Shown: positions 1-64,000 of the stretch, in pieces | How positions within the stretch are numbered: position 1 is the first letter of the stretch | How the letters are laid out: each line of letters starts with the position of its first letter | Translations under genes and position numbers: made by a program | Source of the DNA: Yuukianura sp. NJ FZ-2021 | Lineage: Eukaryota | Assembly (NCBI GenBank): GCA_046563655.1 | Contig: CM102289.1 | Location: 9,114,001-9,178,000 of the forward strand | Direction of reading: 5' to 3' | Length of the DNA: 64,000 bases | The notes under the pieces: generated by a model | Database searches by the model: none | Told to the model about the DNA's origin: nothing | Seen by the model: the letters and a program-made list of their open reading frames with translations, nothing else

Positions 1-17
1 CTGAAATACTATAGAAT

Positions 18-87
18 AACGTTCAAGACGTTTTCAAAACGTTCAAGACGTTTTCAAAACGTTCAAGACGTGTTCAAAACGTTCAAC
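18..87. repeat. 20-bp tandem repeat (AACGTTCAAGACGTTTTCAA, ~3.5 copies) in a RasGAP intron
   Basis: Directly visible 20-nt periodicity with one substitution in the third copy. Confidence 0.9.
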
Positions 88-110
88 TTTTTCCAAAACT
101 TGTTTTTCAG

Positions 111-745
111 AAACTCCGCAGCAAATGGCCAATCGTTCTCTGGTGATGATTGCCAAATGCTTGCAGAACTTGGCCAATCTAGTCGAATTTGTTGGAAAGG
201 AGCCGTACATGGAAGTTGTGAATCCATTCATCCTCAAAAACAAGGAGCGCATGATGGTGTTCCTGGATCATCTCTCTGTAAGTACTTTTTTTTAACCATT
301 TTGTAATTTAAAGCTGAGATACTAAAAAAATTTAGTCACAGTAAAATTTAGTAACTTAGCAAGGTCTGGTTCACAGTAAAACTTTTTCATAGTCAAGGGA
401 CTTAGCAAAGTCTCAGTCACTGGAAAATTTAGTAACTAAATGTTTTTTTGAAAATGTTATTTAGAATGTGAAGGAGCGTCCGGAACCAGAAGAAAGTCAT
501 AGATTACAAACTGACCCTGCGAGGGACATGGGGACCCTTCATCACATTTGTGTCACCAATTTCAAGGACCTACAAGCAAAGAGCAAAACGCAAGTAAGTT
601 TTGGCTCATTTTTATACGATTTTTGTGTGTTCTGTTGAATTTTGAATTTTTATTTTGTTTTTAGCCTACAATCAAGAAGTTAGCAACTGTAACAGAGATG
701 CTGAGCAAACACAAGCAAAAATATCGTGAAATGATTCGAACTTAA
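111..745 (+). CDS. RASA1: p120 Ras GTPase-activating protein 1, last three exons (111-277, 465-593, 665-745); 5' part lies outside the window
   Basis: Spliced translation ...ANRSLVMIAKCLQNLANLVEFVGKEPYMEVVNPFILKNKERMMVFLDHLS/NVKERPEPEE...RDMGTLHHICV.../PTIKKLATVTEMLSKHKQKYREMIRT* matches the RASA1/vap C-terminus (QNLANLVEFxxKEPYMExVNPFI). GT-AG introns in consistent phase. Not in the ORF track. Confidence 0.92.
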
Positions 746-1331
746 ACGACTTCTGCGTCAACAATAGCTTCTCCCCTTTCTTTTTAAGAAATCACATGAC
801 CTTTGACCTTTAGTTTTAATTTCAGACGTGTAAAGACAACAAAACAAAATTCGATTTTTTTTCGAAATGCTTTGGAATCTGCCTGAATAGTGTTTCAAAT
901 TCAGGTTTCGTCAAAGACCTTTTAGGTTTTAAAAGACAATTTTAACGTGTGAAACACATCGAACTTTTTTTTGCATTCAATGTTGAATGGTATAGTTTAC
1001 TATAAATGCAGTTGTTGTGATTAATTTAAGTCCTGAATGTGTCAATTCACCCAGTTTTTACTTCTCGTCGGTCGGAACTGTCGTAGTTTTTATAAAAAGC
1101 TTCATTTTAAAAATAATCTTGCCATTTTTAACAATTTTTATCCTCCCACTTTTTCCATAATTTGTGAATATTACCTTCCCAAACTTTGGAAATTAAAAAT
1201 GTTTTCCACGGTAATGTAGCCCAACTGTTGTGTTTAGTGTTTTTTAAAAACTGGACATTTCCAAAGTTTCTGAAAATCTGAATTTTCAATTTTTTTTTGA
1301 CACTTTCTGAGTATTAGATTTTCAGAAAAAA

Positions 1332-2361
1332 ATGGACGGAAAACTGGCACCGACTCATCGAAAAAAGCGGAAGTACATTTACTGGGACTTGTTTGCCTCA
1401 GCAGTCGTCATCCTCGTTGTCGAATTGGTGACTTTCAAAAAATATTTTCAAAATTTTGAAATTTTTTTCAATGTTTACTTATTTTCTGCAGGCGTTTTTC
1501 TTAAGTTGGACTGTGTACTACTGTATCATGCTGTGGAGCTACTACGACAATGGCGGAAGAACGACAAAATTCCTTGTGGAAGAAGAAAATGGTCACGATG
1601 TTAAAAGACCAGCGATTCCAGAAGGTGAATTCAAAATTTCGAAAATTTCCAGTATTTTCATTGGCAAATTCAAAATTTTTGATTTTCACAGATATCATGT
1701 ACTACTTCCTTTTGATCGGCCTTGTCTTCTCAATTGCCATTTGTCTTCTCTTATTCCTGGGAACTGTTTGGGTAAGCATTTTTTTTAAAGAAAATCAAAC
1801 TCCAAATTCAAAAAATTGTTCTATTTTTTTCAGAAAGATTCAAAAAAAAATCTTTCGTTTTTTTAGTTGTTTCCAGATTTTTTGATTTTGTGGAAACAAG
1901 GCACCGTACTGTCCAACACGTACTTTTTGGTTGTGTACATCATCGATGGAATCTTCAGTCGGGGCTCCTTTCCTGGCGAAATTTTGATCATCCCAGTTCG
2001 GTTTTACTTTATCTTTGTAATCGGTGCATTTGCAAAACAAATCAAAGACGATGAGAAGCATGACTACGACTACAAAAGATTCGCTGAAGACCATTTCCGA
2101 GAAACACAAACAAAATTTGTGGCTAGAAACAGAGGTCCGACGTCTTGGTTTGAAAAAATGTTTGTCGTTTGTTGCGGATTTACTGGCTGTGCGAAACGCC
2201 AAACGTACAAAATAGCCCCGACGGAATTTGCTGACAAAGATACTGTTATGCGACACATGCGCGTTGACATGGACTTGGAACAAAATTTGTCCAACACTGA
2301 AGTCGAACCGCTGGACTTGAACGAACTTGCTGCGACAGAAACTGAACAAGTTTTTGATTAG
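1332..2361 (+). CDS. Uncharacterised multi-pass (about 4 TM) membrane protein; exons 1332-1427, 1492-1624, 1692-1771, 1867-2361
   Basis: Four exons join in frame through GT-AG introns; several hydrophobic segments, then a charged/acidic cytosolic tail containing VCCGFTGC. Family not recognised. Confidence 0.75.
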
Positions 2362-4214
2362 ACAAGAACCTGATTTCCAAAATATTAGTTTTTAGTAACT
2401 AATTTTGAAACAATTTTTTCAACGTTTTTCTCTAAAATATTATAATTTTTCACAAAATTTAATATGACGCGCCTGCTTTCCATAGCGCCTGCTGTAGTCT
2501 TTCCGTTTTCTGAAATTTTTTTTGAACTTTTTTTTTTTCGTTTTTTGAAACTTCCACATGTGTGCGTGCCATCCAACAAGTAATTTGAAACCGGAAGGAA
2601 GTTGTAACGCACGTCAAGAAATGGAAGGGGAGAGTCAATAGAATTTTAGAATTTCTTAAATTTTTCTTAAAAGTTAGGTTCAAAAGACTTTCAAAAAAAA
2701 AATTCTCCTCTTTTCTTGCATTTGTGTTTCTGAACTTTTTTTTTAAGTTTTATGTTTTTGTAGTCAATCGACTTCCAAATTTTCTTGTCAAAGCTCTTTT
2801 TCTTTTGAGTTACAAAAAAAAATTGAGTTACAAGTAACACCGTAGTTTTTTTCTTCTTTTGAGAAGGCCATTAGCCTAGAAGCTTAGCTTTTTCTTTAAT
2901 CCAAAACTTATAGACTAGTTCGTGATGATTTTTTCGGAGGGCGGATTTTTCCCCGTTTGTCATCTCTCTTCCTAAGATTCCTGAACTCTGCCGTGTGTTT
3001 CCTAAAACCCCGAAGTTCCGAATTCTCAGAGGAGCAGAAGTTAGAAGTTACCCGGTTTGGCATCAATATGGACCACATCTGTCCTGCTTCTGTGCGTGTG
3101 TAGAAAAAAAGTAAGTTTTGGAAGATGCAACTCTTTCTTCCGTTCGGCAACTGCTGGAAATAGAATATTACCCGGGCAGGGGTGAACTCATCGTGTGGAT
3201 CTCCCCGAAGACGGGAGTTTTAGTACAGACTCTCCTCATCTTGCTTTCACTATATTTAGCATCTGCAAGCTCATCCTAACCTAAAAGTATAGCCTAAATG
3301 TAGCCTAACGTAACCTAAGCAGAGGATGGCTTAGGAGAAGCTCAGCCTCCGAAATTCGGAGAGAATCCTAGCAGGGGTTGTCGTCCGTCCGGAAGAGACG
3401 ACACAAACAGTCGTCAGTTTCTCCAGAATCTTTTACTTTTTCGGAATAACCTTAGTGTAAAGAAGTCATAACTGTCCTGTCACCAAGTCAAACGCTCGTC
3501 AAGAGGTTAGTTTTCACCAGTTTTTGTAACAATTTGCATCAACTTTCACTTTACTTTCACTTTTACTTTACAAGAAACAGTTGGTGAGGAGCAGTTTAGA
3601 TTTAATTTTGACTTTCGGGATTCAAATTTTGGAATTTTTTATCACTTTTGATCTGATTTGGATTTTTATCTTTTGCATCTCATAGAATGTACATAGTACT
3701 TGTATTGCGCGTCGTTTTTTCTTTTCACAAAGTGCAAATTAATGTTGGCAAATATCCAATTTTGAGAACCTGACTTCTTGGCTGGTGTCTTACATTCTTC
3801 ATACTACCTAGGTTCAAAAAAATAGTTTTTTAAAAGAGGTTTTGTTCTTTGTGGTTTGAATTTAAAAAAAAAAGGTTTTTAAAAAAAACTGGGCAGAGTG
3901 ACAGGGACAGTTGGCAATAAAGTCGTCCAAAACTTCGCACCGATTTGTTAGGTTTGAACAAAAAGTATTTTCAGTTGTTTTTTGAAGCTGGTCCAAGGCT
4001 AAGCTTGGGAATTGGGAGAGGAGTTTAAAATTTTGAAATTTGGAATTAATTGGTGTTTTTTGATTTTTGAGTTTGGACAGTGTTTGTCACCACGGTGAAG
4101 CGTAGCGGGAGTCCTTTGGGGGAGCCGCCCAGCAAGAAACGGCCTCCTCTAGAGATTCTCCCTTCAGCACGTGCCTTCTACGTCCCACCGTTTCTACCAG
4201 AAGAAGCCCTCCAA

Positions 4215-6464
4215 ATGCTCATGCCGGCAGCATATCAATCAACACCAGTAATTACAAGTGAGCAAAACAGCATTTTACAAGTATTTCTCAAGTATTTTTC
4301 AAGTACTAGCTCAGGAAGTATCCAGCATACCGTAAAACTTCCAGTAAACACCGGGTCGCTAGCAACCGTCGAGCCTCTGTTAAACGCCGGAGGCAAAAGT
4401 TGAAATTTTCACAGTGTTGCTGGGTATATTTTTGACGTTTTGTCCAGTGGATAATATATTTCATCCGGTTTTATCCGGAAGAAATGGCTGGGTTAAATGG
4501 AAGCAGTGTTGCTGGATCCACCTTTTTGGCATTTCGTCCAGGGAATAATATATTTCGTCCGGTTTTATCCGGATGAAATGAGCATAAATGGATACTTCCG
4601 GATACTTCCAACTCATTTGATGTAGGTAGAAGAAATATTTTATCCATCCGACAACACTGGATTTTCAATAAACGACAATGGCGGATATCAAAATCTAGAA
4701 TTCGAATCAACGTCTGGGTTACTACAAGAAGTTTTACGGTATTTTGATTTTCTGATTTTTGTTTACTTTAGGTCCAGCCACGGCGACTATCGTCGATACG
4801 ACCGGAATGCAGCAGCGAGATACGACGTGGACAAAACTGTTCGTTGGTGGACTGCCGTACCACACGACAGATGCTACGCTTCGAGATCACTTCAAAGTCT
4901 ACGGCGACATTGACGAAGCAGTCGTCATCACAGACAGACAAACCGGCAAAAGCAGAGGATATGGATTCGTAAGTTCCAATTTTGAATTTTTTTTTCAAGT
5001 TTTTCAAAAATTTTCAACATTTTCTTGTCCAGAATAATCTGAAACTGTAGAATACTGGAAAGGCCAGACAAAAGAATAAGTTTTCTTTTGTTTCTTTTTT
5101 GTTTCCTTTTGAAAAAGTTGTACTTAGGATAAATTCCTCTCTCTCAGCCTGGAGCAAAAGTTTAGGATTTCATAAAAAAGTTGAAACGTGAATAACTTTA
5201 AGTTTCAAAAATTTGGTTTTTAAAATAGAAATTTTGGAAATTTTGAATTGAGGTTATCATGGCGGATCGTATTTCGGCTGAACGAGCTTGCAAGGAGCCG
5301 AACCCTATCATCGACGGTCGAAAAGCAAATGTCAACTTGGCAATATTGGGAGCAAAACCAAGAGGAAACGCAAATGCTGTTGCTGCTGCTGCCGTCGCTG
5401 GTAACACATTTAAAAAATTTCACTTGAAATTTTTTTTGACACTTCTCGTTGATTTTGAACAATTTTTTTGGGGTTTGAGAGTGTGCATTTACCTTTTTTT
5501 TGCCGTGGAATTGGAAATCTATGTTTCAAAAAATGAAAATGATAACTTTTTTGCTCTCTTACCATTTTGTTTTTTGATCTGTAACAAATTCAGTGTTTTC
5601 CATTTTCTTACAAAATTTCTAAAATTTTAAAATCATCCTAGAAACATCAATCTTAAGTGCGCAAACTCGTAGGTACTTGAATATTACCAAACTAGGCCAA
5701 TTTTTAGCAGTAATGAAGAAAAGTATGTTGGCAGAGGGAAAGTCAAATGCGAAAATTTGAAATTTTGAAATTTGAAATGTTGGATTTGGTTTGCGGACTA
5801 AACGAATGCTTGTGTGTGACTTTTTGTTGTAGCATCGTTTCCTTTCGTTCGGACCGGCTACCCAGCCTCTCTTCTGGCTTCCAATTACGGGTAAGTTTTG
5901 TTTCCGTGTCCATTTTCACTAATTTTTACTTTGCAAATTTTGCATTTTGCAAATTCCAAAAAATTTTTTACTCCCACTCTTGTTTAAGTGTTTAATTGTT
6001 GATCTGTTGTTCGTGTCGTTGTTGTTCTTGACCATTTTTGCCCAAAAACTTTAAAAATAAGTTAAGTTTTATATAGAATTTTTGAAATTTTTTTGAAAAT
6101 TTTTATTTTTCTTAAAATTTGTAGGCTTCCGGCAACTGCTCTGTATACGCCTGCTGCAGCCTACCAACAAGCCATACTTCCCAATAGCACTTCACTCGCC
6201 ACAGCTTTAGCTACGCAGTTCTACGACTACCATCCGCCAGCACTTACTGCAGCGACGCAGTTCCCTGGAGCCCACTTTGGCCAGGCGACATTTGACCCCT
6301 ACGCAGCATACTTGGCCCAAGTACAAGCACAAGCACAGGCAGTGCAGCAGGGACAGCAGCACGCTGCAGCGTCTTACGCTGCCTACTTGCCAACAGCTTC
6401 AGCCAATCCCACTGCCGGAGCAGTGCTGAATCCTTATGCTCAAGCTGAGTCCAGACTACAATAA
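4215..6464 (+). CDS. RBM24: RBM24/RBM38 (SUP-12/SEB-4 family) RRM RNA-binding protein; exons 4215-4257, 4772-4968, 5253-5400, 5833-5890, 6125-6464
   Basis: [18 protein letters not shown]...[19 protein letters not shown]...[28 protein letters not shown] is the family RRM; A/Q/Y/P-rich tail ending ESRLQ*; intron phases 1,0,1,2 are consistent. Confidence 0.93.
4412..4659. mobile_element. Non-autonomous hAT-like MITE (~248 bp) in an RBM24 intron
   Basis: Termini CAGTGTTG...CAACACTG, flanked by AATTTTCA (4404-4411) and GATTTTCA (4660-4667): an 8-bp TSD with 1 mismatch. The left ~75 bp is duplicated internally at 4504-4580. Confidence 0.7.
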
Positions 6465-6516
6465 TTAAAGTAATTAAGATATCAACTGATACTCTTACTC
6501 CTGCGCACTCGCAGAA

Positions 6517-6563
6517 CATCATCAATGATCATCATCATCATCATCCTGATCATCATCATCATC
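6517..6563 (+). repeat. Interrupted (CAT)n microsatellite in the RBM24 3' UTR
   Basis: catcatcaatgatcatcatcatcatcatcctgatcatcatcatcatcac. Confidence 0.85.
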
Positions 6564-7248
6564 ACTTTGTAATCAGAAGGAAACTCTAATCTTATAAAAA
6601 CAACACTTTACTACTCAAATGCCAAAAAATACATTATATATTTAGTCAAAACACAAAGAATTAGAAAATTTAGACAAAAATTGAACAAAAGTTTAGACAA
6701 CACTTGTATTATCAAAAGCGGAATTAACGTGTAGCCATATCATAATGCTAAAATGTGCAATGAAAAAAATGGAGACTTGTGACAATTCGTTTGGTATTGA
6801 AAAACGTATCAATTTAAAAAGTGTAGAAACTTTAAGGAAAGTACTGCTAAAAAAATTAAGTCACAAAAATTCATATTAGTGAAGTAAAACACACGCTTTA
6901 GTTAAATTTTAATTTATCTTTAGTCATATTTTGGTTGAGTATTAAAATCAGCGCCAATGTAGTAAACTTATGTCATTTTTTTTGAAGGTTGGTTTTCATT
7001 TGAAATTCGAGATTTTTCAAATTAGTTTTTCCATTAGGATAATCTTTTAGGAAGAAACAGGTTTTTTCAAGGTCTTTTGCCAGAAAAATGTGGAAAACGG
7101 AAGAACATGTGAATTCGACTTCTCAAAAGTCACGTTGAAAATGAATTTCAATTTCGCCGTTTGAAATTTTGGAAATAATTTTGAAAAATAAACCTTAACC
7201 TTTAGTTTTAGTTTGACTTTACGTTTAGTGTCTTCAACCATTACTGAA

Positions 7249-8581
7249 ATGGTTTCTAGCAGCGAAATTGTTATTCCAGTTCCATGGGGTCACATTTGTG
7301 GTAAGAAAGAGCAAAATCCGGATTTTTTTCTCTTTTTTGGTGTAAATCGGGATTTTCGAAAACTGAAAACTTTTTTTTTTAAATTTTTATGCAGGTAAGA
7401 CTTATGGAAATCCGGACGGTGTACGGAAAGTGTTGGTTGTGCATGGTTGGATGGATAACTGTGGGACATTTGACCTGTTGATGCCACTGATTGTGTCGGA
7501 TAACTTGTACTTTGTGTGTATTGACCTCCCAGGTCATGGACAAAGTTCGCATATTCCTCAGGGAGCAGTTTACCACAACTATGTAAGAATATGTTCAAAA
7601 AAATGAAATTTATAAATTTGAAATTTGTGTTCTAGTGGGAATGGTTTTCAGGATGGCGTAACCTGTATTCGACGTGTTATAAATTATTTGAAATGGGAAA
7701 AATTTGACTACATTGGACACAGTATGGGAGCAGCACTTGGCAGCATCTATGCCTCTTGTTTCCCAGATGATGTAAGTTAAAAAAAAACATAATTAATTAA
7801 TATAACTTTAAATTTTTATAACTTTTTTCACAACTTTCCTTGCTTGTAGGTAGAGAGACTAGTGATGATCGACTATGCAAAGCACTTGTCGTGGGAAAAC
7901 GAGCAAGAAGTGGCTGCTTACCCAGCGTATTGCCGGGAGTTTTTGGCCATAGATAGACAAAGATCCGGGAATTTCCCGGTCACTCCTTATCCAATGTCCA
8001 GACTCTGTGGTCTCTATGTCATGGGCACCAATGGCCAAGTTAATGAATATCAAGCCAAAATCCTACTGGTCAGAACAATAATAAGTTAAACAATAATAAT
8101 ATAACAAATTATATAATTATTGTTAGTCTAAAGTTAGAGTAGTATAAACTGTAGTTTCGTTTTTGTTTTGACTTTTTCCAAATTTAGGCACGCGGTGCGA
8201 ATCAAATGGAGCCGAATGCAGACAAGTGGACTCTAAGTCGTGACGTAAATTTTCAAAAAATCCAAGTAGAATTGGTCCCAAACATTTTAATTTAAAAAAC
8301 ACTCACAGGCTGGAGTACGGAGGTTTGGAATTGTGAACCCCAGTACGACGGTACTTTTGAAAATTTTCGAATCCATGCGATGTCGTCTGATGGTACTGAA
8401 AGCAACTGAATCACAATGGGAAGAACCACAGGAGGTTTGTGACAAAGCATTTGCAGTTTACAAGGAAAGCTGCAAGTCTTTTGAATACGTGGAAGTACCG
8501 GGAAACCATTTCATTCCACTTACAAATCCTAATGCAATTGCTCCACATATCAATCGGTTTCTAGCTACCGATTTCAATTAA
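7249..8581 (+). CDS. Serine hydrolase-like alpha/beta hydrolase (kraken/SERHL family); exons 7249-7300, 7395-7582, 7652-7771, 7850-8068, 8188-8244, 8309-8581
   Basis: EIVIPVPWGHICGKTYG, VHGWMDNCGTFD, CIDLPGHGQSSH, nucleophile motif GHSMG, VERLVMID, catalytic-His region PGNHF; frame maintained over GT-AG introns. Confidence 0.9.
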
Positions 8582-9453
8582 TTTGCAAATTGTTTAAAAT
8601 TGTTTCGCAATTAAACCCCGACATTTTTGAATCCTTTTCTAATTCACTTCGTTTATCTGTTTGCCATTGACATGTTTAGTTACTTTAATAAAATTTCTCA
8701 TCAACGATACGTTCTGTAAAATTTTTTAAACAAGTTTAACTTTTCATTTTTTTTAATATGCCAAAAGATTTATTTTCTTGGAATAAGTTTAACTTTAACT
8801 TTAACTTTTCAAAAAATTTAATTCTTCCAACTTTTTAACACATTCTCAAAGAACTCATATTTGTTACTGCAATTTGGAATGCTTCAATTTCAAGGTAGCA
8901 TCTTCTCAAGTTCAAATTTCGGAGGCGCGAATACGTATTCTAAATACATTTGAAATGCAATTGCAAATTCCGAGTGTTAGTTCTGCAATGGCAATTGCGA
9001 AACATAATGGAACAAAATATGATAATACGTGATATCTCATACTACCGACGTAGTATATAATATTTTAGTTACATATTAATTTATAATGTATTTTTTATCT
9101 TTTTTATCATACAAATTATATAACATAATATGCATATGTTAATACAATGGCGCCTTTTTTTTATTACGTTCGTTCATACATCGTGCTATAAAAGTTGCAA
9201 AACAGAAATCGGAATGGCAAAACAAAGTTTTGTAGTGGAATTGCGGATTTGACGAATGACACGTAGGAGTCATATGGTTGCTTAGCTGTCAGCTGTCCTG
9301 TCAATCCAAAGTCGAAAGTTTTCAGTTAATCATGATCTAATCAATTAATTTAACATCTAATTTCCAGTTCCGGAGAACAATGATTACCGAACAACCGTTA
9401 AGGGAAAAGTAAAGTTCCGAGGATTCAACGCTGACGTGTTACAGTGAACGAAG

Positions 9454-11329
9454 ATGTTGTCGTACCGAAGTGCTAGTCCGGGATACTGGACGGTTTGGCT
9501 TCTTCCGATAGCTATATCTTTTGCTGGACTTAACGACAAGTCAATTTCATTTCTGGGGGTCATTGCTGTGAACTCCGTCATTTTGACGATATTGCACAAG
9601 AATGAAGTTGATTTTACCGTTGCTCTGGCTCGGAGTAGAAACGTTTGCCTAATCACTGGAGTCGTACTATTTGGCTGGTTTTACTGGTTTGAACGGGGTA
9701 AGTTAAAGATCAATTGATAATTAGACAATTTGTCAAGTTGGCACTAACTCTGAGTTTTTTTTTCTAGAAGATGCATACATGGTATTCGCGAATCTGTCAT
9801 TGGGATTTGCATTTCCTTATGTCTTCTACAACGTTGTCCGGTATTACCCTAAGAGTTTCACTTTCGGCGAGGCTATGATCATCACCCAGGCATTCGTTTT
9901 CGTCTTTGGACTGTGTGCAATGAGTGTCCCAACGCCTGGCAACGTCTCCATTGCGAAGAATCCGGATTTTATCATCTTGTTCGCCCAAGTAAGTCAATGT
10001 AAGCTTTAATCAGAGTTGCGCTGTTCAATTTTCATAATTTGAGGTATGTTTTCTAACAGGCTGGGTTTCTGGGTGTGATGATCGTTAGTCGCCTTTTAGT
10101 GATGTCGGTAAAGCCATGGACATTCCTGTTTACAGAAGAATTCTTCTGTGTCTGGGGAAAGTGCTGCCTGGCTGCTATGGGATACCGGCTCAGTGTCGAC
10201 GATTTGTGGACTATTCTTGGTTGGCTCGGGAAGTTTCTTCAAGATCGTGTAAACGAATCACAGCTGAATACGGATTATCTTTAACGTACCTTCGACTTAA
10301 TGAATTCTCTGTTTGTACCATTTTAGGCTCTTCTATTTTTGTACTGCGTTGTATGCTGTACAGTTGCCATTGGATTTGTACACTACAAGAATCTTTCACG
10401 GACTCAAGCTTCTACTACAGACAGAAAGTATTTCCATTTTCTAATGCTGGCGGTATATCTTCCTGGCATATTCGTCGATCGAGAGTTTTTGTACCTTGGA
10501 AGTGCAGCAATCATGTACATTTTTGTTCTCTCAGAGGTGACTACCACTCTTTTTTTTTATTTTCTTGTAAAGACGAGGTAGTAACTATTCTGAATTTTGT
10601 AATAGCTCGTTAGGGCACTCAAATTGAAATTATTTGGAACCACCATGGGAGACAAGATAGATGGCTCCGTTCGAATGTTTCGAGATCATCAAGACGAAGG
10701 AAAACTAATTCTGACTCCGCTTTACCTTCTCGCCGGTTGCTCAATGCCAATTTGGCTCATGGGAGTGGAAACACCAACTTCAATGTTGAATGGATTTGAC
10801 CTTGCTGCTTGTATGGCCGGTCTACTCAGCATCGGAGTCGGAGATACTTTTGCCAGTATCGGAGGTACAGCATTCGGAAACACACGCTGGAGAGGTAAAA
10901 GCAGAAGCAATACCAACCTTTCCATGGAATGTTGAACTTAAAACATCACATTTTAATCGATTAATTTCACTCAGGTACCAATAAGAGCTTCGGAGGTACC
11001 GTTTTTTGCCTTTCGTCACAATTGGTGTTCGTGTGGTTCCTACATTTTTCTGGTGAGAACACAAACCACTTACAGCATTTTATTTTAAAAACGTACAAAA
11101 CATTGTAAAAAACGAGAAAAATCGATGAAAATTGATTTTGAACTGATTTTTAGGAATTTGTGCATTTACTTCGCCAGTGTTGTTTGCTGTGATTTTGGCT
11201 GCCTTTGTCAACTCTCTCGTCGAGGCTCTAACTGATCAAATTGATAATTTAGTATTGCCACTCCTCACTTTCGATCTTATTCTTCTCTGTAGCTTCATCT
11301 TTGAAGTTTACAGGAAAGTTCTAACTTAA
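9454..11329 (+). CDS. DOLK: Dolichol kinase (multi-exon, about 7 exons)
   Basis: SFTFGEA, RKYFHFL, FRDHQDEGKLILTPLYLLAGCS.P.WL, GLLSIGVGDTFASIGG...RWRGTNKS, EALTDQIDNLVLPL motifs; stop TAA at 11327-11329. Start codon less certain. Confidence 0.9.
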
Positions 11330-14300
11330 ATTCCACCGAATCGTGATTAATCAAAACCAAATGTGATTCAAATCAGCCGTTTAACCTCTAACGTCAAACT
11401 TTTTTACATCCAAACTCTACGAAAGTTGGAATTTTACAAATGTTTACACGAAGCAGTAAAATGTTGCGTTTAAATGAACTGCATCAACATCATCAACTTT
11501 TACACAAAGTTTTCCTTAGGAGGGGAGGCAGTCGCGATTCATCTATTTTTCGGTTGACTGATTTCCAGGAATTTTTCGTTTTGAGGGAAAGCCAAATCTT
11601 CTGGAATCGAAACTTCTGATTTGATTCCAAACTTCTGGTTTTATTCCAAAGCTCAACTAAAATTTGGAGAGATGTTGAAAATTTTGAAGTAAACCAGGAA
11701 AATTAAAACGTTGTTTCCGGAAAACTGGATTTTGTAAACCTTTTTTAACTTTTTAACATTTTGGAAATCGTGTCAAGACACAATAACATGCTTTGACTTT
11801 CTTTTTATTTTTGACTTTCTCCCTGCTTTTGAACTTTCCCGCCACCACGACTGCCTTCAGCTTACATTAAACCAAATCCAGAGTTTTTTCTGATGGAAAA
11901 TTTCGATTTTCCACTTTGTTAGCCATGAAGCGTTTAACCCCTCGTACTTCTATTACCGGTTGGGGGAAGCTATGGTTATACGGCTTGGTAAGAATCTAAA
12001 AGTTAAGCTTAACTTAGGTTTCTCCTTTTCTGTATAACCATAACATGTTTAACCCTAGTCGAATTTCCCGCTTTCCCTCCATAACAAATTAAAAGACATC
12101 TTTCGAATTAGATTAAAACGAAATCAAGACTTTCTCTCCCTTTCTCCACAGATTACAACAGAGACGGATTTCCCCGGGAATTTCAAAAAATACAAATTTA
12201 TTCTTTTCAACACAAAACATCAATCGATCTGCTTAAAATTCCAAGTTCGTAAACTCTAAATTTAAATCATCAAACTTACAATTAAACTCAAACCTTGTGA
12301 TTGTTTTTTTTTTTTACAAGATTTCCATTTTTTTTTCGTTTTCAGGAATTCACTTATTTGATGTGCCGGTTTATATGGGGGGAGAAACTTGATTTTGTAT
12401 CAAAATTTTTTGTTGACGCTGTACATTTACTTTCGTACGCTCGACTGGAACGAAGCTAATAATTCAAGATTCCTGGAGAAGACTTTTGGTTTGAATTGGA
12501 TTTGGATACGGATTGATGAGGGATTCCCGGACTACTGGTGGTGCTAAACCCCTCATATTGGATCCAGCATCCAGCATTCAGCATCAGCATGGAGAAAACA
12601 ATGCTGGAACTATAGTTTTACCAGGGAAAGTTGATTTGACTTTGTCCGTGCTTCCCGCCCTTTCTGGTCATTCTGTATTCCTGTCAGGTTTTCCAATAAG
12701 AGGGATGAATTTCTATTCCATGATGTCGGAAAGAGAGAGTTGATGTCTCCCCCTCGCTCTTCCTTCTTAGTACATCATTTCCATACATGAACTTCCACCA
12801 CCTAGCCTAATCTTAACTTAGGTTTTAGCTTTAAGTTAGGTTAGTCTATTGGGAGAGAAAGTGGAGAAAGTATGCATAAACAGTCTATTCTTCCATGGTT
12901 TTCAGAATCATAATCCAAGAGGGATGGACGAACAACCGCTGAATACCAGATTCTCATTATACCATTTTCCAATAAAAAGTTGCAGTATTTTCAAAATTCT
13001 CATATTTTTTTTAAATCTTTCAAATTCTTGAATTCTTTTTACTCTTAACTTTTCAATTTTGACTTTTCTCCAGAATCTTTGAAATTCCAGGAGGAGAAAC
13101 AGATCCATGACTTTTGTTTGATTTCTGAGTGTATTTGGCCATTGAATTTGAGAGATACGCCAAATCAAGATCCAAGAACAAGGGTAGGGAGGGACTTTTT
13201 TTTGGAAAAAAAAAGCGGGAAAATCCGAAAATTTGAAAAAGGAAGAACAAGGAAATAGTAACGTTACGTCTCTAATGGGGCCCTTTTCCTTTGATTTTCA
13301 ATTCTGCTCTTGTCCTCCTCACTTTCTCTTTCTTTCTCTTTCCAATTGGCTCATGGCTCACTTTTTGGCAGCGCTTCTCACTTTTTTGGAAAAAAAATCA
13401 AAAAAAAACGTGCAAAAAAAAAAAGTGAGGTTGGTCGGATTTCACAGTCGTTGAAAATTATTTCATTATTTTCAAATTTTCACGGAAAACTTACAACTCG
13501 AAGTTACGTACCGTCTCCAATCGGCGTCATAATAAAAAAAAATTATTTTTATTTTAAATTTTGCAATTTGTAAGAAATTTTTTTTTTGGAAATTGACAGG
13601 TTTTCAGGTTTTTTGAGATTTGTTAAATGTCTGTTGACAAGTTGGAGGTGGGAGGTTCTACGTTTAAAATTTAAATTTTGAAATTAGCCCGTGTGCTGCC
13701 AGTACATGCTGGAGGGTGAGTACTTGTGTTTAATAGCAACAGTTTATTGGCCATAAGACTAGGCCCATAATACTAAAAAGTTAGTGTAGAGAAGACTTTC
13801 AGTAACATAAAACATGTTTGAGATACAAATCTCTTGGCCAGGAAACTTCCATCTTCCACTTACGCAGAAAGTGGAAGGAAACTTTTTGTAACTGAAGGAG
13901 AAAGTAGTTATAGATTGTCCTTTTTAAGGGAAAATCTTAAGTGACTACGTATTACTTGCATGGAATTAAATGACAAAAGTTTGTTCTTCTTAATATTTTC
14001 TAAAAGTTGGGCTACTCATGGGAAACTTATGTTACTTCATCATCAGAACAGACATTATGAAAATTTATACACTTTTGGCCAATAATGACTTTCACTCTGT
14101 TCCTTTCTAAACAAGCACTCTTTGTTTTCCTTCGTTCTCCTAAATGGAACGACACAGATTGGATTAAAAACTTTTTTAAACTTTTCGGAGAAAAAATTGG
14201 CCCTGTTTTGAAAAAAAAAGTTTGCAAGGTAATCCAAAAGTAATCAAACTTTTAGCTTTTTAACAAAAAAAAAGCTTTTAGAGTTTAAAAACTCACTTTA

Positions 14301-16325
14301 AACTTTTACGTTTACTTACAACCCAAAAATTTGTTATTTTTATGCTAATTTTTAGCAAAATTTGTATTCTGAAATCATCAAAAGATTTTAAGTGCTAATT
14401 AAACCCATTAAAAAGTAGTTCTAAATATGATCCCATTTTTCTAAACCTGTGAGTTTTGGTCAAATTTTTTTGAAAAGACGGAAACTCACTTTTTTTAAAC
14501 ATCGTCGAAAAAAATGTGTAAAAAAAAGTTAAAACTGAAAAAGAGAAGGGGAAAAGTTGGCTAAAAAGCCGCAATTTTTGGGTTTGTGTTGATTTTTCAC
14601 CACTTTTTCTCAGTTTTCCTCTCTTCTTTGTCTACCTTGCTTGGCTTTTCTCTTTTGTCGTAATTCTCTTGCTTTCTCCTTCACTTTTTTTTTCTTTTGA
14701 CGAGTGAATCGAAGGAAATTTGCTCTTTATTCGGCTTCGTTAACTCCTCAGTTTTAGACTCCCTCTGTCCTTCATCTTCTTCTTATTTGATCTTCGCTTA
14801 CTTAACTTCTCCACAAAGTGGGGCTAGAACTGGAGAAAAAAAGAAAAATCAAGCGAAGAAAGCAACCACCGATGGGAATCAGTTGAAAAGAAGAAAAACG
14901 ATGATGCAAGGAAACAGGCCAGAAGAAAGTCAAGAACAAGCAGAAAAAACGGACTTTTTTGGTTTTTGTGGTTTGTACGATCATAAGAGGTTCATCTGAT
15001 CAAGAAGAAAGTTGAAAAGCACTTGAAGCAATTCCCTGGATCTTCCTTCAATGAGTTTATTTAAGTGTTGGGCAAAGGCGGCAAAGTTTACTTTTTTGCC
15101 TCCTGAATGGCTTGCTCTAATGAATGACTTTTTCTGTTCCAAATTCGTGTAAATTAAGGGCACCACAAAAAACGAAAGATACTTTAGAAGTTTATAGAAA
15201 AGAGAAAAGTTTTCTCTTTTTTGAGACGCTCCAAGGAACCTTTCTTAACCGTACAACTTTTTTTTTCAAAACTTTCAATCCGCTCGTCTTTATTTTCTCA
15301 GAGGAGATAAACAGTTTTCTCCTATACTATTTTTTAACTTTTTTTTTCGAAAAAGAAAGTTCTTCCTATAATCTGATAAGAATCATCAAGGAATTCCTGC
15401 ACTAAAACTTTTAGAACACATTCAAAGGTTTTCTGAAGTCGAAAAAACGAAAAAGTAAAAAGTAAACTGAAAAAAATTCCCGCGTTTTTCGTTTTCTTAG
15501 ACTCTTTCATGCCATTTCTTCTCTTCTTATCTTTACGGTAGTTCTTGACTTTCTCCAATTCCAAATGGAGAAAACTTTTTGTTCCTATTAGGCAATGGAC
15601 TGATAAGATTTCAAACCAGAATAACTTCTAACCCTAAATTTTTGGGTTCCGCAGTTTCCAATTAAACCTGAATTCAATTTTAGGAATCCAAAATTCTTCG
15701 AAATTTTGAAAAAAAAACTGGAAATGTGTAGGTTTTGGGACGGATGTTTTCCATTTTTGTGTTTCGTGGAACTCTAACTTTTGAAAAGCGACAAAAAGTG
15801 GTAACTTGACGCGTGCAGTTTGAGATGTTCAAAAGTGGAGAAGGAAAAGATGATGACAGGACAAAGTCTTAAGAAATCCTTATGGAAATTGCGTAAAACT
15901 CAAAGGATCTGGTTGAGAGGAGGTTCAAAGTCCCCTCAAGTCCCCCTAATGATCCTATCCCTGTTCCCTTGACATGCAAAAGAAGCTCCGATAATTTATT
16001 ACTTTCAGTCCTACTTGACGCTAATCGTCAAATAATATTCAAGGCCTCTCGGTACTTTTTTTAGTTCAAAAAATAACTGGCCAAAGCCGAAGAAAGTTCA
16101 ATTTTCAACAAAGAAAGTTTTAAGCTCCAGAATCCCTAATTTCCCAACTTTTCCATTTTTTCTTGTGCTATAAAGTCATTACTCTTTTTTTTTCGAAATG
16201 AGTTCATGTTTCGAAAATAAAAAAAAATTTCAGTTTTCGCAAATTTTCAAATTCCGCACAAATTCAAAACCAATCCTCCCTCAATAAGTTTTACTAATTG
16301 TGGCACTAATATCTTGAAAGGCCTG

Positions 16326-16408
16326 GAACAATAGGTTCCGAATTCTTTAGAACAATAGCGTGTCGAAATATTTTGAACAATAGCTAGCGGTATAATTTAG
16401 AACAATAG
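16326..16408. repeat. Four GAACAATAG motifs at 24-25 bp periodicity
   Basis: Copies start at 16326, 16350, 16375, 16400, with degenerate spacers. Confidence 0.8.
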
Positions 16409-18703
16409 CTTATTGAATTCGGTTTTTTGTCAAAAAATGTTTGTTTTTGGAGGTTTGAAACAGTTTTTGGAGGAAGTTTCTGAAAATGCATGTTTTTTTT
16501 TTGTCGTAGTGTATTTCTGGTGGTGAAAGGAGTGCAGAAAATTAAGGCTTTTCTCCCTGCTTTCTCTCATGTCTTATGCATTCGATCCTCATCCCCTTGT
16601 CAAGCGTCATTCGCATCTGCTGCCTTCAGTACAGCACAGCAGCACATTTTTCATTTGACACTGACGGAATGGAAACCATTTAAGACTTGGAACAGCACTG
16701 CTTGAGAAACAGGAACTTCCATAAGTTAACCTTATACTGCCAGTATTTTACCCACTTTCAAATTATGCTTTCCAAAACAACTTCATATTTCAAAGGTAAC
16801 TTCCTCACTTGACTTCCCTCATTTCTCTGATTTCTCCTAATTTTCATAAACCGAACAAGCTTTTCTACAATGTACTTTCCACATCACTTCCCGGCAAATT
16901 TTCCTTGTTTCCAAGTCGTCAGATTTCAAATACTGGAATTTCGCAACCTGTTTTACAAGAACATCATTTTCATCGCTGTTACTCGAAATGATGCAAGAGC
17001 AAAACTTTTTTTTTACTGTTTGCTGTTTTGCTGGAACTTAACCTGCTTGGAACCTTTTGACTTACTCACTTTGCTTCACTGAACCTGTAAGTTTTGACAA
17101 GGGTTGTCAGATTCAGAAAAGTCTAAGTGTCATCGGATACCCTATGGTGAAAGTCTCTCAAAACATAACATAAACCACCTCACTTTCTCCAAACAACACA
17201 AACTCTAGCCTTCCAATTTCTTGCGAAAGTCCGATTTCACAATTTTCAGATTTTCAAGTCAAACAGACAAGAATTTTTACGTTTTTGTGTTTTAGAATTA
17301 AAGGGAGAAAGTTCAAGCAATCAAAAGCTGCATTTAGACCGATGCATACCTACTCTAACTTTTGTAAGATTTTATTCGCTGAATGTTTTTTTCCCACTTT
17401 TTTTGGAACCCAAAAGAAAGTAATTAGAAAGCTTTTAGATTTTTTCATTTTCCTTTGTTTTAAAATTAATTAGAGCCGACTTTTGTGAGCTACCAAGAAC
17501 AGGTAGCTTGGTGAGATGCTGTGTTGTTGTACAAGATTTTTTTGAATGTTGGCGGTGCTAAGGGCGGATACTTGGGATGAATCAGTGGAGAAGCAGCAGG
17601 GAGAAAGTCGTTGGTGGGAGAAAGCGAGGGCGAAGGGGGAGGGTTTGGCGGTTCACGCTTCGACGTTCAACATTTCCCCGGATTTGGTGTCTCTTCGGAT
17701 TCTGACTTTCGAATGTTCCCAACTCAGGACAAGGACTTGACTTTCTCAGTTTGAACAATACGTTCCTCCAGAACAGATCAAATCTCTCAAACCTCCAAAC
17801 TTTCAAAATTTACTTCACTGGTTCACATTTTTCAAAAATCTCATTTCTAAAAACCCATCAAAAAAGTAAATAATAATTTACAATAAAAAGGCTGTACCGA
17901 TTTAGTTTTGCTGGCACTCTGGTGTTTCTAAACTTCAAAATTTAGGTGAAGATTTTCAAAATTTCGTGCCCTGTACATTTCTTTTTGTTAAAATTAACTT
18001 CCAAACTAAAATTTTATTTTACTTTGAATTTACTTTTAACGTAAAGTACAAGTTTTGTAGAACGAAAGATTAGTTTATGTTTTTCGTGAGTTTTTTTTTT
18101 TTTTTTTGCTGTGGGGTTGAAAGCCACTTTACCACATTTCACTGGAAGGAACAAGCAAAAACACAACTCAAAATTTTGCTTTCTCTTTTGAAACAGGGTG
18201 ACTTTCACCCTTCAACTTTTTCTAAATCTTCATTTTGCTTCTTTCTTCCCCCAACTTTCTTCTGCTTCGCAACTAACAACTTTTTTTGTCAATTTCAGGC
18301 TCAGACGCAGATTTGCACTTATCTTCTAAAAGTTCTTGACCTCTTGACCTCTGCCACTCATTCAAAACAACTGACCATTTACATTGACTTTTGACTCTGA
18401 CGCAATAGGAAACTTTCTGTACGTCAATGCGTAAATTGCTTGTAGCTACTAAGGAAAATTTAGACGTGAAACAAGCTAAATTACACAAACCAGAAACAGG
18501 AGAAGAGCGGCAGAGTTAATTAATTTGCTCTCCAAAGTGATTAAAGCCAAACAATAGACTTCAAAATTCATCTCGTTCAAAACAAAAGTGATGTTCATTT
18601 TAGAAAAGTCATAGCCCTACTTCCGCAACAACCCAATTTCATCCTCAACTCTGCAGAAAGTCCGGGAAGCCACAGAACAAGCAAGATTAGGCCCAATTTC
18701 AAA

Positions 18704-21700
18704 ATGTTCCAAGCCACTTCAACCCTCTTCCTCATCTTGAGCTTATGCGTCGGAAATTCTATTTCAGGTAAGCAAAAAATTACTTCAAAAAATACATTTT
18801 TTAAAAAGTAGTTTTTTGAGTTCATCTTTGGCCTATAGTTTACTTTCTCCCAAAATAAGATTGAAATCTCTGTTTACCTTCATCAATTCTTAATCTGTGC
18901 GAATCTGTGGAAGTCTTTTTGAATTGATTGATGTCGTCTGCCCCTCCTCTCCATTCTAAAAGATTCTGTTCTCTAACCTCCGTTTTGTTCTGAATAATGG
19001 ATCCTAAGATGCGTTTGAGTGACGGGCGGGGGAATTCAAATCCCTAAAAACACTTTACGCAAATTGTGAGCGATGAAACTTCACGCAAAGTCACACAGGA
19101 GACTTATAGAGTTTTTTTTTTTGGAATCTTGGTTGAAAACTGAAATTTTCCAATTTCTAAGAATTTAAAAAAGAAGTTTGATGGCTTTGTTAATTGGGCA
19201 AATTCGGATCCCGGAGTGACTAATTTGCCAAAATCTTGGCAAATCTTTTGTCAGATCTCCTAAATTGGAGAAATCAATCTCCAGATCTTGATCTGCTTTC
19301 ACTCCCTCAGCATTTCTTCCAGGAATTTTGTGAGTCCATTGCCTACAAGTCATTCCCAAGTCCAAGGAGTGTCACTGGTAGGAGTATTTTTGGGTATTTT
19401 GTGCTAAGAGGGGCTAAGCTGGAAGGGGGAGGATTAATAGATCCACTTTCTCTTTTGTCTTCCCCCTTCTCTCTCCTTTCTCTTATGACTCTTATGAATC
19501 CCATGTCAGACGCCCATCTCATTCCATCCCATTAAATTTCATCCTAGACTTGGACAAATTGTGTCCACTTCCACACAAATATCCATCCACCCATCGATGA
19601 AATGGGCTCCAATTCACCAAAATAAGTCAAATTACCCCTTCCAATTCTAAGTTACACACAAAAACAAAAATTTTGGGCAGAGTTAGACAGAAAGAAGGAA
19701 AATTTCGAGAAAGAAACTTAAATTTTCAGTAAAGTGAGACAGAAAGAAGGGAAATTTCGAGAAAAACCTTAAATTTTGAGCAAAAGACAACATAAGACAA
19801 TTTTAAGCAAAATTGACAGAAAAAAAATATTTTAGCAAAAACCTTTCTGAGTAGCTTCAGTGAAAGGAAAAACAAAATTTTTTGAAGCTCTTGGTGACTC
19901 ACTTTATTAAAAATTTTGACGAAAACTTGAGTTTTTAGGAATAAAAAGGTGGTTTTCGGACTAAAACCACAGTGTTTGCAGTGGAAAACGCCCAACTTTG
20001 TTGGATTATTTTTGAAGCCTTGTTACCAAAGTTTTTGATCCTAAACGAAAGGGAGGATGAGGAGGAGGAGGAGGTGGAGGAGGAGGAGGATGAGAAAGTA
20101 GTGTAATAATAAAGAAAAGCCTTTAGGCCTATGAACTCAAGTACAAAAAGAGAGGGTAGGTTTGAAGTTGACAATTTCAAATGCACATTGGAACAAAGTT
20201 TATAAAAGTAGAAGTGCATGGATATAAAACTTTGGGTTTCTTAACCTCCATTTTATTCCATGTAAACCCTCCTTTTACTATTCACTTTTTACAATGCAGG
20301 TGAAAGATTTATGGAACAGTCGCAAGGATTAGCTCCAACTTAACTACCATTTTATTTCCCGCTCTTTTTGAAATTTTTAAATTTAAAAAAGTCTTAAAGT
20401 TCCACTTTCCCGCTGAAACTAAATTCAGTATCCTCCTAATTGAGCTACACAAGTTAAACGTGCAATTTAAAAGGATTTGGGGTTATTAGATTCTTGGTTT
20501 TTAAACCGCTTTTCACAAAATCCCTCAACATCATTATTCCAAACTCAAGAACGTCATAAAAATTTAAAATTTCCATTTTTTAAAATTTCGAAAACCTCAG
20601 AAAGCAAAAGACTTTGGACAAACTCGAGAGCCCCAATTTTCAAATCCCTGCCTCTCCCTCTTCTTTTCCCGCCAGAGAAAAGAGTGGGGAAAGTTCTTGA
20701 TTGTGATTTTGAACTAAAAAGAGCGGGAAAGTATAAAAATCCAAGAGGACATGAGAGATCCCATACAAAACTCGTTATTTTCCCCTTTTCATTCATGAAT
20801 AATTTCGTATAATAATGCCCTCAAGTCTCCTTTCCCATTTTCGTCTCAATCTCAGCCCGCATTTACTGTAGTAAAGTGTAACCCAAAAAAAAACCGCCGC
20901 GGTGAAAAAACGCGCCCTTTTTGAAACTTGACATTTTACATTTCCCCGTTTTTGCATAGGCGAAGATACGTGTTGAACATTTTGAGGTATTTTTTAATCT
21001 CTTCCTAACTTTCTCCGGGCTCTAACAAAAAAGCCTCATTTAAAAAACGCGGGAGAAATTCACTCGCCCGCATTTTTGAAAAGAGAACTGCACAGCCCCT
21101 ATTATAAGAAAGACCTTCAATTGTCATAATGCAAAGCAGTTACTATTGTGTGCTTTCACTTTTCAAAATCCCAGTTTCAAAAAAAAAAACCCGCACTCGG
21201 TTTCAAATGCAACTTCAAAAAGTTATGCAGTCATATTTTCGACTTTCACCAAAAATTGAACATGAAGCGAAGTTACTACAAAATCTTGACTTTCACCAAA
21301 AAGTGAAATCATGATTCTGATTTTTGCAAAAACATGGTCCTAATTATGACTTTCATGAAAAATGGAAAGTCAAAATTTAGACTTTGACAAAAAATCTGGA
21401 GTTACGGTTTTGACTTTTACCAAAAAGTAAGGTAAAAATTTTGACTTTTACCAAAAAGTAATGTCAAGGTTTTGATTTTTTCGAAAAAGTGAATTCATAA
21501 TTTTGACTTTCACCAAAAAATATGAAATGAAGTCATAATTTGAGTTGAATTTGAAGTGGGTTGATCCTGGAGTCATTATAAATTGTAAATGCGAGAGTTG
21601 GAAGCTAATCTCTCCTTGTCTAAACTTTCACCCTGCTTGGGGGTGAGTGGAGCCTTCCAGAAAAATAATTGCATCAAACTCCAAGATCAAATCTCTTAAT

Positions 21701-24700
21701 TTAGACGCTAGGAGCACACAAAGTCTAATCCTGACTTTCTCCAGTGATCATTAAGAACTCAAACCCTAATATAAAGTTGTTAGGCTAGGTTGTTACTGTG
21801 CATCTGAGATTACAGTCATAGTATGTTCCAGGAATAACTATGTTGAAATGAGTAAGTTGAATTTTTGGTTGTATTTGTGCCCTGGTGGAAGAGGATTAAA
21901 TCCTATCTTGTGAAGATGAATTCAGAGAGATCATCATCTTCTCCAGCATCCCCTGTTGATGACTCAACATTGTTAGAAATGGACCAAACAGTGATACTTT
22001 CTCCCTTCTCCAACTCCAAAACGACCAACCATCAATCCTCACGTCCCTCATCGCCCTTCCTAAATTTCAAATCCTCCGCTCTTTTCCCTCAGCGATTCAA
22101 AATCTCAATTCCCCCAAAGGGGCTGCTCTCCCATGGAATTGCAATTCCAACTTCATTTACTTCCAAAAGTCAAAAACCAGAAAATGCGGGAGAAATTTTG
22201 TCCAATTTTCACGTCTCCTGAAAAATTAATTCAAAAAGTTCCTAAATTTGTTAGTTTTAGCTGCTAGTTGTTTGGAGACACACGTATTCCAGAAGCATTT
22301 TGATGTTTGCAGTTGATGAATGTGGAGAGAAAACAAAAATTTCAAATCTTTGTTTTTTAATCACTTTTCACCTCTAACTTTCCAATTTCTGAAGTAAAAA
22401 GGCGGGGAGTGATATTTAATTTAAAAAAAAATGAATCGGAACTTGTAACCCAGTTGAGCCTGCAACGGTAATGGATGCCCATTTGATTTTTCCGGAAGGG
22501 AGACAGTGTATATGTTCGTGTAATTCGATGCTTCCAGGCCACACATTTCCCTTCCTGCACTTTACTGCGTATACAATCGTTTTTGATAGAGTTTTAACAT
22601 TGCAAGAAGTGGGAGAAAGTTAGAAAAGTTTGAAAAGAGTAATAAAGCATTCATTATTACAGGAAATGTTTCACAGTTGGTTTCACTTTCAACCCAAAAC
22701 ACTCCCTCAACAGTTATTCCCATCATACTTCTCATTTTTTGAAACTTCAACTCCGTTTTTGAAAAAAAATTTTTTTTTTAGTTTATGAAACTGTGTTCAC
22801 ACCAATAGTTCATTTCACGTCGTTATTCGCAATTTAAAACAAATTTAAAAAAATTTGAAAGTGTGTCATTTTGGAATCTTATTTTTGCGGTGTTGCAAAA
22901 TGTAAGAAAAAAAAATTGAACAGGACAAAAGCAATAAGGGAGGTTAAGGAATTTTTCAATTCACTTTTTCCACTTTTAGTCTTTTGAAAACTTTATGTTT
23001 ATTTTGATATTTTTTCTTTTGTTATTACAAATGTAGTACTAAAAGTTAGAACGTAAAAGGAGTTTGCTTTTGTCTGGGCCTGAAAAAAAGAAAGTTGTGA
23101 ATTCTTTTGAGTACATTTTTATTTTGTGGATACAGAAAGAGTAGAGTTAGTCTATTTAGACTTGTGTGGGTTAAGGTAAAGATGTGAAAATCTTCAGAAA
23201 AAAGTGCAAGAAAGAGAAAAGAATAAGAAAAATAAGAAAGCATGAAAGAAGAGCAAACATGTTTTCCTGTTCTTTCCAAAGGGGAATAAAGGTTTGTTCT
23301 CTTTGTCTTTCTTCATAAGCCACTTTTTCTTTCTTCAGAGGGAGAAAGTATCAACACACTTTACGCATCTTTTCACCACCACCAAACACTGCCACCAGTC
23401 CTCTCTTTCTGTATTCCTTTGTGTCTTTTGAAAAGGTTCTTGAGGCTACTAAATGGGTTTATGACATCCTGCAATAGGATACTGCTCTCTAAAAGTGTCT
23501 CGACAGTGACAGAAAACCAACACATCATCACCAGATACGCTCTTAAGATCCGAAATAGTCCGAAATCATAAAATCTTAACCCAAACGAGCATAACTTAAT
23601 CAAAGACGATTGCAATTCCGTTAATTTGGGCTGAAATTACTTTTTTTCAGAAATTTTGACAAAAGTTGAAAACTTGTTGGATCAAAATGTAAAGACAAAG
23701 AAAAATGAACTAAATGTACATAAAGGTGACTAACTTAAAAATTTAATAAATACGCTAATGACGACGCTTAAGTTATCTACGTCGGCGTTGATGTTTAAAA
23801 AAATTCAGGTTAGAGTTGTTGCTCAAAATATTAGTGTTTTTGTTGAAAAATTTTAGGTTGGTATTGTTCAAAATGCTCAGTGTAGTGGAGAAAGTGACTG
23901 CAGTGCTGCTGTTTGGTGTAAGTTGATTAGCATCAGTATGAGGCGGATATTGCGAAACATGTCTAGAAACAAGCGGACTTTGTGGAAAGACGTGTGAGGC
24001 ATAGCTTTTTTCAAAATTTCCCGCACTTTTTCTCAGCTAAGCTGTCTTCTAGCGTTGTTCAACTGCAGTTTCCAAGAAGATTGAAGGTCTTGCAACTCCG
24101 GACAGGAAATTGCTCTCACTCTCTGCCTCCTTCGACTTTCTCTCTCTACAAATCTAGTCACTGGAAACTAGAAGTTTGGAGTAGAAGTCTTGAGTTGGCC
24201 AAACAGCACTGGACTTTCACTCTAATAGACCAAAGTCTAGTGTTTTAGAACTAAAACCTCTAGACTTTGAGACTAAAACTTTAGACCTTTGGCTTATAGA
24301 CTTTCACCTGTCACGTTAGTCCTCAAGTCAATTGAAAAGAGATTGACATGTTTTCATTTCTAACAACTTGTGTCCAGTTGTCACTTGAATTAATGAAACA
24401 TAAGCAATTAGCCAATCAGGAGCTTCCGAGGATTTGATTGGTCAATTGGTTAGGCTAATTTGAGCTGTCACAAAACCAAGTCTGTCAACTGTCACGCAAG
24501 TCACGGTGTTAGTAGAAAGGTAGGAGGGTGTAAACATGCGAGTTCTAAAAAACCCGGGTTTAAAGAAAAGCGGGTTTTTCAATTTACAAATTCTCGGAGA
24601 GGAACAGGGTCAAAATCGATTAGCTTAGAAAAGAAAGGCGGTTTAGAGGGCTGACACGGCGACGGCTGCACACGCTTTCCATTGTACTATGTGTATACGT

Positions 24701-27700
24701 GTGAAGGCGTAGGGAAAGGAGCTTGTTCCTTAATAATATGGAAATATCTAAAGTGAAAGTACCGTGAATCTCCGACAAGAGAGCCCAGGCCTAAATTTTA
24801 TGTAAATTTTAAATGCGTGGGATGTTCTCTTTTTCTGTAAAAACTTAAAAATTCCCGCCTTTTTCACTCCAACCTTGCTTCAGTTCGACTCTTCCACTTT
24901 GAACGTCATTCGAACTTGGAACGTGAATCTTTTGCACGGTTTTTAGGAGAAAGTACGAATCGAGATAAAAAAAAAGTGCGTTATCTTAAACGTAGGGATT
25001 GTCTTGAGAATTGTCTTGACTATGGTAGAACATGTAGTTGAGGGGGGGGGTCGAGAAGGGGGGGGGGTTGAGGGGATGCGGAGAAAGTGAAAGTATTTGG
25101 CCGGATGCAGGAGTGATGAGGTTGTTCGACATGTGGAATGGCTCGGGGGCCTTTAATTGGGCTACAAGGAAAAAGAACGTTTTATATAAGAAATGGTAAA
25201 AGAATTTTTCATGTTCCACATCTCTACATTTTCTTCTTCTTTCTCAGAATTCGTACATTTGGCATTGCATCTTCAGAAATTTCTTGGAGATTCTTTTCTC
25301 CTTTTTCGAAAAAAAAACGAAAAACGAGAGGGATGATGGCATTTCTGACTCAACCGCACCAACTTTCTTCACAAATCGCCTCAAATGCCCGCCAAAATTT
25401 ATGCATTGTGTAAATATATAAAACATTGTTTTAAAATGTGGAATGGATCAATATTTTTTATTTAGTGTACAGCATAGTCTAACTTCCGTACAAATTTTAT
25501 TTAGAAATAGCATTTATTTAAAAGAAAACGATTCCAAAGTTAAGTTGTTGGACTGTTGCCGTCTATTCCTTCTTAGAAAAATTTCTAAAGTGACAAACGT
25601 TGTTTTAAATTTAAACAAAAAAGGTTTCAAAATTGTTCCAAATTTTAAAACCATCCCCACCATGCCTTCTTCGGTTTTGTTTCCTTAATGAGAGCTTTTG
25701 ATTTTGTTGTTGCCGCTTGAATAATTCTGGCTTCATGAACACCCACCTTTTCAAAAAATTAATAAAAAGGAATTGAAAATTGGAAATTTCTTTACCTCAA
25801 AATTAAAATAAAGTTAAACAAAATTCAACTTACGTTTCGTCTTGCTCGTTTAGCTTTCTTAGAGCTGTTAGTCGCTTCCTCCAAAATGGCTTCTGGTGTA
25901 AGTGCAACTGGTTTTCCTTTGGACGTTGAAATTTTTTCAACTGGTTCTTCGTCATCTTCTTCCACTTTCAAATCCGATTTGAAGTTGTTCTTTCTTGCCC
26001 CTCCACCAGATCCAAAACAAAATAAAGTGGCTGCAATTAGCAAACCGGCAGCAACGGCTCCTCCTAAGGCTGGTAAAATGATGGTCCAACTGACATTGGA
26101 CATGGACCAAACTGGTTCAATGTAAGTTTCTCCCGTTGGTCCAGTCATTTCATAGTAAGAAGTACAGTAGACATTTGGAAAAAGCAATGCAAGTATAAGC
26201 CAAAAAACTCCAGAATGTAAGCTTAGCTCCATTTTTGAAAAATTTAAAGAAAAATCAAACAACTTTTAAGAAAAAAAGTTTGTGTGGTTGCTTCCAAGGC
26301 TTCCAATTTCAAACTGATTTGAAACGGAGTGGTTTGAATATGCTCAAAAGGTGTGAAAAATAGTTTCAGTTTTTTTTTTTTTAAAACTTCTTTTAGAAAA
26401 AGGAATTGTCTTAAGCCATTTGCTGAATATTTGGATTTTTAGGCTTAATGCACACAGCACATCACACCTGTCTGCATTCAGGAATTTGGCTGAAAGCTTT
26501 TTAGTGTTTTGTCTTTCCAGTCTCCTGCTGCTTTCCTTTTTGGTTTTTCAAAAAACTCTTTTCTCACTTTACAATTTACTTTTTTTAAAAGGCAAAATTT
26601 TCTAAAATAAGACTTTGGGAACAAACAATTTTCGTAGAAGACAATATTCTGGTTTTACCTGGCGCCAAATAAACAATGAATTTTTTTTCCATTGTTTAAA
26701 AAAAGCTCCAAAATTTTGAAACAAGTCTCGCCCTTTTCGAATTCATTGAAATTACTTGAAATTCATTGAAAATTCATTATAATTGAAATTAAAATCCACT
26801 TCTTTCCCGCCATTCTAAGAATTTATGTATAATTATCAAAGGAAAGCAAAGCTCAAACGTCAGATAGAATTCGAGTTTGTACATTTAAAAAAAAAATTTC
26901 AAACCTTAGCACAAAGTTTAAGCAGTTCACCGTTTATATAATGTAAAACGAACACTGAGGAACACAAATAATGTTGTTTGTTGCTTAACTTTTTTTTTAC
27001 TTTTAGTCCAACATTTCGTTTGAACAACACATAAAATTGTGTCCAATCTTGTAATGGTGCTTGTAAAAATAAAAAGCGAAAGTAGGGAGAAAGTCAATTC
27101 GGTTCTATTGGAGAAATTGGAAGTTTTCTATTCATTATGATTACCATTCCTTCTCTCCAAAGCCCAACTTTTACGAATAGGACTTTATGTTGGAAGATTC
27201 TGGAGGAGGGGAGACGCCATTCCACACAAAAGTTCTAATCCAAACTAAGTTTTTGAGGCAGGAGAAAGTTGATGGTTCCAAATTGTAAGAATGGAATCAG
27301 CCTTAGCCTAAGAATCTTCTCTATTTTTTTGGCAGCGAATCTTCAACAACAGTTCGTCCATGTCAGTCCTTTTCCAAAACCGAAAAAATTTCCAAAAAAA
27401 ATTTCTCCCCCAAAATTCTTCTGGCTTTGCTCTTGTCGTCGTCTTAAACTTAATAGATTGATCCTGACTTAATTTACGTCAAGATTTCATCTCTGCGCGT
27501 CTTCTTATGACTTTCTCCTGCTTTCTCCCTAACCTAAAGATTTTTTTGTTAGGTTGAAGCTAACCTTAGGAAAAGAGATGAGCCTCGTAAATCTCCTTTA
27601 TTTTGAGGGCAATGAAAGTTGTTCCTCCTTTTACTTTGATCCTGGTTCAGTTTGACTGAGAAAGTTTACGTAGCGAAATGGATTGATTGCAGTGATAAAA

Positions 27701-30700
27701 TTTTGACCTGGAAGTACACCATATTATTGATGGAGACCATTAATCAGATTATACATAACTGCTTCCACTTTTTCTTAACCTAACCAAGTCTAATGTCATT
27801 CTCAGTCATAACTTAAAGAATCTACCCAATCATCCACTTACTTTTGTCTTCCAAGAAAAAAAAGAGCGGGAAAGAATATTCAAACTATCGGAAAAACAAC
27901 TTTCTCCCAAAATTTTACAAATTTCCCAAGATTTTATGGAAACGTAACTTTTATGATCAAGTTTACTCGAACTTAAACGAAAAGGGATTAGAAATTTTAC
28001 TATCAGAAAAATTGCAATTCTTCAAATTGCTAAAAGTAAAAAAAAAAAACTATGTAAAAAAAGTAAATCTGGGTCACCAAAATCAAAGAAGAGGTCGATG
28101 GACTCTCAGATTAGAAAAAAATCTCAAAATTTTACAACATTTGATTAAATCTTTTGTCAATTTTTTTTTCATGCAGAGCTGTTAGATTTCCAAAATTTGT
28201 CACTTTCTAATGCTCTAACTGCATCTTGAATCGCTGGAAGACCTGTTTACTGCGCATGTTCAAAAAACACAAAAGATGTGACGTTGTGGTTAGGGATGTT
28301 GCATACCCTAGTCAGATTTCATGTTTGACATAAGTTACATGAAAGCTAAAATGACTCTCGAGAGATGTATTACTTTACAACACTCTCAAAAAATAAAAAT
28401 TTAGTCATACAAAACAAAGCTGTCTTAACCCGTCAGATTCGTTGGATGAAGAATTCCTGTTCATAATTTAAGAAAACTCCGAATGTTTTTAGCCTCACAG
28501 GATGTTTTGAACTGCTTTAACTTTTATTTTGGAACCGGGTGGATCTTATGCTTCAAATTTTTGTTTTAAATCTTTTCTCCTTAAAAGTAATTCAGCACTG
28601 TGCAACCAATTAATCACCGTAGCACTGCTGTGATTCTTAGTAGCCTCCAGCACAAAAGTGAATCTGAAGCCGTAACAAGTTATGACTTTCACTAAAAGTG
28701 TCTCTCCCCTGGAGACTTTTTATCTTCTTAATTAGTTCAACTAAAACTTTAAACTTTAGTCTTTTAGTCCAAAGTGTCAAAATAAGTGCAACGGCCCAGA
28801 TGGCGCATGCTTCTACGAATCCCAAAATGCCTGTGTCTTTAGCATCGTTGAAATTAATTTGAAATTGGAAGGCATATGGAAATTATTGTTTTTGCAAGTC
28901 ACCAGAATCGGCCCATTTATTTGTCAACTTTTGTGTTTCACTTTCCCCGGACACAGTTTAAATTTGTTTATGCGCTGCACTGTCTTTTGGAATGCGGGCA
29001 AAGCGAAAATACAAAACTGAAATCGAAACGAAACTTCAAAGATTGAAAATTCCTGAGAGCGACAAGGACAAATTAGTTGAAAAGCGAAGCGGGAAGTTAT
29101 GGGCGCACATTTTCGTTGTCTTTGAAACTCCTACAAAACAAAACATGAAAACTAAAACCGAAAACTGTAACAATTGATTCTCATCGTTTTTGAAACTGCA
29201 CAAAGAAGCCAGCATTCCAGTGAAACTGCAAAAAAAAGAGAAGCTTTTTTCGATTTTTTTTGAAAATTTAAGACTAGAGTGAAAGTAGAAAAGTTAGGTA
29301 ATGCTTTTCAGGTTAGGGGCGTAACATATGCTTTCCTTTGTGCTGGCAAGACGTTATGAGGCTGTCATTTTGTTCAATTGGAAGTCAAGTCGTGTCAAGA
29401 GTGTGCCAGGGAATTGGCAGCACACAAAAAGTAGGTCCTGTTCCGGAAGTTATTGTATTGAGAATGAAGATGGATGTGTGTCGGTACGCTACGTTTCTTC
29501 CATTTCAAGTTCCCGCGCTTTTTTCAAATGTTACCGCGCCTTCTTTTCAAAGGTGATGGGTACCCTTAAGAGGAAGTCAGAGAAACTAGAGCAAAGGGGG
29601 ACTTGAAGGGCCCCTTTTCAACTGCGAAAAGAAATATGTGACATTTCCAAGTTCCAGAAAGTGACAATCGAAGAAATTCCAATAAATGTCATTTAATTGT
29701 TCTTTTCTCTTTGAGCAGACAATGTATTGAGTTCATAAATTCCAAGGCCTTTCACTTTTTTTGTTAAGGTCAAAAGAGAAAGTAAGTTACGAGTGCAGGA
29801 AAAAAGTATATCAAAATGTACTTTTTTGAAAAAAGTTAAGTATATCAAAATGTACTTGTTTGAAAAAGTATTCTGGTCATGTAAAAAGTCCAAATTGATA
29901 TTCAGTTCATGTGACTATGCTCGTCTGGTGTTTCTTTTTAACAGGAGGACCACAACTTGAGGAACCAGAATTTGCAGAAGCCATAGAAAATATTACTGTT
30001 CCGGCTGGGCGGGAGGTCAAACTGGCTTGTGCCGTTAAGAATCTTGGACCACACAAGGTAAGAAAAATTTTTCTTAAAAAAAATTCACTTTTTAGCAGAA
30101 AATTTTTAAATTTTAAGGTATTTTTTTGAAAGATCCCTGAAATTTTTTGGAAATCATATAATATTAAACGTGATCCAATCCGAGTGTCAAGGTGGACACA
30201 TTCCCCTGGGTGTCCCTTGACTAAAAAAGAGTTGAAAGTGACATGAAATGAAAATGTAATAATCCGAAGGTGGGAAAAGAGAAAGTCCTTTGGATTATGC
30301 AGTGCTCGTCGTCAGTCATCAATCACACAAATGGTATGGTAGGATGATGCCTTGGGGTTCAGATTTAGATTTTCTATAGCAAATGTATCTCCCTAGTTCA
30401 CCAAAAACCCGGGTTTCTGTTCATAACGCGAGAAAGAGGAATTTTTGGTGGCTGACTTTCACCGTAGGCCTCTCTCCAAACCAAAACCACACCAAAATTC
30501 ACACATCAAAGGAATGGATGGGATAATCGCAAGGCTTTTCTTCCCTCCACCACTTTCTTTTTTCTAGAACAGTCGCCGTAATGCATACTAAGTTCCTAGA
30601 AAATGTTATTCTTCACCTTGCATCTTTCACAGGGCTCAACAACCCTCACGACCAACCACAATTCAAATTTTATATACAATTCCCACTTCACTATTATTTC

Positions 30701-33700
30701 AAAACCACAAAAAAAGTGAAAGTTGGAAGCATGGTTACGCATAAACAAGTTTTATTATGTAAGTACAAAATAAGATTTTGTGAAGAAAAAGTTGCATTTT
30801 GGAAAAAAACGAATTTTGAAGAGAAACCTGCATTTTGAGAAAATATGCATTTGAAAGCTGCATTTTTGACAAAAAAAAATGTATTTTGAAGAGAAAGCTA
30901 CATTTTGGAGAAAAAAAAAAGTCTGGTAGGAGCTGGATTTAACTCTAGCATTTTTTCCACGATTTTTGAAAATTTGCAAAAACGAAACAACTTTTGAAGA
31001 TGATTTGGAAGGAAAGTTAAAAAGTGTGTCTAAAACCATTTTGTGGCGTAATTATTGTAATGCTTTCCTTGAGAAAGTGGTTGGGAAGCCTCAAGTGAGC
31101 GGTTAACCCTTTGAACTTTATTCTAATTAATAATATTTAAAAGTTTAATGAGTTCTGAGATTTCAAAGCACAAAGGCTAGCCGTCTCAACTTTCCTAAAA
31201 TCCCTGCCCACTTTCTCCGTTTTTCTCAGGTGAATTTGCAGAGAGATGGAAATCCGAAACTTTCTCCACCCCCTCCCCCTCAATGCTCACAATAAACTTC
31301 CCCCTAACCCAACTTTCACCAAACTCACTTTGAATTCCAACATATCCCACTGAAATTTTATAACTCCCGCTTTCCCATGTAAGTTATGGTTTTAATTAAA
31401 TCCAACACAATAAAAACCAATCGACTCAAACTCTATTTTACGCAGTGGTCATTTCCCCTACTCTTATTGTTTACACAAAATTGCATGACCATGCACAAAT
31501 TCAAAACAAAAAACATCAGCGAAAGACAATTTTGGCAGAAAAACTAAAACTTCAGTTTGAAAGTTTAACATTCTTGTTAAATTTTTTGTATTTTCGAAGC
31601 ATTTGGGCTTGTTCTAGTCCATTAATGCCCCTCAAACAACTAAAATTGGAATGGAGTTTAAGTTTCATTAGGCGAAAAGCTTTAAAGAACCACACGAGAG
31701 ACGCGTCGAGCTAAATTTAACTTTCTCTTGCTCTCTCCTTGTTAAACTAGAAAATCTAATTTCCCTCCTTTCCCCTCCTCCTCTCATCTCTCTCAAATCT
31801 AGTCACAAGAATATTGCATTACACTTTTCCTATTACTTTGGCACTGGAGGGTTTAAAACCCGTCCATAGCATATGCACCACTCTTCCAAGTTTTAGAAAA
31901 CTAGAATCTAGCATAGTCTGAGTCCAGAGAAAGTAGTGCGGTTGGGCGGGAGTGTTTTGATAGTGGGTAATCAACATGATTAAGCCATCAAATTCTGCAG
32001 TTACACACGCCTCATCCCAACGAACCACAAAGAACCCGGAACGAAATTGACTTTGACAATGGACCAAAATGGACGTCCATTGGGACACGGCAGGGACAAA
32101 ATAATTGTGTACTTTCAACTAAACAGAGATTCGCCCAGTTTAATTAAAAATTAGAAATTTAAGAAGAACCTTTCAATTTCGGCTTTTCTTTGTTTGGTGT
32201 TTGAACAAGGTTAAAAGCTAAGAAGTTTTGTTTGAACAAGGTTGAGCTTGAGGGTACAGGTTAACCGCAATCTAGGTTTCTTAACCCAATTTTTGTACTT
32301 ATCAATTATACATCTTAGCTTGCTTTTAAAAAAAGTGTTTGAGGCTAAAAAGCGTTTGTTGCATAATTAAAATCTGGAGGTTGGAGTTTCATGAAGTGTT
32401 TACATTTACTAAATTTTTCATTTTTCTCCACTTTTCTTTCACTTTCTCTCACAATTTCTTGTAAGACTAAATTCCCGCTTTTTGTTGAAAATGTTGGGCT
32501 AACCTTAGAGACTTTCGTTTTTCTCTCCAAGGAGAAAGTGACTCCACTTTTCTTTACTTTTCTCACCCCATGCATATTTATGAAGTGGGTATTTTTGAGT
32601 GTGTTGGTTAGCTTTAGCTTTCTCCAACTTTTTCAAAAGAAAAGCTGAGCAAAGATCTCTTAAGGTTAGGTTTTTGGTGCAGTTTTTCAAGGAAAAAGAA
32701 AAGTTAGGCTAACTTTACGTTAGGCTCTTGTTCTTTAAAGATTTCTACCTTTGAGAAAAGACCAGCCTCAAGCCATTTCTGAAGCCTTGTTGAATGACTC
32801 TGCTGCGTTCTAATGTAAATATCCCTGACTCGCATAATAAAGGACCTCCGATACAACGGAAATTGTGTCTTTCCTGCTTTCACCACAGCCCAAGACGCTT
32901 TCTTTGTTCATTTCAGCTTGGTCAGGTCATGGGTTAACGCACTTTTGTTAAGCTAGGCTACTTTGTTAGGTAATGCATAACGTTAGATTAGGCTTTCACA
33001 GAAACAGAGAAAATGGACTTATTGAAAATCATGTTCAGAATAGGTAGAGTCTCATTATAGAACAAATCAAATTCATAGCAATGAACAACAAGAAAGCGGA
33101 GCTTCATCTTTCTCAAAAGCTCCAGCGTTGAAAGGAATTAAAGTCAAGTTGTGCTAAGCCTTATTCATGACCAAGGCTCCGAACTACCCGCCGTTACCCG
33201 GTTTGGGGTTATGTTACCCGGGTACATTGTTCATCCCCATTTGGATTAGACTGTAATCCCACTTCTACCAGCAGAGAATACAATTAAACAAGTCATTTCC
33301 CCTGCTGTACCAGCTGACACGCCATCCCCTGCATCCTTGCATCTCAACGGCCTAATCACGTCCATTCTCAAGCTTCCAGGATCCAGGATCAGGATGGTAG
33401 CATGCCATTGTTTCGAATGAATTCCTCCGAATGGATTGCCTCGAAACCGTTTCCTCCAAAGGGTAAATTGCTCCGATGTGTACAATATTATTTTCGGAGG
33501 AATCTGACTTTCGGAGAAATCCTTTCGGAGCAATGGCATGTAACCATCAGGATCCATGAACTTTTATGAACAGTAGGGTGGACATGGGAAGCGGGAATTA
33601 TAGGTTGAGGATTTGTGTAAAACGGAATAAGTTAGAGTCTTACACTTCATCTCACTTTGTATTTGCATGGAGAAGGGAGTTAATGGACAAGGGCGGGAAA

Positions 33701-36700
33701 TGGAATTTGAAAAGTTTAAGGTTAGGTTATGTGTTCCCCTCCACAGTCGTATATTGTGTCTAATCATCCGGGTAATGAAGTAGTAATTTTGTTATAAAGG
33801 AGATTACACTAGTGTGTCATGGATTAGGATTTGCGCAGACGCAGGGTCATGTCAAGTCGACTGTCTCACTTGAAACAAATAAAATGGAAACATGTCACAC
33901 CAGATTTTCTTCAAATATCAAAGATTCTTTGTTGAAATGTCACACATTTTTGAGAAATTTGGTATTTGAGAGCCTGTGACAGAATTGTTTTTTGAAAAAG
34001 TGAAATTTTTAAATTGCTTTTTATTCTGTACAACATAGGTGGCGTGGATTCACTTTGAAGGGTCTGCCATCTTGACAGTTCAAACACACGTTATAACGCG
34101 GAATCCGAGAATCAAAGTGACGCATGACAAGCACCGGACATGGTACCTCCACATTGAAGATGTCCAGAGTGCTGATGCTGGACGCTACATGTGTCAAATC
34201 AACACGGAAACGGCCAAGACCCAGTTTGGCTACTTGCATGTCGTGGGTAAGAGCAAAGTCAAATAAAAAGAGTAGAGTTTTGTGCTTTCTCCATTACAAA
34301 GCTTATGCGGAAGTGTAGAGTTGAATTTTGGCGGGAGAATTGTAATTTGAAAGTTGAAGTCATCACTTTCACTTTTGTTATTTGGCTTGAGGTTATGGTT
34401 CCCACATTTCCCGTAATTGGTTTCCTAATTAGCCTTCCATTAGGCCTCTTCACTTTCACTCTATGCTCATACTGTGCTAGGCGGTTAGGCTAAACTTAGG
34501 TTTAGTCAAGAGAAAGTCATTACCACCGCCTGTGAATCCCCGTTTTCAACAACTCTACGCTAAAGCCTTTCCTCGCTTTCACCATTATAATGTAAAACCA
34601 AAAAAAAATCAAAATTTTGAAAAAAAAAATTTGCTGTACTTTCGCTTTCTGCTCAAATTTTCAGTTTAGTTTATGTTAGATTATGAATTTACCGTAAAGT
34701 TCCAGCAACTGGAGAGCAATTCGAAAACATGGTGCATCATCACCCAAAATCTATGTTTTTTTTTGCTTTACTTTCACCACCACGAGTACAACCCTGGTGA
34801 AAGTAAAGTGAAAGTACAAAGTTAGGTAACAAAAACACGTCCAGAACTCACCCTCTCCACCCTGGGGATTTGTTTTCATCTACTTCAAAGTCTACTTCTG
34901 ATTTCATTATTTCCCAAAATTCCAAACAGAAACTAAGCCTCACAGACACAAATAATCACTTTATCATCGACTTTCTCCGCTCGATACAGAAAAAAAGAGG
35001 CAAAATTTCATATTTTTCCCATCAAGAGCAGCAGATTTTTTTTTTGTTTTTAGAGTTGAAATGTTTTAACTTTTTTTTGATATTGTCCAATTCAATGAGT
35101 TTTTTTCTAAACTGACAAATATCAGATGAGATAGGGAAAATTATGCAGTGGATTTTGAATTTGAGCATCAGGAGATACTCAATGTGATCGGACATAAATC
35201 TTGCAGCTTTCGTTTTGCACAGAGTAGCAGAAATTCAACTTGAAGTTATAAAAAAAGCAGGAAAACGAGAAGAGAAAGCTCTTCGCGCATAGATTTACGC
35301 ACGTCAGCCTGATCTTTGAATGCTTTTAGAGTTTGAGTTTTTCCAAATTCCAAAAAATTCGGTTTTTGTTCGAAAAGAAGCAGCTAGACAAGAAATGTTG
35401 AGCAGCGAGACCTATTGAAATTGTAAACTTTTAAAGACGCGAAAGAAGATCACTTTTCCGAATCTTCTTCTTTTTGTGTGTTGGCTTTTCCAAAGTTTTA
35501 TTCCTCTTGCTGCTTTTTCGGAATTTTTGAATCCAAAATGGAGAAGAGGGAGTTACGCGTTTCTTTCTTCTATTCGAATGATAATTTTGTAACGTCGTTT
35601 CATTGACGCTCTGGAATTGCTTTCCTGTCGATCTCCTTCCATATCAAACACGGGAATCTCAACCGAGGAGACCAAAACATACGAATCTCTGGGTTGCTCG
35701 AAATAACATGGTGAAAGCTTCACTTCGAAAACATGTTTTTTGGATTTTTTGAATCAACAGCATTTCAAACAGCACAGAATGATTTGTTCAAGAAGGCGTC
35801 AAGCTCTCCCCTCTTCACCATACCAAGAATTCCCATTTTGTCACCAACAAACGTCCATCACTGTCCACAATTTTTTCAAACCCTGACACTAGTGAAATTT
35901 CGAAACAAAAAACAGAAAAAAAAGTTCGAATTTGTGTTTGAAATCTGCAATTTGAAAAACAACAAAACCGATTGAAATTTTCTAAATATTATAAGCAAAA
36001 ATTTTGTATTGAAGTAAATAGATTCGTTTTGTATTGCGATGATAAATTTTCAAAACTTCAGTTGTGTTTAACTAACTTTCACAAATCAAAATTTTCGTTT
36101 TTCTATGTCACATCCCAGTTAGAAATTTGCACAAAAAGTTCGTATTGAAAGTGATTTTTTAAAAAGAGAAGTTCCGATTGAGGGGGCTTGTGTACAGGTT
36201 TTTCTTTTTTTTTTTAAATTGGAGAAAGTGCAGGTTTTTTGAACTGAAAGTAAGAAGCACTCACAGGTTCAGTTTGACTTTCTCTACTAGAATCCTTGTC
36301 GCTTAAGTGCCTTATCCTCCTCATCCAAATAAATAATTCACCTTAAGAACTTTCACTTAAACCACAACTTACAAACAAACTGTTGAATTTATCAACAACT
36401 TTTCAAATTCAATCTATTTTAATTTCGCCTGCAGCGTCTGCAGTGTGTTCCAAAAGCTAGACGCGCTTTTTCTTTTTACAATTCAAATAAAAAAATATTT
36501 GTTCAACTCTTTAATTTTTTTATGATAGAAATTGAGTTGATTAATTTTAAATTTTTTAATAAACTTTCACAGTTCCTCCCAACATTGACGATTCTATGAG
36601 CAGCTCAGATGCAATTGTGCGGGAAAATTCAAATGTGACGCTCAACTGCCACGCTACGGGCTCTCCTCGCCCGACAGTCAAATGGCAAAGAGAAGACGGA

Positions 36701-39700
36701 AAGGAAATGAAAATCAACAGAAGCTTATTACGTAAGCAAGAAAAAACCTGTTTTTGAAAATTGAAACTTGAAATTTCATTTACAATTTAGAAATTTTGAA
36801 AATTCTTGATAGTTCGAGAATATGAAGGCGAAACGCTCGAACTTAGTCGAATTAGCCGATTGGAAATGGGCCATTTTCTCTGTGTCGGTAAGCAACTTCT
36901 ACCAATTTTTGTAATTTTCAAAATCCCGCTTCTAAAATTTAAACAAAAGACATTTTGGAAAAACTTAATTTTAGTATTTCAATTTGCGTTTTGTCAAAAA
37001 CGGCTTTCAATTTGCAGTTTTGGCAGGAATTTGATAATCAAATGTTTGAATTTCAGCATCGAATGGAGTTCCACCAGCAGTGAGCAAACGAATTAAAGTT
37101 AGCGTGGACTGTAAGTGATTTCAATTTACCCAAATCTAGCAATATGTTTCATAGTTCTGTCTTTTGTAAAAATGTTCTTCGAAAATTACTTTTTTCAAAA
37201 TTTCTAAGAAAAAGAGGAATATCTAGTGGGGATTTTTGTTCAAAAATTGTCTGTGTTTGAATTGTGATTTTCCCGTTTAAAAGTTCCCTCTTCGTGGCAG
37301 CATCTGCTTGATTCATCAAATTCAGACTCATAAAAAGAAGTTGGTTTTGCCCGCTGTAGGAAAAGTGCTTTCTCCAACCAAAAACCCAAATCCATTGTGT
37401 TTTCTCCAACCCCTATGTCTCATTCCCTTTTAATGTCTAATGGAGGGTAGCCTTCTGTTAGGTTTTGGTTAGGTTAGTCTTCATTCCTAAGCGAAATCAT
37501 GGAAATCTCCCACAGAATAATAGAACATCCTTAGCTTTTTTCATCAATTCCAAAAGAAAAGGCCATTGACAAGCCAAAGCGACAGGATTTCTCATTCACA
37601 CGCTGCTCAGCAACAGTCAAGTAAAAAAAAGCACGACTGAAGTCGTGTCGATGCAGAAATTACACGACGAAACGCGTGCCTTTTGAAAAAAAGTGGAGAA
37701 TTTTTGTGCACTTTCTTTTGTTCACTTTTCTAAACTTTCCAATTGTCAATCGACAGAGAAAAAAAACTGTCAAAACAGAAAGAAATTTTAATTTTCGATT
37801 CTCTAGCACTACGAAGATTTGAAAATTTTGAAATTTTTAAAGTGTGTTACATGGTGAAAAAAAAATTGTAGTTGACATTCTGCGAAAGTATTTCTGCTGT
37901 TTTGGGCGGTGTGTTGAATGATTTTTTTTCTAATGCAGAAGATAGTGAATAGAACTTTGATTTCGAAGCGCCAAAAAGTTCTCATTTGTGGTTTAAAGTT
38001 GAGAGTTTTTTAGTTTTGAAAAGGGAAGGGAGCGTGTGATGTTAAAAGATTGAAAAGTTTTTGTTTTCTTTTCCTTAAAAGCGAAATGCGGAGAAAAGCG
38101 AACGGCGGGAAATCCAAAAATTAAAATCAACCCAAACAGATGCCAACTTTCCAAAAAGTTTAAAACAGCACAACCCTCTCAAAATAAAATTGTAAAAAAG
38201 TCTGTACAGTTTTCTCGCCAAAAAAGCATCACTTTTTGATGATTTGGACGAAAATGAAAAAACTGCAAAATACTCTTTCATATTTTGGAAATTTTAGTTT
38301 AATTTTTTAACTGGTTTCAAATTCAGAACAAACTCGTTTGGCCATTATTTATGCTAAAACATTACTAGACGCACAAGAGGGGAGAAACCGGTGAAAGTTG
38401 TTCCAATAAATCCTGGAATGCGCTGGAAAAGTGCGTTTTCCTTAAAAAAAAGTCTTGCTGCATATCTTTACATTCAATTTAGAATCCATTTATTTCTGGA
38501 AGGAGGGAAGTAGTAAAGTAAAAGTAGGAGTAGCATGTAAGGAGAAAGTGAAAGTGAGGCTAATAGGCGTAAGTGAATGTTTCCGCTTCTGTTCTTTTCC
38601 TTACGACCTTAATGTCATCTCTCCCCAAATTCTGACTTTTCTTAGGAAAAGTCCTGTCTTTCCCGCCACACAAAATCTTAGAAAAAGTCTACTACTGCTG
38701 TACTTTCACTAGTAAAAGCCCGTCTAGACTTTTTCTTCCAAAGTAAAAGTAATTTTAATCATGTAAATGCACTCTAAATCTGTCCTCTTCTTTTCTTTTT
38801 TTTTCGAACACACTTCACTACGCGTTTTCTTTAACAAACTACGTTTCTCCAATTGCATTTCCTCTCTACTTTTCTTGTTCTTTGACTCTAACCCAATTTT
38901 TGAAATTTTTAAACTAATTTACCAAAAAATTTAAAAACTTGGATTGCAAACTTAAAAATTGAAGTGTCGGAGTGAAAATTTTGAATACCGGCAGTTTCAG
39001 TGTCACGTGGGATTCAATTTTTTGTGGGGTTTGGTTTCAATTAATCTAAAAACTAATTAGTTTCATTCAACAATCAATTTACTATATACATTGTTAGGTT
39101 AACAAGTTGAATTCTGAGCGTCTTTTGCTTTGTTTTCAACGTAGTTTGACTAATCTTGAATAATGAAATTACGTTAAAGGATTTTGCTGAGGAAGATTTT
39201 AAAGTTTTTGACTAATGTGTTTACAATCGGAGAAAGTCTCAAGAGTTCCCTAACCTTTGGCTCTTAGACTAATTCCTAAGTTACAAAAGTAAACATAACT
39301 TTGGAAGTTGTTACCTTAATTGAACGTTAAATTAATTCTGTTCACTTTTGAGAAATGGAGCACTGAAATGGAAACTGGGCTTTCTCCAGGTTAAAGTCTT
39401 CGTTCTCATCAGAATGATTTAGAACTTTCTCCCGCCTTTCGTTTTTGTTCCTAATTGGACAACTGGGACTTAACTCAAATTCATAATCATTTGCTAATTC
39501 CGTTTTACAACGAACAGCATCACTCCCTCGCGTCTTTTCAAAAACGAAAATCTCTCAATTGTCTTTTCAAAACATTCTCCATGTCTCTCATTATCTCTTG
39601 TACTTTGTACATTATCCATAATTAGCCCTTTGTTTACAAGAAAACCAGCATGGGCTTTCTCTTTTTTCAACCAATTACGAATTCCTAGCACAAAAAGTTT

Positions 39701-42700
39701 TTTTAAAGATTGTGACCTCATTTGACCTTTGTTGATTTTAACAAAAATGAAGCACAAAGCTTTCAGGAAAAAAAATTGGGAGGCCGTAATTAGGAAATTT
39801 ACGGTATTATGCTTTTCCAGAACGGTTCCGAGAAAAAAGTTTAGGAAAAACGGAGAAAGTAAAAGTTTTTTCCCGCTTTTTCTCGGTTTTTTCTTCAAAC
39901 TTTTTTCTCCCTTTCTTAAAGTCTATGTTCCTTGTGCCATTTCTTCTTAAAGTCTCGTATGTCAGTGCCAACTTTTCTATTGTGGACAGATGACCCCTTG
40001 ATAGGTTCAAGTGCCCCTCTTCACTCAAGTTGAACTCTGAGATGGACTTTGGAGTTGCCAGATTTAGAGTTGTGTGCCAAGGAAGGAGGTTAGCTCAGGT
40101 CTCATTTTCTACATGAATGGTCTCTTTAGTGAGACTCCAAAGCCACTTAAACTAGATTAGAAAAATTTGAAATATAAAATGGAGGCGCACAAACTTCCTG
40201 GTCAACGCCCGTAATTGAACAAAGAGAGACAAGCTCACTCAGCACAAAATTCTGGACAGATCAAAAAAGCTTTTTTGAGAGTCAAATGTCCAGTAGTGGA
40301 ACTTTTTTTGAAAACCGAAATTGAATCAGAGTGCGTGAAGTCAAAAGGGGAAAAGTTTTGCAATGAAACAAGGTAATATCCTCCCCTCCTCCTCCAAATT
40401 GCAAACAGGAAATTAATGGCAAGGAACTTATAGCTCAGCGTCTCTCGTCACAATGGAAACCATTGGAACCGTTTTCACGGTTTGCTCAAATGACTCAGAA
40501 AAGTTGTAATGGAAGTCATCATGCTACCGACGGAAAGCAAAAAAAATTTCAACTGCAATTTCAAAATTCTAAACAATTTGGAGCATAAAAAAACGCTCGG
40601 CAGAAAAAAATAAACTGAAAATTCTTTTCTTCTGCAAAAGTTGTGATTTCTATCGAAACTTTTTCTGTCGGAATTTTTGCAAATCTCGAAAAGTTTGGAG
40701 AAACTTGTGAATTTGGAAGAGATCTTTTCAAAAAACTGGAGTAAGCGTTGCACTATTTGAGCAGTGATTTGAGAAAATTGAATAGACAGGAAGGAATTGA
40801 GCCCTGGGGAAAGGTACAACGACACTCCAAAATCTGCCATAATGATCATGCAGTGCGGGAGATTTTGAAAAAAAGTAAAATTTTGCATCTTTCAAATAAC
40901 CAAAATTCAGAGAGAAAAAAACACCGTGACAAAATCAAGTCTCAACAGGAAACAGACAGACACAAAAAAAAAAGTTTCGAAACTTCACTTTCTTCAACCA
41001 AACCAAAAGTGACACAAAACTAGGGAGAGAGCATTTTTTTCTTTTCTAGAAAAAAGAGCAGGAAAATAAGAGTTTTTTGCCTTCTCTTGACTTTCTCCAT
41101 GCTTTCTTTCTGAATTCTTGAACTTTGAAGTGTGCTTTTGAAGACGGATGGAGGGTAAGAGAGGAGGACGCAATTAAGTGGCATGTCCCTCTCCTATTCA
41201 CTTTCTTAAATTGAATTAAATGTTCCCTAATGGTAATGACTTTACCAAAACTTTCTCTCTCTCCTTTCTCCAGACGACGTTCTGCACTTTTTCAAACTAA
41301 GCGCATCTTTTTTTCAAAGTTCAATGCACCATGTTGTCTCTACGTTCAAAATTTATGGCTCTCCGACCTTGTAGAATTGTCGCAACTCCGGATTTTTGTT
41401 TCTGTAATGAAAAATTTTGGATTCTGTTGCAGCAAACTGAATTTTTGAATACTCGAATTTTCATATTTCAAATTTTTAGGGGTGGGAGGTTGAGTGAAGA
41501 CAAAAATCTAAATTTTAGTAAATTTTTGGCGAAATTTTTTGAATTTGGTGTTCTTTGTTAGTTCCGCCAATGGTGAAGATTCAGCATCAACTGATTGGCT
41601 CTCCGCCTGGGTACACTGTGACACTGGAGTGTGAGACGGAAGCACATCCAGCATCACTCAACTACTGGACAAGAGAAGATGGTCACATGATCCATGACAG
41701 TAAAAAGTACAGAACTGAATCCACTGTTGGCACACCAGCTTATATTACCATCATGAGACTCACGGTGGTCAACATTGAAGTCAGGGACTACGGAATCTAC
41801 AAGTGCATCGCCAAAAATCCACGCGGAGAAACAGAAGGCTCAATACGTCTCTACGGTAAGATTCAAAAATTTCACAAAATTTGGAAAAAATTTGAATTTA
41901 GAAACTCGTTTTTTGATTTTGTTTCAGAGACGCCTTCTCCCACAACAACCCCTCCCCCAACAACAACTACTAAAATTTCTTACAAAAAGTACAAGGGTGA
42001 GTGAAAGCAAAAAAAATCAAAATTTCGAAATCAAGAAGAAGGTAGTATAATGGTAGGGATAAATTTCAAAAAGATCAAAGCCGTTTCAAACTTATTATTT
42101 CAAATTGAGCTACACTTATTTTTTGAAAAAGTGAAATCAGAAACCTTTGATTGGAAGGAAAATTCAAATGTTTAAAAAAATTCTTGTTGTGCTTTTTTGC
42201 AGATCAAAGAGAAAAGAATGATCTGTCGTCGAATTCAAGGAATCCAAGCTCGTTAGTCATCAGTTTCACTGACAAAGGTAACAAATACGAAAAAATCAAA
42301 ATGTTACACAACTTATACATATAATAATACATTTTATAATATATACTATGTGAAATTGTGCTAAAGTTCTGAAAAGTTATGTCAAGTTGAACAAATTCTA
42401 AGAGATTTATGACATAACACACAAAAGTTGCCAATAAAATTTCATAGTTGGTTAAAATCAAAAAGTTAAAAAAAATCACAACTTAAATTCCATTTAAAAT
42501 TTTGTAGACAAAATAACAAAATTGTGGAACAAAACTTTAGTTTGAAATGAAGTTGTATTCCATATTTCTCCTAATCAAAATTTGGCCCAAATTTGAGTTA
42601 GTATTTGCTTGTTGGAGCAATGGAATTGACATTTGAGGAGAAAGTTGTTCATTTTCAGCCAGGAATTTTAGTTTTGGGGTGACTTGTGGGAAAGTTGTAA

Positions 42701-44158
42701 GCGACGTTGTCGCTACCAATGTCGCCGCAGTACTTCACTAGTGGGAAGCAGCTGCTAAACTTGTTATTTCTCATTTAATTGGATACTCAACCACAAATTC
42801 ACACCAGTTTCCACAAGTCACGTTGATAGGCCTACAACTTTCCAATTCACTTTCGCCAACAAAGCGCCCCAAAATTTTATTGAATTTGTTGTGCCCTCTA
42901 GCTGTTATGGAAAAGTGGAAAAATAATTACTTGAATGAGGCATCAAGTCAACACGGTCACTCACCACACTTTGGACCAATAACTGAATTATGATTAAATT
43001 TTAGAAAATGTTGACATTTTCCGAAATTTCGGTTTTGATTTGATGTTTTCTGAAATGTTATTTTGGTTTTACTTTTGAATAGGAGCGGGCTATCCATCTA
43101 GTATGAATGCGGCTGACAAATCGGAGCAAAGATCCACAAAATTGGGCCCTACAAATTCAGAGTCCTATGACTGGCAAGAGGGAAACCAACCATGTAAGTT
43201 CTTTCAAAATCTCACTTTCGCGCCTTTCGCGCGTCTCTCGTAGTCATTAATCACACCGTGGGTTGCCACAGGGCACACACCAATTTCAAGCTTCACACAG
43301 TCAATAACATCAAAAACCAAAATCAGGGAGGCGGGAGGCTCCGAAATGATACAAAATTCTCTTTTTCCAAAATTCAAAAGAAAGTTGAAAAGATTTTTCC
43401 AAAAATTTCTTTTTACTTTGAAGGTAAACCATCAAAATTCTAATTTAGAACGCACAAATTTTGAGATATTTGTGAATACAAATTGATGTGAAGAAGCAGT
43501 GACATATTACCGCGCGGACGTTTGAATTTAAATAGCAAAACTAAAAAAAGTGAAAGCAGAGTGTGAAAAACGATGAGAACTTTTTCTCTTTTCCGCATGG
43601 TGTTTTCCCATGGCTTTCAAAAGGCTATTCCACATGTCAGGTTTCCACTACTTGATTCCGATTCAACTTTTAAATTATTTTTTAACTTACCTAAATAGAA
43701 CATTGAAAATAAGTTCCGAATGGCATCAGTACTTGGTTTTGAAATAAGTTGGAAGTGAATAGACTTAGGTTTGAGCTTGTTTTTGAATAGGTTCTTCAAA
43801 TAACTTTCTCTAAAAGTGTGCGAAAAGAGAAAGGAGGCTCCTGGGACACAATAACAGGCCCATTTCCATTAATTATTCAGTACTTCCCACACTACACAGT
43901 TCAAATGGATCCACTTTCACTTTAACACTAACCAAATCACACCCCTCTTTGGTTTAGATTTACACTAAAGTGTTAAATCCAACACAACTGAGAGGTCAAT
44001 GACCTCTAACAATCCAATTAATTAAAATTTACAATTAATTGATCTTAAAACTAATTAACATTTTTTCAGCTTCGGGCATGACGCGTGTAGATGCCTCTGC
44101 GATGTCTGTCGTAATCCTAATAGACGCCACAACTATGCTCCTGTACTATTTTTTATAA
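18704..44158 (+). CDS. Dpr-interacting protein (DIP-epsilon/zeta-like; lachesin/IgLON family), 3 Ig domains, probably GPI-anchored; exons 18704-18767, 29945-30057, 34039-34246, 36573-36731, 36813-36887, 37057-37110, 41562-41855, 41928-41996, 42203-42277, 43083-43193, 44070-44158
   Basis: Signal peptide MFQATSTLFLILSLCVGNSISG; Ig1 ENITVPAGREVKLAC...VAWIHFE...RNPRI...YMCQINT; Ig2 VPPNIDDS..SSD.IVRE...CVASNGVPPAVSKRIKVSVDFPP; Ig3 ECETEAHP.SLNYW...YKCIAKNPRGETEG; Thr-rich stalk; hydrophobic C-terminus. All junctions are phase-compatible GT-AG. Confidence 0.9.
19685..19777. repeat. Direct duplication of a ~42-bp segment (AGACAGAAAGAAGG.AAATTTCGAGAAA...CTTAAATTTT)
   Basis: Two near-identical copies ~51 bp apart. 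Confidence 0.75.
20052..20092. repeat. (GAG)n microsatellite
   Basis: Direct reading; explains the spurious poly-Ser ORF on the minus strand. Confidence 0.85.
21238..21540. repeat. Degenerate ~30-bp minisatellite (core TTGACTTTCACCAAAAAGT), about 9 copies
   Basis: Recurrent TTGACTTT(C/T)ACCAAAAA core at roughly 30-bp spacing. Confidence 0.8.
25825..26232 (-). CDS. Intronless small type-I membrane protein (135 aa) nested antisense in a DIP intron
   Basis: ATG at 26232 (MELSLHSGVFWLILALLFPNVYC, signal-peptide-like), short lumenal part, TM (WTIILPALGGAVAAGLLIAATLFCF), acidic patch, basic C-terminus KKAKRARRNVS; coding-like composition versus flanks. Confidence 0.72.
   Translation of the reverse strand: MELSLHSGVFWLILALLFPNVYCTSYYEMTGPTGETYIEPVWSMSNVSWTIILPALGGAVAAGLLIAATLFCFGSGGGARKNNFKSDLKVEEDDEEPVEKISTSKGKPVALTPEAILEEATNSSKKAKRARRNVS
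30775..30915. repeat. Degenerate repeat (TTTTGAAGAGAAA..TGCATTTTG units)
   Basis: 3-4 imperfect copies visible. Confidence 0.6.
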
Positions 44159-46854
44159 ACCAAACCAAGGAATGCCTCCTACACGTCTGTCAACACAAAA
44201 AATTCTGAAAAACCAAAATTCAAAATTTTGAATTCATTCTCTTTTCAGTAATTTAAGTTTCTTTTTCCAAAATTTGAATATGGTTTTGCCCAAAACTTTA
44301 AGATTAGACAATGCCCATCGCTCAAAGTCAAAAGTATGGACAGTTTTTTTTTAAAAGAAATTTGAAATCCAAAGTTTTCTAAGTTTGAGTTTGACCTCTG
44401 CGACCTCTAGTGAACTGCTGCTGCTAAATTTAAAATGTGGCTGACGTCACTGCGGAGTGTAAAGTCAAGAAATAGCAGGGTATTTTCCTAGTGAATTTCC
44501 CATTCCCATAGACTTTAACGAACACTTAGCCTACGAAATTGAACTTTATTGTGCCCTTGTTCGCTTAGATTGACAAATTACTAATTAAGTTAAGTTAATT
44601 AAATGTAGCAAGTGTAGTATTATGCAATGCACTTAATTGTCTCAACTTAAAAACCAATTTGCACTATTTCCAGTTTAAATGCAAACCTATCACGCTGTGT
44701 GACCTTTGTTCCTACAACCAATCAGTTTTACTCAGTCGGAAAAGTTAGTTGCTGAAATCAAAAGAACTGTGGCTAACTTAATTAAATTTAAACTATGTAT
44801 TAAAATAAATAAACATAGTTAACTAAACATAAAGCTAAAGCAATTAATTAATTGTAAGAAATTCAACTGCACTGCACAACAAAACATAATTTCTAATGAG
44901 AATATTGTCAAATATTTATTACAAAAAATAAATTGAACTTTGGCAGAGGTCACTTCTAACACCTAAAACTTTTTTTTTCAGTTTGAGAATCAAATTTTCC
45001 AAAAATTGTGTTTTTTTTTACTGTCGCTGTCACTTGAGAGAAACCTCCCTCCACAGAAATTGGAAAGATTTGTCTTCTCGGTTTAAGTTTTGCTCAATCT
45101 ACTCTAATCTGACAAATCTTTTTCGCATTTTGCTCAAACTCGATCCTGTTTCAAAAAAAATTTTGGAAACTGTTTTTTGTCAGTCTGTTTCAGTTAAAGT
45201 TGGGATTTAGCAATTGTGTCGAAAAATTGCGTTCATGGAAATTAATTAAGTGCGGAGATGACTCATGAAATGGTGTTCAGAGTCTTAATTTGCCCCATTG
45301 GACAGGGATGGACGATTGGAAATTGAAAGAAAGTATATTTATTAGTTGGTGAAAGTGACGACAGAAGATTCAGTTGGAGACAATGTCCACTTATGGTCCA
45401 TCAATCCACCTTGGTCGGATTGTTCATTAGTTACTCCCTCCGCCCTTTCTCCCCTAAGAACCAAGTCCAGAAATGATCTCATTACTTCCACTCAGTCTCT
45501 CCACCATGACATCTTCTCTTCTTTTCAAATTCTACCCGCCTTTTCTCATCCCTCCGATTCGGATTTCATTCCACCGTCTCCTCTTCCCCTACCAATTATT
45601 CCCCCTCTTCCCAGCCACTAATCAACTTTTCTCTTGCCCAACACATATCCGATGCTTCACCAATACTAAGTCAAGTAAAACACTCATGTCAACATCAAAA
45701 TCTCACAAAAACTCAAAAAGTTTACAATATTTTGAAAAATTTTGAACATTTGCAACGTAATTTCCCTAAGCTTCTAGAATGGTAGCAGCGTTTGTTGTGA
45801 AAGTTTGGCAATTTTAGGATAGGTTCAGTTTTTCTGCAAATTTTGACAAATTACGAAAAATGTGAGTTCTTTTTTTTATATTTTTAGAAATTGTAACAAA
45901 AATATTTTTTTTAAAAAATACACAAGGTTTATCTTTTGATTAAAGGAGTGTCAAAAATAGAAAACTTTTAAAAGTACAGACTTTGTTTTTAGTTTTCCGG
46001 CACTTTTTTCAGTTTTTTGAACTTGGTGACAGGAAACTTGTGTTTCCAAAAAAGTTTTTGTGTCTCACCTCTTTTTGAAATTAGATTTAAGAAAGACAAA
46101 ATGAACTGTCAACAGACCGACTTTACCTCCAACCCCTTCCGCTTCAGCGTCTAAACCTCCGGTTTATTCGGATGGAAAGAAATCAAGCCTAGTGCTGAAT
46201 TAGGTCCAGCAGTGGCAGGAAACCAGGAAGAAAGGTAGAAAAACTTTTATTTTGGTATTCGGTTGATCCGCTTCGGATTTATTTGGAACTGAGGAGGGAA
46301 AAGAAAGTCCAAAGAATTCCAAATCCAGCAGAGCTCCTTTCTGAAGGATTGAAGGCACAAAATCATCAAAGTTTGACAGGAACACCAAACTACGGGAGCA
46401 GAATAAAGAAAAAGTTGGTGGATTGAGGAAAAGAGAAAGTCCACCCCCATGGCGATTCAGCACACTTTCTAACGTTAGGATTTGAGACACAAGATACCTT
46501 CTATTTTCAGTTACTTTTTGACTTCGATTGTTTCTTTTCTGGCGCGGGAAAGTTTGAAAAAGAAAAACTAAGAGAAAGTTGTGTGTCTTAAAGCCTAATG
46601 GGCTTAATGAAGCCCAGGGATTTTCTGGGTTTCTAAAAAAGAGCAGTTTGTAAGTTGCCAAATTGAACAAAGTACAAAACAAAAGAACAACAAAATTTTT
46701 ATGAAAAGAAACAGTAACAAAAACTAAAAATACTAACTAATATTTCGAAATTTGCTAGTTTTACAATAAGAATATGATGGAAACTATTAGGTTAAAGTGA
46801 ATACAAGTTTTGGCGCCATTTCTGAACAGACGATGATTTACTGACAGCTCAAAA

Positions 46855-46910
46855 ATGAAAATTATTCCCAGTGTTAACTTAAAATTTTAACAACTGCGGA
46901 ACATTTTCAT
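46855..46910 (-). ncRNA. pre-miRNA hairpin, miR-3/309/318 seed family; predicted 3p ACACUGGGAAUAAUUUUCAUUU
   Basis: Minus strand AUGAAAAUGUUCCGCAGUUG-loop-ACACUGGGAAUAAUUUUCAU folds back; seed CACUGGG; CAUC (CNNC) 18 nt 3' of the predicted mature end. Confidence 0.75.
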
Positions 46911-46989
46911 GCTCTGCTGCAGAACAGGCTGAAGAATGTTTACTTTTTGGCTGCTGTTGTTGTTTTCTGTTGAATTTCGGCGACATTTT

Positions 46990-47072
46990 TGCAAAAACAT
47001 TAGCAACTAACTACCCGGTGACATTTGCATGACGCATGCCTACCGACGCAACTAGTTACTAATTTTAGTGCA
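46990..47072 (-). ncRNA. pre-miRNA hairpin, miR-35/36 seed family, copy A; predicted 3p UCACCGGGUAGUUAGUUGCUAA (47021-47000)
   Basis: 5p arm UUAGUAACUAGUUGCGUCGGUAG pairs with the 3p arm; basal UGCA stem; CNNC (CGCC) at +18. Confidence 0.85.
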
Positions 47073-47140
47073 ATTGAAGAGCTCCTGTGCTTGAGATTCC
47101 TCCAGAAACGATGTGAAGATGATGATGCGGCGACATTTTT

Positions 47141-47221
47141 TGCAACAATATTAGCAACTAACTACCCGGTGACATTTGTAAAACATGACTACCGACGCAA
47201 GTAGTCGCTAATTTTAGTGCA
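47141..47221 (-). ncRNA. pre-miRNA hairpin, miR-35/36 seed family, copy B; predicted 3p UCACCGGGUAGUUAGUUGCUAA (47172-47151)
   Basis: Mature arm identical to copy A, different loop; 5p arm UUAGCGACUACUUGCGUCGGUAG; CNNC at +19. Confidence 0.85.
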
Positions 47222-47287
47222 ATTGAAGAATCCGTGTTGATTGACATCATTGGAGAAGAGGTGAAGATGTTGACGCGGCGACATTTT

Positions 47288-47368
47288 TGCAAAAATATGA
47301 GCAACTAAATACCCGGTGACATGCTTGAAGCTTGACTACCGACGCAAGTAGCTACTAATTTTAGTGCA
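47288..47368 (-). ncRNA. pre-miRNA hairpin, miR-35/36 seed family, copy C; predicted 3p UCACCGGGUAUUUAGUUGCUCA (47319-47298)
   Basis: Seed intact, two 3' substitutions; 5p arm UUAGUAGCUACUUGCGUCGGUAG; CNNC at +18. Confidence 0.82.
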
Positions 47369-47405
47369 ATTGGAGAAGTCCGTGTTGAATTTCTGTCAGT
47401 TTAAA

Positions 47406-47460
47406 CATGAAGATGATTCCCAGTGATAATTTGCATTAACTACTGCGGAACATCTCCATG
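47406..47460 (-). ncRNA. pre-miRNA hairpin, miR-3/309/318 seed family; predicted 3p UCACUGGGAAUCAUCUUCAUGU
   Basis: CAUGGAGAUGUUCCGCAGUAG-loop-UCACUGGGAAUCAUCUUCAUG near-perfect stem; CAAC (CNNC) at +18; paralog of the 46855-46910 hairpin. Confidence 0.82.
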
Positions 47461-47541
47461 GTCCACTGCAGAGCATGAGTTGGACACAATTGTTGACATG
47501 AGCAATTGCGGACCATCCGAAGAGGTCTTCGGTCAATGCTA

Positions 47542-47580
47542 GACTGACTGCCAAGGAAACCAAAATCCGGCAGTTTTATA
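47542..47580 (-). promoter_or_regulatory. Candidate TATA + Initiator core promoter of the miRNA cluster
   Basis: Minus-strand TATAAAA at 47580-47574; the A of GCAGTC at 47549 is 31 nt downstream, overlapping a consensus arthropod Inr TCAGTC (47547-47542). Confidence 0.6.
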
Positions 47581-49426
47581 GCCAGCAAAAGGAGTCACAA
47601 GTAAGAATTTCAAATTCTAAAATTCTACTCCTCTTTTTAAAACAATGGCAATTTTCTGGGTAAAAACAAAACCCAGGAATTAGTTTTTGAAAAATTCTAA
47701 AATTAGAAAAACTCAAACACGGAAACATACAATGCCAACAATGCAAAAGGCTTAGCCCTTTTCTTAAAAAAGCTTTTTCAAGAAACAAACAATACAACAA
47801 TGCAAAAATAAGTTTCTGAAAAGCCTGTATTTCTCAAGTTTAGTTTTTTTCTTAGAAAATTGGACATTTTCGGCTTTGCACAAGCCGAAAATAGATCCAT
47901 GAATTTTGAACAAATTCTGTCACATGAAATTCTTGTTACTTTTTTAGTTTCATTTTACCTTCATGTTTGAACTGTCGGTTTGAATTTGAACAGAAAGTAA
48001 ATGTCAACTTTTGCGGAGGGGAAATTCAGAATGTTGACAGAGATCATTCAAGGAATCATGCTTGTAACTCCCTAACTTTCTCCTACCTCAAGAAAAGTTT
48101 TCCTCAAAATTTCGGTTTTTTTTGCTTTTAATGGAAAATGTATAAAGTAAACTTTGGGTTTCCCTTGATTCCTTCCTGAAATTCCTCTCCTTCCATCATC
48201 ATCTAAAGGCAGGAGAAACTTTTAGCCTACTTTGAGAGAATACAAGATGAGGCAAGGACCATCTTCTTCCCGTTTTGCATGAGCGGACTCAATAGACAAA
48301 CCAAAGAGGGTTAACTTTACCTTTTTCAAAAAAAAAACTAAAAAACTAAAAAAAGACTCGAAAACTTAAAAAAAACTAAGGGCTCCTTCCCTTTGGAGCT
48401 TGGAAAAGGAGCCCTTAGCTTTCAAGAAGCAAAAAGTTTACAACTTTTCAGTGTATTTCAGCGTTCATTAAGCTTTTATTTCTTATGTTTTCAGTTTAAA
48501 ATTAAAACTTTTTTGTAATTGGCGTAAAACAAAGTGTAAAAAATAAGCTTTTTATGTTATTTTTTGGGAAAAAAAAAGTCTAAAAATTTTCGAAGAATAT
48601 TAAGACTATAATGACATTAGGCTAATTTGAAGGATCTTGTAAGAAGAAAGTTGTTTAATTTTGGCTTAAGTGCTCCTGTGCCCTTTGCCAAGGGCCTAAA
48701 TTGTGATTCATGATTTCGGAAAGTTGGAAGGCGAAGGGCCCCCTCTCTCCATTTAATTACTTTCTCCTCTTCTTTGGCTTCAATCCAAAACTAAAATGAA
48801 AATTTCTAAATTTCAGGACCAAAGTTCAGTTTTTCTGGTAGAGTTGACGTTGACCTGGCCTTGAACTTTTTTTTTTGAAACAGTTAGAGGCTATGTTCAA
48901 TTAGTTTTGATTTGGGATAGGACTGGGTTGTAATTTGGAAAAAGAGAAAGTTGTGTTAGGGTATGTTTAGGTTAGGTTTTGGTAGTGAATTGATGAGTGT
49001 CGGAGGAATTAAATCAGGGGGAAGGAATCAAAGGAGAAAGTTCTTTTTCAGCTCAAGTTCAAATGACAAGGGAGGGAAGAATGGGAGGCAAATTGTAATT
49101 CATTTCACGCAAGACGCCAGAGAAAGAAGGGAGAAGGGTGACCGAAGTCTCCCGGGTCACCAAAGTGACAACTTCGCTTCGCAGCATTACAAAATTCCAA
49201 CCCGGAAAACACAAAAAGAAATTTGGTGCATTGATTGTTACATAAAACGTTTTTTAACATAGTTTTTGATAAGGACGATCCTAAACATTTAAATTGTGAC
49301 AAATGTTTTGAGTTTTATTTGTTTAAGATTTTTTTAGTTTTCAAAAATATATAATGCTATTTTTTGTTTGAGGTGTGACATTTTGCTTTGCTTTTTTGCT
49401 GTTGTGTTGTGCCTTGTTTGTTTTGC

Positions 49427-52400
49427 TTATTCGTCAAAGAATTGTGCCGGTGGGGCGGGTGGGATGCTGGTACGAACTGGTGGCTCTGGTGGAGCTGCTG
49501 CTGCAGCAACCATACTTTGCTTCCGCGCAGCCAGGGATGCACTAGTAAAGTCAAAATTCAAAATTTTGAAGTCATAGATTCATAAAAACAGTGTTTTTTT
49601 CTTCCAAATTTCAAGTCTGGACTTACCGTTTATGAAGTGCGGAAATTCTGTCTTGGGGACTAATGGCAGTGTGAGACCCTCCGACATAACGGTTCACCAA
49701 ATGCATCATGTCACTTTCACTGAAATTCAAAATTATGGTTTTCAAAATATTTTGAAAATTTGAGTTTAGAAAATTTAAAAATCTTAAAAGTGATGACATA
49801 CCACAATCCCATTGATCCTCCGACGTTGTTATTTGGATCTCCAAGACCTTGGCACTCCATCTTGCAGTAGTTGCGGCCCTCGCCATCGCTAAAAATGCAG
49901 TTCAAAATTTCAAAGTTGTTTCAAAATTTTGAAGAACTGAAAGTTAAAATTTTTTTTTACTATCGAGACGTCTGTGGACGCATGCGGTAGAGTTCAAAAG
50001 CACGTTGAGAAGCCGTAGAGTGACCAGCCAGGATTGGTCCAAGGACAGGCAGCAGTGGTGCATTTGTGAGTCCAGAAATGTTGGTGTGTCGGTCACACGA
50101 GATGCAATTGTAATCTTTGAGCAATTTTTTCCTCGTGCCTGCTGGGTCAGGTTCATCCATAATCCGGGTCAAATGGTTCACTTTTTCCTCTAATTTGCCC
50201 AAATGATTTTTGAAATAAGCTCGAATTGGCGCAATTTCCACTTTGTCAAGCTTTTCTCCCAAATCTTCCCGCATTTGATCCGTAATTTCCTTCCAGAGTT
50301 CGTTTTTTCGATAAACTTCTTGCAGGAGATTGCCCAGTCGGGCTTGCAATTCGTCCATTCCGGCGCCAAATTCGTCATAAGAAACTTTCGTATTGATTTG
50401 ACCTTTGTCTGCCTTGTCAGTTAAGGCATTCATTAACATTGGTTTGGTGACGACAAGTTGCTCAAAATCGGCCAAGGCTTCGCTGATTTTCTAAAAACAA
50501 AATTTCAAAAAATTTCAAAATTTTGAATTTTTTGAATTTTGTTAAGGTAGGTTCTCACTTGTAGTTTTTCTTTCATGGCGCCATTTTCCAGAACGAGTGA
50601 ACTCAAGTTGTTGAAGATCAGCTGAACGTCATCGCCTGACAATTCTTTCATTCCTGCAATTTTACTGAACCGACCAGCATTTAGGTTGTCCAAATTAGCA
50701 GGAGAGAGGCGGTCTGAAATTGGAAATTTCAAAATTTTGAAACCCGAAAACCAAAATTTTAGTTTTCAAGATTTTTTAAAAACGGACCTAGTTTTTCAAT
50801 GGCACTGTCCGGAATCTTTTTGAGAATGGCGTCTTGCTGGACCAAACGAACAGCCATGTTTTCTTCATTGTTTTTCAAAATATTGACGGCTTCCCAAACG
50901 GTTTGCAATTTCTCAAGGACGTCAACCTCGTCAAAGACGTCAGGCATCGTTCCACGATTCTAAAATTCAAAATTCAAAATGTGAAATTTTGGATTTCGTC
51001 AAATTTTTGATTCTGAAAACCTACTTTTAGTTTTTCCCGTAGTTCTTCCAGATCTCTTGGCAGAAGCGTCATTGACGTCATTTGACGTAGCAGATTTTCT
51101 TTGGAGCTTGACAGCCCTGCAGTAGGGTAGTCCATGGACTTGACCTTTGACCTGTCACCAGGCATCCGAAGGTGATGCAAAACGTCGTCTTTGCAGGTTG
51201 GACAAACTTCTTTGCCTGGACAAACGTCTTTGCCTGGACACACTTTGCCGTCACCTTTACGGCAAACGTCAACTTTGTCCGGTTTTTGCGGGAATTGACA
51301 TACAGCTGTTCCCGCGGGAAGTCCAAAGCCAGTACACACTCCTGGTCCTAAACACTTCTCAGCGTTGAGTCCAACGGCCATGTACGGAGAAGTAGCTAAA
51401 GAAATATGAAATTTCAAAACTTTGAAAAACTTGGAATTATAAAATTTGAAAGAAACTCACTGGCATGCTGAGCAGCAATTTCTTTGAGAAGTTTTTGGTA
51501 GACGAGTTCCATTTTGTCTTGAATGTCTTCAGCCATTTGTCTCTGCATTTCTTGTAGCTGGATGTACTGATCCTGGAGCTCTTTCTGGACAACGTCAGCC
51601 TGATTTTTGCATTCCTCTTCATATCTCGGGTCCATTTTTCCTGGAACGACTTTTCCATCTTCCAGAATGGTCGGATACTTAAAATCAGTGAAAGGATCCA
51701 GTTTGGCCTCAAGTTCGTCCAGCGGAACTCCAGAAACGTCAACCGGAACATGAGAAATGCCTTGGTGACAAACAAGGTTGATTTAGCCCACATTTATACA
51801 AATGCACTAACAGGTTATACCATAACTCATTTTAAAGGAAATTATGGGGGGAAATCAAATTTTGTTATTATCGCAATTGTCATTTGATTTTGTTAAATTA
51901 AATTAAATTTTAATTTTTCTGATTACAACTTGCTAAATCTGCCGCGAAAGGCTAGTGCAGATATGGTTTTTAAAAAAAATGAAAATTTAAAAAAAAAAAG
52001 AAGTTATGGTATAATCTGTAGAAAAACCAAATTTCGATTGAAATCACCTTGGTGACGGACGTCTGGATGGGCGTCGGTCAAATTTCCCTCGTCAGGATGT
52101 TCTCCGTGACCATCTACACCCATATCCTGGGACGTTCTGCCTGTTGACCCGTCGGTCAAAAATTCTTGTGACCCCGATCCAAGGTCACCTCCAGACAGTG
52201 TCTCATATCCACCCTGTTCAATCATAACTCCGTTCTCATCGTACGTAGATTGCCGAAACGGGATTGGCTGTCCATCCGGACCAATCAGAGGCTTCTGACT
52301 TCCGACAATCCGTCTTCCGTTTTTGTCATAAAACATGGCGTTGCCTTGTTCGTCATACTGAAGCTCATGGGGACTTGAAATCCGTTTTCCATCTGCACCA

Positions 52401-54131
52401 AATACAATGGGGCGACCATCTTCGTCCATGTCCACTTCGACGACATTTCCAGCCGAATCGACCCATTCCACATTGGACACACGGCGACCATCGGCATCAA
52501 CGGCGGCTGGAATCGCTATCAGATCAAACTGCTGGACGCCCGACATTCTCTTGCCTTCAGCATTGTAGTTACCAGAGCCACGACTTTCTCTTGGCACCAA
52601 GATCTCCCCAAATGTAGCTCCTTTTGACAGGTCAGCTTGACCTACTGACTTTGCACGAGTTCCATCAGAGGTCAATGACCCCTTCTGTGACCCCGCCTGA
52701 CGCTGTTTCGCTTGGGCAGCAGATTCGGCGTCAGAGGTCACTGACCCCCGCTGTGACCCCGACGTACGCCGATCTTGACCTTCTGAGGTCAATGACCCCT
52801 TCTGCGATTGGCGTTTGGCGGCATCAGTTACGGATTGTCGCGGTTGCATGAAACTTGGTGATCTGGAGACTTCTACACCGGAAGCATCCGATAACTTCCG
52901 GATTTTCTCCATCACCTAAAATCAAATAAAAAAATGAAATTAGATGGAAGTTTTCAAAAAATTAATTTTTACAAAATTTTGATTTTTTGTTACGTAGGCT
53001 TTGATTTTTTCCAAATCCTGTTTGAGTCGAGCGAGTGACTCTGCAGTTCGTTCACATTTTTCAATACAAGGTTCCATTTGCATTGCCATGTCTGAGCTGG
53101 TTCGATTCAGTTTGTCCATGTCTTTTTGCATTCCACTGGCATTGGCACTTGCTCTCTTCACTCCTTTGAGTTGAGTCGCCATGTCCTCAATCAAGCTGGC
53201 CATCTACAAAAAAATTGACATTTGACCTTTGACCTCTGAACTTTGACCTGCTTACCTTTTGAATAGCAGCTTCAGCCGCAGCGACACGATTGTTGAGCTG
53301 AATGATCTGCCACATATCATTCACCGAGAGATGGTGATCGTCGTCTTGTTCGTGCTTTCCAGTGCCAAGCAGCGTCGAGTTGGTTGGAAGCGCGTAAAGA
53401 GCTTCAAGGTGGCGCTCCAGGCGCGCAACTTTTTGGTTCAAAGAGTCCACGGATTGTGGACCAGCAGCATCCTGGCCACTGTCAATGATGCTCTCTCTGG
53501 CATACACGGCTCCACTGCACAGAAAACCAAAAATTTTGATTAAAATTTCATTTTTTGGATTTAAAAAAAAATTTTGCAAGAACTTTGTTGTTACATGGAT
53601 TGGACTTGTGGATGCTGCCCAGTTCCGGTAGACTGACGAGAAGAAGTTGGCGCCGACTTGGGCTGAGATGGTCGCTCAGACTCTTGAGATGGTCGTCCAG
53701 ACCCTTGAAATGGTCGTCCAGACTCTTGAGATGGTCGTCCAGACCCTTGATCCAGCCGTCCAGTTCTGGGCGTCTGGGCAGGTTGCGATGCCTGAGTTCC
53801 TGGAGCATATCGAAGGACTCCGGGCATGGGCGATGCTGTTCCAGCTCCCTGAATGTAGTTCTGGAAGTTCTGGAATTCAAAAAATTTCAAGATTTTAAAA
53901 TCTCCAAGATTTAAGATGTTTTGATTCAAAATTTTGAAAATTTACTTGGATTTGATGAGCTTCGACATCGTTCAAAGTTGCCGGTTGTTCTACAATCCCT
54001 AGTTTGGCCAGAATTTCATGAAGGAGGATGCGCAGAATGTTGAAATTGACTGCGCCGACTTCTGGTGAACACAGAGCCAAGTCCACCAACTCCGTAAGGG
54101 TGAAGCCCCCACTTTGTGCTGCTTCAGTCAT
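49427..54131 (-). CDS. QRICH2/C16orf96-like DUF4795-domain coiled-coil protein (multi-exon)
   Basis: N-terminal LTELVDLALCSPEVGAVNFNILRILLHEIL; MWQIIQLNNRVAAAE; C-terminal KAD...AGTRKKLLKDYNCISCDR and RYVGGSHT motifs typical of this family; last exon ...PPAQFFDE* with stop at 49427-49429. Confidence 0.82.
53668..53760 (-). repeat. Coding 21-bp tandem repeat (Q[GE]SGRP[SF] heptapeptide) in the QRICH2-like gene
   Basis: GAGATGGTCGTCCAGAC(C/T)CTT units x~4; peptide QGSGRPSQESGRPFQGSGRPSQESERPS. Confidence 0.85.
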
Positions 54132-54505
54132 GATTACTTCGATTTCGCCTCAAGAAGTAATCGGAATCCAAAAGTTCAAAGTAATCGAGTTGCGTTTGAA
54201 AATTCAAAAATCCGAACGTCCGCTCCGAGCAACGTCTGCTTAGCAAATGAAGAAAAACCGGAACGAAAAAACCGCGTAGCAGCAACGATGAACTTCCAAA
54301 CAAAATTTGTCAAATTCAAACAAAAGCAAAATCTGGTCGCTATGGTAACCAATGCAATTTTTTCCACAATTTCTTAATTTTGTGCGAAAAGTATTTTCAC
54401 AAAACTTTCAAATGTTTTTATTGTATTCAAACTTACTCAAACTACTAACATAAAACTTCCATGACAACAAAAATTCAAATTTTTCAAAAAACTTGTTCCA
54501 AGTTT

Positions 54506-57500
54506 TTAGAAATCCAGTCGCCTTCCTAGCCACTGATTTGGAAATTTTCGAATCAGTAGACGCCGAAATTCGTCGTATATGAAAATGAAAAGTGCGAATG
54601 GAATTGCTGGTAGTAATAACCCTGGGCTGTAATTGAAACAAAAATTTTACAACATTCTTTAAAAAACCCTTACAATCAGCATTTTCAAAAAGCTTGCTTC
54701 AAAATTTTAGAAATTTTACGGAACGGCTTCGATTCGTGGTGTTTCAATGAAATGCAGAATCTGTGTCTGGACAATCACTATAGTCAGAGTCACTGGAATC
54801 ACGAGAGCCAAAATCAGCCTCCAGTTTCTACAAAAACTAAAATTGATATTTTGGAATTTTTTGAAAGTTTGGAATTTTGATTTTTGTGTAAGAATTTTAC
54901 GAAATTCCATGAACAAAAATTGATTCGCGTCGTGTTTTGCAACCAATCAAATGAGTAAGTTGTACCAAAGCCACGGCATAAAAGTAAACAGTTTGAGCTA
55001 CATCTTCTAAGTGTTTTCGCTGATCAACTGTCTATAAAATCAGAAATTCAAAAAATTCATTTTCTAAAAAAAAAATTTCAAAAAGATTGTGTTTTTTACG
55101 TACCCATTCTTGACCATGAGAATCCTCTACTACACGATCCGAGTACCACCGTTGAGAAATAAAAATCAAACGGGAAATATGAAATCCATTTTCAGACATC
55201 ACAAAAACGTATGAAAACATTGCAGCACAAAATTCAACAACTCCAACTCTGGCATAAGCTCTTTCCAGTAATCTAAAAATATTCGAAATTTCAAAATATC
55301 TCAAATAATTTTTTTTAAATATTAAAAGTTTAAATTTTAAATCACCGTCCAGTGAACAGTTTGTGTTTTCTCGAGTTTTTGCTAATGGAGTGAGCCATTA
55401 GATCCCACTCTGGTGGTTCGTATGCAAGCGCAATCGCTGGAAGCTACAAAACACAAAAGTTAGTCTGCGCAGAAACATAAATAAGTGAAGTTGGTCTGCG
55501 CAGCTTAAAATTCTGAGTTTTTACCATGTCGACTCCAATTGTGAGAACGATGATGCTGATTGGAATGATGGGAAGCGGAATGCCCAGAAACAGGAAAAGA
55601 AAGAACGGGAGAACGGCGGGAATGTTTGAAGAGATTGCAAATGCAAAACATTTTTTCATATTTTCAAAAACTAAACGTCCTTGTTCAATTCCGTTTATGA
55701 TTGGCGTCAGTGTGTTGTCCAAGATTACAATGTCGCAGATCTCCTTTGCAGCTTCCGAACTTTCCAAACCCATCGCAATGCCTAGAAATTTCAAAATTTC
55801 AAAATTTTCGTAATTTTGGAATTTGAATTTTCCCGCTCAAAATTGTACTAGTATCGGCCGCTCTCATTGCAGCACAATCGTTCATTCCATCTCCAACCAT
55901 CGTCACCAATTCACCTTGTTGCTGAAAAGTTTCAACAATTATAGCTTTCTGTTCCGGAGAAAGACGAGCAAACACGAGTTCTTCCGAGTCACGCAAAAAA
56001 GTGTGAAGCGTTTCTTCTTTCATGAGTTTTCTAAAATCGGTGTCCGTCAAAACCGATTTCAACTTTGGCTCAACACTGACAATGGTTTGGCTTTCACTTT
56101 CTCCTAGTTTCATAAAAATTAAACTTTTTAGAGAGAATACTAAAATTTTTTGTGAAATTTTGAAAAAATTTTGACCGTTGTCGTCAGTCTTTAAGATTCC
56201 AACTGCTTTAGCAATTGCTTTGGCTGTTGCTGGATGATCTCCTGTTAGCATCACAACTTTGATAGAAGCAGATCGCAATTTTGCTATAAATTCGGCAGTT
56301 CCGCTTTTTGGTGGATCCGAGAGAGACACTAATCCTAAGAATCGGTATTCCGAAACTGGATAGTTCCTTGTTGATTCACTAAAAACTGTGCCCTTGTCAT
56401 AACTGATCATTTTGTCACAAAAACCTATGAAAATTTCAGAATTTTACTTCTATAAAATAATTAAATTTTCATTGTTTTTTCTTCTGTTTTTTGCTTTTTT
56501 TTTTTTTACCAAGAACTCTGGATTGTCTTTCGGCCATTTCCTGCAACGCATCTTCCATTGCAACTTTTATGTCGGCGGTGATTGGTTGCTGTTTTCCATG
56601 AATCACAATTGTTGAACAAAGCTCAAAAATTCTCTCTGGTGCTCCCTAAAATTTTGAAATTTTCATAAAATTTAAAAATTTTATGTTTAGGTTCAGTGGC
56701 TAATCCCAATCCATCAACATACTCGTACTACAATTTGACAATTTTTTCTGTCTTGTTCCAAATAAATTGAGAGTTGATAAAAAGTTCTGTAGTTGAACGG
56801 AACTTCAAATAGTTTTTGCTCATTTGAATTCAAATCCTTAAAAGCGTGAAAGTTTAAAAAACCGAATTTTAGTAAAGCCATGTCCGCCGGCTCTCCATCT
56901 TTGACTTCGATATCTGCTTCGTGAACTCCAGTTTTCTCTACGGTTGCTTTACTTGTTAAAATGATACATCGAAGAAGATCCCGAATCTGTCAACGTTCAA
57001 ATCATATTTCAAAAGTTAAATTCAAATAAAATTTCACATTATTCCAAACTAAATTTAGACAAATACTTGAACTGTGTATACGTTGCGTTCTTTTGCATTC
57101 TCAGTTTTAATTTTTTCACTGGCAACAGTCAATTTCGTGCCATTCCAAACACAGCAAACGCTAAGCTTGTTTTCCGTCAAAGTTCCAGTTTTGTCTATGC
57201 AAAGAACAGAAGTGGATCCCAGATTTTCAATGGCGTCAAATCTTTTTGCTATGCAATTCTTAGAAGTGAGACGCTTAGCAGCACCGGAGTGACAAACCTA
57301 AAATTTTAGTTTTTAAAATCTAAAAAATTTTGTGAAAATTTACTTTAAATTGAGCGTTTACTTTGATTGCTGCAAGTAGAGATTCTGGAACAACTGCTAC
57401 GCAGACGCCAACAAAGAAGACGGTTGTGTTGGACCAAGAGTAGTCCAGGCGCATGGCAGCTACCCAACACACAATTGCAAACACAATTCCAATTGAAGTG

Positions 57501-58718
57501 AACGTAAGAATCAGTTTTGTGACGTCTTTGGACAACGGTGTTTGCTTTTCCTTCAACTGCGAAGTTATGCCAGTTATTCGACCGAGTACGGTACTGTCTC
57601 CTACGCGAATGACAATCCCACGACACGATCCTAAGTTTTTAAAATGGCGGAAATTTTGAAATTTTTTGAAAAATTGCGACAGAGTTTTAGAATTTACCCT
57701 CTACGCCATAAGTTGAGGCGTACAGCATGTTATGCGTAATCAGAGGATTAGTATGGGTGCATTCTGATGTGATTGATTTTGGTTCCGAAATTCCTGTCAA
57801 AGATGCACTGTCAACCTAAAATTCCAAACAAAAAAAATTTTTTTTTTAAATATTCAGAATTCTGAAATTTTAAAACAGTTTTCGACAAAATTTTTAGCGA
57901 AATTGTTTGGAAGAACCTTGAATCCCGCTGATTGTATCACTCTAACATCAGCAGGCACTTCGTCACCATACTTGAGGTCAACCAGGTCACCAACGACGAC
58001 ATTTTTGACATCGATGGTCGTCTTTTGTCCATTTCTGACAACTCGAGTTTTTAGCGTAACCATGGAAACAGTTTTTCGAAGAACGCTACTGGCCATTCTG
58101 TCCCGAATGTACGAAACCACTCCTGTGATTGTAATGAAAGTTACGAGAGTCAGTCCAAGGAATAGCTAAAATAAAAAAAAAATCACAAATTCACTAAATT
58201 TTGAAATTTTGAGAAAATTTATATTTTTAAAGTTACATTTTCCAAGTCAACTTTTGAGCCAACATCTCCAACGATGTCACCTAAAAAAGACATCATGCAC
58301 ACCACAGCTCCAGATACCATTAGTGAAGAAACGCCTTGCAAAATGTGCTTGACCAACCGGAAAACGATTGACGGCGGAACAGGAGGACTAATTTGATTGG
58401 TTCCGAATTTTTGGCGGTTAACTTCAACTAGTTCGTCTGTTAATCCCTGTTGAATGTAACTATTTATTAAGAATAATTAACAATTTTGTTGGAATTTGAC
58501 TAAATTTTGTTACATTTTGCTCATGCGTGTCAAATTTCTGACAAACTTCATCTACAGACATCATGTGCTCTGTTAGTCCTAGATCAACGCCCTGGCCTGG
58601 TTTCTAGTTGACAATTTTTGAAATTTTGAAATCAGCATTGAATTTTGAAATTTTGAAGAAATATCCATTATCCAATCTATTGTGAATCTTTTTGCCTCAC
58701 TTCTTTCTCTTCCTCCAT
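54506..58718 (-). CDS. Divergent Na+/K+-ATPase alpha-like (P2C-type) P-type ATPase, many short exons
   Basis: VVVGDLVDLKYGDEVPADVR, VDSASLTGISEP, VPESLL, LGSTSVLCIDKTGTLTEN, RGAPERI, DPPK, MLTGDHPATAKAIAKAVGI, VFARLSPEQKAIIVE, GDGMND, GIEQGRLVFENMKK, PAIALAYEPPE, CKTRRES, YDEFRRLLIRKFP. Start MEEEKE at 58718, stop at 54506-54508; no frameshift in the exons I translated. Confidence 0.9.
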
Positions 58719-60705
58719 TTTGTCAAAAATGATACACGTGGATCGCTTTTTGTGATTTATGGACGGACCATTGACAAATGCAAATGAGCCAAATTGTTCA
58801 AAATCAAAAAAAAATGAAAGAAAGTTGTTTGTGTTTGTTGTTTTTTTTAATATAAGTAAAATTGTTACCACAGATACCATTTTTCAAATTTGCAAGTCAT
58901 ATTTTCACATTGTCAGACCATTTCAATTTTTCGAGAATCCAGATAAAGATGCTAATGTATGACCCTTTCGAATCTAACGTTAAGAGCGGGAATTTTAAAC
59001 AATTTATTTAGAATAAACAAACGGCGTCATTCCAATTTTCTCAAAACCGCAGAAATTTTTATTTTGAAAATTTGTACCAAAATTTGTAAAATGTAATGAA
59101 AATGTAACGTTGTTTTTCAATAACATGACTAACAACCTATGTTGAAAGTGAAGTGTGGACTAAAAAATTCATTTCCTGTAATCCCTACATGACATGTTGT
59201 CACTCTCTCCTGCTTTCACCACAACTGTCAAGTGGGATTATGTGGCTTCCATACCCTATTTCCTGGATATTTGCTTTCGGGGTTTCAGTTTTTCAATTTA
59301 AGTCTTAAGAGGATGATCTCCAATGATTAGTTTATAATCCCAACATCTTTTGACTTTTACATGTCATGGACCAATATTCAATGCTCCAAGGTAGGGAATA
59401 AGCTAAACCAAACATGGTCTAAGCTTCCACTTCAGTTTGTGTAAGTCCCCTATTCAAACTCTAAGCTTAGTTTTCCAAAACTTTATTAAAAGTTTGGAGA
59501 CTAAAGTAAATGGAGAACCACAAAAGGCGGGAAAGTCGGTTTACATTAGTTTCAGTTCCTGTAAACAAATATTGAGCTTAAGGTTGGTCGGTTTTTCCAG
59601 AGTGTCAAATGTCATTTTCTTCAAGCCAAAATGTCACCCACACCCTCCTCTCCTTTCATCTTCAGCTTTCTAATGTAATTAAATACACTTTCACCTAAAC
59701 TAGCCTAACTTTCACCAAAACCTAACTGAAATTACACAAATCAACTCTAAAATTGAAATTCAAACACAATTTACTAAAAAGTGATCCAGATTTGTTCAAA
59801 TTTGAGAAAATTTTTGTTCCCAAAAAAAGAAAGAGCTTTTAGAACCTTTGATTCAACAAGAAAATGTTTTTTTAAAAGTAAACATTTTTTTTAGTTGGAA
59901 CAGAAACTGTCAATTAGCCTAAATTAACAAATTTATACTTTGCAACTCCGCGCGGATGGCACGGGAATGTTCAAATTAGCGCCTCTGTAACCTGTCTTCC
60001 TTGTCTATTTCCTTTCCCATCCATCATTTTCTGGTTCTCGAGAAATCAGAAGTTCTTCCGCCCTTCTTTCACTCAAAGACGGAGATTCCTGGTTGACTTT
60101 CTCTTTTTTTCAAAAATTTGGAAAAGACTTGACACTTTTTGAGATAAGGCGGGAATTTCAGTTTCCGATTTATGTAGTATGTGAATCCTGTTTGTGGAGG
60201 GGAGGAGGAGAAAGCAGAGAAAGGAAACGATAAGGAATGTCGCCTTGCGAGAAAACTGTTTCCCGTCGTGTTCCGACAACGCATCGTCACAAAACACGTC
60301 AATGTCCGATACATATCCACCAAAATTCCAAGTTTTCTGTGTTTCCTTTTACATTCTTAAAAAAATCAAAAAAAAAAATTCAAAGAGCTGAAAAGTCGTT
60401 TTCTTTCCAAATAGCATTAAAACTTAAAATTTTGTGCTTCTTTGTTCCGTTTTTTTTCAAAATTTCAAAAGATTGGCCCAATTGGCAGAGAAAGTATACA
60501 GGAATAGTCGTAAATAAGTAAAATAGTTAGTAGTTTTGGTGAAAGTGAAGCTTTTTAGTTGCTGTTTGGTTTTGTACTGTTGATTTTGGTTTGTCGGAGT
60601 AAATAAGAAACAGAAATGGACTGATAGACGGGTGATGAAAGTTGTCTTGCTGAAAGCCTTCAACACACTTTCCCCTGGGCTTTCACTCCACTCTGTCAAC
60701 ATCCA

Positions 60706-60748
60706 GTATATACTGGCAGTACTTCCAAGTATACTGGCAGTACTTCCA
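60706..60748. repeat. Two-copy ~21-bp direct repeat (TATACTGGCAGTACTTCCA)
   Basis: Direct reading. Confidence 0.8.
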
Positions 60749-63700
60749 TATGTCTCCAAGAAAAAGAGACACACATCCGACATGAAACGACACACTGACA
60801 ACCATTAAATGAAATCAACAACTCAACCGGTAGCAACCACATCAATTTCACAACCAAAAGAATCAACAATCTTAGATTTGTTTGTTCACTCGTTTTTTAG
60901 ACCGCTTTGATCAAAAAGTTGCTTTCTACGCTTTAAAAAAATTTTTTTTTTTTTTTTTTTTGAAAATTTTAAATCAGGTTAATGATTTTTCAGAATCAAC
61001 AAGATCCTGTTTGTTAATGGTTAGAAGAAAGTAGGGCACAGTGGACGGTTTTTAAAAAAAGAGTTCAGGCGTTTTTTGAAACAAACTTTAATTACAACGT
61101 TTCCGTTGACAACTCATTTGGTTGAAAGAATGCAACACTGAACAATGTACCCGTTATATTTCTTTCAACATTTAGCAATTGGCTAACTTATCAAAAACAA
61201 AACAGTTTGAATTTAGAATATTTTTTGAAAGTATAGATTTGGCGAGTTGTGAAGTTATGACACCAAATCTCAACATATCATCAAGTTATGAATGCGAAAT
61301 CACAAATTCGCAAATAATGATTATTGCAACCAAGAAAATAAACAAGAATTTAGGAATACTTTGGATAAGCTTTGGGCCTTAACTAAGCATTATGCGCGGA
61401 TTTGCACCTCAAAATATCAAAGACCAAGTCATCCAGAACGCTAATCACCCTTCGGTTTGTCATTAGAGGGTGAGGGTTTTCGAGGACAAAAATCAATCGG
61501 TACGTCAATTTTTGGGTCAAAATGACACTGATAAGTCAGTTTGTTTACAAAATTTATTTCTTTCCATGAGAACCAAAAAATAAATAAACCGACCATTGTG
61601 TAGGGTAAAGAAGTAAAGACATTTTTTTTGCTTTTATTTGATTTCCTGACCATAAGGAATGCTGAAGGGAAAGTAAATTTTATTTTGGACAGATTTTTTC
61701 TGAAAAGAGAAACTTTTTCTAAACTTTTTTTTTCTTGGAGAAAGGTAGGGCGTAGGAGGGAGGAGAAAGCTGAAAAGTTGTCTCTTTTTTTGGGGATTTT
61801 TTTTTCGGTGGATGTGAATTCCATCAAGTCGTATTGACATAAAATAAATCAAATCTGCCGCAATTTACATTCGATCACAACGACGCTTCACTTTCACTTT
61901 ACTTTCCCTTCTCCACAAACGTTATTACAACAGACACCAAATTCAGCAGCCATTCCAGCCAGACGCTTCAATCACTTTTCAACGCTTCTACCAAAACTTT
62001 CACTCAAACTCAACCACGCTCCTACCTGTCTACGCTAACTTTAAAAAAATACCGCCAAACCAAAAACTGTTTAAGAACTTCAGCAATTTGCAAAAAAGTA
62101 CAACATCTTACATTTTTTAACAAAATTGCTGCAAAGAATTTCTCTAACTTTAAAGTGTTTGTGTCTGTTTTAATCTAAAAAGTTTTACAATTTTGAAACC
62201 GGTGTTGGTAATTTTTTGGTTTGAAAAGTCGTTGTTTGTATTTTTGAACCACAAAGTGAATATTTGTTGAAATTTTTAATGAAATACCTACAACCGTGTT
62301 TCAAAATTGAAAATTTTTGTTGAATTGGCAATTCTGAAATGCAGAGATTTGTATAAATTTGAAGAGAAATGGTTTTGAGGACTAGTTGAATTAAGAACGT
62401 GACAAATATGTCAAAAGTTGAACTTTGTAAAGTTGAAAGGCCTTTTGCACGCATAAAGTGGAAGAGCCACTTGAACAACAATAAAATTCACTTATTTGAA
62501 TTCTCAAGGACACTCCACGGCTTTTGTCGATTTCCGCCATTCTGTTCTTCCTAATGAGGCTTAACGCCACAAAACCCGGGTTTTTTAAGCCAAAAGCAAA
62601 ATTTTCCAGACTTTTACCAAAATGATGAACATCAATTTCTGAACTTTGTTAAGCTAAAAGCTACAAAACTTTTTGATGTTGGAGAAAACAGGTTAAGTTG
62701 ATGAACAAACGGACGAGGAAAGAATTTGGCAGCAAAAATAGTAAGGTGAAGGTGGGATACTCTAATTAGCGAGAGATCTCGAGGGACGCAGACTCCATCA
62801 TAAAGAACTTTTTTCTCGTTTTTTTAGTTTTTCGGTTTTTTTTTGGAAAACTATGCCTGGATGTACTTCGGCGTGTGACCCGAGGGATCATCCGGACTTT
62901 TCAGTTCGTTGAAATTCATTTCGCACCCTCCGTCCAAAAAAAGGCACATGTCGAAAACTTTCTCTTGTCTATTCTTTGATTCTTTTCCAAAATCCTGAGA
63001 CTTCCAAGGTAGAAAGGCTTGCCAACTTTCTCCTCCCTTCAATTTGCTCACCAGAGTTGCTGTTTTTGAGGGTTTTCAAGTTTTTACCGGTTTGACTGTA
63101 CCGATTTCAAACCGGTACAAGTGAGAACACTCAGCGACTTTTGGAAACCTCCAAATTTTCAGCGAAAGTGAAAGCTTTTTCTACAAGAATGTCCAAATTC
63201 AAAGCTAAAGAGCATCAAAATGAAACTGATTCAAAGAATTGTTGAAATTTTATTTTGAAAAATTGAAAATTTGGAATGTCGTTTTGGTTATGCCAATCTC
63301 ACCAACTATGTTTTGTAGAAAGTAATCCTCCGATGGCATTCTTAGGAAAAGACAAGAAAAAAGTGTGGTTAGCTGGAGACTTTGTGGGTTGATTCCCCTG
63401 GCTCCCCAATGGACGTGGACGGAATTGATGGACGGATTCAACTACTCCGCCCCCTCCCTGTTGCCCCTTAATTAAGCAAACCCACGGCCCCACCATGTCC
63501 CACCAAGCCCCACCAACCGATGTTGACACTCTACACAAAGCACCGTTACAATAATCCTCCCTCCAATATACCTTGAGCTACACAAAAAGTTACAAATCGT
63601 CGAAACACATCTTTAATGCCACCCAAACTTCAATAATTTTTAAAACAAATTTTCAGTCAATTTGTAAAAAGTTTTCTGTAGGGTAACCGCTGCAAAAATT

Positions 63701-64000
63701 TAAAAATCACAGCAATCTAAATACAAAAGTGGATAAAAACATGAATACTATTTTGTTTGAGTTTAACCGATAGAACTCGTGCGACATCTCCTGCGTTGTT
63801 TCGGAAGCGTTACAAACATTTTTAATAAGTAAAATCCACAGTTCGTTAAAAGTTAAGATTTTATTGGGAGTTTGAATTTTGGCGGATTTTTACTTTTGAA
63901 CTTTACGGAAAGCAGATTCATGGTTGACCGTGAGGTCAAACGAGTCATGCGTCCATGTCACTTTATGTTTTACTGTCACTGTACCGGTGGACTTCCAACA

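What the first reader, a model, noticed from the sequence alone, without database searches (positions are those of the whole stretch)
46855..47580. Unannotated polycistronic miRNA cluster combining miR-35/36-seed and miR-3/309-seed hairpins
Seen: an ORF-less ~600-bp segment holds five minus-strand fold-backs, in transcription order CACUGGG, CACCGGG x3, CACUGGG. Each has the seed at the start of the 3p arm, a variable loop, and a CNNC motif 18-19 nt past the predicted 3p end. Known: UCACCGGG is the seed of the nematode miR-35-42 / protostome miR-36 family, CACUGGG is the seed of insect miR-3/309/318, both families act in early embryos (the fly miR-309 cluster clears maternal mRNA), and CNNC is a Microprocessor-enhancing motif. 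Inference: a lineage-specific, recently expanded maternal-to-zygotic-transition miRNA operon whose non-seed sequences I do not recognise.
Basis: partly seen in the sequence, partly recalled or inferred. Interest (0 to 1): 0.9.

Follow-up and report, generated by a model that had tools for sequence, protein, structure and literature searches.

The report
Springtail-like mir-3791/mir-309 microRNA gene cluster
Five neighbouring RNA hairpins look like genuine microRNA genes of two related arthropod families that are already known to sit together in clusters, so this is a plausible new example of a known kind whose expression remains untested.

Summary
Five minus-strand hairpins lie at 46841-47472 in the order CACUGGG, CACCGGG x3, CACUGGG. 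Each folds stably on the minus strand and less well on the plus strand. The seed starts the 3p arm, 18-22 of 22 3p bases are paired, and the basal junction lies 11-13 nt beyond the 3p end. A CNNC follows at +18/+19 in 5 of 5. Among the three middle copies the arms are conserved (0.86-0.94) and the loop and spacers are not (0.44-0.58). The only TATAAA-plus-Inr pair in the window lies just upstream.

The neighbouring gene matches springtail (Orchesella) proteins best, at 64-66%. The middle hairpins fit the arthropod mir-3791 (MIR-36) family; their first 11 nt equal Daphnia magna miR-3791-3p. The outer two fit mir-3/309.

Both families were already linked in print, and both seeds already occur in one Daphnia cluster. 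This is therefore a new member of a known kind.

All Rfam hits fall below gathering scores. Expression, processing and any role in the early embryo could not be tested. No RNA run was available.

The parts
47574..47580 (-). TATAAAA box of a putative core promoter
   Evidence: Read directly. The pattern TATAAA, 22-30 nt, [T/G/A]CAGT[C/T] occurs once in the whole window on both strands, and it is here. Function is inferred.
47542..47551 (-). Initiator-like GCAGTCAGTC, a putative transcription start about 70 nt upstream of the base of H1
   Evidence: The A of the first CAGT (47549) lies 31 nt after the first T of the TATA box. The arthropod Inr consensus TCAGT is recalled and was not tested.
47392..47472 (-). 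Hairpin H1, mir-3/309-type. Predicted 3p is 47405-47426 (UCACUGGGAAUCAUCUUCAUGU) and predicted 5p is 47437-47459.
   Evidence: MFE -34.0, z -4.71. 19 of 22 3p bases are paired and the basal junction is 13 nt beyond the 3p end. Rfam mir-2733 scores 22.9 bits, E 0.29, below the gathering score of 72.9.
47287..47369 (-). Hairpin H2, mir-3791/MIR-36-type. Predicted 3p is 47298-47319 (UCACCGGGUAUUUAGUUGCUCA) and predicted 5p is 47333-47356.
   Evidence: MFE -27.3, z -3.42. 18 of 22 paired, 11 nt to the junction. Rfam mir-2733 scores 29.9 bits and mir-36 20.8 bits, both below gathering.
47140..47222 (-). Hairpin H3, mir-3791/MIR-36-type. Predicted 3p is 47151-47172 (UCACCGGGUAGUUAGUUGCUAA) and predicted 5p is 47186-47209.
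   Evidence: MFE -31.5, z -4.34. 20 of 22 paired, 11 nt to the junction. Rfam mir-2733 scores 40.6 bits (E 2.7e-06) and mir-36 22.3 bits, both below gathering.
46989..47073 (-). Hairpin H4, mir-3791/MIR-36-type. Predicted 3p is 47000-47021, identical to the H3 3p. Predicted 5p is 47037-47060.
   Evidence: MFE -34.5, z -4.56. 22 of 22 paired, 11 nt to the junction. Rfam mir-2733 scores 40.1 bits, below gathering.
46841..46922 (-). Hairpin H5, mir-3/309-type. Predicted 3p is 46853-46874 (ACACUGGGAAUAAUUUUCAUUU) and predicted 5p is 46888-46910.
   Evidence: MFE -28.2, z -3.08. 20 of 22 paired, 12 nt to the junction. 3 of 32 pairs are kept through changes on both sides relative to H1. No Rfam hit at E <= 10.
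46832..47387 (-). Five CNNC motifs, one after each hairpin: 47384-47387 CAAC, 47277-47280 CGCC, 47129-47132 CGCC, 46979-46982 CGCC, 46832-46835 CAUC.
   Evidence: the motif begins +18 or +19 after a 22-nt 3p in 5 of 5 hairpins. The 3' flank up to the motif is 100% identical among H2-H4. Position range for the motif (16-21 nt) is taken from PMC9976908.
46163..46283 (-). Three AATAAA hexamers (starting at 46283, 46251 and 46168 on the minus strand), candidate poly(A) signals 560-680 nt after H5
   Evidence: Their use is inferred only.

Best explanation
This is a polycistronic microRNA gene of an arthropod, probably a springtail or another early-branching hexapod. RNA polymerase II would start at the TATA/Inr pair near 47549 on the minus strand and read through five about 82-nt hairpins to poly(A) signals near 46250, giving a primary transcript of about 1.3 kb. 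Drosha/Pasha would cut each hairpin 11-13 bp above its basal junction, helped by the CNNC 18-19 nt downstream. Dicer would then remove the 10-15-nt loop. The 3p strands would be loaded into Argonaute: UCACCGGG... from H2-H4, and U/ACACUGGG... from H1 and H5. H2-H4 are tandem duplicates (period 147-151 bp) of a mir-3791 (MIR-36) family gene. H1 and H5 are a diverged pair of mir-3/309-type genes that flank them. Because the two seeds differ at one base, the five products would repress largely neighbouring sets of mRNAs carrying CCCGGUG or CCCAGUG sites. By analogy with related clusters in fly, beetle, bee and nematode, the most likely setting is the germline or early embryo.

Shown here: the hairpin anatomy, the strand bias, the conservation profile, the motifs and the seed identity.

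Inferred: transcription, processing, arm choice, targets and timing.
For: - Structure: 5 of 5 minus-strand hairpins have z -3.1 to -4.7. The plus strand is weaker in all five because of 2-6 G:U pairs per hairpin. That argues for selection on an RNA made from the minus strand and against a DNA palindrome.
- Geometry: 18-22 of 22 3p bases are paired, loops are 10-15 nt, and the basal junction lies 11-13 nt beyond the 3p end. This matches the lower stem of about 13 bp described for non-nematode animals (PMC9976908 passages).
- CNNC begins at +18/+19 in 5 of 5.
- Conservation profile among H2-H4: spacers 0.53 and 0.44, loop 0.58, 5p 0.86, 3p 0.94, 5' lower stem 1.00, 3' flank to CNNC 1.00.
- Pair changes: one-sided changes in H2-H4 keep pairing at 3 pairs. 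H1 versus H5 keeps 3 of 32 pairs through double changes.
- Family: Rfam's best hits are miRNA families carrying this seed. mir-2733 scores 40.6, 40.1, 29.9 and 22.9 bits; mir-36 scores 22.3 and 20.8 bits.
- The H3/H4 3p shares its first 11 nt, and 13 of 22 overall, with Daphnia magna miR-3791-3p. Daphnia also has a UCACUGGG hairpin about 600 nt away on the same strand (supplement passages).
- Promoter: the only TATAAA+Inr arrangement in 128 kb of strand sits directly upstream.
- Taxon: the neighbouring DUF4795 gene has 4 hits. The two that carry a name are both Orchesella, at 64% identity.
Against: - No small-RNA or RNA-seq evidence exists here; the 4 runs found are all DNA contigs.
- Every Rfam hit is below its gathering score, and H5 has no hit at all.
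- The paralog comparison rests on only 3 and 2 recently duplicated copies. Part of the 'conservation' may simply be youth. 5 of 34 pairs are broken in one copy, and no pair among H2-H4 shows a double change.
- Hairpins this stable are common in the window.
- No relative was found outside the genome: 0 hits in two metagenome scans.
- No TAGteam-like site lies near the cluster.
- None of the other families of the insect mir-309 cluster is present. The embryonic role therefore has no support from this sequence.
- The taxon rests on a single exon.
Confidence: 0.72

Rival explanations
1. These are real miRNA genes, but the seeds arose by convergence. The hairpins would be lineage-specific inventions that drifted onto CACCGGG/CACUGGG, and not descendants of MIR-36/mir-3791 and mir-3/309.
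For: - Beyond the seed, similarity to known members is low. 13 of 22 nt match Daphnia miR-3791-3p, and only the first 8 match Daphnia miR-309-3p.
- Rfam scores are below gathering.
- MAFFT cannot align the two hairpin types to each other.
- Ninova et al. [quoted passage not shown]
Against: - The match to Daphnia miR-3791-3p extends three bases past the 8-mer (UCACCGGGUAG).
- In both cases the seed is on the 3p arm.
- Both seeds are clustered, as in Daphnia and Hymenoptera.
- The mir-2733 model aligns end to end (positions 1-81 of 81) with E 2.7e-06 and 3.6e-06.
Confidence: 0.15
2. This is a moderately repeated genomic unit (a segmental or transposon-borne tandem repeat) whose internal inverted repeats merely look like pre-miRNAs and yield no functional small RNA.
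For: - Summed contig depth over about 46836-47900 is 2-8 times that of the flanks in X1 and X2 (X1: 104-319 against 36-39; X2: 414-1719 against 219).
- Many variant contigs join the units in other orders or carry other flanks (tables 2, 5, 7). The units therefore exist in further copies.
- The middle three are a 147-151-bp tandem repeat.
Against: - The excess is a few-fold, not hundreds-fold, and part of it is cross-mapping among the window's own 3+2 copies at the 80% threshold used.
- A DNA-level palindrome would fold equally on both strands, and these do not.
- Loops and spacers diverge while arms, lower stems and the CNNC flank are kept.
- Paralogous hairpins with unrelated flanks occur in both organism A and organism B (table 7). 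That is what a selected miRNA family looks like.
- Multi-copy expansion is typical of this very family: 34 mir-3791 copies in a spider.
Confidence: 0.08
3. The hairpins are real miRNAs but are processed from read-through or an extended 3' UTR of the upstream DUF4795/QRICH2-like gene (49960-54149, minus strand). They would then follow that gene's expression (in other animals a sperm-flagellum gene; recalled) and not an embryonic programme.
For: The orientation is the same. The cluster begins 2.4 kb downstream of that gene's stop codon. No expression data exist.
Against: On the minus strand, AATAAA/ATTAAA hexamers lie between the gene and the cluster (49319, 48757, 48659, 48480, 48132). A TATA+Inr pair lies directly before H1.
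Confidence: 0.05

Closest known systems
Daphnia magna cluster on scaffold sc2190, minus strand: mir-2944, 'nov-12' and mir-3791 (Coucheron et al. 2019, PMC6828783; supplement passages seen)
   Same: - A UCACUGGG-3p hairpin (nov-12, 1745310-1745371) and a UCACCGGG-3p hairpin (mir-3791, 1744660-1744720) lie on one strand within about 700 nt.
- The mature strand is 3p-dominant.
- miR-3791-3p shares UCACCGGGUAG with H3/H4.
   Different: - Daphnia has one copy of each type plus a K-box gene (mir-2944). The window has 3+2 copies and no K-box hairpin.
- The sequence beyond nt 11 differs.
Insect mir-309~6 / mir-9d~3791 / mir-3791~... clusters (Drosophila, Tribolium, Hymenoptera; Ninova 2016 PMC4691753 and Mohammed 2014 PMC4238352; passages seen)
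   Same: - Polycistronic, fast-evolving, with 3p seeds CACUGG/CACCGG.
- In Hymenoptera the two mir-3-family genes sit at opposite ends of the cluster, as H1 and H5 do here.
[quoted passage not shown]
   Different: - Those clusters also hold mir-279/286, Brd-box (mir-9/4) and K-box (mir-2944/5/6) members. None was found in this window.
- Early-embryo expression is shown for them and not for this locus.
Parasteatoda tepidariorum mir-3791 expansion (Leite et al. 2016, PMC4987109; passages seen)
   Same: Lineage-specific tandem multiplication of mir-3791 (34 copies, 13 of them within 50 kb), mostly 3p-dominant.
   Different: It is a chelicerate with a much larger array. No mir-309-type members are reported in the passages read.
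C. elegans mir-35-41 cluster (mentioned; its seed and embryonic role are recalled)
   Same: A tandem array of hairpins with the UCACCGGG seed on the 3p arm in one transcript.
   Different: - Nematode pri-miRNAs lack CNNC and have longer lower stems of about 16 bp (PMC9976908). These hairpins have CNNC and 11-13 nt.
- Rfam mir-36 scores only 22.3 and 20.8 bits against a gathering score of 48.
Rfam RF04275 mir-2733 (clan CL00142)
   Same: It is the best-scoring covariance model. Alignments run end to end over model positions 1-81 for H1-H4, and the model's 3p consensus begins UCACUGGgU.
   Different: Scores of 22.9-40.6 bits are well under the gathering score of 72.9. H5 is not hit. The three best-scoring hairpins carry C, not U, at seed position 5.

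Membership tests
Canonical animal miRNA gene (MirGeneDB-style criteria; recalled) | Imperfect hairpin with at least 16 paired bases between the two arms and a loop of at least about 8 nt | tested here: met
   18-22 of 22 3p bases are paired and loops are 10-15 nt in 5 of 5 hairpins.
Canonical animal miRNA gene (MirGeneDB-style criteria; recalled) | Reads of 20-26 nt from both arms with 2-nt 3' offsets and homogeneous 5' ends | not testable with these tools
   No RNA run holds the stretch; the 4 runs found are DNA contigs.
Canonical animal miRNA gene (Microprocessor substrate features, non-nematode) | Lower stem of about 11-13 bp and a CNNC 16-21 nt beyond the 3p cut | tested here: met
   11-13 nt to the basal junction. 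CNNC at +18/+19 in 5 of 5. Ranges are taken from PMC9976908.
mir-3791 / MIR-36 family (H2-H4) | UCACCGGG at positions 1-8 of the 3p arm | tested here: met
   3 of 3 hairpins. Identical to Daphnia magna miR-3791-3p over nt 1-11.
mir-3791 / MIR-36 family (H2-H4) | Score at or above the curated threshold of a family covariance model (Rfam mir-36 RF00685, gathering score 48) | tested here: not met
   22.3 bits (H3) and 20.8 bits (H2). No separate mir-36 row was listed for H4. 0 gathering-level hits in the whole window. No mir-3791 model appeared in the output.
mir-3/309/318 family (H1, H5) | CACUGGG at positions 2-8 of the 3p arm | tested here: met
   2 of 2 hairpins. H5 begins with A instead of U.
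mir-3/309/318 family (H1, H5) | Similarity beyond the seed, or a covariance-model score above threshold | tested here: not met
   H1 scores 22.9 bits on mir-2733 (gathering 72.9, E 0.29) and H5 has no hit. Only nt 1-8 are shared with Daphnia miR-309-3p.
Insect mir-309~6-type early-embryonic cluster | Co-clustering with mir-279/286, Brd-box (mir-9/4) and K-box (mir-2944/5/6) members | tested here: not met
   No such seed lies in a single-stem hairpin within 10 kb. No Rfam hit to those families at E <= 1 in 30000-64000.
Insect mir-309~6-type early-embryonic cluster | Sharp expression in the early embryo or oocyte, and target-site enrichment in cleared maternal mRNAs | not testable with these tools
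   There are no RNA data and no transcriptome. YAGGTAR sites are not enriched (13 against 14.9 expected), and none lies between 43693 and 62022.

The most novel reading that the evidence does not exclude
The locus is a living intermediate in the assembly of the insect early-embryonic mir-309 cluster. It would be a 'pure' mir-3/36-superfamily operon in an early-branching hexapod, in which a UCACCGGG gene and its UCACUGGG derivative coexist. The seed C-to-U change is matched by G-to-A on the 5p arm (...CGUCGGUAGUCA against ...CG-CAGUAGUUA). The whole 1.1-kb promoter-plus-hairpins unit would have been copied several times in the genome. It would act as a springtail counterpart of miR-430 / mir-309 / mir-35 in clearing maternal mRNA. 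That would push this role of the superfamily back to the base of Hexapoda or beyond.
Probability: 0.25. Interest if true: 0.55.

Novelty: new member of a known kind. Interest (0 to 1): 0.33.

Why it matters
Mohammed et al. 2014 wrote that they lacked intermediates for the stepwise assembly of the mir-309 cluster, and that more early-branching arthropods might supply them. A springtail-grade cluster that holds only mir-3791-type and mir-309-type hairpins, with its own promoter and signs of further copies, would be a useful data point for three questions:
- how seed families split by a compensated one-base shift;
- how early-embryonic miRNA operons were built;
- how far back the CACCGGG/CACUGGG embryonic programme goes.

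In my searches I met no experimental small-RNA catalogue for Collembola. One search returned a single paper (PMC10181208), and its only occurrence of 'small RNA sequencing' was in its reference list. Another returned one homology-based survey that mentions Collembola only when describing its phylogenetic tree. In itself, the locus is an expected kind of gene for an arthropod.

Tried and rejected
- Whole genome: none is held, so copy number and other clusters could not be counted directly.
- Sequencing runs: no RNA holder is listed. Only 4 DNA contig runs from 2 studies were found, so expression could not be examined.
- Laying the contigs: they could not be used for a clean test of cross-species conservation. 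Contigs of paralogous copies map to the cluster at the 80% threshold, and 161 differences were not shown.
- Two scans of metagenome contigs gave 0 hits each: the 20-nt 3p pattern and a two-arm gapped pattern.
- Earlier findings of this scan: nothing for this genome or sequence. The two word hits were unrelated.
- Full-text search for the five predicted mature strings: 0 papers.
- Taxon check with a second exon (P-type ATPase-like, 57323-57700): no hit at E <= 0.001 among 236 candidates. The Atlas look-up only confirmed DUF4795/QRICH2.
- Zelda/TAGteam idea: YAGGTAR occurs 13 times against 14.9 expected, with none near the cluster.
- Other members of the insect mir-309 cluster (K-box, mir-279, Brd-box, AGUACG/AGUACA seeds): no credible hairpin near the cluster and no Rfam hit.
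- Joint alignment of all five hairpins: MAFFT misaligned the two types, so I built no joint covariance model.
- Weak plus-strand Rfam hits over the cluster (plasmodium_snoR27 21.9 bits, TtnuCD8 20.5 bits; E 5-9) were treated as noise.
- I did not align the Daphnia precursors by tool, because that would have meant typing sequence held in no window or locus. The comparison of mature strands was made by eye.
- Supplemental Fig. 6 of Mohammed et al. 2014 (the mir-3/3791/36 alignment) and the supplements of Leite et al. 2016 were not opened. They may bear on family membership.
Full report
**What is in the sequence**

The minus strand of 46832-47580 holds five fold-backs. I call them H1 (47392-47472), H2 (47287-47369), H3 (47140-47222), H4 (46989-47073) and H5 (46841-46922). 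The 9-mer CACYGGGWA occurs five times in the 64-kb window, only here and only on this strand, in the order T, C, C, C, T. Shuffles give 0.93 on average, and 0 of 100 reach five. The bare 7-mer is not enriched window-wide: 6 against 4.81 expected. The signal is therefore the clustering and the fixed position in the hairpins, not the word count. No stop-to-stop ORF of 70 aa or more lies inside 46737-47575.

**Are the hairpins real and strand-specific?**

All five minus-strand segments fold into one long stem. MFE is -27.3 to -34.5 kcal/mol and z is -3.08 to -4.71. At most 1 of 200 shuffles does as well. The same DNA read from the plus strand folds worse in every case: -17.5 to -28.5 kcal/mol, with z of 0.07, -1.58 and -1.77 for the three middle units. 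The difference comes from 2-6 G:U pairs per hairpin. Such pairs become A-C mismatches on the other strand. This points to an RNA made from the minus strand and not to a DNA palindrome or transposon terminus.

Stability alone is not distinctive. A sliding scan of 25,560 windows found many other places with MFE <= -27 and a single stem, and H2 did not even pass that filter.

**Processing geometry**

- 18-22 of 22 bases are paired.
- The loop between the predicted arms is 10-15 nt.
- The basal junction lies 11-13 nt beyond the 3p end.
- A CNNC begins 18 or 19 nt beyond the 3p end in 5 of 5 hairpins.

Passages of Nguyen et al. 2023 (PMC9976908) give 16-21 nt as the range scanned for CNNC and about 13 bp as the lower stem of non-nematode animals. 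They also state that CNNC is conserved from flies to humans but absent in C. elegans. The hairpins therefore have arthropod/vertebrate-type features and not nematode-type ones.

**Conservation profile**

H2-H4 are tandem copies with periods of 147 and 151 bp. Mean pairwise identity by region:

| Region | Identity |
|---|---|
| Upstream spacer | 0.53 |
| 5' lower stem | 1.00 |
| 5p arm | 0.86 |
| Loop | 0.58 |
| 3p arm | 0.94 |
| 3' lower stem | 0.81 |
| 3' flank up to CNNC | 1.00 |
| Remaining spacer | 0.44 |

This is the pattern expected of miRNA genes: arms conserved, loop and spacers free.

In the RNAalifold consensus of H2-H4, 0 of 34 pairs show a double change. Three pairs show one-sided changes that keep pairing. 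Five pairs are broken in one copy. Between H1 and H5, 3 of 32 pairs are kept through changes on both sides. With only three and two young paralogs this evidence is suggestive, not strong.

**Transcription unit (inferred)**

TATAAAA lies at 47580-47574. GCAGTCAGTC lies at 47551-47542, so the first CAGT has its A 31 nt after the first T of the TATA box. The combination TATAAA, 22-30 nt, [T/G/A]CAGT[C/T] occurs once in both strands of the window, and it is here. On the minus strand AATAAA follows at 46283, 46251 and 46168. Other AATAAA/ATTAAA hexamers lie between the upstream gene and the cluster. I read this as an independent transcript of about 1.3 kb. No expression data exist to confirm it.

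**Organism and neighbourhood**

GC content is 34-47% across the window, mostly about 36%. Exons are separated by short gaps. Upstream on the same strand, at 49960-54149, lies a DUF4795 / glutamine-rich-protein-2-like gene (Pfam E 6e-31; Atlas). Its last exon has four database relatives at 64-66% identity. The two that carry a name are both from the springtail genus Orchesella. A second exon gave no hits. I therefore take the window to come from a springtail-like hexapod whose proteome is not in the database. This rests on one exon.

**Family assignment**

An E-value scan against Rfam gives mir-2733 (RF04275, clan CL00142) at 40.6, 40.1, 29.9 and 22.9 bits for H3, H4, H2 and H1. It gives mir-36 (RF00685) at 22.3 and 20.8 bits for H3 and H2. 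H5 has no hit. All scores are below the gathering scores of 72.9 and 48. The gathering-level scan of the whole window is empty.

The literature adds the following.
- Ylla et al. 2016 (PMC5121899; passages) treat MIR-36 as a protostome family and MIR-309 as a pancrustacean family.
- Leite et al. 2016 (PMC4987109; passages) describe mir-3791 in spiders, horseshoe crab, Tribolium and Apis as similar to the C. elegans mir-35-41 cluster. The spider has 34 copies.
- The supplement of Coucheron et al. 2019 on Daphnia magna (PMC6828783; passages) prints miR-3791-3p as UCACCGGGUAGAAUUCAUCCAG. The H3/H4 3p (UCACCGGGUAGUUAGUUGCUAA) matches its first 11 nt and 13 of 22 overall, by my own comparison by eye.

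H1 and H5 share only the 8-mer with Daphnia miR-309-3p. The seed and arm criteria for both families are met. The covariance-model criterion is not.

**Is the combination new?**

No.
- Mohammed et al. [quoted passage not shown] They also write that in Hymenoptera the two mir-3-family genes sit at opposite ends of the proto-mir-309 cluster.
- Ninova et al. 2016 (PMC4691753; passages) describe the Tribolium mir-9d~3791 cluster as the homologue of fly mir-309~6. They show early-embryonic expression and CACUGG target enrichment among cleared maternal mRNAs.
- The Daphnia supplement places three genes on scaffold sc2190, minus strand: mir-2944 (1745587-1745679), 'nov-12' with a 3p beginning UCACUGGG (1745310-1745371), and mir-3791 (1744660-1744720). 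Both seeds in one short cluster are thus already on record for a crustacean.

What differs here is the make-up. There are three mir-3791-type copies flanked by two mir-309-type copies. There is no K-box, mir-279 or Brd-box partner in the window.

**Relation between the two hairpin types**

MAFFT cannot align them as wholes. Near the loop they look alike. The 5p ends read ...CGUCGGUAGUCA (H2, H3) and ...CGCAGUAGUUA (H1, H5). The 3p starts read UCACCGGG and U/ACACUGGG. The C/U difference in the seed is thus matched by G/A on the other arm. Much of this likeness follows automatically from complementarity to similar seeds, so it is only a hint of common descent.

**Copy number**

When public DNA contigs were laid on 46300-48300 at 80% likeness, summed depth over about 46836-47900 was 2-8 times that of the flanks. 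In X1 it was 104-319 against 36-39. In X2 it was 414-1719 against 219. Many contigs joined the units in other orders or ran into unrelated sequence next to a hairpin. One such contig is seen in both organism A and organism B (tables 2, 5, 7). Part of the excess is cross-mapping among the window's own copies. The rest indicates a few more copies of the hairpins, and perhaps of the whole promoter-plus-cluster unit, elsewhere in the genome. This is far from satellite-like copy number. It fits the expansions known for this family.

**Function**

The mechanism I commit to is ordinary miRNA biogenesis and seed-based repression by the 3p strands. The developmental setting (germline or early embryo, clearing maternal mRNA) is an analogy to fly, beetle, bee and nematode relatives. 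I give it roughly even odds. Nothing in the sequence supports it directly. TAGteam-like heptamers are not enriched (13 against 14.9 expected), and none lies between 43693 and 62022.

**What could not be done**

- No genome is held.
- No RNA run was available.
- Two metagenome scans found no relatives.
- A full-text search for the predicted mature strings found no paper.
- Searches for springtail small-RNA work returned one paper (PMC10181208), whose only occurrence of 'small RNA sequencing' was in its reference list, and one homology-based survey of 152 arthropods that mentions Collembola only when describing its phylogenetic tree (PMC8126727).

**Verdict**

- The identification as a mixed MIR-36/mir-3791 plus mir-3/309 miRNA cluster is well supported by anatomy and by comparison with printed sequences.
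- The claim of novelty for the combination is not supported.
- The embryonic role is untested.
- It is a probable new member of a known kind, of moderate interest for the evolution of arthropod early-embryonic miRNA clusters.

Noticed in passing
window 49960-54149 (-): A multi-exon gene with a DUF4795 domain (Pfam E 6e-31), like glutamine-rich protein 2 (QRICH2). Its best named relatives are Orchesella springtail proteins at 64% identity. It includes a 303-aa low-complexity Ser/Gly/Gln-rich exon at 52007-52915 with no Pfam hit.
   Followed up: partly
window 46684-46838: A 155-bp stretch just downstream of H5 looks like an insertion/deletion variant. One X1 contig joins 46683 to 46839, and X2, X3 and X4 show no depth over 46702-46835. 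Another X1 contig covers it exactly.
   Followed up: no
window 48371-48423, also about 47745-47762, 47867-47890, 47655-47676 and 46610-46640: Short G+C-rich palindromes flanked by A/T runs recur around the cluster. The strongest (48371-48423) folds on both strands (MFE -36.1 for 48341-48440) and gives weak MIR319 hits on both strands (24.1 and 23.4 bits, gathering 54). It may be a small dispersed inverted-repeat element or a terminator-like structure.
   Followed up: no
window 46836-47900: Summed contig depth is raised over the hairpins and also over the putative promoter and about 300 bp upstream (X1: 117-156 against 36-39 in the flanks). This suggests that the whole transcription unit exists in several diverged copies.
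   Followed up: partly
window 41543-41860 (+) and 55447-57700 (-): An immunoglobulin I-set domain exon (Pfam E 1.7e-09 to 4.3e-10) lies on the plus strand. Exons of a divergent P-type ATPase-like gene (HAD hydrolase domain, E 5.8e-18) lie on the minus strand. One ATPase-like exon (57323-57700) found no relatives in the word-based protein search.
   Followed up: no
window 5247-5400 (+): An exon encoding an RRM-like segment ([40 protein letters not shown]), seen in the ORF listing. It was not analysed.
   Followed up: no
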